From positions 352,001-416,000 of the forward strand of contig CAWHIJ010000003.1 in assembly GCA_963829525.1 (NCBI GenBank): 64,000 nucleotides of DNA, read 5' to 3'. This DNA is from an uncultured Actinomycetota bacterium. Lineage in GTDB: Bacteria > Actinomycetota > Actinomycetes > JAHEKZ01. Positions 1-64,000 of the stretch are shown piece by piece. A model generated the notes under the pieces. The model saw nothing but the letters and a program-made list of their open reading frames with translations. It made no database searches and was not told the origin of the DNA. How positions within the stretch are numbered: position 1 is the first letter of the stretch; the number at the start of each line of letters is the position of its first letter. The position numbers and the translations under genes are program-made.

Positions 1-130
1 CGCCCTCGAGGTCAATCTGGCTGGCACCGTCGCGATGAAAGATCTCAAGCTCGAAGCCACGCTGCCGCAGTCGTTCGCCCACGTGCCCCGCATCGTCGTC
101 GCCGCTGTTGGCGATCACCAGTGCCCTCAC
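1..130 (-). CDS. 5' part of a probable type 1 glutamine amidotransferase (runs off window edge)
   Basis: Manual translation from GTG at 130: MRALVIANSGDDDAGHVGERLRQRGFELEIFHRDGASQIDLEG; resembles GMP-synthase-like GATase N-termini; directly downstream of the MFS gene. Confidence 0.55.
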   Translation of the reverse strand, partial: MRALVIANSGDDDAGHVGERLRQRGFELEIFHRDGASQIDLEG

Positions 131-140
131 AGCAGGCAGG

Positions 141-1442
141 CTACGGCAGCGGAGCGTCCGACGGCTCGTCAGACGCTGCGTCCGAGGTTGTATCGGCGTC
201 CTCGCTGCCGGCTGACGACCGCAGGTCGATCACCGCGGGCGGCAACGTGCGGATGAGCGCCCACGAGCTGTACGCCACCGGCAGGATCAGGGCGATCGCC
301 ATCGTGGACGTCGTGGGCAGCAGTGACGCCATGGCGCCGGCTGCCAGCGCGCCGAAAGCCTGGATACCCATCAGTCCGGGTTGCACGATCGAGACGAACG
401 GTGCCCGCAACTGCTCGGGCACCATCATCATCGAGCCCGTCATGGTGGGGACGTCTGCGGCGATCGTGACGCCGAACGCAGCGACCGCGAGGAACGCCAA
501 CACAACGGTAGTCATCCCCTGGCCCGAGCCCGCGAGTGCGAAGAACAGTGCGGCAGGGCTCGCCGCCAGAATCGTGATGGTGCACGAGATGCGGAGTAAT
601 CGCGTCGGAGTCCCTTCGCGCGGAACGATGGTGCCGCTAAACGCACCGATCAGCGGTGCGGTGGCAATGAGTGCAGCCATCACCATCGGGTTGATGGCTT
701 CGCTACGCAGGAACACCGGAAGGAGCGCGCTGATCGCGGCGTCGGCAAGTGCCAGCAGCAGGAAGAAGAAGAGCATCTGACGCAGCAGTCCGCGGCGAGA
801 CATCAAAGTGAACGCATTGCGCGTGCGGGTGATCGGGGGTTCTGGCGGCGGAGGCTGCCGCCCGGCTGAGATGCCGAAGAGAAGCACGGCGGAGATCCCG
901 AACGTGGCCGCATTCATGATGAGTGTCGCCTGAGGTCCGATCAGCAGCAGCAGCGCACCACCGGCTGCCAGACCAGCCGCCTGGGCCGTCTGGAAGGTGA
1001 CATTGCTCAGGGCGTAGCCGTCGGCCATCCGGTCCTCGCCGGCGGCCTCGGGGATGATCGCCGTGCGAGCCGCCTCAAAGGGTGGAGAAGCCAGACCGGC
1101 GACGAATGCCAGCGCCAGCAGCGACCACGTCGGCAACGGCAGCGCGATCAGTGCGAAGAGCACCATGCGAATGAGGTCCGAGCCGATCATCATCTTGCGC
1201 AGGGAGTAGCGCTGGGCGATTGGCGTGATGATCGGGCTCAGCAGGTAGGGAAGGTAGGTGACAGCCAGCGTTGCTGCCGTCAGGAACGCAGATCCGCTGC
1301 GGTCGTAGACCAGGACGGCGAGCGCGAATCGAGCTGCCCAGTCGCCAACCTCACTGAGGACCTGCGAGCCCCAGACGCGTCGCATGTCGCGGATTTGTAG
1401 AACGCTGAAGGAGGCAACGAACCGCTGTCGCGCCTGCCCCAT
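141..1442 (-). CDS. MFS transporter
   Basis: 433 aa, about 12 hydrophobic segments; S..GDW.A.FAL and MIGSDLIR motifs typical of DHA3/MFS_3-like exporters. Confidence 0.85.
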   Translation of the reverse strand: MGQARQRFVASFSVLQIRDMRRVWGSQVLSEVGDWAARFALAVLVYDRSGSAFLTAATLAVTYLPYLLSPIITPIAQRYSLRKMMIGSDLIRMVLFALIALPLPTWSLLALAFVAGLASPPFEAARTAIIPEAAGEDRMADGYALSNVTFQTAQAAGLAAGGALLLLIGPQATLIMNAATFGISAVLLFGISAGRQPPPPEPPITRTRNAFTLMSRRGLLRQMLFFFLLLALADAAISALLPVFLRSEAINPMVMAALIATAPLIGAFSGTIVPREGTPTRLLRISCTITILAASPAALFFALAGSGQGMTTVVLAFLAVAAFGVTIAADVPTMTGSMMMVPEQLRAPFVSIVQPGLMGIQAFGALAAGAMASLLPTTSTMAIALILPVAYSSWALIRTLPPAVIDLRSSAGSEDADTTSDAASDEPSDAPLP

Positions 1443-1636
1443 CTGACCCCCTCAGGTCCTGGCTACCCCGCCGCGTATATGACCACAAATGAGGGGCGTG
1501 GGTGGCCAGATCGCCAGTTGCTACGCCTATTCGGCCTGTCCGGCTTACTCAGCTGCTCTCTCCGCGGTTGGCGCTGCGACGGTGAAAGCAGCGGGGCGCG
1601 GTGCCGTTTGTTACCCATATGGGCTTATTGCCCCTG

Positions 1637-1656
1637 TGCTCCACAGGTTGTCCACA
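1637..1656 (+). promoter_or_regulatory. Tandem DnaA-box-like sites
   Basis: TTGTCCACA at 1648-1656 (actinomycete consensus) preceded by TGCTCCACA at 1637-1645; intergenic. Confidence 0.45.
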
Positions 1657-1725
1657 GACTTTGGACAAAACGGACACGCTGTGCGCTTGCCCCCTCACCT
1701 TCTGTCACGACGGTGGCTCGGTCGC

Positions 1726-2403
1726 TTAGGGCAGTCGCCAGCCGATCGGGTCGGCACCCTGGGCGGTTAGAGCGGCGTTCACCCGGCTAAAGGGGCGAGA
1801 TCCGAAGAAGCCACGCGATGCAGAGAGCGGGCTCGGGTGGGTGCTGACGATCTGCGGGACGTCACCCAACACGGGCGCGAGACTCTGCGCGTCTCGTCCC
1901 CAGAGGACGGCGACCAGCGGGCCGCCACGCTCGGCCAGCGCCTTCATGGCTGCTTCGGTCACTTGCTCCCAGCCCTTCCCGCGGTGAGACGCAGGCGTTC
2001 CCGGCTGCACTGTGAGCACCCGGTTAAGCAGCATGACCCCGCGATCGGTCCAGGGGGAGAGATCGCCGGTGGTGGGACGGGGCACGCCAAGGTCGTCTGT
2101 GAGCTCGGTGAAGATGTTGGTCAGGCTCTTCGGAAGCGGCCGCACCTCGGGAGCGACCGAGAACGAGAGCCCTACCGGGTGGCCGGGCGTCGGATACGGA
2201 TCCTGCCCGACGATGAGCACGCGGACGGCGTCCAACGGCGTCTGGAAGGCTCGCAGCACGTTCTCGCCAGTAGGAAGGTATCCGCGTCCAGCCGCGACTT
2301 CTGTGCGCAGGAACTCGCCGATCCGCGCGATGGTCGTGGCCTGAGGTTCGAGGGCCGGCAACCACGACGGGTCGACGAGCTCGGCGAGCGGGCGAGGGGC
2401 CAT
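1726..2403 (-). CDS. ung: Uracil-DNA glycosylase (family 1)
   Basis: GQDPY, GLSFSV, LLLN-like (VMLLN) and HPSPLS motifs; start moved to ATG 2403 ([10 protein letters not shown]). Confidence 0.95.
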
Positions 2404-2446
2404 GGGGGATGAGCGTAGAGGCGTCCGCCCAGCTACGGTGACCGGC

Positions 2447-2902
2447 GTGACTTTCACGCTCGAGCATGTGCGCTACGACTCGCCCGACGCGCACATGCTG
2501 ATCGAGGAGCTGCAGGAGGAGTACGTCATCCGCTACGGAGGCCGCGACGAGACCCCTGTTGATCCTGACGACTTCGCTGCTCCCAAGGGCACTTTCCTTC
2601 TCGCGTACCGCGACGCCCAGCTCGTCGGTTGCGCGGGTATGCGGCGAAGGTCCGACGAGGACGTCGAGGTGAAGCGGATGTTCATCCGCCGTCCCTACCG
2701 TGGGCGTGGATACTCGCGTGACCTGCTAGCTCTCGTCGAGGACGAGGCCCGCACCATGGGGTTCACCCGGATCCTGATGGAGAGCGGGCTGGCCCAGCCT
2801 GAGGCGATGGGGCTCTACGAGACCAGCGGCTACGAGCGGATCCCCGGCTTCGGCCACTACCGCAACGAGCCGCAGAACCGCTGCTACGCCAAGGAGTTAT
2901 GA
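2447..2902 (+). CDS. GNAT family N-acetyltransferase
   Basis: EVKRMF..RGRG and E.G..QPEA..LYE..GY motifs; probable leaderless GTG start after TACGGT. Confidence 0.85.
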
Positions 2903-2920
2903 CGTGGACGGGGCGCTGGG

Positions 2921-3005
2921 CGGAGGGTGAGGGATTTGAACCCCCGGATGCTTTCGCATCGCTCGCTTTCAAGGCGAGTGCAATCGGCCGCTCTGCCAAC
3001 CCTCC
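2921..3005 (-). tRNA. tRNA-Ser(TGA)
   Basis: Reverse complement folds as a cloverleaf: acceptor GGAGGGT/ACCCTCC, anticodon arm CTCGC-CTTGAAA-GCGAG, long variable arm, GTTCAAATC T-loop. Confidence 0.95.
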
Positions 3006-3081
3006 CGGGGTGGTCATTCTGCCGTACCCGGGAACGCAGATCACAACGTGTTGGCTCTCTGGGGTCATCCCCCCAGCCAAC

Positions 3082-4056
3082 TCACACGTTGTGAGGCGCA
3101 AAGTCGGCGGCGAGCCGCTCGAACCCCTCGGCAAGTGAGACGGCGGGCGTCCACTGCAGACGCTCATGGGTGCGGCGCTGGTCGAACCAGTGCGCGGTCG
3201 ACAGCTGCTCGGCCAGGAACCGGGTCATGGGGGGTTCCCCCTCGCGGCCGGTGGCCGCCCACGCCCGCTCGACAATCGCACCGGCTCCGGTCGCCACGGC
3301 GCGCGACACCGAACGAGTCGGTTCGGCAACGCCTGCCGCCCTGCAGATGCGGGTGAGCAGCTCCGCGACCGTCCTCGGCTCACCGTTGGTCACGACGAAG
3401 GCCTCGCCGCTGATGTCGCCAACACGGTCAAGGGCAGCCACCAGAGCGTCTGCGGCGTTGTCGAGGTAGGTCGTATCGATGAGCGCGCTACCACCGTTGA
3501 TCAGCACGAGACGCCCGGACGCCGCCCGCTCCACAATGCGACCCACCAGCTGGGTGTCGCCAGGACCCCAGACCAAGTGCGGTCGTACAGCCACCGCCGC
3601 CAGCGAGTCGTCGACGGCGCCGAGCACCAGCTGCTCGGCCATCGCCTTGCTGCGCGCGTAATGACCGTGAGCGCGATCAGGGTCGGCGGGGTCGGCGTCT
3701 GCAGCGACGAGCGGCTCGCCGAAGTGGGCCACGGACGGGGACGAGACATGAACCAGCCGCGGAACGTTGTGCGCGCGAACGGAGTCCAGCACGTTCTGCG
3801 TCCCGCCGACGTTGACCGACTCGAACTCGTCCCAGTCGCCGACGACGGACACGCGAGCCGCGAGGTGCACAACGGCGTCCGCACCGACAACAGCAGAGGA
3901 AACGGTGTCCGCGTGACGGATGTCTCCGCGCACCTGGCGCCAAGGGCCTGTGGCCTCGCCCCGCTGCATCGTGACGACGTCGTCCCCACGCTCGTGCAAC
4001 AGTTGCGCGACGGCTGCACCAAGCAGACTGGTGCCGCCGGTGACGAGCACCCTCAC
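3082..4056 (-). CDS. oleD: NAD(P)-dependent reductase, OleD-like (2-alkyl-3-oxoalkanoate reductase)
   Basis: Extended SDR (VTGG, HLAA, YARSK, RPHLVWGPGD); translationally coupled downstream of oleBC. Confidence 0.8.
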   Translation of the reverse strand: MRVLVTGGTSLLGAAVAQLLHERGDDVVTMQRGEATGPWRQVRGDIRHADTVSSAVVGADAVVHLAARVSVVGDWDEFESVNVGGTQNVLDSVRAHNVPRLVHVSSPSVAHFGEPLVAADADPADPDRAHGHYARSKAMAEQLVLGAVDDSLAAVAVRPHLVWGPGDTQLVGRIVERAASGRLVLINGGSALIDTTYLDNAADALVAALDRVGDISGEAFVVTNGEPRTVAELLTRICRAAGVAEPTRSVSRAVATGAGAIVERAWAATGREGEPPMTRFLAEQLSTAHWFDQRRTHERLQWTPAVSLAEGFERLAADFAPHNV

Positions 4057-6623
4057 GAGCCGGCTCCACCGCCGGCGAGCACCTCGGCGGCCATGGCGGA
4101 GACCTCGAGCCGGTCGATCTTTGAGTTGTGTCGGATGTCGACCGGCAGCTCGTCCACCACAAGTGCCGCGGCGAAGTCGACTCCTGCCGCGAGTCGCAGC
4201 GTGTCAACTAGATCGATGGATGCGACACCCTCGGTCTGCTGCGGCGCTTCAACAACTGCGACGACCACTTGACGACCGGGGGGCCCTACCCCGACGACGG
4301 CAGCAAGAGCAACGGCGTCAAGCCGCTCGAGCCGTTGCTCAGGACCCACGGGCGTCACGACGCCCGCTGGTGTCGTTATCACGTGAGCGATGCGTCCTTC
4401 AACCCAGAGTCGGCCGTCGACATCGAGGTGGCCGATGTCGCCGGTGCGGTGCCACCCGTGATCGCGCGCGCTGTCGCGCTGGGTGGCCCAGAGCTGGTCG
4501 TAGTGGTCCTTGACGTGTGGTCCACGTACGCAGATCTCGCCACTGACGTCGGGGGTGTCGGTCAGGGGCCCGGTCGGTGCACCGGACTGATCGAGCGGGC
4601 TGATCGCCACCTGCACCCCGGTGACCGGATGGCCGACTAGCACCCCGTTGCCCCGTCCACCGACTTCGAGTTCTGCGAGGGTGACGTCAGCGACGGGTAG
4701 CGCCTCGGTCATGCCGTAAGGCGTGTGCGCCTCGCAACCCCCCAGCAAATTGGACGCCGCGCGCAGCGTCTCGCGCGATACAGGCGCTCCGGCCGACAAC
4801 AGGAGACGTACGCGGGCGCATCGTGCGCGCTGAGCAGGATCGAGCGTGGACGCAGTGCGCACGATGTTGCGCAGGGCAGCGGGTGCCGCGAAGACGAGAG
4901 AGGCGTCAATGGCAGCGATCGCGTTCGCGAGCGCATTCGAGGTGAGGGTGCCTGGCTTCGTGACGTCCATGTCGGGAACGGCCGATGCAATGCCGAGCGC
5001 TGGTCCGAAGAGCGCGAACGGCGCGAAGGCGGCGACCAGACGGTCACCGGGGCGGATGCCGAACGTGGCACGCACGATGTCACGTTGAGCCTCAAGCTGG
5101 GCGTGGCGATACACGACGCCCTTGGCCGGCCCCGTCGCACCGGAGGTGAAGAGCACCGCAGCCTGGGCCGTGACCGGTGGCGTGGACGACGTCGGCAGCT
5201 GGCGCCCGATCTGGGCCAGCTCGACGACGGTGTAGTCGACACCGAGGGCGCGGCGCAGGCCAGGGCCGAATCCGCCGACGGAGATGAACGTGCCGCGTAG
5301 CCCCATCCCCTTGGCAGCGCTCAAACCGCGTGCGACACCGATCACGTGCTGAACGCCCGCGCCGCGCAGGGCACGACGTAGGCCAGGGAGCCCGAGCCCG
5401 GCATCGGCGATGACCGGTACGGCTCCGGCACGCCAGGTGGCGTAGAGAACTGCGGTGAGATCAGCGCCAGGGGGAACGAGCAACGCCACCCGGTCCGCAG
5501 GTCGTACGCCGACGGCGGTCAGCCCCGCTGAGACGTCCCGAACGGTGGCCGCCAGCTGCTTCCAGGTGATGGTTCTGGCCGGCCCGCGACGGCCCATCTC
5601 GATGACGGCGACGGCGTTGTCGCCCGCGCGTCCCTCCAGCGCCGACCAGAGTGTGCGGCGTTCAGGCCCGGTTGTGGGTAGCAGCGGAGGGTGCGTGCGC
5701 AGCTCGCGCGTGCGACCAGCTGTGAGATCGTCGGCAAAACGCCGGACGGTGGCGGCAACGGGGGCATCTTCGATGACGAGGTGGCCGGCGCCCTCGAAGC
5801 GATGCGTCTGAGCCTGGGGCAACCGCCGTTGCAGGTCGCGAAGGTAGCGGTCAGCGAAGACCGGGTCGCGGGGACCCCAGAGCAGCAGCGTCGGGATGTC
5901 TCGAAGCACCGGCAGTCCTTCGGCCACCTCCTCAAGCGTCTCGCCGCTCGGGTGGTTGGCCTCAAGAGGAATGTCGGCGACGAAGTCGGCGATCGACTGC
6001 CGACTTGCAGCCGACCGGTAGGGAGCGCGGTAGGCGTCGGCAACGCCTCGAGGCAGAGCGGGATGCGCCAACCGGAGCGTGCCGTCGAGGAAGGTGCGGG
6101 TTCGCTGGGTCACGGTACGCAGCAGCCCACCTGCGCGAGCGGCGGAGATCAGTGGCGGGATGTGCGCACCGTCAGGCTGGCTGACGGCGGTGTTGAGCAG
6201 CACGATTCCGGACACGAGCTCGCGGTGCCGTTGCGACCAGCCGAGGGAGATCGGGCCACCCCAGTCGTGCGCAACGACGAGCACCGGCGCAGTGACGTCG
6301 AGTGTGTCCGTCAGTGAACCGAGCTGGTCTATTCGGTCGGCGAGTGTGTGGACTTCGCCGGTTCGTTCGCTGAAGCCCATACCGAGATGGTCGGGGGCGA
6401 TCACCCGCCAGCTGTCCGACAGCTCAGCGACCAGCGACCGAAAGGTGTACGACCACGTGGGGTTCCCATGCACACACAGCACGGTGCCCACTGGGTCAGC
6501 TGGGGCAGCGTCGAGGACGTGCCACTCGTGTTGGATGCCGCGGCTGTCTGGCGCCGTGACGATCTTTGACCATTGCGGATCGAGACCCGGAAGGTCGGAG
6601 GGAGGGAGAGACGCGCCGGTCAC
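4053..6623 (-). CDS. oleBC: OleBC fusion (alpha/beta-hydrolase beta-lactone decarboxylase + AMP-dependent beta-lactone synthetase)
   Basis: N-terminal HGNPTWS and HDWGG; C-terminal FTSGATGPAKG, YGMTE and HRTGD adenylation motifs; lies between oleA and oleD. Confidence 0.85.
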   Translation of the reverse strand: MTGASLPPSDLPGLDPQWSKIVTAPDSRGIQHEWHVLDAAPADPVGTVLCVHGNPTWSYTFRSLVAELSDSWRVIAPDHLGMGFSERTGEVHTLADRIDQLGSLTDTLDVTAPVLVVAHDWGGPISLGWSQRHRELVSGIVLLNTAVSQPDGAHIPPLISAARAGGLLRTVTQRTRTFLDGTLRLAHPALPRGVADAYRAPYRSAASRQSIADFVADIPLEANHPSGETLEEVAEGLPVLRDIPTLLLWGPRDPVFADRYLRDLQRRLPQAQTHRFEGAGHLVIEDAPVAATVRRFADDLTAGRTRELRTHPPLLPTTGPERRTLWSALEGRAGDNAVAVIEMGRRGPARTITWKQLAATVRDVSAGLTAVGVRPADRVALLVPPGADLTAVLYATWRAGAVPVIADAGLGLPGLRRALRGAGVQHVIGVARGLSAAKGMGLRGTFISVGGFGPGLRRALGVDYTVVELAQIGRQLPTSSTPPVTAQAAVLFTSGATGPAKGVVYRHAQLEAQRDIVRATFGIRPGDRLVAAFAPFALFGPALGIASAVPDMDVTKPGTLTSNALANAIAAIDASLVFAAPAALRNIVRTASTLDPAQRARCARVRLLLSAGAPVSRETLRAASNLLGGCEAHTPYGMTEALPVADVTLAELEVGGRGNGVLVGHPVTGVQVAISPLDQSGAPTGPLTDTPDVSGEICVRGPHVKDHYDQLWATQRDSARDHGWHRTGDIGHLDVDGRLWVEGRIAHVITTPAGVVTPVGPEQRLERLDAVALAAVVGVGPPGRQVVVAVVEAPQQTEGVASIDLVDTLRLAAGVDFAAALVVDELPVDIRHNSKIDRLEVSAMAAEVLAGGGAGS

Positions 6624-7639
6624 CAGACGATTTCGCAGAAGGCGGTGTTCAGACCCGAACCGATGCCCATGCAGAGCACGCGGTCACCTGGCATGAGGTT
6701 GTCGACCTCGTGAGCGAGGGTGAAGGGCACGGACGCAGGACCGATGTTGCCGAAGAACGGGAACGACAGCGGCACCTTCTTCTGGTCGATGCCGAGCCGC
6801 TCACAGAGCGCGCTGGTATGCACTCGGGAGACCTGGTGGATGATGAACCGGTCGGCGTCCGACCAGTCGAAGTCGCCCGTCTTCCAGGCGGCCTCGGCAA
6901 GATCGAGGCCGGCGTCCATGAGGCCTCGGGCGTCGGTGTGCATCTGCTCCATGTCGCCGACGCAGAGGCCGTGGTGTTCGGTGCCGGCCCGGGACACCCC
7001 ACCTATGACGCGGTGACCCTCGCTGTGAAGGTCGCTACGGCCAAGCACCATCGCCGCTGCACCCGACCCCAGCGTCAAGGTGGCGAACTCGCTGAAGAAG
7101 TCGGCCGTTGTTGCCATCGGCGAGCAGAGTCGGCGGATGGTGTTCTCCTGGACCTTCTGCGCGTCCTCACCGTTGACGATGAGGGCGTAGTCGATGTGTC
7201 CGGCGTCGATCATCGTGGCGGCTATATGAATGCCATTGACAAAACCGAGGCAGGCGTTGGCCAGGTCGAAGTTCATCGCTGAGGGCGGCAGCCCGAGCTT
7301 GTGGTGGATCCCGACGGCCGTCGACGGTTCGAGGAAGGCCCTCGACACCGATGAGTTGATCATGAGGCCGATCTGGGATGGGTCGACGCCGGCCTGCGCG
7401 ATCGCCTTGGCGCCGGCCATGGCGGCACCGTCGGCGAAGTTCATGCCCTCGGGCCACCATCGGCGCTCATGGATGCCAGCGAGCCCTTCAAGCAGCCCAG
7501 GGCGGGCGCCAAGGCGCTCGTAGGCAGGAGCCAGCTGCTCGTCGAGCTCGGTGGAGGTGACCACGACTGGGGCTTCGATCGCCACGACCGACAGCACTGA
7601 CGTGCGGGAGTGGCGGAAGGTTGAGTTGCCGTCCATCAA
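6620..7639 (-). CDS. oleA: OleA thiolase-fold acyl-CoA condensing enzyme (KAS III-like)
   Basis: EPSTA, NACLGF (catalytic Cys), HQVS, GNIGPASVP, GIGSGLN motifs. Confidence 0.88.
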   Translation of the reverse strand: MMDGNSTFRHSRTSVLSVVAIEAPVVVTSTELDEQLAPAYERLGARPGLLEGLAGIHERRWWPEGMNFADGAAMAGAKAIAQAGVDPSQIGLMINSSVSRAFLEPSTAVGIHHKLGLPPSAMNFDLANACLGFVNGIHIAATMIDAGHIDYALIVNGEDAQKVQENTIRRLCSPMATTADFFSEFATLTLGSGAAAMVLGRSDLHSEGHRVIGGVSRAGTEHHGLCVGDMEQMHTDARGLMDAGLDLAEAAWKTGDFDWSDADRFIIHQVSRVHTSALCERLGIDQKKVPLSFPFFGNIGPASVPFTLAHEVDNLMPGDRVLCMGIGSGLNTAFCEIVW

Positions 7640-7700
7640 TTCCTCTCTGGGTAACCGCGAAAGTGTCCCATGAGGGGTAGTGATGGTCCGAACTCAGGGC

Positions 7701-9158
7701 TCAGAGGTTGATGACAGCCGCAGCGCCGTGCCGCCTGTGGTCGCCGGTGGCCTCCAGGCGACCATCGGGATGCCGCATCACCGCATTGACGCCGCCGAAG
7801 TACATGCTGCCGCGGCTCCAGCGATTGACTGGGCCCAGCGGTGCCAGGTCAGCGGCGACCCCCTCGGCCACGTCTGGCTCGAGCTGGCTGGTCGTGCCAT
7901 CGAAGTGCACCCGTGGTGCGGCGACCGCCTCGGCAAGGGGGAGGCCGGCCACCAGGTGTGTGACCGTCTGCAACAACGCGCTGCGGATGCGCTCGCTGCC
8001 ACCACTGCCGATCGCCACTACTGACCCGTCAGCGAGATCGAGAAGGCTGGGCGCCATCATTGACGCGACCCGGGTGCCGGGCTCGGCGTCATGGAAGCCA
8101 TCGGGATGCAGGTCCGCCTCGCCCAGCATGTTGTTCAGCTGGACGCCGGTTCCGGGGACGAGGACTCCTGAACACGAGCCGTTGGACGTCGTCATCGAGG
8201 CGACCATTCCGTCGGCGTCGATCACGCTGACGTGCGTCGTGCCCTTGGACGAGCTGGCGACGTTGCGCCGGGTCTTCTGCGCCTCGGTCGCAAGGTGCAG
8301 TGCTTCCACCAGATCCCGGGGTCTCGGACGTGAGTCACGCTCGTCACCGTCGAGTTCGCGCAGAGCGGCGCAGACGATCGAACCGCCAAACGAAGGTGGT
8401 GGGTTCGTCGTCAGCCGGGCTCCCCGGTAGTCGACGTGATGCGGCGCGCGGGCCTGCACGCGGTAGGACGCGAGGTCGTCATGGGTGAGGAGGCCATCGC
8501 TGGCGCGCATCCGGCTCAACAGTTCCTGCGTCTGGGGGATCTGGACCCAGCTCTCCGGATCGAGGCGTCCGAGCTGGTCGAGGAACCTTGCGTACTCAGA
8601 ATTGGCGAAGCGGTCACCGGCAAGGCGGGGTCGGCCTTCGGGAAGAAAGAGGTGGGCCGCGTCTGGGCTGAGGGCAAAGATGGCGCGCAGCAGCTGCAGC
8701 ACTTCGGCCTGGGTGGAACTGAGCACGGCACCCTGTCTAGCCAGGTTGCCGGCTGGCGCCACCACCTGTGAAAGGGGAATCCTGCCGAGCCTGCGGTGGG
8801 CAGCGAGGTAGCCACTGAGAACGCCGGGTACAGCCACAGATCCGAACCCTGCGTGAAATGTCTGCTCGGCGTCAGAGAAGACGACTGTGACGGGGGTGAA
8901 GTGGGGGGTCAGCTCTCCAGGTGGGAGGCCTTGCCCCGGGACGTCGACGAAGAAGTCCAACAGCTCGGTTTCGCCGGTGGGGCGCCGGGTGAGCAAGAAG
9001 CCACCACCGCCCAGGCTGGTAAGTCCTGGTTCTGCCACGGCGGCGGCGAACCCGGCCCCAAGTGCGGCGTCCACGGCGTTCCCCCCAGCACGAAGCACGG
9101 CGACTGCCGCCCCGACGGTCTGCCGGTCACCCGCGGCAACGGCCGCCTGCCCACCCAT
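7701..9158 (-). CDS. ggt: Gamma-glutamyltransferase family protein
   Basis: GGNAVDAA, GGGGF, TTHVSVID.DG (nucleophile Thr), NNMLGE, SMMAP, GSGGS motifs. Confidence 0.88.
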   Translation of the reverse strand: MGGQAAVAAGDRQTVGAAVAVLRAGGNAVDAALGAGFAAAVAEPGLTSLGGGGFLLTRRPTGETELLDFFVDVPGQGLPPGELTPHFTPVTVVFSDAEQTFHAGFGSVAVPGVLSGYLAAHRRLGRIPLSQVVAPAGNLARQGAVLSSTQAEVLQLLRAIFALSPDAAHLFLPEGRPRLAGDRFANSEYARFLDQLGRLDPESWVQIPQTQELLSRMRASDGLLTHDDLASYRVQARAPHHVDYRGARLTTNPPPSFGGSIVCAALRELDGDERDSRPRPRDLVEALHLATEAQKTRRNVASSSKGTTHVSVIDADGMVASMTTSNGSCSGVLVPGTGVQLNNMLGEADLHPDGFHDAEPGTRVASMMAPSLLDLADGSVVAIGSGGSERIRSALLQTVTHLVAGLPLAEAVAAPRVHFDGTTSQLEPDVAEGVAADLAPLGPVNRWSRGSMYFGGVNAVMRHPDGRLEATGDHRRHGAAAVINL

Positions 9159-9238
9159 AGGCCGGAGAGTAACCACCGGCCTCGCCGTTACACACTGTCA
9201 CCCGTTCGGCCCGCCGCAGAGTGACTAATCCGGACGGA

Positions 9239-9266
9239 TCAAGAAAGGTCCAGTGGCTGCCGACAC
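9239..9266 (+). promoter_or_regulatory. Sigma28 (FliA/WhiG)-type promoter upstream of the MCP gene
   Basis: TCAAG (9239-9243) - N15 - GCCGACAC (9259-9266), matching the TAAA-N15-GCCGATAA architecture, 110 bp before the MCP ATG. Confidence 0.55.
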
Positions 9267-9375
9267 AACTGATGTCTCGCCCGGATCGCTCGCGGGTGCG
9301 CCCTGTTTGGGGTGCGCTCGATTGAGTTGCTCGGGACGCGATGGCCGGGGGCGTTTCGACAGGCGGAAAGGCGCA

Positions 9376-10906
9376 ATGGACAACCCGCAGCAGTTGGCGC
9401 GCACTGGCGCCTTGGCGGCATGGGTCAATGCCGGCCTGGGCCTGGTGCTGACCGTGCTGATCCACGTCGCCGACAAGTCGGTCCCCGTGGCCCTCCTTCC
9501 CGCCCTGATCTGGTGCGTACTGGGATTCGCCTTTGCGGCCAGTCGTGACGGTCTTGGCCCGGAGAGCGGCTAGCCAGCGACTCGAGGTCGGCAACCGTCG
9601 TCTTGCGCATGCCCTGATCACCACCGAGATGGTGTGGGTCGCGGGCCTCGTCGCGCTTACCGGCGGTTTACGCAGTCCCGTCTGGGTGCTGTTCGTCACC
9701 GTTGCCGTCTTCGTGGCCGATGTCGTCGAGCGCAAGGGACTGGCCACCTTCACTCTGCTCGCACTCGGCATGCTCTTCGCGGCGGCTCTCGCGTCCGGAA
9801 CCTTCAGCCTGCAGGTTCTGCCATGGTTGCTGGCTGCCGCAGCGATCATCCCGCTCACCGTCGGGTTCGACGAGATGCTCAAGTCCGGTATCCATGAGGG
9901 TCACAACACTCGGTTGCAGCGGAGCGTCGAAGAGCTCTCGGTGTCTTTGGGACAGGCTGCCGAGGGTGATCTCGCAGTTGCCATCCCAACGCCGGATGGC
10001 GACGATGTGGCGCTTCACTCGCTGGCGATCAACATCGACGAGACGTTGGTCTCGCTGCGTATGTTGGTCGATCGAGTCCGCGATGGTGGTGAGCGCATAT
10101 CGGTGAGTGCGCAAGAGCTGCAGTCAGCTGCCGAACTTCAGGCGTCAGCCTCGTCGAAGCAGTCGGGTGCGGTGACCGAGTCGACAGTGACCTTGCAGCA
10201 GCTCGCTGACATGGCCGAGACGATCGCTTCCTCCAGCGCCGAAGTAGTCGACCAGGCGGCGTTGACCTACCGTTATGCCGAGGAAGGCCAAGAGGCTGTC
10301 ACGAACGCCGTCGACGCAATCGATGCGATCGCCCATCGTTCCCGGTTGGTGGCCGAGCGGACCGCTGCGCTGGCCGACAAGTCAGGTGAGATCGGCCGCA
10401 TTCTCGATGTGATCGACGAACTTGCCAACCAGACCAACTTGCTCGCGTTGAACGCTGCGATCGAGGCCGCCCGTGCCGGTGAGCATGGCCGGGGCTTTGC
10501 CGTTGTTGCTGCGGAGGTTCGCAAGCTGGCTGAGCGTGCCCAGGCGTCGACCAAGCAGATCCAGACGATCGTCTCGGAGATCCAAGCCGAGATGCGGGCC
10601 ACAACGGCGGCGACGGCAGAAGGTGCAGAGGAAGTACTCAACGGCGTTGCCCTCGCCCGCGATGTCGTGACCGTCCTCGAGCGCATCTCCGAGGTTGCTG
10701 ACGAGACGACGACGGCAGCACGCGAGATCTCCAACGCCTCCGCACAGCAGCGTACGGCCTCGGCCGAGGTCGCTTCTGCGATGAATGACGTCGTTGGCGT
10801 CTCCGAGCAGACCGCGACAGGTTCGCGCGAGGCGGCCCATGCAGCCGCATCCCTCACGTCCCTGGCCGACGACCTCAGAGAGTCGATCTCCCGCTTCCGC
10901 ATCTAA
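9376..10906 (+). CDS. Methyl-accepting chemotaxis protein (apparent +1 frameshift near 9540)
   Basis: [34 protein letters not shown] signalling hairpin; multi-TM N-terminus; ATG 9376 with GGAAAGG RBS is in another frame until GCG GCC A GTC GTG. Confidence 0.9.
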
Positions 10907-10965
10907 GGCTCGCCGAGTGCACATCTGGCTGACGCCGAGGCTTGCCGAGTGCACATCAGGCTGAC
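10906..10965 (+). repeat. Two 28-bp direct repeats (period 32)
   Basis: aggctcgccgagtgcacatctggctgac at 10906-10933 and aggcttgccgagtgcacatcaggctgac at 10938-10965; 2 mismatches. Confidence 0.85.
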
Positions 10966-10982
10966 ACAGTTCGCCGTCGGGT

Positions 10983-12341
10983 GTGGTGGTTTGGGAGACT
11001 GACGCGGTGGTTCCCCCCTCCCTTGCTCCCAGCCTCGGCGATGCCGCGCGGACGTGGGCGTACGTCGGAGTCAACAGCTTCGGGGGACCGGCTGGCCAGA
11101 TCGCCGTCATGCACCGAGTCGTCGTTGACGAGCGACGGTGGATCGACGAGAAGCGCTACCTGCACGCGCTCAACTTCTGCATGGTGTTGCCCGGACCAGA
11201 GGCACTCCAGCTAGCGGTGTATCTCGGGTGGGTGCTCAACGGCGTCACCGGCGGCTTGATCGCTGGCGTTTTCTTCGTCATCCCGGGCCTGGCAGTGATG
11301 GCGGTCCTTGCCGCCATCTATTCCTCGTTCGGCGACATCGGCTGGATCTCCGCGCTGCTCTTCGGCATTCAGACCGCCGTCATCGCGATTGTGGTGCAGG
11401 CTGTCATACGAGTGGGACGCCGCTCGCTCCGGACACCACTCCTCGTTTCGCTTGCAGTGGGCGCCTTCATCGCACTTGCACTGTTCAACGTTCTCTTCCC
11501 GTTCGTCGTCGTCGCCGCCCTCGTCATCGGTTGGGTGGTTGGCCGTCGATCGCCTCGCGCCTTGCATGTCACCGTCGACCACGACGCCGAAGTGGACCAT
11601 GTTTCGCGGGCGGCAACCCGTTCTGCGCGTCGTGCCGGGTATGCAGCTCTCGTTCTCTGGGCTGTGCCGCTGTTGCTGATCATGGCCACCCTTGGCATGG
11701 AGAACATCCTCAGCCAACAGGCATGGCTGTTCGCGAAGACGGCGGTACTTTCCTTCGGGGGCGCTTACGCGGCGCTTTCGTATGTGTCTCAACAGGCGGT
11801 GGTCAACTACGCCTGGCTCGAACCCCGGGACATGGTTGCTGGATTGGGGTTGGCCGAGACGACGCCGGGGCCACTTGTTCTGGTCATGACTTTCGTCGGG
11901 TATGTGGGTGCCTATCGGGCATCGGATGACCTTGGCCTGCCCGGAGCCGTTGCCGGACTCATCGGGTTCTCCATCGCCGCCTGGGCGACGTTCTTGCCGT
12001 CATTGGGCTTCGTCCTTATCGGCGCGCCATCGGTGGAACGGCTACGGCACAACCCCAGAGTTGCCGGTTCATTGGCAGCGGTGACCGCGGCGGTCGTTGG
12101 CGTCATCGCCGATCTGGCGCTGTGGTTCTCGCTGAACGTCCTCTTCGATGACCTCTCCTGGCGATCTTGGGGACCAATCAGAGTGGAAGTCCCGGTTCCG
12201 GGTTCGCTGGACGGCCCTGCGCTGCTTCTGACGGCGGCAAGCCTGGTCCTGGTGCTCGGGCTGAAGTGGGGGCTGCTTCGCGTTCTGTCGCTCGCGGCGG
12301 CAGCGGGCCTGACGCTGTCCCTCCTCGGCCTTCATCCCTGA
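10983..12341 (+). CDS. chrA: Chromate efflux transporter (long-chain CHR)
   Basis: SFGGPAGQIAVM, LPGPEALQLA, FGGAYA, ETTPGP motifs in two homologous halves. Confidence 0.92.
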   Translation: MVVWETDAVVPPSLAPSLGDAARTWAYVGVNSFGGPAGQIAVMHRVVVDERRWIDEKRYLHALNFCMVLPGPEALQLAVYLGWVLNGVTGGLIAGVFFVIPGLAVMAVLAAIYSSFGDIGWISALLFGIQTAVIAIVVQAVIRVGRRSLRTPLLVSLAVGAFIALALFNVLFPFVVVAALVIGWVVGRRSPRALHVTVDHDAEVDHVSRAATRSARRAGYAALVLWAVPLLLIMATLGMENILSQQAWLFAKTAVLSFGGAYAALSYVSQQAVVNYAWLEPRDMVAGLGLAETTPGPLVLVMTFVGYVGAYRASDDLGLPGAVAGLIGFSIAAWATFLPSLGFVLIGAPSVERLRHNPRVAGSLAAVTAAVVGVIADLALWFSLNVLFDDLSWRSWGPIRVEVPVPGSLDGPALLLTAASLVLVLGLKWGLLRVLSLAAAAGLTLSLLGLHP

Positions 12342-12394
12342 CAATCTTCGTCAAAATCCTCGCGCAAGAGGGCTGACGTTCCTAGGCTCACCGT

Positions 12395-13792
12395 GTGACG
12401 GAGCGCCCAATCGCCCCCAGCACCCTGAATGCGCGAGCTGCGTATCGGAGTGCTGTCGACCGCCTGCGGGTGCAATTCCGCGAGTTGGAAAGCGATGCAC
12501 CCATCAGGCTGGCGAAGCGAACGTCAAATCTCTTTCGCATGCGCGAACCCAATGACACACCCGGTCTGGACGTCGCGGCGTTCTCCGGTGTCATTGAGGT
12601 TGACCCCGTTGGTCGGACGGCAGACGTCCTAGGGATGACCACCTACGAAGACCTCGTTGACGCCACGCTCCGTCATGGGCTTATGCCGCTCGTTGTGCCT
12701 GAGCTGAAGACGATCACCTTGGGGGGCGCCGTCACTGGCCTCGGCATCGAGTCGACGTCGTTCCGCAACGGGTGTCCGCACGAGTCGGTCATCGACTTCG
12801 ACGTTCTGCTCGGCGACGGCCGGGTCATCACCGTGACCCCAGACGGCCCACACGCCGATCTGTTTACCGGATTCCCGAACTCCTACGGGACGCTGGGCTA
12901 CGCGTTGCGACTGCGGATCGAGCTTGAGCCAGTGAAGGCATTCGTCGTGCTGGAGCACTATCAGCACCACTCAGCGGCTGAGGCTGCCCAGACGATTCGC
13001 GAGATTGCACGGACCCGCGAGCACCGTAGCCGCCACGTCGACTTCGTTGACGGTGTCATCTTCGGTCGGAACCGTGTCATCATCACGGTGGCCCGATACG
13101 TCGATGAGGCGCCGTACCTCTCCGACTACACAAGGGCGAGTATCTACTACAAGTCGCTCGTGCAACGCAGCAGCGACTACCTAACGATTCGTGACTATCT
13201 TTGGCGCTGGGACACCGACTGGTTCTGGTGTTCGGGCGCTCTTGGTGTTCAGAATCCGATGGTTCGTCCGTTCCTGCCCCGACGGCTTCTGCGCAGCGAT
13301 GTCTACTGGAAGGCTGTCGGATTCGAACGGCGGCACCGGTGGAAGTCCGGTTGGGATGAAAGGCGTGGCCACCCACCGCGCGAACCGGTGATCCAGGATG
13401 TCGAAGTGCCGGTCGATCGCCTTGATGAGTTCCTCGACTTCTTCCACAGTGAGATCGGCATCGCGCCGGTGTGGATCTGCCCGCTGAGACAGCGCAGAGA
13501 TGATCTGACGTGGGACCTGTACGCCCTTGACCCTGACACGACCTATGTGAATCTCGGCTTCTGGTCGTCGGTGGAGATGACTCCCGGGCAGCGAGATGCT
13601 CACCACAACCGAAGGATCGAAGAGGTTGTCGCCGCGCTCGGAGGAAGAAAGTCGCTCTACTCGTCCTCGTACTACGACGAAGACGTGTTCTGGAGCATCT
13701 ACAACGGGGAGCAGTACGCGTTGTTGAAGAAGCAGTACGACCCGCAGGGTCGGTTGCTTGATCTCTATTCCAAGTGTGTGCGGGGACGTTGA
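12395..13792 (+). CDS. FAD-binding oxidoreductase, BfaA/TmsA (Rv3719)-like, 10-methyl fatty acid pathway
   Basis: RLAKRTSNLFR, VVPELKTITLGGAVTGLGIES, WRWDTDWFWCS, KSLYS motifs; paired with a Cfa-type methyltransferase. Confidence 0.8.
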   Translation: MTERPIAPSTLNARAAYRSAVDRLRVQFRELESDAPIRLAKRTSNLFRMREPNDTPGLDVAAFSGVIEVDPVGRTADVLGMTTYEDLVDATLRHGLMPLVVPELKTITLGGAVTGLGIESTSFRNGCPHESVIDFDVLLGDGRVITVTPDGPHADLFTGFPNSYGTLGYALRLRIELEPVKAFVVLEHYQHHSAAEAAQTIREIARTREHRSRHVDFVDGVIFGRNRVIITVARYVDEAPYLSDYTRASIYYKSLVQRSSDYLTIRDYLWRWDTDWFWCSGALGVQNPMVRPFLPRRLLRSDVYWKAVGFERRHRWKSGWDERRGHPPREPVIQDVEVPVDRLDEFLDFFHSEIGIAPVWICPLRQRRDDLTWDLYALDPDTTYVNLGFWSSVEMTPGQRDAHHNRRIEEVVAALGGRKSLYSSSYYDEDVFWSIYNGEQYALLKKQYDPQGRLLDLYSKCVRGR

Positions 13793-13800
13793 GGAGGAAC

Positions 13801-15051
13801 ATGGCCACATCATCGGTCGCCACTGCCTTCGGCCGGGTCATCGGTGAGCGTCCGGGGCTTCGCCTGACGGCGTACGACGGCAGTGCGTTCGGAGACGATG
13901 CGGCCGACGTCACCCTCTCCATTCGGTCGCCCGAGGCCGTGCAGTACCTGGCCACTGCGCCGGGTGACCTCGGACTCGCGCGGGCGTTCGTGAGCGGTTC
14001 CCTCGTGGTTGAGGGAAGTTTGCACCGTGCGTTAACTCTGCTCGTGATGGACGGTGCGCAAGATGCCTCGACTCGCGACAAGCTCCAGGTCCTGCGAGAG
14101 CTTGGCGGCTGGGTTCTTCGGCGCCCTCCGCTTCCAGCAGAGGAAGCGTCACCACCATGGCGACGCGGTCTACGGCACAGCAAAGACCGGGATGCCAAGG
14201 CGGTCGCCCACCACTACGACGTGTCCAACCGCTTCTATGAACTGGTACTGGGTTCGTCGATGACCTATACCTGCGCCGTCTACCCGACGCCCGAAACTTC
14301 GCTTGCGGATGCCCAAGCATCCAAGTGCGACCTGGTGGCACGCAAGCTCACGCTTGAGCCAGGTATGCGATTGCTCGATGTCGGGTGCGGCTGGGGCAGC
14401 ATGGTGATGCATGCAGCTGAGCACTATGGAGTCAAAGCCCTAGGGGTGACACTGTCGCAGCAGCAGGCTGAGTGGGCGCAGAAGACGATTGCCGAACGCG
14501 GACTAGCCGATCGTGCCGAGGTGCGCTTTCTCGACTATCGCGACGTGCCGGAGTCAGGTTTCGATGCGATTTCCTCTATCGGGCTGACTGAGCACATCGG
14601 ACGCCGTCAACTCGGCTCGTACTTCACCCGGCTCGTGGGCAAACTGCACCCGGAGGGACGCATGCTCAACCACTGCATTACGCGTCCCACGACGCGGGAG
14701 CGAGCGCGCACTGGCGGGTTCATCGACCGGTACGTATTCCCAGACGGGGAGTTGCTCGGCGTAGGAACCATCGTGTCGTCGATGCAGAATCACGGTCTTG
14801 AGCCTCGACATGACGAGAACCTCCGCGAGCACTACGCGATGACGTGTCGTGACTGGGGCGCCAATCTGGATGCGAACTGGGAAGAGGCCGTCGCCGAGGT
14901 GGGAGAGCGACGTGCGCGAGTGTGGCAGCTCTACATCGCCGCATCACAGGCGGGTTTCGACATCAACAACATCCAGCTGCATCAGATTCTTGGAGTGAAG
15001 CTGGGGAAGGACGGCACCTCCGGGTTCCCACTTCGTTCGAACTTCTCTTGA
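13801..15051 (+). CDS. SAM-dependent fatty-acyl-phospholipid methyltransferase, Cfa/BfaB/TmsB (Rv3720)-like
   Basis: HHYDVSN, MTYTCA, LDVGCGWG, FIDRYVFPDGEL; GAGGAGG RBS before ATG 13801. Confidence 0.88.
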   Translation: MATSSVATAFGRVIGERPGLRLTAYDGSAFGDDAADVTLSIRSPEAVQYLATAPGDLGLARAFVSGSLVVEGSLHRALTLLVMDGAQDASTRDKLQVLRELGGWVLRRPPLPAEEASPPWRRGLRHSKDRDAKAVAHHYDVSNRFYELVLGSSMTYTCAVYPTPETSLADAQASKCDLVARKLTLEPGMRLLDVGCGWGSMVMHAAEHYGVKALGVTLSQQQAEWAQKTIAERGLADRAEVRFLDYRDVPESGFDAISSIGLTEHIGRRQLGSYFTRLVGKLHPEGRMLNHCITRPTTRERARTGGFIDRYVFPDGELLGVGTIVSSMQNHGLEPRHDENLREHYAMTCRDWGANLDANWEEAVAEVGERRARVWQLYIAASQAGFDINNIQLHQILGVKLGKDGTSGFPLRSNFS

Positions 15052-16053
15052 CTAGAGCCAACGTCTACGCTTGAACATCACGTAGAGGAGGAGCGAGACG
15101 CCCACCCATATGACGGTGCTTGTCCAGAAGCCGCTGTGTGCCGCGAAACCCGGATAGGGGATGTTCTGCCCGTAGAAGCCGGTGACCGCAGTCGGGACGG
15201 CGATGATGGCCGCCCACGCCGCGAGCTGCCGAGTGACCGTGTTGAGCGAGTGATCGTTGAGTGCGAGACGTGTCTCGTAGATGGTGGTAATCAGGTCGCG
15301 TAGGCCTTCGATGGTGTCGTTGACACGCAGAACGTGGTCGTAGACGTCCTGGAAGTAGGGCTGCATAGCTGCGTTGACGGTTGATCGACCGCCCTCCTCG
15401 TGACGCATGAGTCCCGAAACGAGTTCGCGCATCGGCTGGGCCGCGCGGCGCAGCCGAACCAGCGCCTTACGAGTAGCGAAGCTGTGCTTCTGCGCGTCAC
15501 GCGGGTCGACGTCTCGACTGGGTTGGTCCTGGAACAGAACGTCCTCCATGTCGTCAACCGCGTCAGACAGCGCGTCGACCGTGTCGAGGTATGAGTCGAC
15601 GACAAGGTCAAGAAGTGCGTACAGCAGGGCGGGAATGCCCTGATCGAGCAGCTCAGGATTCTGCTCCCAGCGGGTGACAAGGTCGCTCATTTCGATGGGG
15701 TGCGAGTGCTCCACCGCGATAACGCTCTCGTTTGTGATGATCACCGGCGAACCGCGTAAGTCGAGGGTTGTGTCGTTGCCGAGCTCTGATCGGTAGAGAT
15801 ACAAGAGGACACAGTTGGGGAAGCGCTCGAGCTTAGTGCGGTGAGCTTGAATGCCGTCGCCGTTGGTGCTGTTGATGACCTCTTCGACCGCACGTGGGTG
15901 AATGTCTAGGAGTGGGCCAAGGTGACGCATCTCGTCGGGGGTCACCTGGATCCACACGACACTCTCGGGGTCTGACGCGAGGCCGACGGCGGCAGCGACG
16001 TTGACCGAGCGATGTTCCAGAGAACGTCCTCGCAACTCCCATACGTCGGCCAC
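15052..16053 (-). CDS. corA: CorA family Mg2+/divalent cation transporter
   Basis: YFQDVYDHVLR and PTAVTGFYGQN (GxN) motifs; two C-terminal TM helices. Confidence 0.88.
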   Translation of the reverse strand: MADVWELRGRSLEHRSVNVAAAVGLASDPESVVWIQVTPDEMRHLGPLLDIHPRAVEEVINSTNGDGIQAHRTKLERFPNCVLLYLYRSELGNDTTLDLRGSPVIITNESVIAVEHSHPIEMSDLVTRWEQNPELLDQGIPALLYALLDLVVDSYLDTVDALSDAVDDMEDVLFQDQPSRDVDPRDAQKHSFATRKALVRLRRAAQPMRELVSGLMRHEEGGRSTVNAAMQPYFQDVYDHVLRVNDTIEGLRDLITTIYETRLALNDHSLNTVTRQLAAWAAIIAVPTAVTGFYGQNIPYPGFAAHSGFWTSTVIWVGVSLLLYVMFKRRRWL

Positions 16054-16145
16054 GGACCCACGGTAGGGCAGAGATCCGGCCGCTAGGTGCTTTGCCGCCC
16101 CACGCCGCTGCCCGGTACCCTTCTCGGGCGGTCGAAAGACCGTGG

Positions 16146-16236
16146 GGAGGCGTCGCCTAGTCCGGTCGATGGCGCCCGCCTGCTAAGCGGGTTGGGGTCT
16201 TAAAGCCCCTCGGGGGTTCAAATCCCCCCGCCTCCG
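16146..16236 (+). tRNA. tRNA-Ser(GCT)
   Basis: Acceptor GGAGGCG/CGCCTCC, anticodon arm CCCGC-CTGCTAA-GCGGG, long variable arm, GTTCAAATC. Confidence 0.95.
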
Positions 16237-16249
16237 CCCCGTCAGTCAT

Positions 16250-16307
16250 CGAGACTGCAGTAGATGCCCACTGAGAGCCCTCAGCGCGGGCATCTACTGC
16301 AGTCTCG
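16250..16307. terminator. 20-bp perfect inverted repeat / long hairpin between the two tRNAs
   Basis: cgagactgcagtagatgccc (16250-16269) and gggcatctactgcagtctcg (16288-16307), plus inner ctgag/ctcag pairing. Confidence 0.6.
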
Positions 16308-16384
16308 GCGGGTTGTTGCGCCCCGGACTCGATTTCGACGCCTGCTGGGCCCCCGGTAAGGTATCGCTTTGGCCCCTGGGCCAT

Positions 16385-16457
16385 GCGCCCGTAGCTCAAC
16401 GGATAGAGCATCTGACTACGGATCAGAAGGTTGGGAGTTCGAATCTCTCCGGGCGCG
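16385..16457 (+). tRNA. tRNA-Arg(ACG)
   Basis: GCGCCCG acceptor, TAGCTCAACGGATAGAGC D-arm, TCTGA-CTACGGA-TCAGA anticodon arm, GTTCGAATC. Confidence 0.97.
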
Positions 16458-16466
16458 CAACGTCAG

Positions 16467-16600
16467 TGTTTGGTTCCGGCTGATGCGTGACGTTTTGGCT
16501 TCGGCTGATGAGTCACGGTGGTTCCGCATGATCGGTGACACTTCTCCGATGTTGGTGGAGCAGAGATTTCAAGTGGTCGACGTGACGGTAACTGCGTTTC
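16467..16600 (+). mobile_element. Probable IS481-family left-end remnant
   Basis: Starts TGT; three ~21-nt imperfect repeats (16471, 16496, 16519, consensus tggttccg.ctgatg.gtgac), then MLVEQRFQVV resembling the V(V)EQRY.AV start of actinobacterial IS481 transposases; no intact transposase. Confidence 0.5.
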
Positions 16601-16737
16601 ATTGCCTCTTCGTCGTGGCCACCCCAGACCGCAACCACGTGTCGGGCACACCCTTCGGCGAAGGGTATGGGCTGGCCGGTCTAGTCTTCCGGCGTGGCTC
16701 GTCATGAGCCAGGGCACCGCCGGAGCAGAATCGCGGC

Positions 16738-17373
16738 ATGGCAGCAGAGGACGCGGGGCCGAGACGCCGACGACTGACGACAGGGCGGCTGGAGGCGTTC
16801 AGCGATGGCGTGTTTGCGATCGCGGTCACGTTGCTCATCTTGGATGTTGCGGTTCCGGCGGACTCGGACAGCAATCTTCTCGCATCGATCGGGGACCAGT
16901 GGCCGTCGTACCTGGCCTACCTGGTGAGTTTCTCGACCATAGGGGCGGTTTGGCTGGCGCACACTGTTATCACGGAGTATCTGGATCGTGCCGATGCGGT
17001 ATTCGTGCGGTTGAACCTGCTGCTCCTGCTGGTGGTTTCATTCTTGCCCTTCCCGACTCGGCTATTGGCGGAGTACGTCGAGGAGAGCGGGGCCGAGCGG
17101 GTGGCGGTCACGATCTACGGGATCAACCTCTTTCTCGCGTCGGTCTTGGTGTCAGTTCTGTGGCGCTACGCCGTTCGGGAACGTCTGCTGCGTCCCGATG
17201 CGAACGACGACGATGTCCGACTGTTGACTCGGCGGCTGACACCGGGTCTCGCCGGATACCTGGTCCTGATTGCGCTCGGGCTCTTCCTGCCCGTCGCTGC
17301 GGTGATCGGATACCTGCTGGTCGCGGTCTACTTCATCGTGCCGATAAGGAAGATCCGACACCGACAGACCTGA
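16738..17373 (+). CDS. TMEM175 (DUF1211) family channel protein
   Basis: RLEAFSDGVFAIAVTLL signature, W..H motif, 6 TM. Confidence 0.9.
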   Translation: MAAEDAGPRRRRLTTGRLEAFSDGVFAIAVTLLILDVAVPADSDSNLLASIGDQWPSYLAYLVSFSTIGAVWLAHTVITEYLDRADAVFVRLNLLLLLVVSFLPFPTRLLAEYVEESGAERVAVTIYGINLFLASVLVSVLWRYAVRERLLRPDANDDDVRLLTRRLTPGLAGYLVLIALGLFLPVAAVIGYLLVAVYFIVPIRKIRHRQT

Positions 17374-17504
17374 CCGGCGTTGGGGCGGCGTCTCAACCTG
17401 TGGTGGCACAACTGTCTCGCAACGATGCGATCCACCTGCCGGCTTGGTGACGCGTCCCTCGCAGGGCACGACACCTGTGCAACCCCATGGCACACCAATG
17501 GCCA

Positions 17505-17551
17505 GACTACGGATCAGGAGGTTGGGAGTTCGAATCTCTCCGGGCGCGCCA
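17505..17551 (+). repeat. tRNA-Arg 3' fragment copy R1 (att-like)
   Basis: 43/44 identical to tRNA-Arg 16414-16457, followed by CCA; no 5' half. Confidence 0.95.
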
Positions 17552-17618
17552 CAGGACGCCAGGTAAGTACCGGTTACTGCGGTGAAAGGACCGGGCGACT
17601 CTGGGCTTTCGGGGCGCA

Positions 17619-17640
17619 TTACTGCAGCGATTACTGCAGT
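17619..17640 (+). repeat. Paired TTACTGCA direct repeat (arm-type-site-like)
   Basis: TTACTGCAGCGA-TTACTGCAGT, 12-nt period; a third TTACTGC at 17574. Confidence 0.7.
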
Positions 17641-17673
17641 CCAGTTCGGGAGTGTTGCGGGCAGTCTCTGAAC

Positions 17674-17988
17674 CTAACTTGCCGTGGCGTCGCCGGCGAG
17701 GCCGATGAGGGTTGACCAATCGGGCGCTGCAATCAGTCCGTGCTCCACCCGGGGGAAGGGCAGCGCGAGCGGTTCGAGATGGCGCTGAACGTGCCCGCCG
17801 AACCCGTCGTGACCAACACCGGGTCCCCATACCAGCGTGACGAGCAGTCCCGCCTCCCCGCGGGCGACGACAACCGTGTCTGGTGACACGCCCCCCGAGC
17901 CCTGCCAGCGACGCGCTGCTTCTGCGTACCCGGCGAGGAGCACGTCCGGGTCGCCGGGGAAGTGCAGCATGACCACGTCTTGGCTCAT
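17674..17988 (-). CDS. Hypothetical protein (104 aa), divergent from MarR
   Basis: ATG 17988 (MSQDVVMLHFPGDPD) with AAGGAG RBS. Confidence 0.65.
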   Translation of the reverse strand: MSQDVVMLHFPGDPDVLLAGYAEAARRWQGSGGVSPDTVVVARGEAGLLVTLVWGPGVGHDGFGGHVQRHLEPLALPFPRVEHGLIAAPDWSTLIGLAGDATAS

Positions 17989-18039
17989 CGCAGGCTCCTT
18001 CAGTATAGTTTCTTTACTGTGAAAGGACGGTACAGGAAT

Positions 18040-18498
18040 TTGACCAACTCGTCTACGACCGGTGCGCCACTGGTAGGTGCACTGCTTCGTCGGCCGTTCT
18101 TCACGATGCGGCGCCGCATCGTGTCGGCCCTGCACCGGGAGGGTTACACAGACGTGCAGGCGTCTCACCTCGCCGTCTTCCAGTACCCCGGACCCGAGGG
18201 ACGGTCACCCCTGGAGTTGGCGCGGGATGCTCAGGTGAGCAAGCAGGTCATGAACCACCTACTCACCCAGCTCGAGCACGGTCAGTACCTGGAGCGGGTC
18301 ATCAATCCCGGCAATCATCGCCTGCGTCAGGTGGCGCTCACGGAGCAGGGCCACGCTGTCGTGGCGGTGATCCGCTCTGCCGTTGCAGAGGTGGAGTCGG
18401 AGTGGAAGACGGTCCTGGGACCAAGCACCTATCGACAACTGCGTGGCGCCTTGTTGGAACTCGCTGGCCATCTCGAGCTACCCGAGGGGGATCGCTGA
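18040..18498 (+). CDS. MarR family transcriptional regulator
   Basis: ELARDAQVSKQVMNHLLTQLE..QYLER..NP.NHR...V.LT..G winged helix; start uncertain (GTG 18019 or TTG 18040); CAGTA..TACTG inverted repeat in the divergent promoter. Confidence 0.85.
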   Translation: MTNSSTTGAPLVGALLRRPFFTMRRRIVSALHREGYTDVQASHLAVFQYPGPEGRSPLELARDAQVSKQVMNHLLTQLEHGQYLERVINPGNHRLRQVALTEQGHAVVAVIRSAVAEVESEWKTVLGPSTYRQLRGALLELAGHLELPEGDR

Positions 18499-18528
18499 GC
18501 CCGCGATCCCGTGGGGGAGCGGCCCGCG

Positions 18529-18624
18529 ACCGCGGACGACGTCGGCAGAACCGTGGCCCGGGCCATCGAGGCGGGTGTGGTGGGTGGCAACATCGAGGAT
18601 TTCGGGCCGAATGATTTGATCAGC
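18529..18624 (+). pseudogene. Internal fragment of an ICL/PEP-mutase family gene
   Basis: TADDVGRTVARAIEAGVVGGNIEDFGPNDLIS is 22/32 identical to the segment encoded at 20676-20771. Confidence 0.75.
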
Positions 18625-18639
18625 GATGGTGCCCTTGCC

Positions 18640-18661
18640 TTACTGCAACCGTTACTGCAAC
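18640..18661 (+). repeat. Paired TTACTGCA direct repeat (arm-type-site-like)
   Basis: TTACTGCAACCG-TTACTGCAAC, 12-nt period, same orientation as 17619-17640. Confidence 0.7.
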
Positions 18662-18752
18662 GCCGAGGAACTGAGGGAGACTCCGGAACACTTCCTGAGA
18701 ATGACGTGAGCGTGCTGACACGTCAGGAGACGTGGTGAGACGGCAAAACTAG

Positions 18753-18800
18753 GACTACGGATCAGAAGGTTGGGAGTTCGAATCTGTCCGGTCGCGCAAC
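18753..18800 (+). repeat. tRNA-Arg 3' fragment copy R2 (att-like)
   Basis: 42/44 identical to 16414-16457 and followed by the same CAAC as the intact tRNA. Confidence 0.93.
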
Positions 18801-19011
18801 ATTGCTGCAGGTCAGACGCACCGCGCCGCAGCCGACACCATCTCGACACCGGTGCAAGGGCACAGATACCTCGGTGAAGGAACTGTTTGACCGCCTCCGG
18901 GCATACGGGTTCTTTCCCCTGGTCCTGCTGGATGTTTTCGTTCTCGTCAAGGTCACCGACGATGGCGACCCAACGACTGCGTGCGCTGCTCACTGGGATG
19001 AATCTGACCGC

Positions 19012-19048
19012 ACCACGGATCAGGGGGGGGGGCTTTCGACTGCGTCCG
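19012..19048 (+). repeat. Degenerate tRNA-Arg 3' fragment copy R3
   Basis: Gapless 26/37 match to 16415-16451 (ACGGATCAG-N11-TTCGA...TCCG spacing preserved). Confidence 0.7.
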
Positions 19049-19124
19049 ACCTATGGATGGCTTTGGCCTCTACCACGCCTCGCATTAGGTCGCCACGATC
19101 GAATTGTCAGGGGGGGTGGATGTC

Positions 19125-19496
19125 ATGACAGCCCCAGTCAGCCAGCGTCCAGTGGTTCCCAAGTCGACGCAATCCGCGTGGCTTGTCCTCGCTGTTGGCA
19201 CGCTTGTTACGTTCTTCCTGGGCGTGGCCTCGCAGTTGGCCGTCTTCATCTCTCTCGGTCTCTGCCTGGACGAGGATCCGGACTTGTGCGATCCGGGCAC
19301 GTATCCCACGACGGCCGAGCATCTGCTCGCCACGATCCCGACCTACGCCCTGTGGGTGGCGCCGGCACTCGTCGCGGTGTTCATGGGATACCGGATCGTG
19401 AAGTCCGGGAACGTTGCCGGGCGCACCGTGATGGTCACCGCGGGTGTCGTTGCTGCTCTCGTGACGGTGGTCGCGACGCTCATGTGGTGGATTTGA
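19125..19496 (+). CDS. Hypothetical membrane protein (3 TM, Cys pair in loop)
   Basis: 123 aa, hydrophobic segments flanking CLDEDPDLC; fills the R3-R4 interval. Confidence 0.65.
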   Translation: MTAPVSQRPVVPKSTQSAWLVLAVGTLVTFFLGVASQLAVFISLGLCLDEDPDLCDPGTYPTTAEHLLATIPTYALWVAPALVAVFMGYRIVKSGNVAGRTVMVTAGVVAALVTVVATLMWWI

Positions 19497-19524
19497 TTTC
19501 ACGGGTGCAACTGGCTGGGAATTG

Positions 19525-19552
19525 GGGAGTTCGAATCTCTCCGGGCGCACCA
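19525..19552 (+). repeat. tRNA-Arg 3' fragment copy R4 (T-arm + acceptor)
   Basis: 24/24 match to 16433-16456, then ACCA. Confidence 0.9.
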
Positions 19553-19570
19553 CGTAACGTTCGCCTTAAG

Positions 19571-20146
19571 TCAATTTGGGCTGGGTAGCTCCCTCGGGGA
19601 GTACACGAGGCGCAGAACTCCCGTCGGGAAAGCTTGTGAGCTCACAAGGTCCATTGGGTAGATCGGCTCGCCGTCGTCGAACAGTCTCATACCGGTTCGC
19701 GCTGCAACGGGGTGCACCAGCAACCGTAGTTCGTCGAGCAGCTCCGCTGCGAGTAGTTGTCGCACTACCGAGATTGACCCCGCTACCAGGATCTTGTCCA
19801 TCGTCGCTTCGCGCTTCAGCGCCGTCACGGCTTCGATCAAGTCGCCGTGCACCGCGTGCACATTTCGCCAGCCAAGATCCTGGCCCCTATGTGTGGCAAC
19901 GAGTTTGGGGGTGTCTCCAAGCTGAGCGGCGAACGTCGAGTCCTCACCTCCGGCGGCCTCGCGCTCTGGCCAAGCACCGGCGAAGCTGTCGTAGGTGACT
20001 CGTCCCAGAAGGAGGAGGTCCACGTCTTCGTAGTCCTCGCTCACCGCTGCACCCATGTTTGCGTCGAAGTATGGGGAGTGCCAGACGGGGTCTACTTCCA
20101 CCACGCCGTCAAGCGCCATGAACAACGTGGAAACGATCTTGGTCAT
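19571..20146 (-). CDS. Dihydrofolate reductase / RibD C-terminal domain protein
   Basis: FMALDGVVE, LLLGRVTY, GSISVVRQLL..LLDEL.L.VHPV..G.RLF. Confidence 0.88.
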   Translation of the reverse strand: MTKIVSTLFMALDGVVEVDPVWHSPYFDANMGAAVSEDYEDVDLLLLGRVTYDSFAGAWPEREAAGGEDSTFAAQLGDTPKLVATHRGQDLGWRNVHAVHGDLIEAVTALKREATMDKILVAGSISVVRQLLAAELLDELRLLVHPVAARTGMRLFDDGEPIYPMDLVSSQAFPTGVLRLVYSPRELPSPN

Positions 20147-20317
20147 CTGTTCCCCCTGGACGTACCGAGGTGTGGAGTACCGGCCCCTCAGCAATGCCGA
20201 TGGTCACAGGGTCCATGGTGTGCGGTCAATGTCCTAGCCCAGCCACCTATGCCGGCACTTGCGTTCGGCGCCATTTTTCCCGGCGGCATGACGGTGCCTG
20301 GGTATCGCATCGGGCCG

Positions 20318-20366
20318 CCATTGTCGACAATGGGCTAGTGCTCACTGGCCAGCTGGACGACAATGG
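20318..20366. promoter_or_regulatory. 16-bp perfect palindrome plus half-site upstream of the PEP-mutase gene
   Basis: CCATTGTCGACAATGG at 20318-20333 and GACAATGG at 20359-20366. Confidence 0.5.
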
Positions 20367-20396
20367 CTCGGTGTCTCTCGCCAACGTGGAGGGCTC

Positions 20397-21212
20397 GTGA
20401 CAGCCAAATCTCCGATGAACAGGGCAGCTGCCCTCCTTGCTTTGCACACCGGCCCCGGCTTCGTGCTCCCCAATGCGTGGGACGCGGGATCCGCCCGCGT
20501 CCTCGAGCAGGTCGGCTTCCCCGCCATCGCCACCACCAGCGCCGGCATCGCCTGGTCGTGCGGAGTTCCGGACGGAGAAGCGCTGGACCGCGACACGATG
20601 CTTGACCACGTGGCGCGCATCGTGGCTGCGGTGGGTGTGCCCGTGACCGCGGACCTCGAAGCCGGGTACGGCGACACCGCGGACGCTGTCGGCATCACCG
20701 TTGCCCGGGCAGTCGAACTGGGTGCCGTTGGCGGCAACATTGAGGATTCCAGGGCTGGCGGACTGATCAGCATCGATGAGGCCGTCGACCGTCTTGCGGC
20801 CGCCCGGGCAGCCGGGCCCAGCGGCACCTTCGTGCTGAACGCCCGAACTGACACCTACTTCGTCGGTACGAGTGGTGACGCATTCGACGAGACCGTCGAA
20901 CGCGCAGTTAGGTACGTCGAAGCGGGCGCCGACTGCGTCTTCGTGCCCGGGGTCGTTGAAGAGGAGACGATCCGCCAACTCTCCGAGGCCATCCCCGGCC
21001 CGCTCAACGTGGTAGCCGGGCTTGCGAACCTCATCGATGCGCCGACACTCTTCTCGCTTGGCGTCAAACGGGTCAGCCTGGGCGGCAGTTTGGCACGCGC
21101 CACACTTAGCACGTTGGAGCGCGCCGGCCGCGAGCTGCTTGACTCCGGAACGCTCGACTTCCTCGACGGCGCGATCGGGTACGCCGATCTGCAGCGACGC
21201 TTTGGCTCGTGA
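20397..21212 (+). CDS. Isocitrate lyase / PEP mutase family protein
   Basis: LPNAWDAGSA, ATTSAG, ADLEAGYG, GGNIED, LNARTD, GADCVFVPG. Confidence 0.92.
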   Translation: MTAKSPMNRAAALLALHTGPGFVLPNAWDAGSARVLEQVGFPAIATTSAGIAWSCGVPDGEALDRDTMLDHVARIVAAVGVPVTADLEAGYGDTADAVGITVARAVELGAVGGNIEDSRAGGLISIDEAVDRLAAARAAGPSGTFVLNARTDTYFVGTSGDAFDETVERAVRYVEAGADCVFVPGVVEEETIRQLSEAIPGPLNVVAGLANLIDAPTLFSLGVKRVSLGGSLARATLSTLERAGRELLDSGTLDFLDGAIGYADLQRRFGS

Positions 21213-21219
21213 TCGAGGG

Positions 21220-22038
21220 ATGAAATCCTTCGACGTTCCACAGGCCCTGATCGAGGACTTCGCTGATGTAGGCGTTGTGTGCATCAGAAAAGTGCTGGAC
21301 GCGGACGAGGTGGCTGCCGCACGGGAGTCGATCGAGCGAGTCTTGGCCACTCCGAGTTCCCTCGCGCAAGTCGCGAGCGGAGCGGATGATCCTGGCTCAT
21401 TCTTCGAGGACTTCTGCCGGTGGGGTGACGTCACCGAGATCGAGGAGCTGGCTCGGCACTCAGCTGTGCCCCAGATCGCCGGTGAGTTGATGGCCACCGC
21501 TCAGGTGAGGTTCTACCACGACCATGTTCTGGTCAAGGAAGGAAGGACGCGTCAGCGGACGCCATGGCACCAAGACCAGCCCTACTACAACGTCGATGGG
21601 CGGGGTGTTAGTGCATGGATTCCGGTAGATCCGGTTCCGAAGTCGGGGTCCTTGGAGGTCGTGGCGGGTACACACCATGGGCCCTGGCTCATGCCTCGTA
21701 CGTTCTTGACGGGTGAGGCCAAGTGGTTCCCCGAAGGCTCACTGCTCGAGATACCCGATGTGGAGGCCAACCGCGAAGCGTTCGACATTCGTCGGTTCGA
21801 GATGCAGCCGGGGGACGGTATCTTCTTTGACTTCTTGTCCATGCATGGTGCCCCCGGCTTTCCCTTCAACGGACGGCGCCGGGTGCTGTCCTTGCGCTAC
21901 CTGTCCGAGGAGGCTCGCCATGCCCCTCGCCGCTGGCGCACGTCGCCTCCCTTCGACGGGCTCCAGGACGAACTGCCAGCTGGCGCCCTCCTGGATCACC
22001 CGCTGTTCCCCATTGTCTGGTCCCGGCCTACTCCTTGA
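21220..22038 (+). CDS. Phytanoyl-CoA dioxygenase (PhyH) family Fe(II)/2OG oxygenase
   Basis: TPWHQD, WIPVDPV, HGAPG..RR motifs. Confidence 0.88.
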   Translation: MKSFDVPQALIEDFADVGVVCIRKVLDADEVAAARESIERVLATPSSLAQVASGADDPGSFFEDFCRWGDVTEIEELARHSAVPQIAGELMATAQVRFYHDHVLVKEGRTRQRTPWHQDQPYYNVDGRGVSAWIPVDPVPKSGSLEVVAGTHHGPWLMPRTFLTGEAKWFPEGSLLEIPDVEANREAFDIRRFEMQPGDGIFFDFLSMHGAPGFPFNGRRRVLSLRYLSEEARHAPRRWRTSPPFDGLQDELPAGALLDHPLFPIVWSRPTP

Positions 22039-22119
22039 CATTTTTCGGCTCCGGCCGTGAGCGGTAAGGTCTGCACGCTGCCAGCGCCTGGCGGTTGAGC
22101 TTGAGACGGGGAAGGTGTC

Positions 22120-24382
22120 ATGGTGTCAGCGAGCGTGTGGAGGTCTTCGTGGCCTCCCATCGTGGTCACCAGCATCGCTGTGGCAGCGATCCTGGTGTTC
22201 AACGACACCTCCGTGACCGACCTGCTCCTCTTCGTCGCATACTGCGGCCTGATCGTTGCACCGCCTGGGATCTTCGTCTGGCGATCCCTGCTGCAGCAGA
22301 TCCGGGAAACTGGCAGGGGCGCGCCGACGTGGCTCGAAGACCTGTCCATGGGGACCATCGTCGGGTTTGGCCTCCAGCTCCCGGTGTACCTGGTCGGCCT
22401 CGTCATCGGTTTCCCGTATCTCGTGCTCGTGTTGCCAGTTGCCACACTCGGCGCCCTGTTGACGCCGTTCGGACGGCGCATCTGGTCGCTGCAAACAGAG
22501 CGGTTCGACTATCGCGGATCATGGGTGATCAGCGGCACGATCATTTACGCCGTCTATTGGCTAGCGAACCGCGTCTTCGTATCCAGCCCAATGAACCTCC
22601 CAGCGTCCCGGACGCCGCGTCTCGACGAGACTTTCCACCTTGCCCTGATGGGCGAGCTCAGCCACCAGTTCCCCCCACAGTTCCCCTACGTCGAGGGCAT
22701 CACTCTCGACTACCACTGGTTCGTGCATGCCCAGCTGGCAACGATGCGCTGGATCACCGGGATCGACGGCACGCTGCTCATCCGGCAACTGCTTCCCGTG
22801 ATGTTGGTGGTGCTGATCGTTACTGGGCTGGCATCAGTAGCCAAGAGACTCACCCGCCGAACAGCAGCCGCGGTAGTTGCGCCTGTGTTGCTTTTTGCTG
22901 CTGGCGGGTTCCAGCTTTACAGCACCGACTTCAGCATCCGAATCATCACCGAGCCGGTGATGTCGGCACGGTTCGTCTCCAGCCCGTCGCAGTCATACGG
23001 CGTCATGATGTCGCTGCCGGCCCTCCTGCTGATCATGGAGATCCTGCGGCCGAAGGACGCGAAACCATCCCCTCACCTGGGTCGCCCTTGCCCTCAGCCT
23101 TCTCGCGCTGTCAGGGTCGAAGGCCACGTTCATTCCGATCTTCTTGTGTGGCGCAATCGGCGTCGTGCTCTTTCGCCTACTGGTCGAGCGTCGAATCGAC
23201 CGCACCGCGTTGGCCCTCGGCACGATGCTCATCGCCACGGCGCTCTTTGCGCAGTTTGTGCTCTTCGGCGGCAACAGTGGCGCAATGGCCTTCAACCCCG
23301 GGAGGTCCGTCACCGAGGCTCTGCGCCGGCAGAGTATCGAAGCAACGACGCTCAGCCTTGTGCTCATGGCATTGGCGATGCTCATGGGCTGGTTGCTCTA
23401 CGGGGCTGGCGCTATCGGGCTGGTCAAACGGGCCAAGTGGCGTGATCCCAGAGCCCTGTGGATCTTGGCGGCGATCGCTGCCGCTCTTGCTGTACCTTTC
23501 CTGCTCTTCAGGACGGGTGCGATCCAGTACTGGTTCCAGCGCAGTGCGGCAGAGCTGATCGTGTTGCTGTCAGTCTGGGGCTTAGCCCTGCTGCTGCCCA
23601 AGCCGCTGACCCGGCAGATGGCGCTGCGCCTTTCCGGGGTCGCGGTTGCCTCTGGTCTCAGCGCGTATCTGATCACACTCTTCGTCGGCAGCAGCTACGG
23701 AAAGGACGGGACTGCCTCTCTTGCCGGCCTCATACTCGTTGTGTTCGTGCCGGTGGCCCTGACACTCGGATTCTTGATCATCCGGTTCGTCCAGCGCCGA
23801 CGGGGGAAGGCTCCCTTGCCGGTGCTCATGTTGGTGACGGTGCTGCTGGGGCTTGGATTGAACAATGTGTACATCCTTGCCGGCGACATTTTGCAGGGAG
23901 AGGAACCCGGGGGCAACAGTCAGCTCTTTCCCCCAGGCGGTGAGAATGCGGCTGCCTACATCCGGGCCAACTCCGATCCCGACGACGTCGTAGCCACGAA
24001 CATGCACTGCCTCTCGCCTGAGAATGTCCCAGGTGACGCTGCCTGCGACAACCGACACTTCTGGGCCAGCGCCTTCAGCGAACGGCGATTTGTCATCGAG
24101 GGCTGGGGTTACAACCCCGAGGCCTACGAAAACGCGACCGGAAGTGAAGGCCTCGGGGACATCAAGCCACCTAACCCCGAGCTCATCGCTCTCAACGATG
24201 CAGCTTTCAACTACCCAAGTGAGGAAACGATCGGTCGTCTCGTGGAAGACCACAGCGTGGACTGGCTGTTCGTCGGCAAGGACTGGCCAGTCGACCTGGC
24301 AGGCCTGGACGCGCTCCCCGACCTCGTGACGAAGAGGTACGAAAACGGCAACTATGTGGTGTACGAGGTGATCGACTCATGA
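22120..24382 (+). CDS. Large polytopic membrane protein, GT-C-like (frameshift near 23070)
   Basis: [19 protein letters not shown] loop, many TMs, C-terminal soluble domain ([17 protein letters not shown]); ORFs 22120 and 23144 join across TCCCCTC. Confidence 0.7.
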
Positions 24383-24414
24383 GTTCAGCCAGCAGCTCGG
24401 CATCGGCCAAGGAG

Positions 24415-25323
24415 ATGCGCGGAATCATCCTGGCGGGTGGCACCGGTTCGCGGCTCTACCCGATCACGCACGCCGTCAGCAAGCAGCTGATGCCCGTCTA
24501 TGACAAGCCAATGATCTACTATCCCCTCTCTACGCTCCTGCTTGCTGGCATCAGGGACATCCTCGTCATCACCACACCCCATGAGGCAGACGGTTTCGAG
24601 CGGTTGCTCGGCGATGGCAGCCAGTTTGGAATCAGCCTCACCTACGCCCAACAACCCGCGCCTGACGGCCTGGCGCAGGCATTCACGATCGGGGCTGACT
24701 TTGTCGGATCAGCCACCTCGGCGCTGGTCCTCGGAGACAACCTCTTCTACGGCCAGGGCTTGGGGCAACAGCTCGGCAGGTTCCACGACCTGAAAGGCGC
24801 GGCGATCTTCGCCTACTGGGTGGCCGATCCGCACGCCTACGGCGTCGTGGAGTTTGACGACACTGGCAAGGCGCTCTCCCTCGAGGAGAAGCCTGCTGAC
24901 CCACGAAGCAATTACGCTGTACCGGGGCTGTACTTCTACGACAACGACGTTATCGAAATCGCGCGCGGCCTCCAACCATCGGAGCGCGGCGAGTACGAGA
25001 TCACCGACGTCAACCGCGTCTATCTCGAGCGGGGTGACCTACAGGTCGTTGTGCTGCCTCGGGGCACTGCATGGCTCGACACCGGGACCTTCGAGTCACT
25101 CAATGATGCCAGCAACTTCATGCGGACCGTTGAGAGCCGGCAGGGGCTCCGCGTCGGCTCGCCCGAGGAGATCGCCTGGCGTCAGGGGTTCCTGTCCGAC
25201 GACGATCTTCGAACGCGTGCTGAGGCAATGCGCAAGAGCGGCTACGGCGAGTACTTGCTTCGGCTGCTTGAACACCCTGACCTGCCCACGATGCGGGCAA
25301 GGGCCGTACACAACGGTGGCTAA
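24415..25323 (+). CDS. rfbA: Glucose-1-phosphate thymidylyltransferase
   Basis: [41 protein letters not shown]. Confidence 0.95.
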
Positions 25324-26309
25324 CGGGCCAGGCGCGCCCGCTGCTTGAGCGGCATCCACCAGGCGGCGTTGTCGCGGTACCAGGTGACGGTGTCCTCAAG
25401 CCCCTTCGCGAAGTCGACCTGCGGCACGTAGCCGAGCTCGGCGGTGATCTTGTCGATCGCCACCGAGTAGCGAAGGTCGTGGCCCTTACGGTCCTCGACG
25501 TAGCGGACGCTGCTCCAGTCGGCCCCACACGCCTCCAGTAATCGCGCGGTGAGCTCCTTGTTGCTCATCTCGGTGCCCCCGCCGATGTTGTAGACCTCAC
25601 CACTGCGGCCACCCTGGAGGACGAGGTGGATGCCTCGGCAGTGGTCGTCGACATGAAGCCAGTCGCGGATGTTGGCGCCCTCGCCGTACAACGGAACGGT
25701 GCCGCCGGTGATGAGGTTGGTGACGAAGAGTGGGATGACCTTCTCAGGGAACTGGTACGCCCCATAGTTGTTGGAGCAGCGGGTGATGCTGACGGGCAGT
25801 CCGTGCGTGCGGAAGTATGAGCGGGCGAGCAGATCACTCGAGGCCTTGGACGCGGAGTAGGGAGAATTGGGTTCGAGTGGGTGCTCCTCGTCCCAGCTGC
25901 CCGATTCGATCGATCCGTAGACCTCATCGGTGGAGACGTGCACGAACTTGTCGATCCCGTGGTGAAGCGCCGAGTCGAGGAGTGTCTGTGTACCGACCAC
26001 GTTTGTCATGACGAAGTCGGCAGCACCGAGGATAGATCGATCGACATGGCTCTCGGCGGCAAAGTGCACGACGGCGTCAACTGTCGGCATTAGGTCGTCG
26101 ACGAGTGGGCGATCGAGAATGTCGCCCTCGACAAACGTTAGGCGAGAGTCGTCAATCACCGGGCCGAGGTTGGCCAGGTTTCCCGCGTAGGTGAGTTTGT
26201 CGAGCACGGTTACGTGATCCGGGGTCGTCAGGCCCCAGGCATCGCCTAACAGAGTGCGGATGTAGTGGCTGCCGATGAAGCCGGCGCCACCGGTCACAAG
26301 AAGCCTCAT
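25320..26309 (-). CDS. rfbB: dTDP-glucose 4,6-dehydratase
   Basis: [47 protein letters not shown]. Confidence 0.95.
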
Positions 26310-26320
26310 AGAGATCCTTC

Positions 26321-27472
26321 TTAGCTGTGGGCCGAGAGGGCTGCGGTGAAGGAGCCAACCACGCGGTCCTGATCGTCGTTGGTGAGGTTGTTGTAAAACG
26401 GGAGTCGGAGCAGGCGACCGCTGATGTCTTCGCTTACGGGGCACTCGGTCGCGCGAGCGGCGAACCGGCGTCCGGCGTCAGAGCTGTGTAGGGGGACGTA
26501 GTGGAACGTCGGTGAGATTCCATGGGCACGCATCGCAGCCAGCACTGAGTCGCGCGTGGACCGGTCGGGAAGCAGCACATAGAACATGTGGTACGCGGGA
26601 TCGCAATGGTCGGGAATCACTGGCACGCGTAGCCCGTAGAGGTCAGCGAGGGGGTTCAGTGCCTCGACATAGCGGTCGAAGACGGCTTTGCGCTTACCCT
26701 GGATCACGGAGTACTGCTCGAGCTGCGCAACGAGGTAGGCGGCAAGGGCGTCCGACATGCCGAAGGAGGACCCGGTGTCCTTCCAGCTGTACTTGTCGAC
26801 CTGACCGAGGAAGAAGGCGCGACGGTTCGTTCCCTTGTCGTAGAGGACCCGCGCCCTGTCGACGTCTGCGGCGTCGTTGAGCAGCAGTGCGCCACCCTCG
26901 CCACACACGAAGTTCTTTGTTTCGTGGAAGCTGAGAGAGGCCATGCGACCAAGATGGCCGAGCGGTTCGCCGCGCCACCGACCGAAGAGACCGTGCGCGT
27001 TGTCTTCGATCACCGCGACATCCTGCCGATCTGCGAGCGCCTCGTTGAGACCGTCCATATCGCACGCCACGCCGGCATAGTGAACGGGGATGACCGCGCG
27101 CACTGAGTCGTCGAGCAGGTCGGCCACATGTTTGGTGTCCAGCCCGAGCGTGGTTGGTTCGATGTCGCAGAACAGGACACGCGCCCCCTGGCGGACGAAC
27201 GCGAGCGCGGTCGAGGTGAAGGTATATGAGGGAACGATCACGGTGTCTCCGGGCTGCAGGTCGAGGAGCATGCCCGACAGTTCGAGAGCAGCAGTGCACG
27301 AGGTGGTGAGGAGCACCTCCTCTGCACCGGTTGCGGTCGCGAGCATGGCCGCCGCCCGCTTGGAAAATGGTCCACCGGACGAGGTGTGGCCACTTTCGAC
27401 CGCCTGCCGGATGTACTCCAGCTCGTTGCCTTCCAGCGCAGGCCGATTGAACGGGATCGTGGGGGTGGTCAC
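26321..27472 (-). CDS. rffA: dTDP-4-amino-4,6-dideoxygalactose transaminase (WecE/RffA)
   Basis: IPFNRP, TSCTAALE, SFHETKN..GEGG, KGTNR..F..GQVDKYSW, FHYVPLHSS. Confidence 0.88.
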   Translation of the reverse strand: MTTPTIPFNRPALEGNELEYIRQAVESGHTSSGGPFSKRAAAMLATATGAEEVLLTTSCTAALELSGMLLDLQPGDTVIVPSYTFTSTALAFVRQGARVLFCDIEPTTLGLDTKHVADLLDDSVRAVIPVHYAGVACDMDGLNEALADRQDVAVIEDNAHGLFGRWRGEPLGHLGRMASLSFHETKNFVCGEGGALLLNDAADVDRARVLYDKGTNRRAFFLGQVDKYSWKDTGSSFGMSDALAAYLVAQLEQYSVIQGKRKAVFDRYVEALNPLADLYGLRVPVIPDHCDPAYHMFYVLLPDRSTRDSVLAAMRAHGISPTFHYVPLHSSDAGRRFAARATECPVSEDISGRLLRLPFYNNLTNDDQDRVVGSFTAALSAHS

Positions 27473-27531
27473 TGCGGTTGGTCCTCACTCTGGCGGAGCC
27501 ACACGTGTCGGTTGAGTCTACCGGGGTGCTG

Positions 27532-28278
27532 TCATCGGCCAGCCCATGGCAGCGGACGACCCACGAGTGCTGTCAGACGTTCGTCGCTTTCGCGGAAGAA
27601 TCGGCGCAAGCGGAGCACAAGATCAGCCGGTAGCTCTGGCGTGGCCCCGTCGCTGGCGTTGACTCGTCTGCCGGGATCGACGGGTCGGAACGACGGATCG
27701 ACGCCGACCGCTCGGTACAAGCGCTCACGCGAGGCGCCCGAACCGGGATCGTCCTCGAGGAACTGGATGTGCAGAGTTTCGGGGAATGCGGAGTGCCACG
27801 GTTCGAGGTAGTCGCAATACCGGCCCCGCTCGAGGTAGGCAAACGGCGAGACAGACGTAACCGTGGGGTCCCATGTGCGCGGCCCCGCCAGGTTCTCGGT
27901 GAGCGCCTGCACGAGTGACCGATCCTCTGCCCCGTGCTTGGTGCTGAAGCGCCAGTTGGAGACGGCGCGCGCCACCGGGTCGCGTAACTGGACGATGATC
28001 ATCGCGACACCGAGCATTGCTGCGGCCCGCCGAGGTGCATCGGGGTCCTCGATGTAGCTGGTGCTCTTCTCGCCATAGACAAGCTCGTCCGTGGCATGCC
28101 CGAAGTACGTCGAGTGGTACCAGTCGACCCCTCGTTCGCTGAGCTCATCAGACAAGAACACTTTGGGCTCTGGGCGACGCGGCCTGGCCATCGTGATCTC
28201 AGGATGGTCGTCCAGCAGCTCGTAGAGAAGTGTGGTACCGCACCTCTGACCCCCTATGACGAGGAGATGACGAGTCAC
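27532..28278 (-). CDS. Sulfotransferase (PAPS-dependent)
   Basis: IGGQRCGTT 5'-PSB loop, GEKSTSY, LRDPVARAVS 3'-PB motif; GTG 28278 overlaps the GT2 stop. Confidence 0.85.
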   Translation of the reverse strand: MTRHLLVIGGQRCGTTLLYELLDDHPEITMARPRRPEPKVFLSDELSERGVDWYHSTYFGHATDELVYGEKSTSYIEDPDAPRRAAAMLGVAMIIVQLRDPVARAVSNWRFSTKHGAEDRSLVQALTENLAGPRTWDPTVTSVSPFAYLERGRYCDYLEPWHSAFPETLHIQFLEDDPGSGASRERLYRAVGVDPSFRPVDPGRRVNASDGATPELPADLVLRLRRFFRESDERLTALVGRPLPWAGR

Positions 28279-29273
28279 GGACCAATGCGATCTACGACGT
28301 GATACGAATCTGTGCTCGACACGGTGTTCAGTGTGCGCACAATGTACTCGCCGAGCATCGACAGCAGCATGATCGTGACGCCGTTGAAAGTGGCGGTGAG
28401 CACCACCAGCGTCGTCCATCCCGGCACCCGTGTGCCCTTGATCCAGCCTGAGACCAGGTAGAAAGCACCGAGGATGAAGCTGAGCGACGCGACGATGAAG
28501 CCGATTGCGGCGGCCACTCGCAGCGGAAAGACCGAATAGCTGAAGAGGATGGTCAGTACCAGACGAACGATGCGGAAGGTGCTGTAGGTGCTCTTACCAA
28601 CGGTGCGCTGGTCGTGGCGAACCTTAACGTGCACTGCGCTGTGCGAGTACAGCAACGACTGGCCGGTGATGTAGGGGTAGGAGGTCCGCGATGCGCAAAT
28701 CCGCTCGACCACGTCTCGCCTGATGATGCGGAAGTTCGAAACGATGAGCTCGGGTGGCTGCCCGAAGACGCGACGGTTGATCTGCCCGATCAGCTTGCTG
28801 CCGAGTCTGCGATAGCTGGTCGCCTGCTTGGTCTCGAACTCCCCGAAGACAACGTCGTGGCCCTCCATGGCCTTGGCGATCAGGATCTGCACCTGATCAG
28901 GCGGATTCTGCAGGTCGTCATCCATGGTGATTACGTAGTCACCTGTTGATTCACGAAGCCCGGCGAGGTTTGCGTTGTGCTGACCGTAGTTCTTGAGCAG
29001 CTTCAGCGCGATGACATGCCGGTTAGCCCGAGCCTTTGCTGCGATGACGTCCCAGCTGTTGTCAGGGCTGCCATCGTTGACAAGGATTAGCTCGTACGAC
29101 AGTCCCTGGGCTTCAAACGTCTCCACGATCTTGTCGACTGTGTCGCCCACGACTCCGGCGCTGTTGTAGACCGGCACCACGACAGAGAACGTGAAGTTAT
29201 GCGGGTCGAGCGGAGGGTTGGGAGCCGCTGGACCACCGTCAGGCAAGGATTTGTGGCTGTCTGACATATCCAT
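28275..29273 (-). CDS. GT2 polyprenol-phosphate glycosyltransferase (GtrB/ArnC-like)
   Basis: VVVPVYN, VNDGSPD, NYGQ..A..AG, MDDDLQNPP, two C-terminal TMs. Confidence 0.88.
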   Translation of the reverse strand: MDMSDSHKSLPDGGPAAPNPPLDPHNFTFSVVVPVYNSAGVVGDTVDKIVETFEAQGLSYELILVNDGSPDNSWDVIAAKARANRHVIALKLLKNYGQHNANLAGLRESTGDYVITMDDDLQNPPDQVQILIAKAMEGHDVVFGEFETKQATSYRRLGSKLIGQINRRVFGQPPELIVSNFRIIRRDVVERICASRTSYPYITGQSLLYSHSAVHVKVRHDQRTVGKSTYSTFRIVRLVLTILFSYSVFPLRVAAAIGFIVASLSFILGAFYLVSGWIKGTRVPGWTTLVVLTATFNGVTIMLLSMLGEYIVRTLNTVSSTDSYHVVDRIGP

Positions 29274-29331
29274 TCCGTGCGTGAGCGGCGACTGGATCGG
29301 GGCAACCCTATCGGACGCTAGGTTGGCCTTC

Positions 29332-30564
29332 GTGCGATCACGGTTCCGCGACACATCACTGCTCGCGAGTGCCTCGGTCCTCACGGGACTGCTGGCGTAC
29401 GCCTTTTTCGCACTCAGCACGCGCGCCCTGGGCGCAGAGGTGGCGGCGCCGGTGTCGGTGCTGTGGACCTACTGGAGCTTCGCATCCGCAGCTTTCACCT
29501 TTCCGCTCCAGCAATGGGTGGTGCGCTCGGTTGCTGCGCATGGAGGGGAGGGCGCTGTCCGCGCCGCCCTGCCGCGGGTTTCAGTGGTCGTACTGGCGGT
29601 CGCTGCGGTGTCCGGGGTCGGAGCTTGGTGGCTTCGGGAGGCTCTCTTCCGTTCCGACAGCCCATTGTTTCCGCTGCTTGTGGCGGTGGTGACCCTCGGC
29701 TCCGGTTTCATCGGCGTTGTTCGCGGAGGGTTGGCTGCACGACGTCGGTTCACAGCGCTGGCGGCGGCGCTGGTTGCGGAGAACGGTGTCCGAGTCGTCG
29801 CGGCCCTCGCCCTTCTCATCTCTGATGTCACCGATCCTGTTTCTTTTGGTCTTGTCCTTGCCTCTGGCGCCTGGGTGGGGTTGCTCTGGCCATCGGCTTT
29901 CAGGTTCGCCACGGGTACGGGTGACGGGGCGTCGGAGTCGGCGCTCGGGTTTCTCGGTGGAGCTTCGGGGGGTCAGCTGGCTGGACAGGCGGTGCTGACG
30001 GGCGGACCGGTGGTGCTGGCGCTCACCGGAGGGTCACCCGCCGATGTGACCATCCTGTTCGCGGCGTTGGCGCTGTTCCGCGCCCCCTACCAGGTGGCGC
30101 TGGTCGTCGTGGCACGAGTGACGGGAGGGTTGACCACTCGCTACGTCAGCGGCGATGTGGTTGCCATCCGGCGTTGGCGTCGAGGGCTGCTGACGGCCAC
30201 CCTGGTGGGAGTACCGGTGGGGGCTGCCCTGGGGGCTCTTCTGGGTCCCTCGCTGTTGCCCCTGATCTTTGGTGCTGGCGTCGAGCTATCAGCCGGCAGT
30301 TGCGCAGTGCTGGCGGCCGGTAGCACGGTGGCACTGACCAACCTGATGCTCACGGTGATGTTGATGGCACAAGGTCGTACATGGGCAGTGCTGCGTGGAT
30401 GGCTAGTAGGAATTGCGGCAGCTGCGCTTGTACTGACCCTGGTGGACTCAGCCGAGCTGACCGTTGTCAGCTGGGCATTTGTTGTGGCAGAGCTCGTCGC
30501 CTGTCTCGCGCTTGCCTCGAGCGAACTCCGCGGCGTCGCCGATAGCCTCGTGAAGCGGCGGTGA
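29332..30564 (+). CDS. Polysaccharide biosynthesis / flippase-like membrane protein
   Basis: About 12 TMs, MOP-like layout (TRALG early motif); next to the sugar-nucleotide genes. Confidence 0.6.
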   Translation: MRSRFRDTSLLASASVLTGLLAYAFFALSTRALGAEVAAPVSVLWTYWSFASAAFTFPLQQWVVRSVAAHGGEGAVRAALPRVSVVVLAVAAVSGVGAWWLREALFRSDSPLFPLLVAVVTLGSGFIGVVRGGLAARRRFTALAAALVAENGVRVVAALALLISDVTDPVSFGLVLASGAWVGLLWPSAFRFATGTGDGASESALGFLGGASGGQLAGQAVLTGGPVVLALTGGSPADVTILFAALALFRAPYQVALVVVARVTGGLTTRYVSGDVVAIRRWRRGLLTATLVGVPVGAALGALLGPSLLPLIFGAGVELSAGSCAVLAAGSTVALTNLMLTVMLMAQGRTWAVLRGWLVGIAAAALVLTLVDSAELTVVSWAFVVAELVACLALASSELRGVADSLVKRR

Positions 30565-30623
30565 TCGGGCACGGTGAGCGCCCATGGCAGCGTAGAGGCA
30601 CGTCGATGAAGGGAGTCAGCAAA

Positions 30624-31700
30624 ATGAAGATTGCGGTGTTGGGGGCCGGCGGCGGGGGGCTAGCGGTCGCCTACGAGTGGGCGAATCAGGGGCACGAGGT
30701 CGCGCTGTACGCGCAACACGCCCACGAGCACCACCTGAAGCCGGTCCGCGAGCGCGGCGGGATCCAAGCCGAAGGCATGCTTGAGGGGTTCGTTGCACTG
30801 GCGAAGGTCACCACCGACATCGCCGAAGCGCTGGACGGTGTGGACGTGGTCTTCGTCGTCGGGCCCGCCTATGCCACGGAGCCGTTCGGCCGTGACACTC
30901 GGGGGCACCTGCGCCCCGGGATGACCGTAGTGGTCTGCCCCAGCTCGTGCGTTGGCAGTCTGGCCTTCAAGCACGCCGCGGGGTTGGACCTCCATGACGA
31001 GAGCGTCGTTGTGGGCGAGACCAGCACGCTGCCGTATGCCGCACGCGCATCGATGCACGCCAGTGTGCAGATTTTCCACCGGTTTGACACCGGCTTCTCG
31101 GCTGCGGCCGCCCCGCGCAGCAACACACCTCGCCTGCTCGAGGTCCTGCGGCAGGTGTACCACAACACCGAAGAGGCCGCCGGGATCTTCCAGACCACGC
31201 TGCAGAACGGTAACCCGGTCATCCATCCGGCCGTCACCTTGCTCAACGCCGCCCTCATCGAACGCACGGGTGGTGACTTCATGTTCTATGAGGAAGGGGT
31301 TACTGAGGCTGTCGGTCGCCTGATGAAGGCGGTCGACAGCGAGCGGCTATCCGTCGCCAGCGCCCTGGGCGTGCAAATACTCACCGAGCCAGATCTAGGG
31401 GTTCGACAGGGTTACATGAGCGAGTCCAACTACTCCACCGGCTACTCCACCGCACCAGGTTTTCGTGGCATCAAGGCGCAGGACGAGCTCCACCACCGCT
31501 ACCTGACCGAGGACGTGGGCTATTCAATGATGTTCCTCACCGACCTGGCTCGGCAGCTGTCGGTGCCAACCCCCACCATGGATGCTGTCATCCGCATCGC
31601 CTCAATCGTCGCGGGCGAAGACTTCGCCACCAAGCGCGCCCGCACGATGGACAAGATGGGCCTGTCCGGTCTGACGCGAGACGAGCTCGCGGCGTACTGA
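30624..31700 (+). CDS. NAD/NADP octopine/nopaline dehydrogenase family protein
   Basis: KIAVLGAG.GG, ETSTLPY..R, N.NPVIHP, FYEEG, HRYLTEDVGY. Confidence 0.88.
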   Translation: MKIAVLGAGGGGLAVAYEWANQGHEVALYAQHAHEHHLKPVRERGGIQAEGMLEGFVALAKVTTDIAEALDGVDVVFVVGPAYATEPFGRDTRGHLRPGMTVVVCPSSCVGSLAFKHAAGLDLHDESVVVGETSTLPYAARASMHASVQIFHRFDTGFSAAAAPRSNTPRLLEVLRQVYHNTEEAAGIFQTTLQNGNPVIHPAVTLLNAALIERTGGDFMFYEEGVTEAVGRLMKAVDSERLSVASALGVQILTEPDLGVRQGYMSESNYSTGYSTAPGFRGIKAQDELHHRYLTEDVGYSMMFLTDLARQLSVPTPTMDAVIRIASIVAGEDFATKRARTMDKMGLSGLTRDELAAY

Positions 31701-31721
31701 CCGGAAGTTCGGTCCACTTGA

Positions 31722-31782
31722 CACACCAGAGCTCAGACCACGAATCAGAAGAGAAGGGAGCCTCCAGACTCGACTACTCCGG
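31722..31782 (+). repeat. Highly degenerate tRNA-Arg 3' fragment copy R5 with conserved upstream flank
   Basis: cacacca-N5-cagaccacgaatcagaag..gggag..tcgactactccgg versus R1 cacacca-N5-cagactacggatcaggag. Confidence 0.55.
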
Positions 31783-31917
31783 ACCGGCGGTGGTGCGACC
31801 GGGTCCAAAGACTCTTAAGTGGTAGTCACGAGTCGCCGTAGCGTTGTGGGGTCACCTCACGTGGCGCCGCCCTACTGGGGTGCCATGTCTCCCTGAACAT
31901 CACAAGGGGTCGACCCG

Positions 31918-32880
31918 ATGCACTCATCTGGCAAGGCTGGGAAGCGGATAGCCACACTCGGTGCGGTACTTGGTATGTCGACCGCACTGGTGATCGTGAG
32001 TGCCCCGGCAGGGCAGACAGCAGGGTCGTGTCAGGCCAAGGATCTGACCTCCGGTGCGACAGCAGGTGCGGACCTACAAAGCGTCATCGATGCCGCGAAA
32101 TCTGGTGACACGGTCCAGGTCGCAGGTATCTGTTACGGGGGCTTCACGATCGGCAAGGACCTAAAGGTGGTCGGCATATCAACTTCCTCGACGGCTAATG
32201 CGACGCTGGACGGCAGTGGTGTAACCAGGGTGCTTTGGCTCGGGGGGACGAGTCTGCCGACCGTCGTTCTGCGGGATCTCACACTCACAAATGGCCAGGC
32301 CTCTTGCGGCGGTGGAATCCGAAATGCAGGTGGCACCGTCAAACTGACTGGCACGACTTCGGTGTCAGGAAACACTGCCGGTGATGGGGGCGGGATTTGC
32401 AACGAGAAGGGTGCCGTCACTTTGCGTGGCTCGTCTTCGGTTCATGACAACGCAGCCACGTACTTCGGTGGCGGAATCGAGAGCAGTGGAGGCGAGGTCA
32501 CATTGCGGGACTCGTCTTCGATTTCGGGTAACACTGCGACGTACTTCGGTGGCGGAATTGATGCGAGTCGCGTAACAGTCAGGATGAATGATCGATCATC
32601 CGTATCGGACAATGGCGCTCGGTTCGGCGGAGGAGTCTACGCCTACCGTGGTGCGGTCACGTTGAATAACAAGGCTTCGGTATCCGCAAACAGGTCGAAA
32701 CAGAGCGGCGGCGGAATCTATAGCAACCACAGCACAGTCACATTAAGGGCTTCGTCATCAATCACTAGAAATAGCGCCGACCGCCGCGGCGGCGGCATCT
32801 TCAACTCCCGAGGTATCGTCCGGGTAAGGGACTCGGCTGTCGTCGTCAGGAATGCCCCAGATAATTGCGTGCACTGCTAG
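31918..32880 (+). CDS. Secreted beta-helix protein with GGGI repeats (Pmp/pectin-lyase-like)
   Basis: Signal peptide, LQSVIDAA.SGDT, six N.A..GGG(I/V) repeats; visibly AT-richer than its flanks. Confidence 0.75.
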   Translation: MHSSGKAGKRIATLGAVLGMSTALVIVSAPAGQTAGSCQAKDLTSGATAGADLQSVIDAAKSGDTVQVAGICYGGFTIGKDLKVVGISTSSTANATLDGSGVTRVLWLGGTSLPTVVLRDLTLTNGQASCGGGIRNAGGTVKLTGTTSVSGNTAGDGGGICNEKGAVTLRGSSSVHDNAATYFGGGIESSGGEVTLRDSSSISGNTATYFGGGIDASRVTVRMNDRSSVSDNGARFGGGVYAYRGAVTLNNKASVSANRSKQSGGGIYSNHSTVTLRASSSITRNSADRRGGGIFNSRGIVRVRDSAVVVRNAPDNCVHC

Positions 32881-32913
32881 GCCCTGCCGACACCGGTGTG
32901 CTGAACGGCGGGA

Positions 32914-32949
32914 GTTGGGGGCCAGCACCAAGATGGTGAGGCCCCCAAC
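32914..32949. terminator. Hairpin between convergent genes
   Basis: GTTGGGGGCC/GGCCCCCAAC 10-bp stem with inner acca/tggt. Confidence 0.55.
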
Positions 32950-32962
32950 GACTTACCCGAGC

Positions 32963-33349
32963 TCAGGAGGCGAGTGCCTTCGCCTTGATCTGATCGAACT
33001 CCGCCTGGGTGATCGCCCCGCTGTCGAGAAGCCCCTTGGCCGATGTGATCTGGTCGCTGGCATTCCCCGATCCGGCGACGGACTGAATGTATGCGGTCTG
33101 TGCCTGCTGCATCTCTTTCGCCTGTTCCATCTGACGCTCTTGCATGCCATGCCCGCGGGCTAGGAGGTAGGCCAGGATGCCGAGCCACGGAATGAAAATC
33201 ACGAACAGCACCCAGAGGGTCTTTGCTCCGCCGCCTAGGTCCTTGCTGCGAAAGATGTCACCAAGAACCCAGAACAGGCACATGAACCAGGCGAAGAACA
33301 GGAAGAACTCGAACAGTGCGAGTAGGAATGAACCATTGTCGTCAAACAT
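32963..33349 (-). CDS. PLDc_N + SHOCT domain membrane protein
   Basis: D.FR.KDL.GGAK.LW and LLDSGAITQAEFDQIKAKALA; ATG 33349 with GAAAGG RBS. Confidence 0.85.
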   Translation of the reverse strand: MFDDNGSFLLALFEFFLFFAWFMCLFWVLGDIFRSKDLGGGAKTLWVLFVIFIPWLGILAYLLARGHGMQERQMEQAKEMQQAQTAYIQSVAGSGNASDQITSAKGLLDSGAITQAEFDQIKAKALAS

Positions 33350-33472
33350 TCGGTGGCCTTTCGATGGGGTCGTTTCCGGCGTCCTAAGCGGATCGCGACG
33401 CATCTTGCCACAACGAGGGAACTGCGGCTTGAGGTGCGGTCAGGATGCCTGCCTCAATCACGCCCGCCCTAG

Positions 33473-34252
33473 TCAGCCGAGTTGTAGCTCGTCGCCCACC
33501 GAAATCTTCCCAGCGGTAACGACGTCGGCGTAGACGCCGAGGTTCAGCCCTTCCCCGAAGTCGTTCGGGGTCTGCCCTCGGTGCTCCTCGATGAGGCGCA
33601 GGGTCTTCACATCCCTGACGCCTGAGTCCGGGTCACGCGTCGTCGCATTGCACCGTGGCACCGGTCCGTGCACCCGAAGCTCGGTAGCGCCGATCCGCAG
33701 TGGGCGTCCCTTCCAGGTGTCCTCCGCGTACGCCTCGACTCCACTGAATCCGATCAACATGCGAAAGCGGCGTACGTCCAAGGTTCCATCGGGAGCGTGC
33801 TGACCGAGCTCCGCAACCGACTCGTCTGCGAGGAGCGTCACCGGGTGCTCGTCGAAGGCCGCTCCGGACGTCGCGGCTCGGACCAAGGTGAGTGGACGTT
33901 CTGCAGCTTCTGACAACCACTGGCTCCACGGCCCCTCAACCACGTGACCGGCCACCTCACGATCGTCGTAGAACTGCCCGACGACCGCCTGCCCGAGCGG
34001 GGTCAGAGCCTCCAGGGTCTGCCCGTCCGCGGACAGAAGCGTCAGGGTGTCGGTGTCACGGTCGAAGTCGGCGCGCCACGACGCGAAAGTGCCGATTCTC
34101 GTGATGGAGACCAAGGAGTGCTGATCATCGATCATAAAGAAATCGCGGTCACCGACCGCCCCGTTGCTGTCAAGGTCGACGCTGTCGACCGAGTGGAGGG
34201 CGAATCCCTTGACCGGCGTCGTGAACAACGTCGTTACTTGTGGCTTAGACAC
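33473..34252 (-). CDS. MOSC domain protein
   Basis: PVKG, GDR, RRFR, EDTW, PRC..TT.DP.SG, LGVYADV..G.I.VGD. Confidence 0.88.
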   Translation of the reverse strand: MSKPQVTTLFTTPVKGFALHSVDSVDLDSNGAVGDRDFFMIDDQHSLVSITRIGTFASWRADFDRDTDTLTLLSADGQTLEALTPLGQAVVGQFYDDREVAGHVVEGPWSQWLSEAAERPLTLVRAATSGAAFDEHPVTLLADESVAELGQHAPDGTLDVRRFRMLIGFSGVEAYAEDTWKGRPLRIGATELRVHGPVPRCNATTRDPDSGVRDVKTLRLIEEHRGQTPNDFGEGLNLGVYADVVTAGKISVGDELQLG

Positions 34253-34299
34253 CTCAGCAGCGTGCCATATCCATCACCGGCCCGAGAAGGGACCGGGCC

Positions 34300-35103
34300 T
34301 TACGTCGACTGCCCGCCGAAGGTGAACTCGGTCGACGTCAGCTCCACGGCCAGTCCGCCTCCGTCAGCGACCAATGTCGTGCCAGTCACATAGCGAGCCT
34401 CATCCGAGGCGAGGAACAGGCAACAGGCGGCCATCTCCTCAGGCGTTCCCGGGCGGCGCAGCGGAACGTCCGCCGTAGCTCGCTCGTACGCCTCCTGTCG
34501 AGTGATGTTCCTCTCGGCGCCCAACGCATCCATCGACCTGTCGCCCATCGGTGTCTGGACCCACCCGGGGAGCAGGGTGTTGGCTCGAATGCCCTTGCTC
34601 CCATAGTCAACGGTGATTGCCCGAGCGAGCGCGATGAGACCAGATTTTGAGACGTCGTACGCGGCAGAGGCAGGGGCTGCGGCGATTCCGGCGGTGCTCG
34701 ACACCAACACGATGGACCCGCCGCCCCGGGAAAGCATGACTGGAAGTACGGCGCGGGACATCATCATGGGGCCGCTGAGGTTGGTGTCGAGAGTGTTCTG
34801 CCAGTCCTCGTCAGTGACGTTGCCAACGGTGCCACCTGGCGCAATGCCGGCACTGGTCACCAGGACGTCGACCCCGCCGAAGTGGGAGGCGGCAGCGGCA
34901 ACCGCTTCCTGCACGTGGCTCAAGTCGCCGGTGTCTCCAGGAACGGCGAGGCCACCAACCTCTGTGGCAACTGCCTCTAGCAGTTCTGGACGGCGCCCCG
35001 TCACCACGATCTTGGCTCCCTCGGCTGCGAACCGACGTGCCGTCGCCGCGCCGATGCCCGAGCCCCCGCCGGTAATGAGAGCCACCTTGTTGTCCAGCCG
35101 CAT
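34300..35103 (-). CDS. SDR family oxidoreductase
   Basis: TGGGSGIG, YDVSK, PGWVQT. Confidence 0.92.
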   Translation of the reverse strand: MRLDNKVALITGGGSGIGAATARRFAAEGAKIVVTGRRPELLEAVATEVGGLAVPGDTGDLSHVQEAVAAAASHFGGVDVLVTSAGIAPGGTVGNVTDEDWQNTLDTNLSGPMMMSRAVLPVMLSRGGGSIVLVSSTAGIAAAPASAAYDVSKSGLIALARAITVDYGSKGIRANTLLPGWVQTPMGDRSMDALGAERNITRQEAYERATADVPLRRPGTPEEMAACCLFLASDEARYVTGTTLVADGGGLAVELTSTEFTFGGQST

Positions 35104-35289
35104 GAGCACTCCTCTTGGTGTCTACTGCTTGGTGTCTACTGCGCGATCGGTCTGTGCCTTGGTACGTCCTCCGGAACGGTACGCCGGACCGGGCGCCGTA
35201 GCGCGTTCGCCGCCGCTAGGCCGAGGTCGCGAGCGCTCGTAAGTGACATCACCGGTGCGAGCAAGGACACTTTGCGGATGGCGATCAAT

Positions 35290-35964
35290 ATGCGGGTCAT
35301 CGATCTGACGCGGCCGCTGGACGAGATGTCGTTTCTCTGGCCAGGCATCTCTCCGATCGTTGTCGAGTCGACGGAGACCATCGAGCGGGACGGATCCTTC
35401 TCGCGGCGGGTATCGCTCGACGAGCACAGTGGCACACACTTCGATGCCCCGAGTCACTTCAGCGAAGGCGCCGCTCACGTTGCTGACGTTCCGGCGGGTC
35501 AGCTGGTTCGACCGCTCCATGTCGTCGACTTCACCGTTCAGGCAAGTGCCGACCCAGATGCTGAACTGACCCCGAGCGACCTCAAGGAACACGAGTCAGC
35601 CCACGGATCGATTGACGCAGGATCTGTCGTCTTCTTGCGTACCGACTGGCCTGCGGTCTCGGGGTCTGAGTCGCTCCGATTTCCGGGGTTCAGTGTCGAG
35701 GCCGCGAATCTTCTGGTGGCGCGCGGGGTGGTCGGTCTCGGTACCGACACCTTGGGAATCGACCCCGGACACGCCACCGGATTCCCGGTGCACCGAGATG
35801 TCACGTTGCCCAGAGGCGTCTGGCACGTCGAGAACCTGACGAACCTTGGCGCGGTCCCATCGTCTGGCGCCTGGGCTGTGGTGGGTGTGCCGCGAGTAGC
35901 TGGGGCGTCTGGGTTCCCGGCCCGAGTGCTGGCGGTCGTCGTCACGGTTCGGGGAGCACAGTGA
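35290..35964 (+). CDS. Cyclase / kynurenine formamidase family metal hydrolase
   Basis: EHSGTHFDAPSHF, FPGF, GTDTLGID, ENL, PARV. Confidence 0.88.
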   Translation: MRVIDLTRPLDEMSFLWPGISPIVVESTETIERDGSFSRRVSLDEHSGTHFDAPSHFSEGAAHVADVPAGQLVRPLHVVDFTVQASADPDAELTPSDLKEHESAHGSIDAGSVVFLRTDWPAVSGSESLRFPGFSVEAANLLVARGVVGLGTDTLGIDPGHATGFPVHRDVTLPRGVWHVENLTNLGAVPSSGAWAVVGVPRVAGASGFPARVLAVVVTVRGAQ

Positions 35965-36376
35965 CGAGGGCAGCCTGAGCGCAATCGCCATCCTGGGCCC
36001 CGGTGCCGCCGCTGATGCCAAGCGCACCGGCGAGGACTCCGTCAGCAAAGATCGGAAGTCCACCAGCGTAGACAACGATGCGACCGCCCTCGGTTGATGT
36101 CAGTCCCCAGTCGCCACCACCTGGTTGTGACGACTGGTTCAAGTCACCGGAGGGCATCTGCCACAGGGCAGATGTGTAGGCCTTGTCTCTGGCGAGGCGC
36201 ATGGCTCCCAGTGGGGCGTCATCCATCCTGGCCGACGCGACCAGATTGCCAGCAGCGTCAGTGACCGCGACCGCCACGGGCAAACGCGCGGCTTCGCCAT
36301 AGGCCACTGCGGCTTGGACCAGTCGGAGTGCCGTCGCCAGGGTGATCTGGGGACGGTCTGTAAACGCATCGGACAT
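35942..36376 (-). CDS. GlcG/HbpS heme-binding family protein
   Basis: VAVTD..G, RMDDA, KAYTS, GGLPI..G.LG.SGG..QD. Confidence 0.9.
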   Translation of the reverse strand: MSDAFTDRPQITLATALRLVQAAVAYGEAARLPVAVAVTDAAGNLVASARMDDAPLGAMRLARDKAYTSALWQMPSGDLNQSSQPGGGDWGLTSTEGGRIVVYAGGLPIFADGVLAGALGISGGTGAQDGDCAQAALVTVLPEP

Positions 36377-36490
36377 GAGAACCTCCCAATCCAGACCCGT
36401 AGGCTCTGCCTAAGCGCACCGACTGACCCGGGCGGCCCAGTGGTCGTGTGTCGAAACCAACGCCCCTGAAGGGACAATGAGGATCTGCGA

Positions 36491-38017
36491 ATGGAATCGT
36501 TGACCATTGCGGGATACGCGAGCGAGCTTAGCTATTTCGCCGGCGAGTCTATAGCTCTGTGTTGCTCCACAAATGCACGTCAATTCTCAGTTGAGATTGC
36601 CCGGGTTGGCGGTACCCGAGAGATCGTCTGGAGCGACAACGCAGTCGAAGGCGTACTCCATCCGACGCCGGAGACCGCCTCCGAGGTCGGCTGTGGCTGG
36701 CCGGCATCGGTTGAGCTGACGGTTCCCGACCACTGGCGATCCGGGTACTACGAGGTCGTACTCCGCGCTGTCGATGAAGAAACAGGGCGGAGTGAAGAGT
36801 CGCTAGCTTTCTTCGTGATTCGACATTCGGGATCGACTCATCAGAAGGCACCGATCTTGCTGGTTCTGTCGACGAACACCTACAACGCTTACAACGACTG
36901 GGGCGGACCGAGCCTCTACACCGGTGCCGTGCGGGCGTCGTTCCAGCGGCCGATGGCTCGTGGTTTCCTGCGCAAGCCCGAGCCGTACTTGCGGTATCCA
37001 AACCTCGACGACGTCAACGACCCCGAGCACGAGCGCTTTCGCGCCTGGGCTGATTTGCATGGCCTGGCACGTTGGTCGGGATCTTCTGGCTGGTACCAGT
37101 GGGAACGACTGTTCATGCAGTGGGCCGAACGAGCTGGTTACGCCATCGATGTTGCGGTGAACGCCGATCTCGAGCAGCATCCGGAGATCGTCGATGGGTA
37201 CTCGATGCTCGTAAGCGTCGGACATGACGAGTACTGGTCGTGGGGGATGCGCGACACCGCCGAGGCATTCGTCGAGCGTGGTGGGAACATCGCCTTCCTG
37301 TCAGGCAATTCGGTGTGCTGGCAAGTCAGGTTCGAGGATGACGGACGCACCATGGTGTCGTACAAGGGTGACCCAGAGGCGGATCCGCTCTTCGGAACAG
37401 ACCAACAGCATCTGGTTTCAACGCTCTGGTGCTCGCAGATCGTCGGACGTCCGGAGAACCGCCTGACCGGATTGAGCTTCTCGCGGGGCGGCTACGTCCG
37501 GATGGGAAACGCGGTTCCCAAGGCATCGGGTGGATATACCGCGTGGCGTCCGGACCACTGGGTCTTCTCGGGGACGGGCGTGCACTATGGGGACCTGTTC
37601 GGCACGAAGGACTCGATCGTGGTCTATGAGGTCGACGGCTGTGAGTTCACCCATGCGGAAGAGGACGGGCTGCCGGTCCCGACGGGCCGTGATGGCACCC
37701 CTCGGGACTTCACGATCTTGGCTACCGCACCAGCCCGGCTCTGGGCCTTTGACGAGCTACCATCACGCTACCGCTCAAGTGAGAGTGGCGACCTGGAGGA
37801 GACCGCGGCGGCGGTTTTTGGCGAGGCAACCCCCAAAAACATCGCGCGGTTGGCCCACAACCATGCAGTGATGGGTCTCTATACAAGAGGAGGGACGGTG
37901 TTCAACTCAGGTACTACCGACTGGGCCTACGGACTCGCTGGGCATGACCCCGTGGTCACCCAGATCACTCGCAATTTGCTTGACACCCTTTCGCGCAGTG
38001 AGGCGCGCCATGAGTGA
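36491..38017 (+). CDS. N,N-dimethylformamidase large-subunit-like protein
   Basis: WRSGYY, TYNAYN.WGG.SLY, GHDEYWS, FLSGN..W.VR, YEVDG, VFN.GT..W. Confidence 0.8.
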   Translation: MESLTIAGYASELSYFAGESIALCCSTNARQFSVEIARVGGTREIVWSDNAVEGVLHPTPETASEVGCGWPASVELTVPDHWRSGYYEVVLRAVDEETGRSEESLAFFVIRHSGSTHQKAPILLVLSTNTYNAYNDWGGPSLYTGAVRASFQRPMARGFLRKPEPYLRYPNLDDVNDPEHERFRAWADLHGLARWSGSSGWYQWERLFMQWAERAGYAIDVAVNADLEQHPEIVDGYSMLVSVGHDEYWSWGMRDTAEAFVERGGNIAFLSGNSVCWQVRFEDDGRTMVSYKGDPEADPLFGTDQQHLVSTLWCSQIVGRPENRLTGLSFSRGGYVRMGNAVPKASGGYTAWRPDHWVFSGTGVHYGDLFGTKDSIVVYEVDGCEFTHAEEDGLPVPTGRDGTPRDFTILATAPARLWAFDELPSRYRSSESGDLEETAAAVFGEATPKNIARLAHNHAVMGLYTRGGTVFNSGTTDWAYGLAGHDPVVTQITRNLLDTLSRSEARHE

Positions 38018-39110
38018 GGTGGGACTGCTTCCGGTACTGCGCGTGCACGGATCACACCGCGAGGCGGGACAGCAGATTGGCGAGTCCTGCGCCACGGCTG
38101 TTCGAGCCGCCATCGACTTTGGTCCGGATTCGGTGCCCCGTGATGGCCGGACCCTGGCTGAACAGTTGGCGCTGGCAGCTGAGTACCGGGAGTTCACCGC
38201 GCAGCGATTGCCGTACTTGGTCGAAGAGCTCGACGGCGTCGCTGAAGCGGCCGGAGTTGACCCAGTTCACGTCTTCGCCGCATCCATTGAAGAGATATGG
38301 TCGTCCGATGATGACAGCTCCGACGCTGGCGGCGGTTCTGTTTTCGGCACCGAACGTGGCCGTTGCAGCGACCTGGTAGCTGGGCCACCCGCTACAGCGA
38401 ACGGTGCGCTGCTTGTCGCCCACAACAACGATCTCGATGCGAAGGTCGAACCTGGTCTAACCGGCATCGAGTGGAACATCGATGACGAACCACGGATGTT
38501 TACCATCGGCATAGGCCCCTGGATCAGCGTGGGATGGAATGCAGCAGGAATTGTTCTGAGCGGAAACGAGCTTGCGCCCAACGACAACCGCCTTGGCATT
38601 CCACGTCTGCTTCTCGTGCGTGAGCAACTGCGCCAATCCACGATCGCCGGGGCTACCGCCGCAGCGCTGCACCCCGACCGGGCCTCCGCGTACAACACCA
38701 TCTTCGCTGATCGTGATGGCGAGGTCGTCAACATCGAGGGTTCGGCCACCGATTCGACCACCATGACTCTCAATAGTGCAGGCACGTTCGTGCACACAAA
38801 CCACTATGTGTGTGACCCGATGCTCGGTTACGAGGCTGATCACGCCTACGCGGCGCATTCGGCAGTCCGACTGCGGCGAGGCGTCGAGCTGCTTGGTCGG
38901 GCGGCGACCACCCAGGGTTCGATCACGCAGGAAGTGTTGATCGAAATGCTGAGTGACCACGAGAACGCTCCGGACTCTCTGTGCCGTCATCCAGTCACGG
39001 GCAACAGCACCAAGACGGTGTTTTGGTGCGTAACAGACGTCAAGTCGTCCGAAATCACTTTTGGTCGCGGTAATCCGTGCAACTCAATACCGCAGGTCTT
39101 CAAGTTCTGA
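38010..39110 (+). CDS. C45 family autoproteolytic acyltransferase/hydrolase
   Basis: CSD nucleophile site, AHNND, GWN..G, HTNHY. Confidence 0.85.
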   Translation: MSEVGLLPVLRVHGSHREAGQQIGESCATAVRAAIDFGPDSVPRDGRTLAEQLALAAEYREFTAQRLPYLVEELDGVAEAAGVDPVHVFAASIEEIWSSDDDSSDAGGGSVFGTERGRCSDLVAGPPATANGALLVAHNNDLDAKVEPGLTGIEWNIDDEPRMFTIGIGPWISVGWNAAGIVLSGNELAPNDNRLGIPRLLLVREQLRQSTIAGATAAALHPDRASAYNTIFADRDGEVVNIEGSATDSTTMTLNSAGTFVHTNHYVCDPMLGYEADHAYAAHSAVRLRRGVELLGRAATTQGSITQEVLIEMLSDHENAPDSLCRHPVTGNSTKTVFWCVTDVKSSEITFGRGNPCNSIPQVFKF

Positions 39111-39216
39111 GGCGTCCAGTCAGGTTCTGCGCAACGCCACACTGGGCGGCGTGTGGCACTCACACGGCAGGCCAGAGTGCCGATAGGCTGCCGAGGTCGC
39201 TTCTGAGGAGGACGAG

Positions 39217-39917
39217 ATGTCTGACATGACCCCGCCGCCACCCCCGCCACCCGCCGCCACCCTGGCTACGGCGCTCCCGCTCCGCAACCCGGCGGAGGTC
39301 AGCTGGATGCGGTGGCCGCCATCAGGTACGGGTGGAACGGTCTGACGAAGAACCTTGGACCGCTGATTCTGATCACCTTGGTGATTGTTGCCGTTCAGCT
39401 CGCATTCTCCATCGTTGGTGGGGCGTTCGATGGCTGGCTGCTGATCATGACCTGGAACATCTTCACCACTATCGTGGGCTTCATCCTTGCCATGGGACTG
39501 ATCCGCGCGTCCCTGTCGGTGGTCGACGGGCGCACACCTGATGTGGGAATGCTGTTTCGCGCTGAGGGCCTCGTGCCTTACGTGATTGCGTCGATCCTGG
39601 TGGGCTTGGCAGTCGGCGTTGGATTGATCCTGTGCATCATCCCCGGTCTCATCGCAGCCTTTCTGTTTGCTTTCTACGGATACGGAATCGTGGACGGGCG
39701 TACCGAGGACGGCATCGAGTCCATGAAGATGTCGTGGAATCTGGTCGCTTCGAACGTTGCCCCCATGCTGCTCCTGTTCCTGATCGTGATTGGGATCAAC
39801 ATCGTTGGCCTCCTCCTTTGCGGCATCGGGCTCCTCTTCACCTATCCGCTGACCGCGGTTGCCTTCGCCTACGCCTGGAGAACCATGAGTGGCGGCACAG
39901 TCGCGCAGATCGCGTAG
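39217..39917 (+). CDS. Integral membrane protein with Pro-rich N-terminus (frameshift in C-rich tract ~39250)
   Basis: ATG 39217 with GAGGAG RBS gives MSDMTPPPPPPP; downstream frame reads PGYGAPAPQPGGGQLDAVAAIRYGW..G.ILCIIPG. Confidence 0.7.
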
Positions 39918-39964
39918 GCGTCGGGTCAGGCAAGGGCGGGCCGCGGTGCGGCGACATCTGGGCG

Positions 39965-40831
39965 ATGACAACTGAGGGTGGCGAAAGTTCTGCGCTCCGC
40001 TACCAGCGGGCGCTGGCGGCTTCCCGTGAGCTGGCGGCCGCTCAGCGTGCTGCCGCAGAGGCCGGAGAACACCGAGTCAGAGCCGAGATAGAGCTCGATA
40101 GACAACTGCGTGCCTTGCGAGAATGCTCCGGCGTTGGTCCAGCGACCTGGTGGCCGCGGCTACGAGGTCTGCTTGCCGACCGGCAGCTCTCCGCAACAGA
40201 AGCGGTCAGGCGGGCACGTGGGGAGGCGGAAGCTGCAGCGCTTACTCACAAGACCGTCGTTGAGCGACTTCTGCTTGTGCAGGCGTGGGCAGATGACCTG
40301 CCCGCGGCACGCGAGACTGCCGCCGCTTCTCTCACTGGGGCAAACGCTGAGCCCGCCAGGGCCCTCCTGTTGGAGGCCGACGAGCTGTCCAAAGCACTCT
40401 TTACGGCACAGTCGGCTCATCTCTTGGCTACTCGGGTCTGCTCCGAGCTGTCGACAGCATCTCGTTGGTCGACGTACGACACCTTCTTGGGGGGAGGGGT
40501 CGCTTCCTCGGGGATGAAGCACCTCTCGATTGACTCGGCCAATCCTTCTTCGCAAGAGCTTGTGAGCCTCTTAGCTGGGTTGCGCACCCAACTGCAGGAT
40601 CTTGGGGCGCCCACGGCCTACTTCGGAGTTCAGATGGACGACAGCGCCGCATCAAGGGATGTATGGGCTGACGACGTCTTCTCGGATTGGGAAATGCACC
40701 AGAGAATCGGGGACTCGAGGAAGCGTGCCACGCGTCTTGTCGTGGGCTTGGATCAACTCATTGCCCGATTGGGTGAGCGCCGCATGACGGTAGTTGCCCG
40801 CTTGGATGCCTTGATCGCGACAGGCGGGTGA
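39965..40831 (+). CDS. Hypothetical coiled-coil protein
   Basis: 288 aa, helical, W.TYDTF.GGG..S..KH and D...D.VFSDW motifs. Confidence 0.65.
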   Translation: MTTEGGESSALRYQRALAASRELAAAQRAAAEAGEHRVRAEIELDRQLRALRECSGVGPATWWPRLRGLLADRQLSATEAVRRARGEAEAAALTHKTVVERLLLVQAWADDLPAARETAAASLTGANAEPARALLLEADELSKALFTAQSAHLLATRVCSELSTASRWSTYDTFLGGGVASSGMKHLSIDSANPSSQELVSLLAGLRTQLQDLGAPTAYFGVQMDDSAASRDVWADDVFSDWEMHQRIGDSRKRATRLVVGLDQLIARLGERRMTVVARLDALIATGG

Positions 40832-40854
40832 TAGCGGGAACGGCTGAGCGGTGA

Positions 40855-41256
40855 CTAGTTGTACTTGGTGACGTCGCGGCCATGCACTGTGAGAGCCCAG
40901 ATAACGAACACAGCGATCGTGATGAAGATGACTCCCCAGATCGGGTACCAGGGCAGCCAGGCGAAGCCGATGAGCGCGCTGACGCCGGCGATGGTCACGG
41001 CGACCGTCCTGGCCCACACCGCACCCTGGAAGAGGGCGAGGCCAGCCAGCAGCACGAGGATCCCAAGTAGGAGGTGGACCCATCCCCAAGTGGTCACGTC
41101 AAACTTGAACACATAGTTGCGCGTGGCGACGAAGAGCTCGTCGCCCAAGATGCCGACGAGGCCGGCCATGAACCAGAAGGTGCCAAGCAGCAGCATCATG
41201 ATCCCGGCGAACCAAGTCCAGCCGACTGCTGCCTCGCTTCGGTGCTCTCCAGTCAC
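40855..41256 (-). CDS. DUF7144-type four-TM membrane protein
   Basis: GW..FAG.MM...G, D.T.WGW.HL..G, LP.YP.W; paralog of 61906-62307. Confidence 0.75.
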   Translation of the reverse strand: MTGEHRSEAAVGWTWFAGIMMLLLGTFWFMAGLVGILGDELFVATRNYVFKFDVTTWGWVHLLLGILVLLAGLALFQGAVWARTVAVTIAGVSALIGFAWLPWYPIWGVIFITIAVFVIWALTVHGRDVTKYN

Positions 41257-41323
41257 TTGGCTCTCCGATCATCTGCGGCATGTGCCCCAACAGGCCGCCG
41301 CTCGCGGCTTCTCGACGATGACT

Positions 41324-42106
41324 TTACTCGTCGTACCCCGGCGCCACCCGGTCGACGAGCCGAAGCAGGGCAGCCCATGCCAGCGCTATCGCCTCTGGGT
41401 CTCCGTAGTCGCCAACGACGGTCCCCTCGTACTGCTTTGCGGTGTATTCGCACACCTCCTGTGGAGGAAGCCGAAGTTTGCCCGCCGCTGCAGCCGCGAT
41501 CTGTATGTCGCAAGCCTTGTCCAGATAGAACATGCGGAGGAAAGCCTGGGCCGCAGTCTGACCAACCGTAAGGAGACCGTGGTTGCGAAGTATGAGGGCG
41601 TTGCCCTCGCCGAGGTCGGCCGCCAGCCGCTTCTGTTCGTCGAGATTGAGAGCTATGCCTTCGTAGTCGTGGTAAGTGACTCGGTCGTAGAACTCCAGAG
41701 ACATCTGGTTGACCGGGAGCAAACCCTCCTCAAGAGCGGCAACGGCACAGCCGGCGCGTGAGTGGGTGTGCAGGACGCAGCGGGCATCTTCGCGAGCCCG
41801 GTGAATTGCGGAGTGGATGACAAAACCAGCGGGGTTGACGCGCGCGCCAGGACTATCAACGGGGTTCCCATCGAGATCGACGCGGACCAACGAAGATGCG
41901 GTGATCTCTTCGAAAAGAAGCCCGTACGGGTTGATCAAGAAGTGGTGGTCGGGCCCAGGGAGCCGCAGCGAGATGTGAGTGAAGATCAAGTCGGTCATCC
42001 GAAAATGGGCGACCAGGCGGTAGACGGCGGCAAGTTCTCGCCGAAGCTGCCGTTCATCTGGGTCTGCGGACGTAGTGACGGACGAGTCAGAGGCAGTAGC
42101 TGTCAT
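41324..42106 (-). CDS. Class II aldolase/adducin family protein
   Basis: THIS.R, FLINPYG, AGFVIHSAIH, HTHS, LRNHG. Confidence 0.9.
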   Translation of the reverse strand: MTATASDSSVTTSADPDERQLRRELAAVYRLVAHFRMTDLIFTHISLRLPGPDHHFLINPYGLLFEEITASSLVRVDLDGNPVDSPGARVNPAGFVIHSAIHRAREDARCVLHTHSRAGCAVAALEEGLLPVNQMSLEFYDRVTYHDYEGIALNLDEQKRLAADLGEGNALILRNHGLLTVGQTAAQAFLRMFYLDKACDIQIAAAAAGKLRLPPQEVCEYTAKQYEGTVVGDYGDPEAIALAWAALLRLVDRVAPGYDE

Positions 42107-42249
42107 TGCGTCATGGTGCGCCAGGCAGGGTGTCAGCGCAACGGGTAGCGACTCGGAGCAAGCAATGCAAGGTCACCTTTCGGTCGCAAGCATTGACATC
42201 AGATTCAGGCGAGGAGTAGGCAGGGGGCCAACCAACCCGAGGGGACGCC

Positions 42250-43413
42250 GTGAACGGACCGATCGAGAACGCGCTCAGCCGCCGTAAGTTCCTTGGTGGC
42301 GCAGTGATGCTGGGCGGTGCCACCATCTTGACTGGGTGCGGAAGCCCGGCAGTCGAAGAGACACCAGACGCGGGGGCGTCCCGACCACCGATGGAGCAGG
42401 AGCCGGGAGAGCTGTCGATTCTGGAGTGGGGTGGCTACGAGGCCGGGGGAACGAAGGCACAGGCATACGGCCTTGTCGCGGGGACGGACTACACCGACAA
42501 GTTCGGTGGTAACTCGATCAGCTACACGTACATCAACAACGACGACCAGGCGCTGCAGAAGGCCACGGCGAGCAACACGTTCGACCTCATGCACCCGTGC
42601 GTCGAGGATCTTCCCGACTACGTCTCAAGGGGGCTGGTCCAACCCTTCGACCCGGAGCTGCTCGCGAGTTTCGGGGAGCTCAATCCGTTCCTTCTCGAGG
42701 CGGGACAGATTGACGGCAAGCAGTACATGATTCCGTGGGACTGGGGCTACGGGAGCCTGCTCTACCGCAAGGACAGGGTGGATGAGGCCGATGCGACCGG
42801 CTGGGAGCTCGCCTGGAACGAGAAGTACGCGGACAAGATCTCGCTCTGGGGTGGTGCGTCGACCAACTTCGAGATCGCCGGGCTGCTCCTGGGCTTCCCG
42901 GACATCGATGACCCGAGCCCAGATGAGATCGAGCAAGCCAAGCAGAAGCTGATCGAGCAAAAACCACTCAACAAGTTCTACTGGGACAACGAGTACGGCC
43001 AGATGCGGCCGGCCTTCAAGTCAGGAACGATAGACATCGCCTACTCGTGGCAGGCCGCCTACGCGTCCTTCGCCGACAAGGGGATGGACGTCGGATACAT
43101 GGAGCCATCTCAGGGACGGCTGTCGTGGCTTTGTGGGTTCCTCCTTGGGTCAACAACCGAGAACTACTACCACGCACATGATTACGTTGAGTCCTTCATC
43201 AACCGCAAAGCTTCCGAGGACTTGGTCAACCTGTACTCGTACGGGGCAGCCAACACGTCGATCGACATCAACAAGATCGAGAACCAGGCGCTCGTCGACT
43301 CGCTGAAACTTGACGATCCAGCGGCGATCTCCAGCGATGACGTCCATCTTCAGACGTGGATGCCGAACTCGGCGGCCATCGACACTGCCTGGCAGGAGGT
43401 TGTGGCCTCCTGA
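42250..43413 (+). CDS. Polyamine-type ABC substrate-binding lipoprotein (Tat signal)
   Basis: SRRKFL Tat motif, LTGC lipobox, PotD/PotF-like IP..WG. Confidence 0.85.
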   Translation: MNGPIENALSRRKFLGGAVMLGGATILTGCGSPAVEETPDAGASRPPMEQEPGELSILEWGGYEAGGTKAQAYGLVAGTDYTDKFGGNSISYTYINNDDQALQKATASNTFDLMHPCVEDLPDYVSRGLVQPFDPELLASFGELNPFLLEAGQIDGKQYMIPWDWGYGSLLYRKDRVDEADATGWELAWNEKYADKISLWGGASTNFEIAGLLLGFPDIDDPSPDEIEQAKQKLIEQKPLNKFYWDNEYGQMRPAFKSGTIDIAYSWQAAYASFADKGMDVGYMEPSQGRLSWLCGFLLGSTTENYYHAHDYVESFINRKASEDLVNLYSYGAANTSIDINKIENQALVDSLKLDDPAAISSDDVHLQTWMPNSAAIDTAWQEVVAS

Positions 43414-43430
43414 CCGGTCAGGAAGCGACC

Positions 43431-44339
43431 CTGGAACGGTCGCCAACCAAGACGTCTGATCGGCGCTGGCGCCCAGGGCGGGGCTATCTTGTCCTCCCCC
43501 CGCTCCTCTTTGTCGCCCTGCTGATCTTCGCGCCGATCATCTACATTGCCCTGTTCAGCGTTGGGCTGAGGTCGAATGTCCCGGGGGCCCAGGTCGCCTT
43601 CTCCCTCGACAACTGGGACAGCTTCCTCTTCGGCGAGAACAATCCTTTCCGGGCCCGGTTCTTCTACTCGATGCGGGTGGCACTTCTCGTCTCGATCGTG
43701 ACAACAGCAGCTGCCTACCCACTTGCGTACTTCCTCTCCTTTGTCGCTCGCGAACGCCGCTACACGCTCCTCCTGTTGCTGCTTGCTCCGTTCTTCACCA
43801 GCTATCTCCTCCGGGTTCTGGCGTGGCAGATCATGCTGAACGACGAGGGAGTGGTTACCTGGGGGGCGCGAGCGATCGGTCTGATTCCAGATGACGGCAA
43901 CATATCGTGGCTCATCTACTCCACGTTCTCAGTTTCGCTCGTCCTCTTCTACACGTGGGTTCCCTTTGTCACCCTGCCGATCTTCGCCGTGCTTGAGAAC
44001 ATGGATCACCGGCTGTTGGAGGCGGCCCAGGACCTGGGTGCCAGTAGGTGGACGACCTTCTGGAGGGTCACCTTCCCCCTCAGCTTGCCGGGCGTGATCG
44101 CCGGATTTGTGTTCGTGCTCATTCCGACGACGGGTGAGTTCATCACCCCTCTGTTCGTCGGCGGCTCAGACAACCAGCTGTTTGGAAACTCCATCCAAGC
44201 CTTCTTCGGTACGACGAACTGGAATCTCGGCTCCGTGCTCGCCATGGCACTGATCATCACCGTTGTGATTTTGATGCTTGTCTTTGGTCGATTTCTCAAC
44301 ACCGACCTACGTGCCACCGCCGGTGGTGATGAGGCATGA
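43431..44339 (+). CDS. ABC transporter permease (PotB-like); start uncertain
   Basis: YPLAY, PF.TSYL.R, EAA.DLGA motif; possible CTG start at 43431 or GTG at 43356. Confidence 0.85.
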   Translation: MERSPTKTSDRRWRPGRGYLVLPPLLFVALLIFAPIIYIALFSVGLRSNVPGAQVAFSLDNWDSFLFGENNPFRARFFYSMRVALLVSIVTTAAAYPLAYFLSFVARERRYTLLLLLLAPFFTSYLLRVLAWQIMLNDEGVVTWGARAIGLIPDDGNISWLIYSTFSVSLVLFYTWVPFVTLPIFAVLENMDHRLLEAAQDLGASRWTTFWRVTFPLSLPGVIAGFVFVLIPTTGEFITPLFVGGSDNQLFGNSIQAFFGTTNWNLGSVLAMALIITVVILMLVFGRFLNTDLRATAGGDEA

Positions 44340-45211
44340 GGTCGGGCGGGGTGGTCGTCAAGGTTCTTCTCTCGGCTTACTTCTGGCTCTTTCTCGCCTT
44401 CCTGCTCGTACCTCTGGTGGTCTTGGTCGTATTTGCATTCGATAACAGCACGACGGCGACACTCCCACTGGAGGGGCTGACCACAAGCTGGTTCTCGGAG
44501 GCATTCACCAACGGCCAGTTGACAAGGGCCTTGGCTCGAAGTGCGACGATTGCCGTCGTCGCGGCCATCATCGCGACAGTTCTCGGTCTCATGGCCTCTG
44601 TCGGACTCACCTCGGATCGGCTGCGGTTGCGATCCCTGACTGTCGCTTCCCTCATGCTTCCTCTCGTTGTGCCCTACATCTCCCTTGCGGTTGGTCTGGT
44701 CATCCTGCTGCAGGCGATGGCGGTGCAGACATCACTCACCGCGGTGGTCCTTGGTCATGTGGTGATCGCACTGCCCTTTGCGATCCTCGTTCTGCTTCCG
44801 CGGCTGCGCACTCTTGACCCGTCCATGAACGAAGCAGCTCGAGATCTTGGTGCTTCGGACTTGACGGCCTTCGGACGCATCACCTTGCCCCTCCTGGGTC
44901 CGGCGCTTGTCTCGAGCTTTCTGATCAGCTTTGTGACGTCGTTCGACGAGTTCGCGATCGCCTCCTTCCTTGCCCCATCGGGTCAGCCGACGTATCCGGT
45001 CTTTCTATATGCCAGTTCTCGCACCCCCGCGCTGCTCCCGCAGGTCATCGCGATCGGGACGCTCGTGATCGCCTTCTCGTTGGCCCTGGTGCTGATGGCC
45101 GAAGGTGGTCGGCGCTGGGCTGAGAAGCGACTGGTTGGCGATGTGGAGTTCGCTGATGAGGTAGCAGAAGAGAACTTGGCGGAAGGACTGGTAATGGTGG
45201 CGAAGTCATGA
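44336..45211 (+). CDS. ABC transporter permease (PotC-like)
   Basis: EAARDLGA, SFDEF. Confidence 0.88.
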   Translation: MRSGGVVVKVLLSAYFWLFLAFLLVPLVVLVVFAFDNSTTATLPLEGLTTSWFSEAFTNGQLTRALARSATIAVVAAIIATVLGLMASVGLTSDRLRLRSLTVASLMLPLVVPYISLAVGLVILLQAMAVQTSLTAVVLGHVVIALPFAILVLLPRLRTLDPSMNEAARDLGASDLTAFGRITLPLLGPALVSSFLISFVTSFDEFAIASFLAPSGQPTYPVFLYASSRTPALLPQVIAIGTLVIAFSLALVLMAEGGRRWAEKRLVGDVEFADEVAEENLAEGLVMVAKS

Positions 45212-45263
45212 CGGACCGGATCAGCCACGAGGGTGTTGAGCAGCGTCAGAGAGAGGAGGGGGC

Positions 45264-46394
45264 ATGTCCGGAGGACAGATAGAGCTCGTTGGCCTCACCA
45301 AGCGATTCGGCAACTTCACCGCGGTGGATGGGATCGACCTGGACATTCCAGCCGGTGAGTTCTTCTCGCTCCTGGGACCCTCCGGCTGCGGAAAGACGAC
45401 GACACTACGAATGGTCGCTGGGTTCGAAGAACCCGATGCGGGTGAAGTTCGTCTTGACGGTCACGACATGTCGAGGACGTCACCTGCGAAGCGACCCGTC
45501 AACACCGTGTTCCAAAGCTACGCACTCTTTCCACATCTGCGGATCAGCGACAACGTTGCCTTTGGTCTGCGCCGCCAGAAGGTCTCACGCAGTGAGGTGC
45601 GGAGCCGCGTCAGTGAGGCGCTTGAGCTCGTACAACTGAGTCAGTACGCCAACCGCAAGCCGAACCAACTGTCGGGAGGTCAGCAGCAACGGGTAGCTCT
45701 AGCGCGTGCGCTGGTGCTCAGGCCATCGGTGCTGCTTCTCGACGAGCCGTTAGGTGCACTCGATGCGAAGCTGCGTAGGCAGCTTCAGGTCGAGTTGAAG
45801 CAACTGCAGGAGCAGGTGGGAATCACTTTTCTCTACGTCACTCATGACCAAGAAGAGGCACTCACCATGAGTGACCGGCTCGCTGTGATGAACTCCGGCC
45901 GGGTCGAGCAATCGGGGCGACCGCGCGACATGTACGAAGAACCTGAGACGGCCTACGTCGCGGACTTCCTGGGCGTCTCCAACTTGATGAAGGCAAGGAT
46001 CACCGACGGACCGGGATCTCGTTCGGCGGTGCTCCTTGGCGACGATTTCACACTGACAGCCGGAGCCGGAGACCTGGCGCTGCGCGGCGAAGCGACAGTG
46101 ACGATACGCCCGGAACGGGTGGTGTTGGAGCAGGCGGGAGTGTCGGGCGAGAACCGTATACCCGGGATGGTCACGCGGACGGTCTACCTTGGAGCGTCGC
46201 AGCAGGTGCATGTTCAGATGGCGTCGGAGCACACTTTGATGGTGCTGTCTTCGCACCAGGGTGACGAGCCCGCGGCCCAGCTTCCGCCGGGCACGGCGGT
46301 CACGTGCTACTTGCCAGCGGCCGCCGTTCGGGTGCTTCGACCGTCGTCCGGGTCGGCCCCTTTGCAGTCGAAGTCTGCCGTCGCGACTAAATGA
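45264..46394 (+). CDS. ABC transporter ATP-binding protein (PotA-like)
   Basis: GPSGCGKT, LSGGQQQR, LLLDEP, VTHDQEEA, C-terminal TOBE. Confidence 0.92.
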   Translation: MSGGQIELVGLTKRFGNFTAVDGIDLDIPAGEFFSLLGPSGCGKTTTLRMVAGFEEPDAGEVRLDGHDMSRTSPAKRPVNTVFQSYALFPHLRISDNVAFGLRRQKVSRSEVRSRVSEALELVQLSQYANRKPNQLSGGQQQRVALARALVLRPSVLLLDEPLGALDAKLRRQLQVELKQLQEQVGITFLYVTHDQEEALTMSDRLAVMNSGRVEQSGRPRDMYEEPETAYVADFLGVSNLMKARITDGPGSRSAVLLGDDFTLTAGAGDLALRGEATVTIRPERVVLEQAGVSGENRIPGMVTRTVYLGASQQVHVQMASEHTLMVLSSHQGDEPAAQLPPGTAVTCYLPAAAVRVLRPSSGSAPLQSKSAVATK

Positions 46395-47008
46395 ACGCGC
46401 GGTTTGTGTCACGAGGTGCGGTATCCGCCGTCCTCGCCGGCACGCTTACGCTGCTCTCCGGCTGCGCAGCCGAGCAGGCTGATCCGCGCACAACTGTCGC
46501 TGAGACGCTCAGCCCTGGTGCACAACAGGGTCTGCTAAGACTCGCTGTGAGTGCAGAGCAGCTGCCACCGTTGCGAAGAACGACAGATGTGCTTTCCGCC
46601 GATGATGTCGCGGCTCAGGCAACCCTTCCCGACCTGGCCCAGACGCTCGAAACAACTGGGTATGTGGGTGGGGTCAAAGTCGAGTATCGCGGTGACTCCC
46701 GGCGGCTCACCGGCGTAGAAAGTCAGGTCCTCGCATTCTCGTCCGAAGAGGGGGCGGCAGAGTTTGTTGACTACCTGACGCGGAATGCGGGCAGCTTCTT
46801 CGGCGATCCCATCAAGGTGAAACCCGTGGTCATCGCCGGCCGAGGTGGTTGGCGCATTGACCCTCCACTGTGCGGTTGTGCCGGTGCTCAACCACTCAGT
46901 GCGGGCACTCTACGCATCGGGACGAGAGTCATCGTCCTCCAGATCACCGGCCCGAAAGCAGACCCGAGGACGGTGCGGACGCTCCTGTCGACATCTCTTG
47001 ATGCCTAG
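46391..47008 (+). CDS. Hypothetical lipoprotein
   Basis: LSGC lipobox after a signal peptide; coupled to the ATPase gene. Confidence 0.65.
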   Translation: MNARFVSRGAVSAVLAGTLTLLSGCAAEQADPRTTVAETLSPGAQQGLLRLAVSAEQLPPLRRTTDVLSADDVAAQATLPDLAQTLETTGYVGGVKVEYRGDSRRLTGVESQVLAFSSEEGAAEFVDYLTRNAGSFFGDPIKVKPVVIAGRGGWRIDPPLCGCAGAQPLSAGTLRIGTRVIVLQITGPKADPRTVRTLLSTSLDA

Positions 47009-47016
47009 CGAGGATT

Positions 47017-47036
47017 GATGCTCCTTCGGGAGCATC
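47017..47036. terminator. Hairpin with cUUCGg loop between convergent genes
   Basis: GATGCTCC-TTCG-GGAGCATC. Confidence 0.6.
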
Positions 47037-47039
47037 GGG

Positions 47040-47927
47040 TCAACTGATGGACGCTTGGTAGATGCTCTCGATCGACGACCCCAGGGTCTTGTTGAACTCG
47101 TCGTCACTTTGCTGAGCGGACAGACCCTCTGTGAGTGCCCGCGAGAAACTGGCGATGACGCCGTGGTTCTTGGCCAGCAACGAGTTGGCGTCCTCGCGGG
47201 AGTAACCGCCAGAGAGGGCGACCACTCGGACCACACGTGGATGGTCGACAAGGTCGGCGTAGAAGTCAGGCGTGCTCGGTAGCGTGAGCTTCAACATGAC
47301 ATTCTGCTCCTCCGCGAGCCCGTCAAGCTGGGAGGCGATCGCCGTCTTGAGGAGCTGCTCAGCCTCGGCCTTCTGAGGGCTGTGAATGTCCACCTCAGGC
47401 TCGATGATGGGAACGAGTCCAGCAGCGAGGATCTGACGGCCGACCTCAAACTGTTGGTCGACAAGTGCGCTGACACCTGCTGCATCGGCGAGCTTGACGA
47501 CCGAACGCATCTTGGTGCCGAACACCGCGTGAGACAACGACTTCTGTAGGAGGGCGTCCAGCTCTGGCATCGGTTTCATCAGCTGAACACCGTTGGCCTC
47601 ATCCGCCAGTCCTTTGTCGACCTTGATGAACGGGACGACGGCCTTCTTGTTCCAGAGGTACTCGGCTGACCCCATGCCCTCGACCTGGCGATCCATGGTC
47701 ATTTCGAACAGGATCGCGCCAAGAACGCGCTCTCCGGTGAAGGCCGGGCTAGTAATGATTCGACTGCGCATCTGGTGCATGAGGTCGAACATCTCACCGT
47801 CTCCGGAGTACTCAGACGCCTCGATGCCGTAGAGCTTGAGAGCCTTCGGCGTGCTCCCACCGCTCTGATCGAGTGCCGCGATGAAGCCGTTGCCGCTCTT
47901 CATCTTCTGGAGCATCTGGTCGTTCAC
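47040..47927 (-). CDS. fda: Fructose-bisphosphate aldolase class I (bacterial type)
   Basis: [49 protein letters not shown]; GGAGG RBS before GTG 47927. Confidence 0.92.
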
Positions 47928-48082
47928 CGTCGGCCTCCGTTGTTGCTCTTCGTTGGGCACCCCACTTACGACCTTATCGAGGGTCAGCGGGAAGGGGGAG
48001 CCACGGTCACTCCCAGTGGTCCAGTGTCTCAGAAAGTGATGTCACCCAGGTGCCCACCTCAAAGGAGCGGGGTTTCCGTCAC

Positions 48083-48505
48083 CTACGGGGTGAGAGCGCC
48101 CCGGATGGAGTCGATCGCTGTCTTTTCTGCCGCTTCGCCTTCTGGCGCAGCGTCAGATACCCGCTGTGCGAGTGCCAAGACCAGCTCGCGGTACTCGACC
48201 AGGTCATCTGGGTCTTTGCTGGTCAGGATCTCGACCGACGAGCGAAGGGCGGCCAGCGCACCATCTTGCAGTTCGTCAGTTGACGAACTGACCTTCCATC
48301 CGCTGCCGTGGGTGCCGGCAAGTTCTCGGACCAGCTGACTGGTGCCTTCTTGTGACTGCGTGGCCAAGAACTTCGCCAGGGCCCCTGTCTCCTTGAACGT
48401 GGAGGTGAAGCCACGTTCGCTGATCGAGACCAGCATGCCCGCACCAGTCAGACCCCTGTGCAGAGTGTTCCACTCGTCCTCGGTGAAGTCGGTCTTGGTG
48501 GCCAT
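48083..48505 (-). CDS. Conserved hypothetical protein
   Basis: MATKTDFTEDEW..., AAGGAG RBS, helical. Confidence 0.7.
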   Translation of the reverse strand: MATKTDFTEDEWNTLHRGLTGAGMLVSISERGFTSTFKETGALAKFLATQSQEGTSQLVRELAGTHGSGWKVSSSTDELQDGALAALRSSVEILTSKDPDDLVEYRELVLALAQRVSDAAPEGEAAEKTAIDSIRGALTP

Positions 48506-48655
48506 CAATACTCCTTGCGTTCTGGGTGAGTTCGAGGTGGGAGCCGGGTGCGTTTTCTTGTCTTCGGGACGGCGCGCGCGAACGGCGTCCGTCCCGGCAC
48601 TGTTGATTTGCACTGTACCCAACCACTCCCGGAGGGGTGGGGTGATCTTCTGGAG

Positions 48656-48682
48656 CCGTTCAGCTGATGTTCAACTGAACGG
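48656..48682. promoter_or_regulatory. 12-3-12 inverted repeat upstream of arsC (possible ArsR/SmtB-type operator)
   Basis: CCGTTCAGCTGA-TGT-TCAACTGAACGG, one mismatch. Confidence 0.4.
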
Positions 48683-48735
48683 TGACCGGGGGCAGAGACA
48701 CTTGAGCCAGATCACTTGATGCGGAGGAGACGCCG

Positions 48736-49176
48736 ATGAACGACAAAGCCGACGGAGGGCAGCCGGATGTGCCGACGGTGCTGTTCCTCTGCGTCCACAA
48801 CGCCGGCCGGTCGCAGATGGCGATGGGGTTCTTCCACCACTACGCCGGTGATCGGGCAGCGGTTTGGTCCGGGGGGTCGGAGCCAGCCAGCGAAGTGAAC
48901 CCATCGGCGGTGACGGCGATGGCTGAGGTCGGAATCGACATCACGGCTGCGACACCGCAGCTATGGACTGACGACATTGTTCGCGCGGCTGACGTCGTGG
49001 TCACCATGGGGTGTGGAGACACATGTCCTGTGTTTCCCGGCAAGCGCTACCTCGACTGGGTCCTGGACGACCCCGCAGGCCAGGGAGTTGACGCCGTCCG
49101 GCCCATCCGCGATGAGATCGAACTCCGAGTGCGAGCGTTACTGGCTGAACTGGGGATCTCCGCCGCGATGTCCTAG
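48736..49176 (+). CDS. arsC: Arsenate reductase ArsC (LMW-PTP fold)
   Basis: CVHNAGRSQM, TMGCGDTCP, DW.L.DP. Confidence 0.9.
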   Translation: MNDKADGGQPDVPTVLFLCVHNAGRSQMAMGFFHHYAGDRAAVWSGGSEPASEVNPSAVTAMAEVGIDITAATPQLWTDDIVRAADVVVTMGCGDTCPVFPGKRYLDWVLDDPAGQGVDAVRPIRDEIELRVRALLAELGISAAMS

Positions 49177-49356
49177 AACCGGGCGCAGAGCCTTGCGGCG
49201 ACGCCGTCGCAACTTCGTGGCAGTAGCTGACCACCCCGGCGATCCACTCGCGAAGCCCGCTATGTTCGGCCGATTGTGGGTCCGCCCCTTGCTCGACGGC
49301 AGAGTGACGTCGAAAGTGGCACGTAGGCCCTCAGCAATCGCGGCTAGAGTCCCCGT

Positions 49357-51024
49357 GTGAGTCCGCGTCTGAAGCCCCCGCAGGGAAAGGACGCCGCGGC
49401 CGGGCTGTTGCTGGGGCTCGCCAACGTGCCAGGCGGGCTGGCGATGGGCGTGCTCGCCGGTGTCAGCCCTGTCTCTGGGCTGTACGGCTACCTGTTCGGC
49501 ACCGTGGCCGGTGCGTTCGCCACTAGTTCAGTGCTGATGTCGGTGCAAGCGACTGCGGCACTCGCGGTGCTGACGTCCGATGTCCCGGGGGTCGACGGTT
49601 CATCGGCAGGGCTGACGGCCCTGGTCACGCTGACAGTGCTGACCGGTCTGATCATGCTCAGCCTGGGGCTGGCCAAGACGGGCTCGGTGGTGAGGTTTGT
49701 GCCGCACTCAGTGGTCACAGGGTTCATCAACGCCGTCGCGGTCACGATCGTGCTGTCGCAGGTCGCTGAGCTGACCGGCTATCGCTCGGCCGAGTCTCAC
49801 CGCGTCCTCCGGGTCGTCGACACGGCTGCCAACGTGGACTTGGTCGATCCGGCGACCGTCATCGTTGCCCTGGTCACGATCGTCCTGATCGTGGTGCTCG
49901 GAAGCACCCGGCTTGGTGGATTCGGCATGGTTGTCGCGATCTTGGCGGTTTCAGCGGTGGTAGAGCTCGGCGGGCTCGACTCTGTGCGGCAGGTGGCAGA
50001 TGTCGCTGAGATTCCGAGGGGGCTTCCCGTCCCCGAACTTCCAGATTTGTCACTGGTCTGGGGGCTCTTGCTTCCTGCGGTCTCACTTTCGTTCGTCGGG
50101 CTGGTCCAGGGGTCGGCAATCAGTCAGTCCGTTCCCAACCCGGATGGTCGCTACCCCGACGTCTCGGGTGACTTCCGCGGTCAAGGCGTGGCCAACGTGG
50201 CGTCTGGGCTCTTCCAAGGGATGCCGGTGGGAGGGTCGATGTCGGCGACCGGGATATTGACATCGGCCGGTGCTCGAACGCGATGGGCCAACCTCGTCGC
50301 TGGTGCGGTGATGCTGCTCGTCATCCTGGCCATCCCGGGGGCGGCCAACCTCATCGCGATGCCCGCGTTGGCGGGCCTTCTGACCGTCGTCGGATTTCGC
50401 ACCTTCCGCCTGAACGAGGTGGAGATGGTGTGGCGAACCGGCCGAGGTCACGCCCTTGTGATGGTTCTGACCTTCGTCTTGACCATCGTCGCGCCTCTCC
50501 AGTTTGCGGTGCTGGCAGGGATCGGAATGTCGGTGGCGCTCTTCGTGGTCAGACAGTCCAACAAAGTAATCATCTATCGATGGGTGCTCCATGCAGGAGA
50601 TCCCTTCCCGAAGGAGGGTCCACCTCCGCGTGAACTACCCGCGGGCGAGGTTGTCGTTCTCACCACCTACGGCAGCCTCTTCTTCGCGTCCGCTCCGGTC
50701 TTTGAGAGCCAACTCCCGGAGGTGACCGACCATTCACAGAATGCGGTCGTCGTTCTCCGCCTACGCGGGAAGGAGGATCTGGGCAGCACATTCATCTCCG
50801 TGCTCATGCGCTACCGCAGGTCGTTAGATACCGTCGGCGGACATCTGGTGCTGTCTGGGGTTGGCGACCGCATTTGGCGACAACTCCAAGACACCGGCTC
50901 CCTGGACGAACTGGGCGAGGCGAACGTCTTCACTGCCACTGAGTCAGTGGGGGAGTCCCTGCAACGGGCGCTCGTCAGAGCAGAACAACTACAGGGCGGT
51001 ACGTCCAGTGACGCAGCTGGCTAG
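49357..51024 (+). CDS. SulP family anion transporter with STAS domain
   Basis: G..P..GLY, GF.NAVA, QG.AN..SG.F.G.P.GGS, G.LFFA. Confidence 0.9.
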   Translation: MSPRLKPPQGKDAAAGLLLGLANVPGGLAMGVLAGVSPVSGLYGYLFGTVAGAFATSSVLMSVQATAALAVLTSDVPGVDGSSAGLTALVTLTVLTGLIMLSLGLAKTGSVVRFVPHSVVTGFINAVAVTIVLSQVAELTGYRSAESHRVLRVVDTAANVDLVDPATVIVALVTIVLIVVLGSTRLGGFGMVVAILAVSAVVELGGLDSVRQVADVAEIPRGLPVPELPDLSLVWGLLLPAVSLSFVGLVQGSAISQSVPNPDGRYPDVSGDFRGQGVANVASGLFQGMPVGGSMSATGILTSAGARTRWANLVAGAVMLLVILAIPGAANLIAMPALAGLLTVVGFRTFRLNEVEMVWRTGRGHALVMVLTFVLTIVAPLQFAVLAGIGMSVALFVVRQSNKVIIYRWVLHAGDPFPKEGPPPRELPAGEVVVLTTYGSLFFASAPVFESQLPEVTDHSQNAVVVLRLRGKEDLGSTFISVLMRYRRSLDTVGGHLVLSGVGDRIWRQLQDTGSLDELGEANVFTATESVGESLQRALVRAEQLQGGTSSDAAG

Positions 51025-51188
51025 TTGCTGCGCCGGCTGAAGATGGTGGCCACTGCTGCGGCGATAACGGCGATCCCAACAGCGATCAAAATCCCCTTAA
51101 GGACCCCATGACCTGAGTCGTCGTCCCACTGGTCCAGGTCGGGGGACTCGATGATCTCTAGGACGTCGGTGGTGGTGGTCTCGCTCAT
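51021..51188 (-). CDS. Small (55 aa) C-terminally anchored membrane protein, not in ORF track
   Basis: MSETTTTDVLEIIESPDLDQWDDDSGHGVLKGILIAVGIAVIAAAVATIFSRRSN; GAGGGA RBS. Confidence 0.6.
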   Translation of the reverse strand: MSETTTTDVLEIIESPDLDQWDDDSGHGVLKGILIAVGIAVIAAAVATIFSRRSN

Positions 51189-51381
51189 GGCTTCCCTCGT
51201 TTACGTTGTCACGGTCATTGCCAACCTACGTCGTTAGGACCCGACTTCGAAAGGGTCCTTCGACCAGACCCAGGCAGAGGGAGCGTCGCACGATGGGTCT
51301 CCTTAGTCCCATTGGGAGGTGCCCAAGCATCAATCCTCTGACTAGGGTCAAGTCGTCGATCCGGTACCGAGGGAGCAGGCC

Positions 51382-51897
51382 ATGGGGCTCAGAGACCGCC
51401 GCGGCGGAGACTCGAAACAAACGTTCTGCATGCGTGAGAAGGTCTTCGCCATTGGCGACGACTACTGGATCGAGGATGCCGATGGGCAGAAGGTCTACAA
51501 GGTCGATGGCAAGGCGATCCGGTTCCGCGACACCTTCATCCTCGAGGACTCCAGTGGTGGCGAACTGGCGGTGATCAAGGAGAAGAAGCTCGCCGTCCGC
51601 GACACCATGACGATCGAGATCAGTGGCCGCGAGGCAAGGGTAAAGAAGCGGTTGATTGGCATTCGGGACCGCTACAACGTCGACTTCGACGAGGGCGACG
51701 ATTACACCGCCAAGGGCAACTTCGTCGACCACGAGTATGAGATCGAGCGCGACGGCGAGAAGGTCGCTGAGATCTCCAAGAAGTGGTTCCGAGTACGCGA
51801 TACCTACGGCGTCGAGATCTTGGGTGACCAAGACGTTGCGCTGATCCTGGCCGTCACCGTTTGCATTGACGCAATGTCCCACGACCTGGGCGCCTGA
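51382..51897 (+). CDS. LURP-one / tubby C-terminal-like (scramblase) protein
   Basis: [34 protein letters not shown]. Confidence 0.82.
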
Positions 51898-51935
51898 CGC
51901 CTCCAGGAGCGACAAACAGAATCGAAAGGTTAGCC

Positions 51936-53330
51936 ATGCTGCATGAACGGCACCGCATCCGCAACAAGGGCGTCGACGAGATCTTCGCCTCATCTGACGT
52001 CTCGGTGGTTCTCCCGAAGTACCAGCTTCCCGAGCACGAGCAGGACCCGCGGCACACCTTCCGCTTAGTGGCCGACGAGCTCATGCTGGACGGCAACTCG
52101 CGGCAGAACCTCGCGACCTTCTGCCAGACCTGGTTGGAGCCGGAGGTCCATTTGCTGATGGATCTGACCATGGACAAGAACATGGTCGACAAGGATGAGT
52201 ACCCGCAGACGGCCGAGCTCGAAGAGCGATGTGTGCACATGCTCGCCGGCCTCTGGAACTCGCCGGCCACTGAGAACTCGATCGGAACATCGACAACTGG
52301 TTCAAGCGAAGCAGCGATGCTCGGGGGTATGGCGCTGCTCTGGAACTGGCGAGCCAGGCGTCGCGCGGATGGCAAGCCGACCGACCGGCCGAACCTGGTG
52401 ACTGGCCCTGTCCAGGTCTGTTGGCACAAGTTTGCTCGCTACTGGGACGTCGAACTTCGCGAGATCCCGATGGATGGGGATCGGCTCATCATGACGCCGG
52501 AAGAGGTGCTCAAGCGTGTTGACGAGAACACCATCGGCGTTGTGCCAACGCTGGGTGTGACCTTCACCGGCGACTTCGAACCGGTAGAGGAGGTGCATCG
52601 GGCGCTCGACCGGTTGCAGTCCGAGACTGGGCTCGATATTCCGATGCACGTCGATGGAGCGAGTGGCGCCTTCCTCGCCCCCTTCACAGCGCCGAATCTG
52701 ACCTGGGACTTCCGCCTTCCGAGGGTGAAGTCGATCAACGCGTCCGGGCACAAGTTCGGTCTCGCCCCGCTCGGCGTCGGCTGGATCGTGTGGCGCACCA
52801 AGGAAGACTTGCCCAAGGAGCTTGTCTTCGACGTGAACTACCTGGGCGGCAACATGCCCACGTTCGCGCTGAACTTCTCGCGCCCAGGCGGTCAGATCGC
52901 GGTTCAGTACTACAACTTCCTGCGCCTTGGTCACGAGGGTTATCGCAAGATCCACCAGCAGTGCTACGACATTGCGATGTACCTGGCCGAGGAGATCGAC
53001 CAACTAGGCCCGTTCGAGATCCTGAGCAACGGTGATCCCCACAAAGGAATTCCGGCGATCTCCTGGAAGCTGAAAGAGGGCATCGACCACGGCTTCACGC
53101 TCTTCGACCTGGCCGACAGGCTGCGTGCGAAGGGGTGGCAGGTGCCCGCCTACACGATGCCGGCCAACCGCGAGGACATGGCCGTCCAGCGGATCCTGGT
53201 TCGCCATGGGTTCAGCCGCGACTTGGCGGGCCTGCTGATGGATGACTACCGTGCTGCGCTGAGCCACTTTGCGGCGCACCCGATATCCACGCCACTGACT
53301 GAAGCCGAAGCAGGCGGCTTCACCCACTAG
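51936..53330 (+). CDS. gadB: Glutamate decarboxylase
   Basis: [38 protein letters not shown] (PLP Lys), NFSRPG. Confidence 0.95.
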
Positions 53331-54909
53331 GGACAGCGTCGACCTCGAGGTAGGAGGCGACCAATGCATTCTCGGCGTCCTTGCGCGGGAACTTCCAGGC
53401 GACAAGAGCGGCGCCTAGGACCACCGCGATGATTCCGGCCGTGTATGCCCATTGGTCGCCCTGGAGGAAGGACTCTCGGGCCGCGTCGATGATGGCCTGG
53501 GAGTACTTCGGGTATTGGGCGGCAACCGCTTCGGCCCCGTCGAACGATTTCGTGAGCTGAGCTTGGGTCGACGCTGTGACTTGGTTCGCGTCTGGTGAGT
53601 TTCCGATGGCAGCGGTTGCTGCAGCCGCGTAGCCAGCCGTCAGTAGCGCACCGAAGATCGACTGCATCAAGGCTCCGCCGAGGTCGCGTTGCAAGTCGGC
53701 GGTGCCTGACGCCATGCCGACGCGCCGAACTGGTACCGAACCAGTCAAGGAGTGCGAGGCGGGCGTTCCGGCAAATCCGACTCCGGCCCCCACGAAGGCA
53801 TATCCGAGTCCAACGACCCAGTACGGCGAGCTCTCCTTCCACAGCAACAGCATCGTCAGGAAACCGAGGACGACAAAGACGTACCCCACCAGAAGCGTGA
53901 ACCGCGAGCCGTGGGAGTCGACGAGCTTGGCGGACCTCGGAGCAATGAGCACCATGAAAACGACAGCTGGAAGGATCGCCGCGCCCGCCTCGAGGGTGTT
54001 GTAGCCGAGAACGTTCTGCAGGTACTGCTGACCGATAAACATGGCCCCCATGAGCGACCCGAAGACGACGATGCCAGCGACCGCAGCCACCCAGAACGTC
54101 GGCCGAGCGGCAACCGTGAGGTCGTAGAGCGGGTTTGCAGCACGGCGTTGCCGAAACCAGAAGGCGATGAGGGCGGTCAAGGAGATGAGCGCCAGGCCGA
54201 TAGCGAGAGTGGCAGCATCTGGAACGACCGCAAAGTTGATGGCCAGGACAAGGCCGCCGACCAGGAAGATCGACAGGACACCGCCGAGGTTGTCCACAGG
54301 CTCGGTGCCTTCGTTGACGTGCGCGGGAACCAGTTGCCATGCCATCAGGAAGGCGACAACGGCCAACGGAAGGGTGACGAGGAAGACCGAGCCCCACCAG
54401 AAGTGCTCGAGCAAGAATCCTGAGGTCAAAGGTCCGAGAGCGGAGATTGCACCGCCCAGCGCCGACCAGAGCGCAATGGTCTTGGTGCGCTCAGAACCGG
54501 CCCAGAGCGCGGTGATCAGGGCGAGTGTTGTCGGGTAGGCCATGCCCGCGGACACCCCGCCTAGAATACGAGCCCCGATCAGAATCTCGATCGTTGGTGC
54601 GTAGGCCGCCAGCAGGCATGCCGGCACGGACAAGGCGACACCGAGCAAGAGCATCAACTTGCGGCCGTGGCGGTCTCCGAGTGCACCGAGATAGAGAACC
54701 GATGCGGCCAGACCAAGCGAGTACCCGACGGCGACGAGATTCAGCTGGGTCTGGCTGGCGTCGAAGGCTTGACCGATCGAAGGCAGCGCGACGTTGGCCA
54801 CCGCCAGATTGAGGTTGGCCACCGCCGCCCCGAGGATGAGGGCGGTCAGCACTAGTCCGGCTCGCGCCGGGGTGTTCGCTCTCGCGGACGGTGAATCAGC
54901 CGAAGACAC
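53320..54909 (-). CDS. MFS transporter (DHA2, 14 TM)
   Basis: [24 protein letters not shown]; GTG 54909 overlaps the upstream antiporter gene. Confidence 0.88.
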
Positions 54910-56089
54910 TGCTGCTCCCAGGGGTTGCGGTGTTCGTGCGGGGTCGTCCCCTGATCTGCAGGGCAGCGAACGGGAAGACAGCGACGGAGAGTACTCCGGC
55001 GCCAACGAGCGCGGCTCCGTTCTCGGGAAGCATGGTTCCGTTCGTCATGCTCACCTCGGTGATCGCGACGATGAGCGGCAGGCCCGTCGCCATCATGAAC
55101 ATCAGCTGAAGTCGCTCGGAGCGTGGGAGCTCGCGTCGGTACACCACGAGCGCCGGGAGGCCTCGAACCAGCAGGAGCAGTATGAAGAAGACCACGAGCC
55201 GTCCGGGGTTCTCGATGATCGACGTGAGGTCGAGACCCATGCCCGACGAGATGAAGAAGATCGGGACGAAGAAGCCGTAGCCGACGGTATCGAGCTTGTG
55301 GAGGAGCCCGACCGAGCCGAGCGTGGTCTCGTTGCTCGACCTCCGCAGGACCATCCCGGCGAGGAAGGCACCGAGGACGATGTCGAGCCCGAAGTCGGCC
55401 GTCAGCAAGAGGGCGCCGAGCAGCAGAGTGATCGTCCATCGCAGAACCGACTGCGTCGTGTCCTCAGAGGTCGCGGACACGATCTTTCCGACGCGAGTGT
55501 CCTCCACCCAGGACGGAATACGCGTGAGGAGCCACGCGAGAAGCACGACCGTCATGATCGCGAGCGCTGACTGCCATGATCCGTTCGCGCTCAGGAAGAG
55601 CGAGATAGCCAGGACCGGTCCGAGCTCGCCGACCGCCCCTGAGGCGAACAGGTGCTGACCAAATGCTCCGCCGAGCATGTCGTTGTCCCGCAGGATGGGG
55701 AGCAAGGTGCCGAGAGCAGTCGTGGTGAGTGCAAGCGACACCGGAATGAACGCCCTGACGAATCCGGTCGCCTCGAGAATGCCAACGACGACGAGCGCGA
55801 CGGCAACCGAGATGCCCCAGGCTCGGAGGGCCATTCGCCCGGGGCGCTGGCGGAGCAGGAGCGGCGGTAGCTCGTATCCGGCCAGGAGGAAGAGGAAACC
55901 CAGGCCGACGTCGGAGAGCAGGGTGAGCTCGCTGCGATCGGCCCACCCGAGGATCTCCGGGCCGATCAAGATCCCGCCGGCGAGCAGGAGTACGACCTGG
56001 GGGACGGCCACCGGCAGCAGCCGGCCCACGACGGGCACGAGGGCAGCCACGATCATCACGACGAAGAGCGACTCGAGCTGGTCGGTCAT
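54896..56089 (-). CDS. Cation:proton antiporter
   Basis: G.LIGP..LG, G..FL.LAG.E, GAF.AG, FFVP.FF..SG. Confidence 0.88.
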   Translation of the reverse strand: MTDQLESLFVVMIVAALVPVVGRLLPVAVPQVVLLLAGGILIGPEILGWADRSELTLLSDVGLGFLFLLAGYELPPLLLRQRPGRMALRAWGISVAVALVVVGILEATGFVRAFIPVSLALTTTALGTLLPILRDNDMLGGAFGQHLFASGAVGELGPVLAISLFLSANGSWQSALAIMTVVLLAWLLTRIPSWVEDTRVGKIVSATSEDTTQSVLRWTITLLLGALLLTADFGLDIVLGAFLAGMVLRRSSNETTLGSVGLLHKLDTVGYGFFVPIFFISSGMGLDLTSIIENPGRLVVFFILLLLVRGLPALVVYRRELPRSERLQLMFMMATGLPLIVAITEVSMTNGTMLPENGAALVGAGVLSVAVFPFAALQIRGRPRTNTATPGSSSVFG

Positions 56090-56247
56090 GGGTCTCCAGG
56101 TCGTCAAGCCTGATGAACATGTCTGCGATCCTCGGGGGTCGCCGGCAGGAATCTACTCCCTGAGGGAGCTGAGGCAATCGCGCGTGAGCAGTATTCTGTG
56201 GGTGCTCAAGGCGCGGAATCGGGAGCAACGGCTGCGATACTGCGGCA

Positions 56248-56610
56248 ATGACACGCATCGGGCTCGCGGTGACTCTGTCATCGGTGGCACTGGTAGTCGC
56301 CGGCTGTGGCACTAGCGGTGAAAAGCAGGTCCAGCAGATGACCGAGACGTTGGTCAACACTGCCGCCTCCACACAGGGGCAGGCCGAGCTCGCGGGTGTG
56401 GGAGTCGAGGTGTCTGGCCCGCTCTCATGCCAGACGACTCCCAAGGGGGATACGTTCGACGTGGCTTGCAGCGGCACGAGTATCGATAGTCGACCGGTCA
56501 CTGTCACCGGCAATGCCACGTCGTTACCCGGTGGCACTTCGGTCCAGGGCAGCTTCGTCGGGACAGCTGACGGAACGCAGGTCTTTTCCCTCGACTGCCT
56601 GGGGTGCTGA
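56248..56610 (+). CDS. Hypothetical lipoprotein
   Basis: LVVAGC lipobox, additional Cys residues. Confidence 0.7.
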   Translation: MTRIGLAVTLSSVALVVAGCGTSGEKQVQQMTETLVNTAASTQGQAELAGVGVEVSGPLSCQTTPKGDTFDVACSGTSIDSRPVTVTGNATSLPGGTSVQGSFVGTADGTQVFSLDCLGC

Positions 56611-56671
56611 GATCCCAAGTTACGAAGGCTGGCGGCCACTAGGCTCTGCGCATTCCAGGTAGGAGCATCAG

Positions 56672-58801
56672 ATGAGTGGATTCGCCGAAAGACGCCGCCG
56701 CGAGAGGGAGTTGGCCGCCGCCCTGGCGGGCCGTTCGCCCGATGATCGGCGTGGGTACGTCCGGGCGATCGTGGGTAACTACCTCGCAACTTGGGCAGTC
56801 CTGGCGATCACGATCGCGCTTTCGCCCGGTATCTACCCGCAGGAGTGGTGGGCGGTCCCCCTGGCTGCGCTGCTCTTCTCGCTCTTCGCGCCAGTAACGC
56901 AGTTGCTGCTTGCGAGGTTCGCGCTTCTCTTCGGCTGGGTCGGTGCGCTCTTCTTGGCGGTGTTCGCCAACGCGATCGTCATCGACATCATCTTGAACCT
57001 GACGCCCGGCATGGTGGTCGGCAGCTTCTGGGAGACCTTCGTCGCATCGTGGATCTACGCGCTGGTCGCATCGGCCCTGACGTGGGTCTTCTCCTCCAAC
57101 TCTCAGAACTACCTGCTGGTTCACGCGGCCCGGATGAGCATGCGCGACATGCCGTCGGAGAAGTTCGCGGAACCGGGGGTGCTCTTCCTGCAGCTCGACG
57201 GAGTGCCAGAGCCGGTCCTCCGCTGGCATGTGCAGGCCGGGAATGTCCCCACCATCAGCAGGTGGCTGCGGACGGGGACGCACCGAATGGACGCATGGGT
57301 GGCTGCGCTGCCATCGACGACCCCGGTCAGCCAAGCTGGAATCCTGCATGGCAACAACGACAACATCCCTGCCTTCCGCTGGTACGAGAAGGAGACGGGA
57401 GACCTGGTGGTGGCCAACCACCCTCCGGATGCGGCCTTGATTGAGTCGCGCGTCAGCGACGGGCGAGGGTTGCTTGCCGACGACGGCGTCAGCATCAGCA
57501 ACCTGTTCTCCGGTGACGCTCCGATCTCGCTGTTGACGATGAGCGGGATGAAACAGCCAAAGGAGGGGCTTGGCCCCTCCAAGTCCTACGCGGCATTCTT
57601 CACTCACCCAGCAGGCCTGGTCCGAGCGATCGTCATGACCATCGCCGAGATGCTCAAAGAGCTGTACCAGGCGCGGCAGCAACGACGACGCGGGATCGAG
57701 CCCCGCATCAACCGGCACGGCAGCTACGTGCTGCTGCGTGGTGTCACCAACGTCCTGCTGCGCGACCTCAACACGGCGCTGGTCGTCGAGTCGATGATGC
57801 GTGGGGTGAAGTCGATTTACGTCGACTACGTCGACTACGACGAGATCGCGCACCACGCCGGGGTCGTACGGCGCGAGTCCACCGACGCGCTCTTTGGCCT
57901 CGACCGTGTCGTGTCGTCCTTGGAACGTGTGGCGAAGTCGGGGGTGACCCCGCGGCCCTATGAAATCGTGCTGGTCTCCGACCACGGGCAGAGTCAGGGA
58001 GCAACCTTCCTCCAGCGGTATGGACAGGGCCTCCAGCAGCTTGTCGAGGAGCTGATGGGGGAGTCGGACACGGCATCGTCGGTCTCCGACATAGAGGGAT
58101 GGGGTCCGGTCAACGTGCTCATCGGACAGATCTCCGCCCAGGGGTCGGTCACCGGCAAGGTGGCCGCGCGCGCGGTTCGTAGTCGCGACGCCGACAGTTC
58201 TCTAGGCCCGCTCTCGGCGGACAAGGAGGCCGCTGAGGTGGAGGGCACTGAGGATCGGCCGGCCCTGGCCGTGGTCGGCTCCGGCAATCTCGGTGGGATC
58301 TGGTTTCCGCGCTTGGACGGGCGGCAGACGGTGGCGCAGATCGAGTCCGTCTACCCGGGGCTGCTCGCCGGGATGGTCACCCATCCCGGAATCTCCTTCG
58401 CAACGGTCATGGCAGATGCCGGTCCGGTGGCGATCGGGGAGGGCGGCAGCATCGACCTTCGCACCGGCGTCGTCTCGGGGGAGAACCCGCTCGAAGCCTT
58501 CGGACCACATGCGCAAGGAGATCTGCTCCGTATCGCGGAGTTCTCCAACGCGCCGGACATCTACCTCAACTCGCTGTACGACGCGAGCACCGACGAGGTC
58601 GCAGCCTTTGAGGAGCTGGTCGGCTGCCACGGCGGACTTGGGGGGTGGCAGACCCAGCCCATGATCGTGCACCCCAGTGGCTGGGCCATTGACGCCGACC
58701 TGACCGATCAGCAGGGACGCCTGCACGGGGCGCCGAACGTCTACCGCCAATTCGTTCGCTGGTTGGAGCAGCAGGGGCACCGGCAAGATCTCCCTGACTG
58801 A
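56672..58801 (+). CDS. Holin-like (4-TM) domain fused to alkaline phosphatase/phosphodiesterase-superfamily domain
   Basis: N-terminal TMs; QLDG, PSTTP.SQAGILHG, YDE.AHH, SDHGQ, G.HGGLGG metal-site motifs. Confidence 0.8.
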   Translation: MSGFAERRRRERELAAALAGRSPDDRRGYVRAIVGNYLATWAVLAITIALSPGIYPQEWWAVPLAALLFSLFAPVTQLLLARFALLFGWVGALFLAVFANAIVIDIILNLTPGMVVGSFWETFVASWIYALVASALTWVFSSNSQNYLLVHAARMSMRDMPSEKFAEPGVLFLQLDGVPEPVLRWHVQAGNVPTISRWLRTGTHRMDAWVAALPSTTPVSQAGILHGNNDNIPAFRWYEKETGDLVVANHPPDAALIESRVSDGRGLLADDGVSISNLFSGDAPISLLTMSGMKQPKEGLGPSKSYAAFFTHPAGLVRAIVMTIAEMLKELYQARQQRRRGIEPRINRHGSYVLLRGVTNVLLRDLNTALVVESMMRGVKSIYVDYVDYDEIAHHAGVVRRESTDALFGLDRVVSSLERVAKSGVTPRPYEIVLVSDHGQSQGATFLQRYGQGLQQLVEELMGESDTASSVSDIEGWGPVNVLIGQISAQGSVTGKVAARAVRSRDADSSLGPLSADKEAAEVEGTEDRPALAVVGSGNLGGIWFPRLDGRQTVAQIESVYPGLLAGMVTHPGISFATVMADAGPVAIGEGGSIDLRTGVVSGENPLEAFGPHAQGDLLRIAEFSNAPDIYLNSLYDASTDEVAAFEELVGCHGGLGGWQTQPMIVHPSGWAIDADLTDQQGRLHGAPNVYRQFVRWLEQQGHRQDLPD

Positions 58802-58803
58802 TT

Positions 58804-58820
58804 TCATCCCGCCCGGACGA
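58804..58820. promoter_or_regulatory. TCATCC-N5-GGAYGA palindrome (candidate site for the MalT-like regulator)
   Basis: TCATCC-CGCCC-GGACGA about 88 bp upstream of the 58908 gene; similar site at 61815. Confidence 0.45.
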
Positions 58821-58907
58821 GGGTTGGAGGAGCCTTGTCAGCCCTGCTGTGCCACGATAATGGCCGGTCGGGGCCAGTCGGGCTCCGCCGTCTGAAAGGG
58901 ATTCCCC

Positions 58908-59282
58908 GTGGATTTCTGGGACATCATCTGGTTCATCATCGTGACGTTCGCCTTCGTGGCGTACCTCATGGTGCTCTTCTCGATCCTGAGCGACCTCTTC
59001 CGGGACAAGGACACCGGTGGCCTTGCCAAGGCGATCTGGGTCATTGCACTGATCTTTTTCCCGTTCTTCACGGCCCTGATCTACCTGATCGCCCGTGGCC
59101 AGGGAATGGCCGAGCGCAACGTGAAGGCCGCCAAGCAGATGCAGGACACGCAGAGCGCCTACATCCGTGACGTGGCTGGCAGCTCTCCGGCCGACCAGAT
59201 CCACAAGGCGAAGGAGCTCCTCGACTCCGGTGCGATCTCGCAGGCGGAGTACGACGCCATCAAGGCGAAGGCCCTCGCCTAG
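58908..59282 (+). CDS. PLDc_N + SHOCT domain membrane protein
   Basis: DLFRDKD.GG.AKA.W, LIARG.GM.ER, LLDSGAISQAEY..IKAKALA; paralog of 32963-33349. Confidence 0.88.
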   Translation: MDFWDIIWFIIVTFAFVAYLMVLFSILSDLFRDKDTGGLAKAIWVIALIFFPFFTALIYLIARGQGMAERNVKAAKQMQDTQSAYIRDVAGSSPADQIHKAKELLDSGAISQAEYDAIKAKALA

Positions 59283-59299
59283 ATCTCCCGCCTAGGTAT

Positions 59300-59333
59300 A
59301 CCGAAGCGCCGCCCTTAGGGGCGGCGCTTCGGT
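59300..59333. terminator. Bidirectional terminator hairpin
   Basis: 15-bp perfect stem accgaagcgccgccc/gggcggcgcttcggt with TTAG loop, between convergent genes. Confidence 0.75.
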
Positions 59334-59343
59334 GTATATGGGG

Positions 59344-59460
59344 TCAGCGGCAGCCGCAGCGTTCGGACGGCGTGACGGAGCCGAGCACCTGGTCGGCGTG
59401 CATGCCGCAGCCGCTCCATGTGACCTTGCCGCAGCTACGGCAGTTGGCGGGACTGCACAT
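59344..59460 (-). CDS. Small Cys-rich protein (38 aa), putative metal-binding
   Basis: MCSPANCRSCGKVTWSGCGMHADQVLGSVTPSERCGCR; AGGAGG RBS; terminator follows. Confidence 0.75.
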   Translation of the reverse strand: MCSPANCRSCGKVTWSGCGMHADQVLGSVTPSERCGCR

Positions 59461-59498
59461 CTGAAGACCTCCTGGGCGGGATTGACGGTTTGCAGAGA

Positions 59499-59514
59499 AT
59501 ACCCTGGGGGGTAT
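59499..59514. promoter_or_regulatory. CsoR/RicR/CstR-family operator
   Basis: ATACCC-TGGG-GGGTAT palindrome with G-tract, about 40 bp upstream of the Cys-rich gene. Confidence 0.65.
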
Positions 59515-59598
59515 GTAATGTGCGAGTCGGGTGTGCCCGCCGTGCTGACGGGGCCGGGTAGTTGAGCGCTCACAGGTCGGGTTCCCTACCCTTACGCC

Positions 59599-61797
59599 AT
59601 GACTGCTGATCCCGAGCCGCCCTGGGTATCGGTCGAGCGGGTTCGGGTTCTCAACCAGATGGCGGCGGCGCCGGAAGCCCGCGTCATCACGCTGAGCGCC
59701 ACGGCCGGCTCTGGGAAGTCGACCATCCTGGCCCAGTGGAGTGAGCGCTGGCGCACCGAACGTGCCGGCCAGGTCGTGTGGCTCGATGTTCCCCCACGTG
59801 CTGACAGCCGTGAGCTGGCCGACCGGCTTGCCGAGGCCCTGACAGTCACCAGGATGGATTCTGGTCGTGAGCCGTTGCCGCCCGCCTACGACGAACCCAC
59901 GTGGCACGCAGCCACGATGCCGTCCCTCCGGGCACTGCTCGATGAGCATGGGGTGCCCCTGCTCGTCGTGATCGACGACGCGATGAATCTGACCGACCCG
60001 TTGGCCTCCAGTCTTCTCGAGACAGTGCTCGCCGGCCTACCCGCTGACTCGCAGCTGGCGATGGGGACGCGAGACGCGACGCCGTACGCAGCGCGTCGCC
60101 TGCGCGCCAGTGGCCGCACGCTCGAGCTCGGTGGTCCCGACCTGGCCATGGACGCCGAGGAGGCCCGGGCGCTGCTGGCAGAGATCGCGGTCGAGGTCGG
60201 TGAGCGACAGCTCGACGTAGTCCTCGAGCGCACCGAGGGTTGGCCGGTCGGCCTCTACCTGTTGGGCAGAGCCCTCCTCAGCGAGTCGGACCTGCTCGAG
60301 GTCGAAGGCCCTCCGGGACTTACGCCTGGGTGGATCGCCGACTATCTGCGCGACGAGCTCTTCGCCGCTCTACCCCAGGACGCTCGCGAGTTCCTCGTCA
60401 AGGTGTCGGTGGTCGGCGACCTCTGCGGCCCCGTGTGCGACGCGGTCGTCGGACGCCCGGGTTCACTCGAGCTGCTCCGAGGGTTGTCGGCCCAGAACCA
60501 TCTGATCAAGCGCTCCGACCGAGCGGATGAGTGCTACCGGCTCCACCATCTCTTCTCGGACTTCCTGAGGTCTGAGCTCTACGCCCGGTCGATCCCCGAG
60601 TTCCACGAGATGAATCGCCGCGCGTGGGAGTGGTACGCGAGTCAGGGCGAGGACGACTTGGCGGTTACTCACGCCAAGGAGATGGGCGATGACGAGGCGC
60701 TCGCGCGCTTCGTCTGGGAGCGCACCTGGCGGCTGCTGACATCGGGTCGAATGCCCGTCGCGCGTCGGTGGCTCGAAGGGCTCGACGAGCGCAGGGTGGC
60801 AGGTCAGATCGGGCTGGTCCTCTCGAAGTTCTACGTCAGCATCCACGAAGGGTCGATGGAGACGACGCTGCAGATGGCCGCGCTTGTGCGTGGCCATCTG
60901 GCGGACGATTCCTTGGGGGACGCCGATCGCGCCCACTGTCTTGTCGCCGATGCACTTCTCGGCGAGGCCGGCCTTGCCACGATCGTGCGTCAAACCAGTG
61001 AGGCGCTAGAGACACTGGAGAAGACTGCAGATCCTTGGGTCACCGTTGCTCTCTTCCTTCGGGGTGTCGCCTCTCTGTACCTCGGTGACACGAACGCGGC
61101 GGTAGTCGACCTCGAAGAAGGCGTCGAGCACTGCATCGAGCTCGGCGTCAAGGACATGCACGCGCATTGCCTTGCTGCCCTGGCCGCCACTCGGCTCGCT
61201 TCCGGAGACGCCACCGCAGCGGTGTCGCAGATCGAGCAGGCGCGCTCCATCGTATTCGCCACCAGCCTGGAGAACATCCCGGCGATTGCCCCGATCTTCT
61301 CGGTGGCTGCGTCGGTGATGGTCGTTTCCGGGCGCCATGATGACGCCGTCGATGATGCTGTGAGGGCGCTCCGGCTGACGTCCCTGATCGGGGCCATTGC
61401 CCCGTGGCATGCGGTTGGCGGCAGACTCACCCTGGCCAACGTCTTCTGGCAGCTCGGGGACCGCCAGCGTGCCGCCGTCCTGATCGATGAGGCGCGAAAG
61501 CGCTACGGGCCCGCCGCTCAGGGCCCGGTGTTCGACGTGATGCTCAAAGAGGCAGAGATGCTCGTGGCCGACCTCGAGACCTCTCGGACTGGGCCATCCC
61601 TGCTGACCACCGCCGAGCTCAAGGTGCTGCAGTACCTGCCGAGCCACCTGTCCTTCCCTGAGATCGGCCAGAAGCTCTACCTCTCGCGCCATACGGTCAA
61701 GAGCCAGGCGTTGTCTGCGTACCGAAAGCTGGGTGTCTCGTCTCGTAGCCAGGCGGTCGACAGGGCGCACGAGCTCGGCCTCCTCGCGTCGCGCTGA
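59599..61797 (+). CDS. MalT-like LuxR family transcriptional regulator
   Basis: Walker A (AGSGKS), LVVIDD, TEGWPVGL, YRLHHLF, C-terminal LT..E..VL..L...EI...LYLS.HTVKSQ...YRKLGV HTH. Confidence 0.9.
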   Translation: MTADPEPPWVSVERVRVLNQMAAAPEARVITLSATAGSGKSTILAQWSERWRTERAGQVVWLDVPPRADSRELADRLAEALTVTRMDSGREPLPPAYDEPTWHAATMPSLRALLDEHGVPLLVVIDDAMNLTDPLASSLLETVLAGLPADSQLAMGTRDATPYAARRLRASGRTLELGGPDLAMDAEEARALLAEIAVEVGERQLDVVLERTEGWPVGLYLLGRALLSESDLLEVEGPPGLTPGWIADYLRDELFAALPQDAREFLVKVSVVGDLCGPVCDAVVGRPGSLELLRGLSAQNHLIKRSDRADECYRLHHLFSDFLRSELYARSIPEFHEMNRRAWEWYASQGEDDLAVTHAKEMGDDEALARFVWERTWRLLTSGRMPVARRWLEGLDERRVAGQIGLVLSKFYVSIHEGSMETTLQMAALVRGHLADDSLGDADRAHCLVADALLGEAGLATIVRQTSEALETLEKTADPWVTVALFLRGVASLYLGDTNAAVVDLEEGVEHCIELGVKDMHAHCLAALAATRLASGDATAAVSQIEQARSIVFATSLENIPAIAPIFSVAASVMVVSGRHDDAVDDAVRALRLTSLIGAIAPWHAVGGRLTLANVFWQLGDRQRAAVLIDEARKRYGPAAQGPVFDVMLKEAEMLVADLETSRTGPSLLTTAELKVLQYLPSHLSFPEIGQKLYLSRHTVKSQALSAYRKLGVSSRSQAVDRAHELGLLASR

Positions 61798-61814
61798 GCT
61801 CATGGAGGCGCAAA

Positions 61815-61831
61815 TCGCCCGGTTGGGATGA
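61815..61831. promoter_or_regulatory. TCGCCC-N5-GGATGA palindrome (candidate site for the MalT-like regulator)
   Basis: Same 6-5-6 layout as 58804; about 75 bp upstream of the ATG at 61906. Confidence 0.45.
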
Positions 61832-61905
61832 AGCCCACGGTCGGGCGACGACGGGATGATGGTGGTGAGTGGGCGTCTGTGCCCAAGGTGAAACGGAGGG
61901 TCCTC

Positions 61906-62307
61906 ATGTCTCAGCAGGAGAACTACAGCGGCGGAGCAGTCGCCATGACCACCTTTGCCAGCGTCATGCTGATGATCGCGGGTGCATTCCAGTTCTTTGC
62001 CGGGCTGGCCGCCATCTTCAACGACGACAAGATGCTCGTCACCAAGGACTACGTCATCAGCCTCGATACGTCGGCATGGGGCTGGATCCACCTCTTGATC
62101 GGCCTCATCTTGTTCCTCGCGGGGGTGTCCCTCCTGAAAGGGGCCATTTGGGCTCGCACTGTGGCAGTGATCGTGGCGTCGGTGAGCGCCATCACGGCGT
62201 TCATCTGGTTGCCGGCGCAGCCCTTCTGGGGTTTGCTGATCATCGTCCTCGACATCTTCATCATCTGGGCGGTCACCGCGCACGGGCGCGACATCGCTAA
62301 GGTCTGA
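61906..62307 (+). CDS. DUF7144-type four-TM membrane protein
   Basis: FA.V.L...G.FQ..GL.AI, D...WGWIHL, LP.QP.W; GGAGG RBS. Confidence 0.78.
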   Translation: MSQQENYSGGAVAMTTFASVMLMIAGAFQFFAGLAAIFNDDKMLVTKDYVISLDTSAWGWIHLLIGLILFLAGVSLLKGAIWARTVAVIVASVSAITAFIWLPAQPFWGLLIIVLDIFIIWAVTAHGRDIAKV

Positions 62308-62337
62308 CCAACAAGCACTCGAGTTAGGGAGCACCGA

Positions 62338-62775
62338 ATGACCGACGCCACTCTCGACGAGATGGGACCGATCGACTACGTGGTCATCGAGTTCCCCGGC
62401 AACAAGATGACCGGCGAGGGTCTTCCGATCCTTGTTGACCTGGTCGACCAGGGAGTCATCCGGCTGATCGACCTCGTGTTCTTCACCAAGGCCGACGACG
62501 GTTCGGTCGCGATGATTGAGATCGCGGACTTCGACGGTGACGGCGAGCTTGACATGGCGATCTTCGAGGGAGCCTCATCGGGCATCTTGGGTGAGGACGA
62601 CATCAACGAGGCCGCAGCGGCTGTCGAGGGCGGCAGTTCCGCGGCGCTCTTGGTCTATGAAAACCGTTGGGCGGCCCCCTTCGCGGCAGCTGTTCGCCGT
62701 GGTGGTGGCCAGCTGGTCGCTTTCGGCCGCATCCCCATTCAGGCTCTCGTCGCTGCACTCGACGCCGACGCCTGA
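62338..62775 (+). CDS. DUF6325 family protein
   Basis: MGPIDY.VIEFPG, LVD.G.IR.IDL, LVYEN.WA.PF..A.R..GG. Confidence 0.82.
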   Translation: MTDATLDEMGPIDYVVIEFPGNKMTGEGLPILVDLVDQGVIRLIDLVFFTKADDGSVAMIEIADFDGDGELDMAIFEGASSGILGEDDINEAAAAVEGGSSAALLVYENRWAAPFAAAVRRGGGQLVAFGRIPIQALVAALDADA

Positions 62776-62802
62776 TCACCATCTGACCTAGGAGGACACC
62801 TC

Positions 62803-63072
62803 ATGCCAGGACTCATTCGCGGGGTTGCTCGGACGGCTGTCGTCGCCGGAACCGCAACCCACGTCTCCAACAACGTGTCACGACGTCAGGCCAACAAGTG
62901 GGCCGCACAGAACGAGCAGGCGCAGCCCGAGCAGCAGTACGCGCCACCGCCACCTCCCGCGCCGGCAGCGCCAGACCCCATTGCGCAGCTCAAAGAACTC
63001 GGCGAGCTGCACGCATCAGGCGTTCTGACCGATGAAGAGTTCGCGGCGCAGAAGGCCAAGCTGCTCGCCTGA
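62803..63072 (+). CDS. SHOCT domain protein
   Basis: MPGL.RG.ARTAV.AGTAT, Pro/Gln linker, QLKEL.EL..SGVLT.EEF..QKAKLL. Confidence 0.88.
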   Translation: MPGLIRGVARTAVVAGTATHVSNNVSRRQANKWAAQNEQAQPEQQYAPPPPPAPAAPDPIAQLKELGELHASGVLTDEEFAAQKAKLLA

Positions 63073-63087
63073 ACCGGCGAATGGCCG

Positions 63088-63996
63088 TCAGTCCGGGCGC
63101 TGTGGTCGTGGCCGCAGCCGCACCGGTGGCAGTTGTGGTGCGCGCATTGGCGATGAGTCGTCCTCGGCGACGGGTCCGAAGCGCCCTGAACCGGATGCCC
63201 AGTCGGTGCGGGCCTGAGCGACGTCTTCGTGGGTTCGTCCCACGAAGTTCCACCACATGAGCAGGTCCTCTTCGAAAGGGAGCCCGCCGATCAGCAGGAC
63301 GGTGGCCTTTGCGTCGACGGTCAAGCCCAGCTCATCGGCGCCGGGCGGAAGGTAGCGCAGTTTGCCGCGCTTGACCGACTCTTCCTCGACGCTCAACCCG
63401 TCAGAGAGTGCAAGCACGCCGTACTCGAATGTCGGCTCGATGGGTATTCGGTGACGTCCGAAAGACAGTCCGAGCTCGCTGCACACCAGCGGTGAGTAAG
63501 TCTGAGCCTTTGACTCCGCCCCGAGGAATTCCCCCATCACGACTCGGGCGCTGACGCCTTCGACGACGACCTGGGGAAGGTCCCCGTGGTGCTCGAAGTG
63601 CGGATCCTGGTGGCGTACGGCGTCTGGCAGGGCGATCCAGAGTTGGACGCCGTGAAGGGGCTGCTCGCCGACGGAATACTCCGAGTGAGCGATGCCCCGC
63701 CCTGCCGTCATGAGGTTCAGCTCGCCCGGAGCGATGTGTTGGATCGATCCGATGCTGTCGTGGTGGTCGACAGCTCCCGAGAGCAGCCATGACACCGTCT
63801 GCAGTCCGGCATGCGGGTGGGGAGGGACGACCATCGGATGACCGTCGTCACCGACGGTTGGTGAAGGCCCGTAGTGGTCGACGAAGCAGAAAGGACCGAT
63901 CGTGCGAAGGGCGCGGTGCGGGAGCGTACGCCGAACCAGCATCGCCCGGGGTCCACCGAGCGGCACCTCGCGTGGCTCGAGCGTTGCGGGGCGCAT
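63088..63996 (-). CDS. Pirin family protein
   Basis: GPFCFVDHYG, PHPH.GL.TV, MTAG.GI.HSE, QLW.ALP, WWNFV. Confidence 0.92.
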   Translation of the reverse strand: MRPATLEPREVPLGGPRAMLVRRTLPHRALRTIGPFCFVDHYGPSPTVGDDGHPMVVPPHPHAGLQTVSWLLSGAVDHHDSIGSIQHIAPGELNLMTAGRGIAHSEYSVGEQPLHGVQLWIALPDAVRHQDPHFEHHGDLPQVVVEGVSARVVMGEFLGAESKAQTYSPLVCSELGLSFGRHRIPIEPTFEYGVLALSDGLSVEEESVKRGKLRYLPPGADELGLTVDAKATVLLIGGLPFEEDLLMWWNFVGRTHEDVAQARTDWASGSGRFGPVAEDDSSPMRAPQLPPVRLRPRPQRPD

Positions 63997-64000
63997 GGTC

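Follow-up and report, generated by a model that had tools for sequence, protein, structure and literature searches.

The window, meaning the whole stretch of DNA that was analysed, covers 64 kb (G000:C3:352001-416000) of the host genome G000, an apparent metagenome-assembled genome that is 97% complete with 1.2% contamination and is assembled in three contigs. The locus described here sits on the 2.94 Mb contig, where an intact tRNA-Arg(ACG) gene is followed by displaced copies of its own 3′ part. The shared core consists of the final 45 nt of the tRNA (16414-16458). Two element families, A and B, have this 45-nt core in common and are distinguished by their arm repeat, which is of the GCAGCTATGCGG type in family A and TTACTGCR in family B. 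The features of the locus are as follows:

16146-16238, plus strand: tRNA-Ser(GCT), the conserved left neighbour, which in relatives adjoins CorA and tRNA-Arg (ARAGORN/Rfam)
16385-16458, plus strand: intact tRNA-Arg(ACG), the attachment target (ARAGORN and Rfam; 69 bits in Rfam)
16466-16580, plus strand: IS481-family insertion sequence, orphan left end only (repeats and truncated transposase start)
16738-17373, plus strand: TMEM175-family channel gene, cargo of the first interval (family match)
17505-17552, plus strand: R1, displaced core (44/45) with encoded CCA, attL core of a family-B element (gapless match/BLAST)
17553-17640, plus strand: family-B P′ arm, with TTACTGCR at 17574, 17619 and 17631 (+25, +70 and +82 from the core end)
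17674-17991, minus strand: hypothetical 105-aa ORF (no Pfam or NCBIfam match)
18040-18498, plus strand: MarR-like regulator (weak matches, under the curated cut-offs)
18529-18624, plus strand: pseudogene fragment of 32 residues, isocitrate-lyase/PEP-mutase family (protein similarity)
18637-18752, plus strand: family-B P arm, with TTACTGCAAC at 18640 and 18652 (-113 and -101 from R2)
18753-18797, plus strand: R2, displaced core (43/45), attR core of the family-B element (gapless match)
19011-19055, plus strand: R3, possible heavily decayed core (27/45) with a G10 run (gapless match)
19104-19496, plus strand: predicted membrane ORF of 130 aa (no family match)
19525-19552, plus strand: R4, core without its 5′ part, 24/24 (19525-19548) followed by ACCA (BLAST)
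19571-20194, minus strand: RibD_C-domain gene, between R4 and the conserved flank (domain match)
20397-21212, plus strand: intact PEP-mutase family gene of the conserved right neighbourhood (84-87% in G016, G005 and G023)

The 45-nt tRNA 3′ part served as the query for gapless matching, and all of the copies are direct repeats of it. A 29-nt core pattern with at most 3 mismatches was found at three places in the window and at none in 100 shuffles. BLAST of the 3′ fragment across the whole genome returned the tRNA, R1, R2 and R4 only, and thus no further copy in G000. In the R4 region, gapless alignment from 19506 gave 32/45. The original prediction had listed four displaced copies, and R1, R2 and R4 are upheld. 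R3 was rejected as a certain copy, as its 27/45 is not significant alone and falls inside the range of the maxima (24-29) obtained from 30 simulated 64-kb sequences; it is kept as "possible" because its location within the array is the one point in its favor. Directly after R2 is the motif GCAGGTCAG, which also follows many of the cores in relatives, including the left end of family A.

The window encodes no recombinase, as had been predicted: the 64 kb gave no matches to the tyrosine recombinase (PF00589), resolvase (PF00239) or rve transposase (PF00665) families. The closest PF00589 match lies 81 kb past the window end and adjoins a tRNA-Pro gene. The sole non-Xer-like full-length integrase of G000 adjoins tRNA-Pro(CGG) and shows 30% identity to the family-A integrase. 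An Rfam scan of the window found nothing significant beyond the two tRNAs.

The first interval, from the tRNA to R1, begins with the left end of the insertion sequence, in which three 23-25-nt subterminal repeats (16469-16540) precede a transposase start at 16549 (MLVEQRF...) that is truncated, with approximately 7 codons left. No DDE (rve) transposase between inverted ends is present at 16466-16580, and no rve domain was found anywhere in G000. Full IS481-family copies in G001 matched NF033577 at 126-167 bits, which is lower than the 224-bit cut-off because these copies are split. Copies of the TMEM175 gene stand at other loci in two further genera, with 82-83% identity at the DNA level. Among the genomes compared, neither this interval nor the R2-R4 part had a homologue in a larger island, and neither contains recognisable arm repeats. 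The predicted interval genes, namely TMEM175, the hypothetical ORF with the MarR-like gene, and the small membrane ORF, were all recovered, with the exception of a supposed remnant at ~18874 between R2 and R3. This ORF had no significant similarity to any sequence tested, and it was rejected as a TMEM175 remnant (E = 12 versus TMEM175). The RibD_C-domain gene downstream of R4 was not found here in the relatives examined, and G000 lacks the hydrolase gene that natively flanks the site, as a genome search showed.

The R1-R2 interval differs from its neighbours in that it has both arms. TTACTGCR occurs at five sites in the 64 kb, compared to 1.0 expected by chance, and all five are in R1-R2 on one strand. 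Their positions of +70/+82 and -113/-101 are close to those of the repeats in the family-A element of G007 (+72/+84 and -112/-100). The interval thus retains both attL and attR, with cores of 44/45 and 43/45 and the arm repeats in place. Genes for integration or transfer are lost, and only the hypothetical ORF, the MarR-like gene and the PEP-mutase fragment are left. Aligned with residues 94-125 of the intact paralogue (20397-21212), the fragment is identical at 22 of its 32 positions (E = 1e-9). Because both arms are kept, the integrase is absent and a gene fragment lies inside, the R1-R2 interval is classified from its sequence as a putative CIME-type remnant of family B, the sibling of family A.

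Displaced 3′ copies, at least one per genome, were found behind the same tRNA in 10 of the 14 related genomes for which the locus was fetched, and the content of the array varies between relatives. In G004 the site is nearly empty, with the native hydrolase gene approximately 0.55 kb past the tRNA. Elements of family A, 9-10 kb in length, are present in three relatives (G007:C20, G016:C5 and G006:C77), where each is bounded by the tRNA or a core copy on one side and by the following copy on the other. All three elements have two GCAGCTATGCGG-type repeats per arm and, in contrast to the window, a tyrosine integrase and a TrwC relaxase flanked by attL and attR. The integrases are 400 aa in length and share 92.5-94.3% identity among the three genomes; the G007 element also holds HipA-like genes and an ABC transporter. 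In the first interval of G006:C77, the left end of family A survives over 1,018 nt (95% identity), after which the element is cut and a truncated core follows, with a full family-A element behind it. This first interval is an intermediate stage of decay.

Our data are best explained by accretion, that is serial site-specific integration, with later decay by deletion, and we give this reading a probability of about 0.78. The decay of tandem islands had been named in the original prediction as the alternative to its own proposal, and it gives the best fit in view of the integrase/relaxase elements at the same tRNA and the decay intermediate in one relative. Signs of decay in the window itself are the 32-residue PEP-mutase fragment, the truncated IS481-family end, the shortened R4 core and the missing native hydrolase gene. 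The prediction was right that the repeats are att scars of tRNA-targeting tyrosine integrases and that they start where the anticodon loop opens on its 5′ side. The tRNA-Arg(ACG) gene would be an integration hot spot for tyrosine-integrase elements whose 45-nt core is identical to the tRNA, starting at the anticodon loop and running to its 3′ end. The core of each newcomer would restore the tRNA, and the former 3′ part would be shifted downstream together with the earlier insertions. At least three integrations are likely to have occurred, by members of at least two sibling families with a common core and arm-site spacing and a different arm repeat. The integrase and transfer modules would then have been deleted, and one IS481-family element would have been inserted and subsequently truncated. 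The resulting end state would be a series of att-flanked remnants with few cargo genes, in which R1-R2 is complete and its neighbours are more broken. We observed directly the repeats and the arm geometry, along with the gene fragments and the relatives that carry an integrase. The order of events, and the origin of the small intervals by deletion rather than by capture of small units, are what we infer. That R1-R2 decayed from a larger element is suggested by the gene fragment and not by homology, since no integrase-bearing family-B element was found among the order's 20 genomes (searched with arm patterns) or in pattern scans of the GTDB species genomes, the JGI metagenome contigs and IMG/VR.

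A different explanation is that the family-B units are small non-autonomous elements on which an integrase from elsewhere acts in trans, and that the array grows by cassette capture. We consider this unlikely, although several results agree with it. Every arm site of R1-R2 is present at the canonical spacing. The family-B right arm was found in 8 copies in 7 genomes, and PF00589 was matched on the interval or contig of none of them (0/8, with two of the intervals ending at contig ends). The P arm is conserved in 6 other genomes at 82-97%, and in all five of the possible comparisons its identity (83-91%) exceeds that of the neighbouring CorA gene (71-82%). However, G000 has no family-B integrase, its non-Xer-like integrase is only distantly similar to that of family A, and a pseudogene fragment lies within the proposed unit. 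The left arm is found in the window copy only, and the other 7 copies are therefore regarded as one-armed fossils; the pattern TACTGCR-N5-TACTGCR detected no P′ arm besides that of the window among the 20 genomes of the order. At one of the two G009:C50 copies and in G008, the family-B arm directly adjoins the native flank, as an old scar passed on vertically would do.

The copy in G015, a member of another genus, bears on both readings. The right 770 nt of R1-R2, which include the MarR-like gene, the fragment and the arm, are 97% identical in G015, while its CorA DNA is approximately 71% identical to that of G000. The block stops precisely at the core, and the same CCACAGGAC junction is found after the G015 tRNA as after R1. 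This level of identity means that either the truncated state itself moved or both genomes inherited it. The left ~470-488 nt of the G015 unit are unassembled, so the G015 copy may contain an integrase. Two integrase contigs of G015 (C241 and C52) were set aside, as neither carries arm motifs or is linked to the family-B unit. The attL core sequences of G000 and G015 differ more than the adjoining element DNA, an observation for which we have no explanation other than gene conversion or variable crossover points. Identical content across relatives, or units never precisely bounded by the repeats elsewhere, had been named as results that would speak against mobility. Content was found to differ among relatives and the R1-R2 unit is exactly bounded in a second genus, so mobility as such is not refuted.

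A further extension of the trans-acting model, in which family B is an integrase-less mini-element lineage that keeps its att arms, swaps its cargo and spreads between genera with a borrowed integrase, with tRNA-Arg as the capture site, is doubtful and slightly less probable still. MarR was rejected as a family-B core gene, as the proteins of the window and the G008 unit are 26% identical over 81 residues. A scan of the GTDB species genomes with the P-arm double repeat returned 10 species, 6 of which were the relatives already found; the other 4 were discarded because only the 25-nt double repeat is in common and the contexts are unrelated. The IMG/VR viral contigs contained neither the P-arm double repeat nor, by protein search, a relative of the family-A integrase. 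Scanning of metagenomes with the family-B attL junction produced 7 matches, all of which were dismissed as chance occurrences in unrelated sequence, with a tRNA nearby in none.

It is very improbable that the array is an artefact of metagenome assembly (strain variants chained at the 45-nt core) or of local duplication instead of integration: assemblers can be misled by repeats and G000 is apparently metagenome-assembled, but the contig is 2.94 Mb long in an assembly of only three, the same kind of array is seen in the independent assemblies of the relatives, and the flanks differ copy by copy and have element-type arm sites, which indicates that they are not a product of local duplication.

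Integrons consist of an IntI gene and an attI site beside an array of mostly promoterless single ORFs in one orientation, and their attC sites are imperfect inverted repeats that fold. The array resembles an integron in its row of short repeats, the small gene-sized units between them and the single anchor site, and the original prediction had proposed an integron-like capture of small non-autonomous cassettes. The evidence does not support this proposal. None of three integron hallmarks (an adjacent IntI/attI, attC ends, and promoterless co-oriented ORFs) was found: there is no integrase beside the array, and the repeats are direct tRNA 3′ copies with direct arm-type repeats rather than attC hairpins. 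Both strands are used (the minus strand by the hypothetical ORF), the array has its own MarR-like regulator, and it includes a 32-residue pseudogene fragment, a truncated IS end and a 5′-truncated core, while relatives hold 9-10 kb elements with integrase and relaxase.

Fragments of a tRNA with leftover genes from successive insertions are a known and fairly ordinary pattern, and the locus does not reveal a new recombination system. The primary papers on CIMEs and accretion are reportedly those of Pavlovic (2004) and Bellanger (2011). As outlined in PMC5704250, such tandems usually originate through integration, decay to a CIME and accretion, first described in ICESt1-related islands of Streptococcus thermophilus. 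The present array resembles these islands in its proposed course of integration, decay and further integration at one site. It differs in that the elements target tRNA-Arg(ACG), that the host belongs to an uncultured actinomycete lineage, that three or four very small remnants of 0.2-1.2 kb lie in a row, and that G000 has no live partner element.

In Prochlorococcus islands, partial tRNAs mark older integrations (bioRxiv 10.1101/2020.12.28.424599). New integrations at one tRNA displace older elements in those tycheposon islands, with partial tRNAs and broken genes as the marks, as at this locus; family A, by contrast, is a mobilisable element with integrase and relaxase and not a tycheposon. 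In Dehalococcoides, tandem genomic islands have likewise integrated at the 3′ end of such a gene, the tmRNA gene ssrA, which encodes a small RNA (PMC3146451). The family-A elements of the relatives are similar to tRNA-targeting tyrosine-integrase IMEs, with an integrase, a TrwC-type relaxase, cargo and a tRNA or displaced 3′ copy, whereas the window has none of these genes, just the scars and a single full att pair from a sibling family. On the favoured reading, the locus is a clear case, in an uncultured actinomycete lineage, of small accessory genes gathered at one tRNA through repeated integration and decay. Families A and B, in which the core site and arm spacing are common and the arm-site sequence is swapped, offer a natural system for the divergence of arm recognition by integrases.

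The 3′ ends of the cores differ as had been predicted, with GCGCG-CAA in the tRNA and R2, GCGCG-CCA in R1 and GCGCA-CCA in R4, and the prediction was right to trace these differences to different donors. The GCGCA-CC variant of R4 is also present in copies of G006 and G008.

The array of tRNA fragments behind tRNA-Arg(ACG) probably belongs to an already known kind of locus of integration, decay and accretion. The source genome (G000; 2.96 Mb, 65% G+C, three contigs) carries the intact gene in the window (G000:C3:352001-416000), and the core used for comparison was its last 45 nt (16414-16458), which span the tRNA from the last 5′ anticodon-stem bases up to the discriminator. The tRNA genes and the copies of the 3′ part are listed below.

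16146-16238: tRNA-Ser(GCT) (ARAGORN and Rfam)
16385-16458: tRNA-Arg(ACG), intact (ARAGORN and Rfam)
17505: R1, direct orientation, 44/45 against the 45-nt tRNA 3′ part
18753: R2, direct orientation, 43/45 against the same 45 nt
19525-19548: R4, direct orientation, 24/24 block; the 5′ half of the core is missing

The array described in the original prediction was confirmed for R1, R2 and R4: a 29-nt core pattern (≤3 mismatches) gave three matches in the window and none in 100 shuffles, and the proposed BLAST search of the whole G000 genome found no further tRNA-Arg 3′ copies elsewhere. The remaining copy, R3 at 19011, was not confirmed, because its 27/45 matches fall among the maxima of 24-29 obtained in 30 simulated 64-kb sequences; it can be regarded only as a possible core copy that has decayed badly. 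Homopolymer runs lie within or just past this region, at 19024-19033 (G10) and 19110-19116 (G7). R4 contains the GCGCA-CC variant, which copies in G006 and G008 have as well, and the motif GCAGGTCAG directly after R2 also follows many cores in relatives. Nor does the 64-kb window encode a tyrosine recombinase, a resolvase or an rve transposase, in line with the lack of a recombinase stated in the original prediction. The stretch between tRNA-Ser and tRNA-Arg contains a 20-nt perfect inverted repeat around an 18-nt loop (16250-16307), probably a terminator or processing hairpin.

In relatives, 9-10 kb elements with an integrase (family A) occupy the same tRNA. They were found in G007:C20, G016:C5 and G006:C77, with the tRNA or a core copy at the left edge and a further copy at the right edge, and they encode a 400-aa tyrosine integrase with 92.5-94.3% identity among the three genomes. 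In G007, further products of the element are two HipA-like proteins, an ABC transporter, and a TrwC-type relaxase of 1,033 aa that includes a helicase domain. Family A is an integrative mobilisable element and a live one at tRNA-Arg(ACG). Its left end shares the GCAGGTCAG motif, and its ends carry a tandem repeat of 12-bp period, GCAGCTATGCGG, present twice after the attL core (+72/+84) and twice before the attR core (-112/-100); by analogy with lambda-type att sites, these repeats are read as putative arm-type integrase sites. An intermediate stage is shown by the first interval of G006:C77, in which the family-A left end survives for 1,018 nt (95% identity) before it breaks off; the interval ends at a truncated core, and a full family-A element comes next. 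The ~10-kb element (locus L022, G007:C20:1-10360; also L014 and L023) includes a 762-aa ORF without a Pfam match.

The interval between R1 and R2 follows this layout with another repeat, and represents a sibling family (family B) with the following arm sites.

+25, +70 and +82 after R1: TTACTGCR sites, family-B left arm
-113 and -101 before R2: TTACTGCAAC, family-B right arm

With both strands counted, all five TTACTGCR sites of the 64 kb lie in R1-R2 and on the same strand; the chance expectation is 1.0. The right arm (113 nt) and its core recur with 82-92% identity in G019, G008, G006, G009 (twice) and G003 and with 97% identity in G015, which makes eight right arms in seven genomes, G000 included; the DNA preceding each recurring arm is unrelated. 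The left arm is kept in the window copy only, since a search of the order's 20 genomes with the pattern TACTGCR-N5-TACTGCR gave no further left-arm (P′-type) site. R1-R2 contains a 105-aa ORF that matches no family, a MarR-like gene with weak similarity, and a piece of a PEP-mutase family gene; 22 of the 32 residues of this piece are identical in the intact paralogue at 20397-21212 (residues 94-125; E = 1e-9). In the 5.6-kb interval of G019, the encoded proteins are TetR, an acyl-AMP ligase, an S15 peptidase and an MDMPI-like protein, and no others. No PF00589 match was found on any family-B interval or contig (eight arms, seven genomes; two intervals are cut by contig ends). R1-R2 has two of the traits that define a cis-mobilizable element (CIME), namely the retention of attL and attR and the loss of integration and transfer genes. 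The double repeat of 25 nt, TACTGCAACCGGTACTGCAACGCC, is present as well in contigs of other taxa that are unrelated in all else (L032 3207-3231, L037 5590-5614 and L035 26-50), two of them low-G+C intergenic regions and one a Modestobacter-labelled MAG; by hand estimate, these matches outnumber the ~0.5 expected by chance for that scan.

G015 has an intact tRNA-Arg followed, at a contig edge, by the same CCACAGGAC junction as R1, and on a second contig a block of MarR gene, gene fragment, arm and core that is 97% identical to G000 over 770 nt, with different sequence beyond. CorA DNA of the two genomes is ~71% identical, which argues that the unit, with the gene fragment already in it, moved between genera recently. 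In the G015 assembly the left 470 bp of the unit are missing, so this copy may or may not include an integrase. The right (P) arm was more conserved than CorA in all five possible comparisons (83-91% vs 71-82%), which points to constraint or else to recent spread. Between G000 and G015 the attL cores differ at five positions, where each matches its host's own tRNA, and we cannot explain these differences other than by gene conversion or a variable crossover point. Mobilisation of the integrase-less units in trans is unlikely, and is kept as an alternative because no family-B integrase was found: the arm patterns yielded none in the order's 20 genomes, and neither did pattern scans of IMG/VR, of GTDB species genomes or, with one junction pattern, of JGI metagenome contigs. 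IMG/VR proteins were also searched with the family-A integrase as query, and this gave nothing.

The first interval starts 8 nt past tRNA-Arg with three 23-25-nt repeats, followed by an ATG with MLVEQRF. In relatives, the same repeat clusters lie directly after tRNA-Lys(CTT), tRNA-Lys(TTT), tRNA-Met and tRNA-Arg(CCT), and then the start MLVELSVVEQRYQAV follows. The window cluster is an orphan, truncated IS end, since the clusters in G001 flank genes matching the IS481-family transposase model, with inverted repeat copies at the far end. No rve domain was found in the whole G000 genome, which has exactly three IS481-family left-end clusters.

Window 16466-16548: left-end cluster
C3:2420389-2420545: left-end cluster
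C3:109399-109485: left-end cluster

Each of the three lies on the same strand as a tRNA gene (Arg-ACG, Lys-CTT, Lys-TTT), at a distance of 15-44 nt downstream. The element may prefer the 3′ flanks of tRNA genes as targets; a limited literature search found nothing on such targeting by the IS481 family, and a prior description is possible. The clusters, also present in L049-L054, consist of 3-8 direct 23-25-nt repeats with a consensus near TTCGGCTGATGNGTGAC and are left ends of the IS481-family element. The TMEM175 gene, which comes after the IS end in the first interval, looks horizontally acquired, because its DNA is 82-83% identical to the copies that G017 and G018 carry at loci other than tRNA-Arg, whereas their CorA is only 71-72% identical to that of G000.

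The identity block of the tRNA copies begins at the anticodon loop, a position used by many tRNA-targeting tyrosine integrases. We infer that, after an integration, the attL core and the DNA to its right would be element-derived, and the attR core and the DNA to its right would be former chromosome. R4 and R3 would then be the oldest scars, R2 the 3′ end of the tRNA at the time of family-B arrival, and R1 (CCA, CCACAGGAC junction) the core that family B brought with it. A later element would have supplied the 3′ end that the tRNA has now and left behind TMEM175 and the DNA preceding R1, and the last event would be the insertion and truncation of the IS. This order is supported by the shared junction and the 97% block in G015.

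The array fits the scheme of integration, decay and accretion published for CIMEs (PMC5704250), and the picture of Prochlorococcus islands in which partial tRNAs mark older integrations (bioRxiv 10.1101/2020.12.28.424599). The decay of tandem islands, which the original prediction had named as its alternative, is the best-fitting reading. The integron-like cassette array that it had preferred is not supported, as the window array lacks all three integron features tested.

The order of G000 is represented by 20 genomes in the collection, and the tRNA-Arg(ACG) locus or copy-bearing contigs were taken from 14 relatives. The unpublished genomes G025 and G033 do not underlie any of the conclusions. 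At least one displaced 3′ copy was present in 10 of the 14 (G003, G005, G006, G007, G008, G009, G015, G016, G018 and G019), at intervals of ~0.9 to 10 kb; the suggested comparison of cassette content gave differences from genome to genome and not a fixed set. At the near-empty site of G004, an alpha/beta-hydrolase gene lies ~0.55 kb after the tRNA, and the same gene comes after the last tRNA copy in G005, G008 and G009. No copy of this flanking gene was found in G000, where the 1.8 kb that come next in the G005 flank are located ~800 kb away, so the right edge of the G000 array has been deleted or rearranged. In L019 (G009:C21), 9711-9765 is a copy of the 5′ part of tRNA-Arg(ACG) (positions 3-57), ~6 kb downstream of the intact gene and the half opposite to that in all other copies. 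Decay within such arrays is seen again at 11239-11877 of L013 (G019:C1), where a 1.4-kb inter-repeat interval contains a fragment of IstB (IS21 helper) that matches no more than the C-terminal half of the profile.

The locus is of modest interest for its two sibling families, which have core and arm spacing in common and different arm repeats, for family B being known so far from integrase-less remnants only, and, as a side point, for the IS481-family element ends just downstream of tRNA genes. Further decayed integrative elements in G000 are a short integrase C-terminal fragment (C3:2732352-2732432) beside tRNA-Arg(CCT) at 2732133-2732208 and a split integrase gene (C3:1461023-1461510).

Follow-up and report, generated by a model that had tools for sequence, protein, structure and literature searches.

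The tRNA-Arg(ACG) locus and its 1.3-kb unit

The window analysed here is a stretch of 64,000 nucleotides (G000:C3:352001-416000) from a source genome, G000, of 2.96 Mb and 65% G+C that is assembled in three contigs. A tRNA-Arg(ACG) gene in this window is the head of an array of partial copies of itself. The host flanks of the array comprise tRNA-Ser, CorA and CMAS genes upstream and RibD_C, PEP-mutase and PhyH genes after the last core copy. Behind the tRNA, and separated from it by an interval with a TMEM175-family channel gene, lies a unit of 1.3 kb (17505-18799) between two 47-nt copies of the tRNA-Arg(ACG) 3' half, R1 and R2, which had been proposed in an earlier note on this DNA to be att cores and were recovered as such (Table 1). 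Two further copies of the tRNA-Arg half follow, a degenerate one at ~19005-19048 and a shorter one at ~19520-19555. Every copy downstream has the same orientation as the tRNA and starts in the anticodon loop. Compared with the tRNA, the mismatches fall on positions 14 and 46 of 47 in R1 and on positions 34 and 40 of 47 in R2, and the two cores differ from each other at 4/47 positions. The first 13 core positions, which include the anticodon loop, are invariant across the tRNA, R1 and R2.

Table 1. Features of the tRNA-Arg(ACG) locus and of the 1.3-kb unit (window coordinates)
Feature	Position	Strand	Remarks
tRNA-Ser(GCT)	16146-16238		upstream of tRNA-Arg(ACG)
tRNA-Arg(ACG)	16385-16458	+	integration target, head of array; ARAGORN; Rfam tRNA 69 bits
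R1, left core (attL)	17505-17551	+	47-nt copy of tRNA 3' half, from anticodon loop; 45/47 identical to tRNA
Extra TTACTGC followed by TGAAAGGAC	17574-17591	+	fifth TTACTGC
Left pair TTACTGCAGCGA-TTACTGCAGT	17619-17640	+	putative arm-type sites of the P' arm
GAGACT-N6-AACACT motif	17651-17668	-	inverted relative to the right-arm copy
104-aa ORF	17674-17988	-	divergent; no Pfam family; ABM-like fold as a lead only
Promoter-like TTGGCT-18-TATAGT, then TTACTG-TGAAAGGAC	17980-18028	+	possible operator of the MarR-like gene
MarR-family regulator gene	18040-18498	+	start uncertain; ORF open from 17962
PEP-mutase-family gene fragment	18529-18624	+	internal piece of a pseudogene; 96 nt, ends 15 nt before the right pair
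Right (P) arm, conserved	18640-18752	+	pair TTACTGCAACCG-TTACTGCAAC 18640-18661; GAGACT..AACACT 18677-18692; imperfect palindrome 18691-18729
R2, right core (attR)	18753-18799	+	47-nt copy of tRNA 3' half; 45/47 identical to tRNA

The cargo had been described as a divergent pair of a MarR gene and a hypothetical gene. Both genes are present, but a fragment of a PEP-mutase-family gene had been overlooked. This fragment is 74% identical to positions 20676-20771 of the full gene (20397-21212), which lies 2 kb further on. The product of the MarR-like gene matched 10 MarR-type chains of the PDB with E values of 9e-5 to 5e-3, and its Pfam and NCBIfam matches were below the cut-off. The reported absence of an integrase was confirmed, as none of the genome's five PF00589 matches falls inside the window.

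The unit contains two pairs of 8-mers that had been reported to share a 12-nt period and their orientation. This proved correct: TTACTGCAGCGATTACTGCA at 17619-17638 and TTACTGCAACCGTTACTGCA at 18640-18659 are both on the + strand with a period of 12 nt, and they lie at +70..+89 after R1 and at -113..-94 before R2. When up to two mismatches were allowed, the pair pattern matched twice in the window, and none of 100 shuffled sequences contained any match. The two pairs of the unit are the only exact matches to TTACTGCA-N4-TTACTGCA in the 2.96-Mb genome. The single 8-mer TTACTGCA was counted four times in the window, always inside the pairs, against an expectation of 0.45, and 15 times genome-wide, including the four in the unit. 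A chance origin of the pairs is ruled out by the shuffles, the expected counts and the genome-wide uniqueness. An inverted motif with GAGACT and AACACT, also reported for both ends of the unit, was found beside each pair, the two copies being on opposite strands. The pattern GAGACT-N3-7-AACACT is present twice in the window, where 0.01 occurrences are expected, and twice in the whole genome, although these odds are flattering since the pattern was written after the sites had been seen.

The hexamer TTACTG is likewise concentrated in the unit, with six sites in 1.3 kb, all on the + strand, versus 196 in 5.9 Mb when both strands are counted. Two of the eight genome-wide occurrences of TGAAAGGAC are in the unit, each immediately 3' of a TTACTG. 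One of these composites, with its TTACTG at 18014, is placed directly behind the promoter-like -10 element and ahead of the MarR-like gene, and the other one is close to R1. This arrangement, together with the density of the hexamer, would fit an explanation in which the TTACTG repeats are operators of the unit's own MarR-like regulator and not recombination sites. MarR operators are usually palindromes, however, and the sites of the pairs are direct repeats; related genomes provided further evidence on this point.

Arm pairs and right arms in related genomes

The tRNA-Ser/tRNA-Arg locus is syntenic in the family, and extra tRNA-Arg halves and variable DNA were seen behind the tRNA in nearly every family genome whose locus was compared. 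Three of these genomes (G016, G007 and G006) harbour an integrative mobilisable element (IME) at tRNA-Arg(ACG), with a span of 9-12.5 kb from core to core. According to a Pfam scan of the G016 copy, it encodes a tyrosine integrase of 401 aa, a TrwC relaxase and HipA-like genes, and the integrases are 92-100% identical among the three genomes. All three copies carry pairs of the form CAGCTATG-N4-CAGCTATG at +73..+92 after the left core and at -110..-91 before the right core. Within the IME sequences, 10-12.8 kb in length, CAGCTATG is confined to the pairs in two copies and has one extra occurrence in the third. The IMEs and the G000 unit have the target tRNA and the core start in common, and the downstream extension of the core is similar; the pairs agree in their 12-nt period, their orientation and their distances in both arms. 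Unlike the G000 unit, the IMEs possess their own integrase and the 8-mer is CAGCTATG instead of TTACTGCA; outside the pairs, no clear similarity of the arms is apparent by eye. The geometry shared with integrase-bearing IMEs at the same tRNA is the strongest support for the 8-mer pairs being att arm sites, the role that had been suggested for them, and by this comparison they may be regarded as putative arm-type sites. It also stands against operators as their function, as the positions of the pairs match those of the arm pairs of the IMEs.

The right arm together with its core (~160 bp) was found with 83-98% identity in 7/20 family genomes, this family of 20 genomes being the whole order in the collection searched. 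The non-coding arm is 83-91% identical in other species, compared with 71-82% identity to G000 for the host genes beside the tRNA. The specific arm pattern was additionally found on seven metagenome contigs, and with these included, 18 copies of the right arm were aligned, of which 16 are distinct. All 18 adjoin a tRNA-Arg half and have the orientation of the tRNA, which substantiates the proposed tie between the paired motif and tRNA-Arg att sites. A sample of 401 genomes of the class contained the pair with the core in six genomes, all from the source genome's own family, and no pair beside a tRNA-Arg half was found in the 381 other genomes of this sample. G025 and G033 yielded matches to the tRNA core only.

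The conserved block begins sharply at the first repeat (TTACTGCAAC), with unrelated sequence upstream in most copies, and extends beyond the pair over nearly the whole 113-nt arm. Its variability by codon phase is 0.093, 0.101 and 0.063, and coding constraint on the arm was ruled out by the lack of codon periodicity and by indels between copies. For the left pair and its surroundings, no counterpart was found in any relative searched. The left sides of the other units are heterogeneous and start with unrelated sequence. A unit with arm sites on both sides is thus represented by the G000 copy alone, because the left pair was found in no relative. The description of the unit as a complete cis-acting unit could not be upheld, given that only the right arm is conserved in relatives, that the left pair is unique to G000 and that the gene fragment and the diverged cores point to decay.

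Nine complete units ending in the right arm measure 785, 955, 968, 982, 1187, 1248, 1739, 2481 and 5621 bp from core to core, and two arms in tandem were observed on three contigs (L260/L266, L262 and G009:C50). Their cargo is unrelated and includes SRPBCC, Rce1-like protease, PLDc_N/SHOCT, dehydrogenase and MarR genes as well as TetR with a peptidase and pieces of acyl-CoA ligase. The genes of the arm-bearing units lie in both orientations, and no integrase was present among the scanned ORFs of the nine units. The right pair is also retained in units without a MarR gene among the scanned ORFs, such as those with SRPBCC, Rce1-like, dehydrogenase, TetR and other cargo. This again speaks against the pairs serving a MarR-like regulator of the unit, which is considered most improbable as an explanation of the TTACTG repeats.

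The arm of 160 bp with its tRNA half could also be some other functional unit, for example a small RNA, an insulator or terminator or a transfer origin, and be repeated between accessory genes for this reason. Such a function would be compatible with the conservation of nearly the whole 113-nt arm instead of the pair alone and with the two compensated variants in the imperfect palindrome. The same palindrome, however, has about four uncompensated variants, and the covariation term of RNAalifold is ~0. No Rfam match apart from true tRNAs and no terminator-like site was found, and every arm is joined to a tRNA-Arg half that has the orientation of the tRNA, as in att sites. A structured RNA was rejected on the missing Rfam family, the covariation term and the mixture of compensated and uncompensated variants, and another function of the arm as a whole is judged very unlikely.

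Closely related genomes differ in the units that they carry. Between tRNA-Ser and tRNA-Arg, L264 matches G000 at 97% identity, yet a different arm-bearing unit stands directly behind its tRNA. This unit, which has an Rce1-like gene, is found again in L261 (94%) with another right neighbour. G005 and G008 have the terminal core and the host flank in common (90%), and an arm before this core is present only in G008. The part of the G000 unit from the MarR-like gene to R2 was found at 97% identity in G015, a member of another genus, with a different right flank. Since the units differ between such close relatives, the array must be reassembled within short times, through either site-specific or homologous recombination.

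Two repeats in the vicinity of the tRNA or the cores were also considered as arms. The 24-nt repeats at 16469-16540, found behind the tRNA in G000 and elsewhere behind some arm-cores, were rejected as a partner left arm, as the genomes of relatives contain them dispersed over several loci each. A combination of TGCAGGTCAGAGC and a hairpin after the cores was rejected as an element-specific arm because it also follows a tRNA-Pro gene in G015. It is a general motif downstream of tRNAs, and the TACTGCAG-like pair at this motif is probably due to chance.

Candidate helper integrases and signs of decay

The earlier note had recommended a search for arm pairs at tRNA-Arg islands and for the integrase belonging to them. 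The first part was successful insofar as the pair recurs at tRNA-Arg halves, but the second was not: a cognate integrase was not found in G000, the family genomes, the class sample of 401 genomes, IMG/VR or the metagenome contigs. The integrases of G000 itself were dismissed as helpers. Two of them are Xer-like by size, one is located beside tRNA-Pro(CGG) and one is frameshifted, and none has TTACTGCA nearby. Apart from Xer-like enzymes, the integrase adjoining tRNA-Pro(CGG) is the sole intact one in G000; it shares 31-33% identity with that of the tRNA-Arg IMEs. No tRNA is contained in the 3.2-kb locus of the frameshifted gene (L004). One small serine recombinase is encoded in G000, far from the unit.

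In a six-frame search with the IME integrase, every homologue in the family turned out to lie on a different contig or hundreds of kilobases away, and a TACTGCA pair within 1.5 kb of the integrase was seen at 0/25 family integrase loci. IMG/VR gave 103 matches to the pattern, none of them with a tRNA-Arg core within 250 nt; four contigs with the core turned out to be phage tRNA arrays or an unrelated site, and one distant relative of the integrase was detected. Because most relatives are fragmented assemblies from which mobile DNA is easily lost, the missing helper is weak evidence either way.

A scan of contigs from named genomes with a loose pattern produced, among the matches listed, two known loci and L128/G041, a Mycobacteriales MAG by its title. 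There, an island of 8.5 kb ends on the right at a tRNA-Arg(ACG) half, and GTACTGCAACGCGTACTGCAAC precedes this half by 108 nt. The right arm of this island has a TACTGCAAC pair, and its left arm has different repeats (CCCTATA) beside a degraded integrase. As the two arms contain different repeats, the TACTGCAAC pair need not be an arm site of the integrase, and it could bind an excision factor instead.

The G041 island, with its right-arm pair and its degraded integrase, is the intermediate to be expected if the G000 unit were a dead fossil. This main rival takes the unit for what decay has left of a formerly autonomous integrative element, with att sites that are no longer used. The arms would then be alike because several decayed copies share a recent ancestor, and the reshuffling would result from homologous recombination between patches of tRNA, core and arm. 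The PEP-mutase fragment 15 nt from the arm and the differences between R1 and R2 suggest decay in the unit, and the degenerate copies of the tRNA half downstream fit the same picture, as does the failure to find a helper in any of the sets searched. Decayed elements in tandem are moreover the rule at such sites according to reviews of the subject (PMC5704250; preprint 10.1101/2020.12.28.424599). Several observations argue against a fossil. The non-coding arm is better conserved in other species than the neighbouring host genes, and in most copies its conservation sets in abruptly at the first repeat. The 16 distinct arms are accompanied by no intact parent, but the sister IME is intact three times, and the units differ between backgrounds that are 97% identical. 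A fossil is therefore regarded as possible but rather less probable than an element that is or recently was mobile.

Proposed mobilisation and relation to known elements

The unit is best classified as CIME-like and non-autonomous, with an arm of a new family. Most likely, and with middling confidence, it is a member of this family that is moved in trans by an integrase, or was until recently, and the G000 copy has been stranded without a helper. Judged from sequence comparison, movement of the unit in trans is plausible. The 1.3-kb unit would accordingly represent a site-specific integrative element without an integrase, one of a tandem array at a tRNA-Arg(ACG) hot spot, with attL and attR as its ends and the tRNA 3' half as the common core. 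The probable place of crossover would be the anticodon loop, where the tRNA, R1 and R2 show no differences. A heterobivalent tyrosine integrase may bind the 8-mer pairs with its N-terminal arm-binding domain and the cores with its catalytic domains, and the units would move by this integrase. Recombination between R1 and R2 would release a circle, and the att site of the circle could then recombine with any tRNA-Arg core, leading to insertion. The enzyme would have to come in trans from a helper, because the unit encodes no recombination machinery, and it might be a sister of the integrase of the IME found at the same tRNA in relatives. As no helper is present in the G000 genome, the G000 copy would be immobile at present.

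If the units do move by a borrowed integrase, site-specific integrative elements would have miniature non-autonomous derivatives that multiply and build arrays of gene cassettes at a tRNA. This would be a route for the exchange of accessory genes in a poorly known family of uncultured actinobacteria. The CAGCTATG and TTACTGCA arms, with equal geometry and core, would in that case form a natural pair for studying the evolution of arm-site specificity in tyrosine integrases. If they are immobile, what is seen here is a tRNA hot spot with an ordinary graveyard of elements.

The idea of an integrase analogue of a MITE, put forward in the earlier note, is not new, as the term CIME already covers elements that lack an integrase but retain attL and attR (PMC5704250). 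Like the CIMEs described for streptococci, the G000 unit is devoid of genes for integration or transfer, has kept attL and attR and is arranged in tandem at a tRNA, the streptococcal elements being found at a tRNA or a gene end (PMC5704250). Its content is limited to the MarR-like gene, the 104-aa ORF and the gene fragment, and R1 and R2 are direct repeats of the target end. Regarding descent by decay from an ICE or IME, the gene fragment and the diverged cores were seen and the G041 integrase is degraded, and no intact parent with the arm was found. Streptococcal CIMEs, in contrast, are presented as products of decay that become mobile in cis once they have accreted with an ICE or IME. The same source reports that decayed and live elements are commonly found in tandem at a single att site (PMC5704250). 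The arm-bearing units further differ from CIMEs in being many and very small (0.8-2.5 kb, often with one gene) and in having one well-kept common arm and no parent found. As for a likeness to MITEs, 16 distinct copies of the right end were found, the left end is not common to the units and an autonomous partner was not found.

Unusual here are the number of very small units with one well-kept arm and no parent in sight, and their integron-like look. Integron cassettes, like the arm-bearing units, are small, mostly carry a single gene and a conserved recombination site at the end, form tandem arrays and lack a recombinase of their own. Unlike in an integron, no IntI-type integrase or attI lies beside the array. 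The arms also differ from attC sites in consisting of direct repeats and a tRNA half; the palindrome has no covariation support for a fold. The genes of the arm-bearing units, in contrast to those of integron cassettes, lie in both orientations. It is nevertheless conceivable that the units, each made up of one to few genes and the 160-bp arm with a tRNA-Arg half, form an integron-like cassette system built on a tRNA att site, in which they would be captured, stacked and exchanged behind tRNA-Arg(ACG) by a tyrosine integrase from a rarely assembled helper element and would be selected as non-autonomous parasites or shuttles of this integrase instead of being mere decay products. Taken as a whole, this extended scheme is regarded as rather unlikely.

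Lambda-type att sites, which are served by heterobivalent tyrosine integrases, have a core in common with the target, here the 47-nt tRNA half, and arm-type repeats flanking it on either side, to which the integrase binds with its N-terminal domain. Repeats in such positions are present on both sides in G000, the left pair being restricted to the G000 copy. In the attP sites of actinophages, pairs of arm-type sites of ~11 bp flank the common core (PMC3203893). The attP sites of L5, Giles and Cluster K resemble the unit in having pairs of arm sites on either side of a core derived from a tRNA or tmRNA (PMC3203893). The phages in question encode an integrase themselves, and for L5 binding has been studied, whereas the arm sites of the unit are putative.

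A comparable layout has been described for the tycheposons, in which successive integrations are separated by partial tRNAs and remnants are found further in (preprint 10.1101/2020.12.28.424599). As described there, tycheposons carry their own recombinase, unlike the arm-bearing units; their islands in Prochlorococcus share with the array at tRNA-Arg(ACG) the integrations at one tRNA, the partial tRNA copies in between and the degenerate remnants further in.

Elements and islands at tRNA-Arg(ACG) in other genomes

In three relatives (G016, G007 and G006), an integrative mobilisable element occupies tRNA-Arg(ACG), and both of its arms carry CAGCTATG pairs. The integrases of the three copies share 92-100% identity and span two genera. 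A Pfam scan of the G016 copy identified genes for a tyrosine integrase, a TrwC relaxase and a sigma factor, together with HipA-like and HIRAN genes. In the distant genome G041, an island flanked by tRNA-Arg(ACG) halves contains a TOTE-type AEP primase-helicase, a PIN-domain gene, a PRiA4_ORF3-like gene and a degraded integrase, which is preceded by four CCCTATA repeats.

Features at tRNA-Arg(ACG) in the window and in other genomes
Feature	Location	Description
Inverted repeat	window 16250-16307	perfect, 20 nt, 18-nt loop; includes CTACTGCAG; between tRNA-Ser and tRNA-Arg
Direct repeats	window 16469-16540	three, ~24 nt each, TTTGGTTCCGGCTGATGCGTGACG type; directly 3' of tRNA-Arg
PEP-mutase-family gene fragment	window 18511-18738	within the integrase-less unit
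tRNA-Arg-half copies	window 19005-19048 and 19520-19555	two more, degenerate or shorter
Integrative mobilisable element	L022 (G016:C5) 7226-16374; L341 (G007:C20); L342 (G006:C77)	9-12.5 kb
Island	L280 (G041:C98) 1934-10517	8.5 kb; flanked by two tRNA-Arg(ACG) halves

Gene remnant and further tRNA halves in the window

The PEP-mutase fragment is 74% identical to the full gene of the host, which lies 2 kb away (20397-21212), and 78% identical to its counterpart in the relative G005. At some point, therefore, the unit either contained or acquired a paralogue of a host gene next to it. Beyond the unit lie the two further tRNA-half copies; ten consecutive G interrupt the first. Both appear to be older layers of this tRNA-Arg array. 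The 130-aa open reading frame between them (19104-19496) was assigned to no family.

Repeats and hairpins next to tRNA genes

The TTTGGTTCCGGCTGATGCGTGACG-type repeat is a dispersed intergenic repeat: its block also lies 3' of the arm-cores in the unit-bearing contigs L260/L266 and L261 and recurs at several unlinked loci in relatives (six in G001, three in G018 and two in G010). The inverted repeat, kept in contig L264, probably acts as a terminator or as a processing hairpin. Many tRNA-Arg cores are followed on the 3' side by TGCAGGTCAGAGC and then a G+C-rich hairpin. In L318 (G015:C256, a relative), at about 480-560, the same combination lies 3' of a tRNA-Pro(GGG) gene. It appears to be a signal that the whole lineage carries 3' of its tRNA genes.
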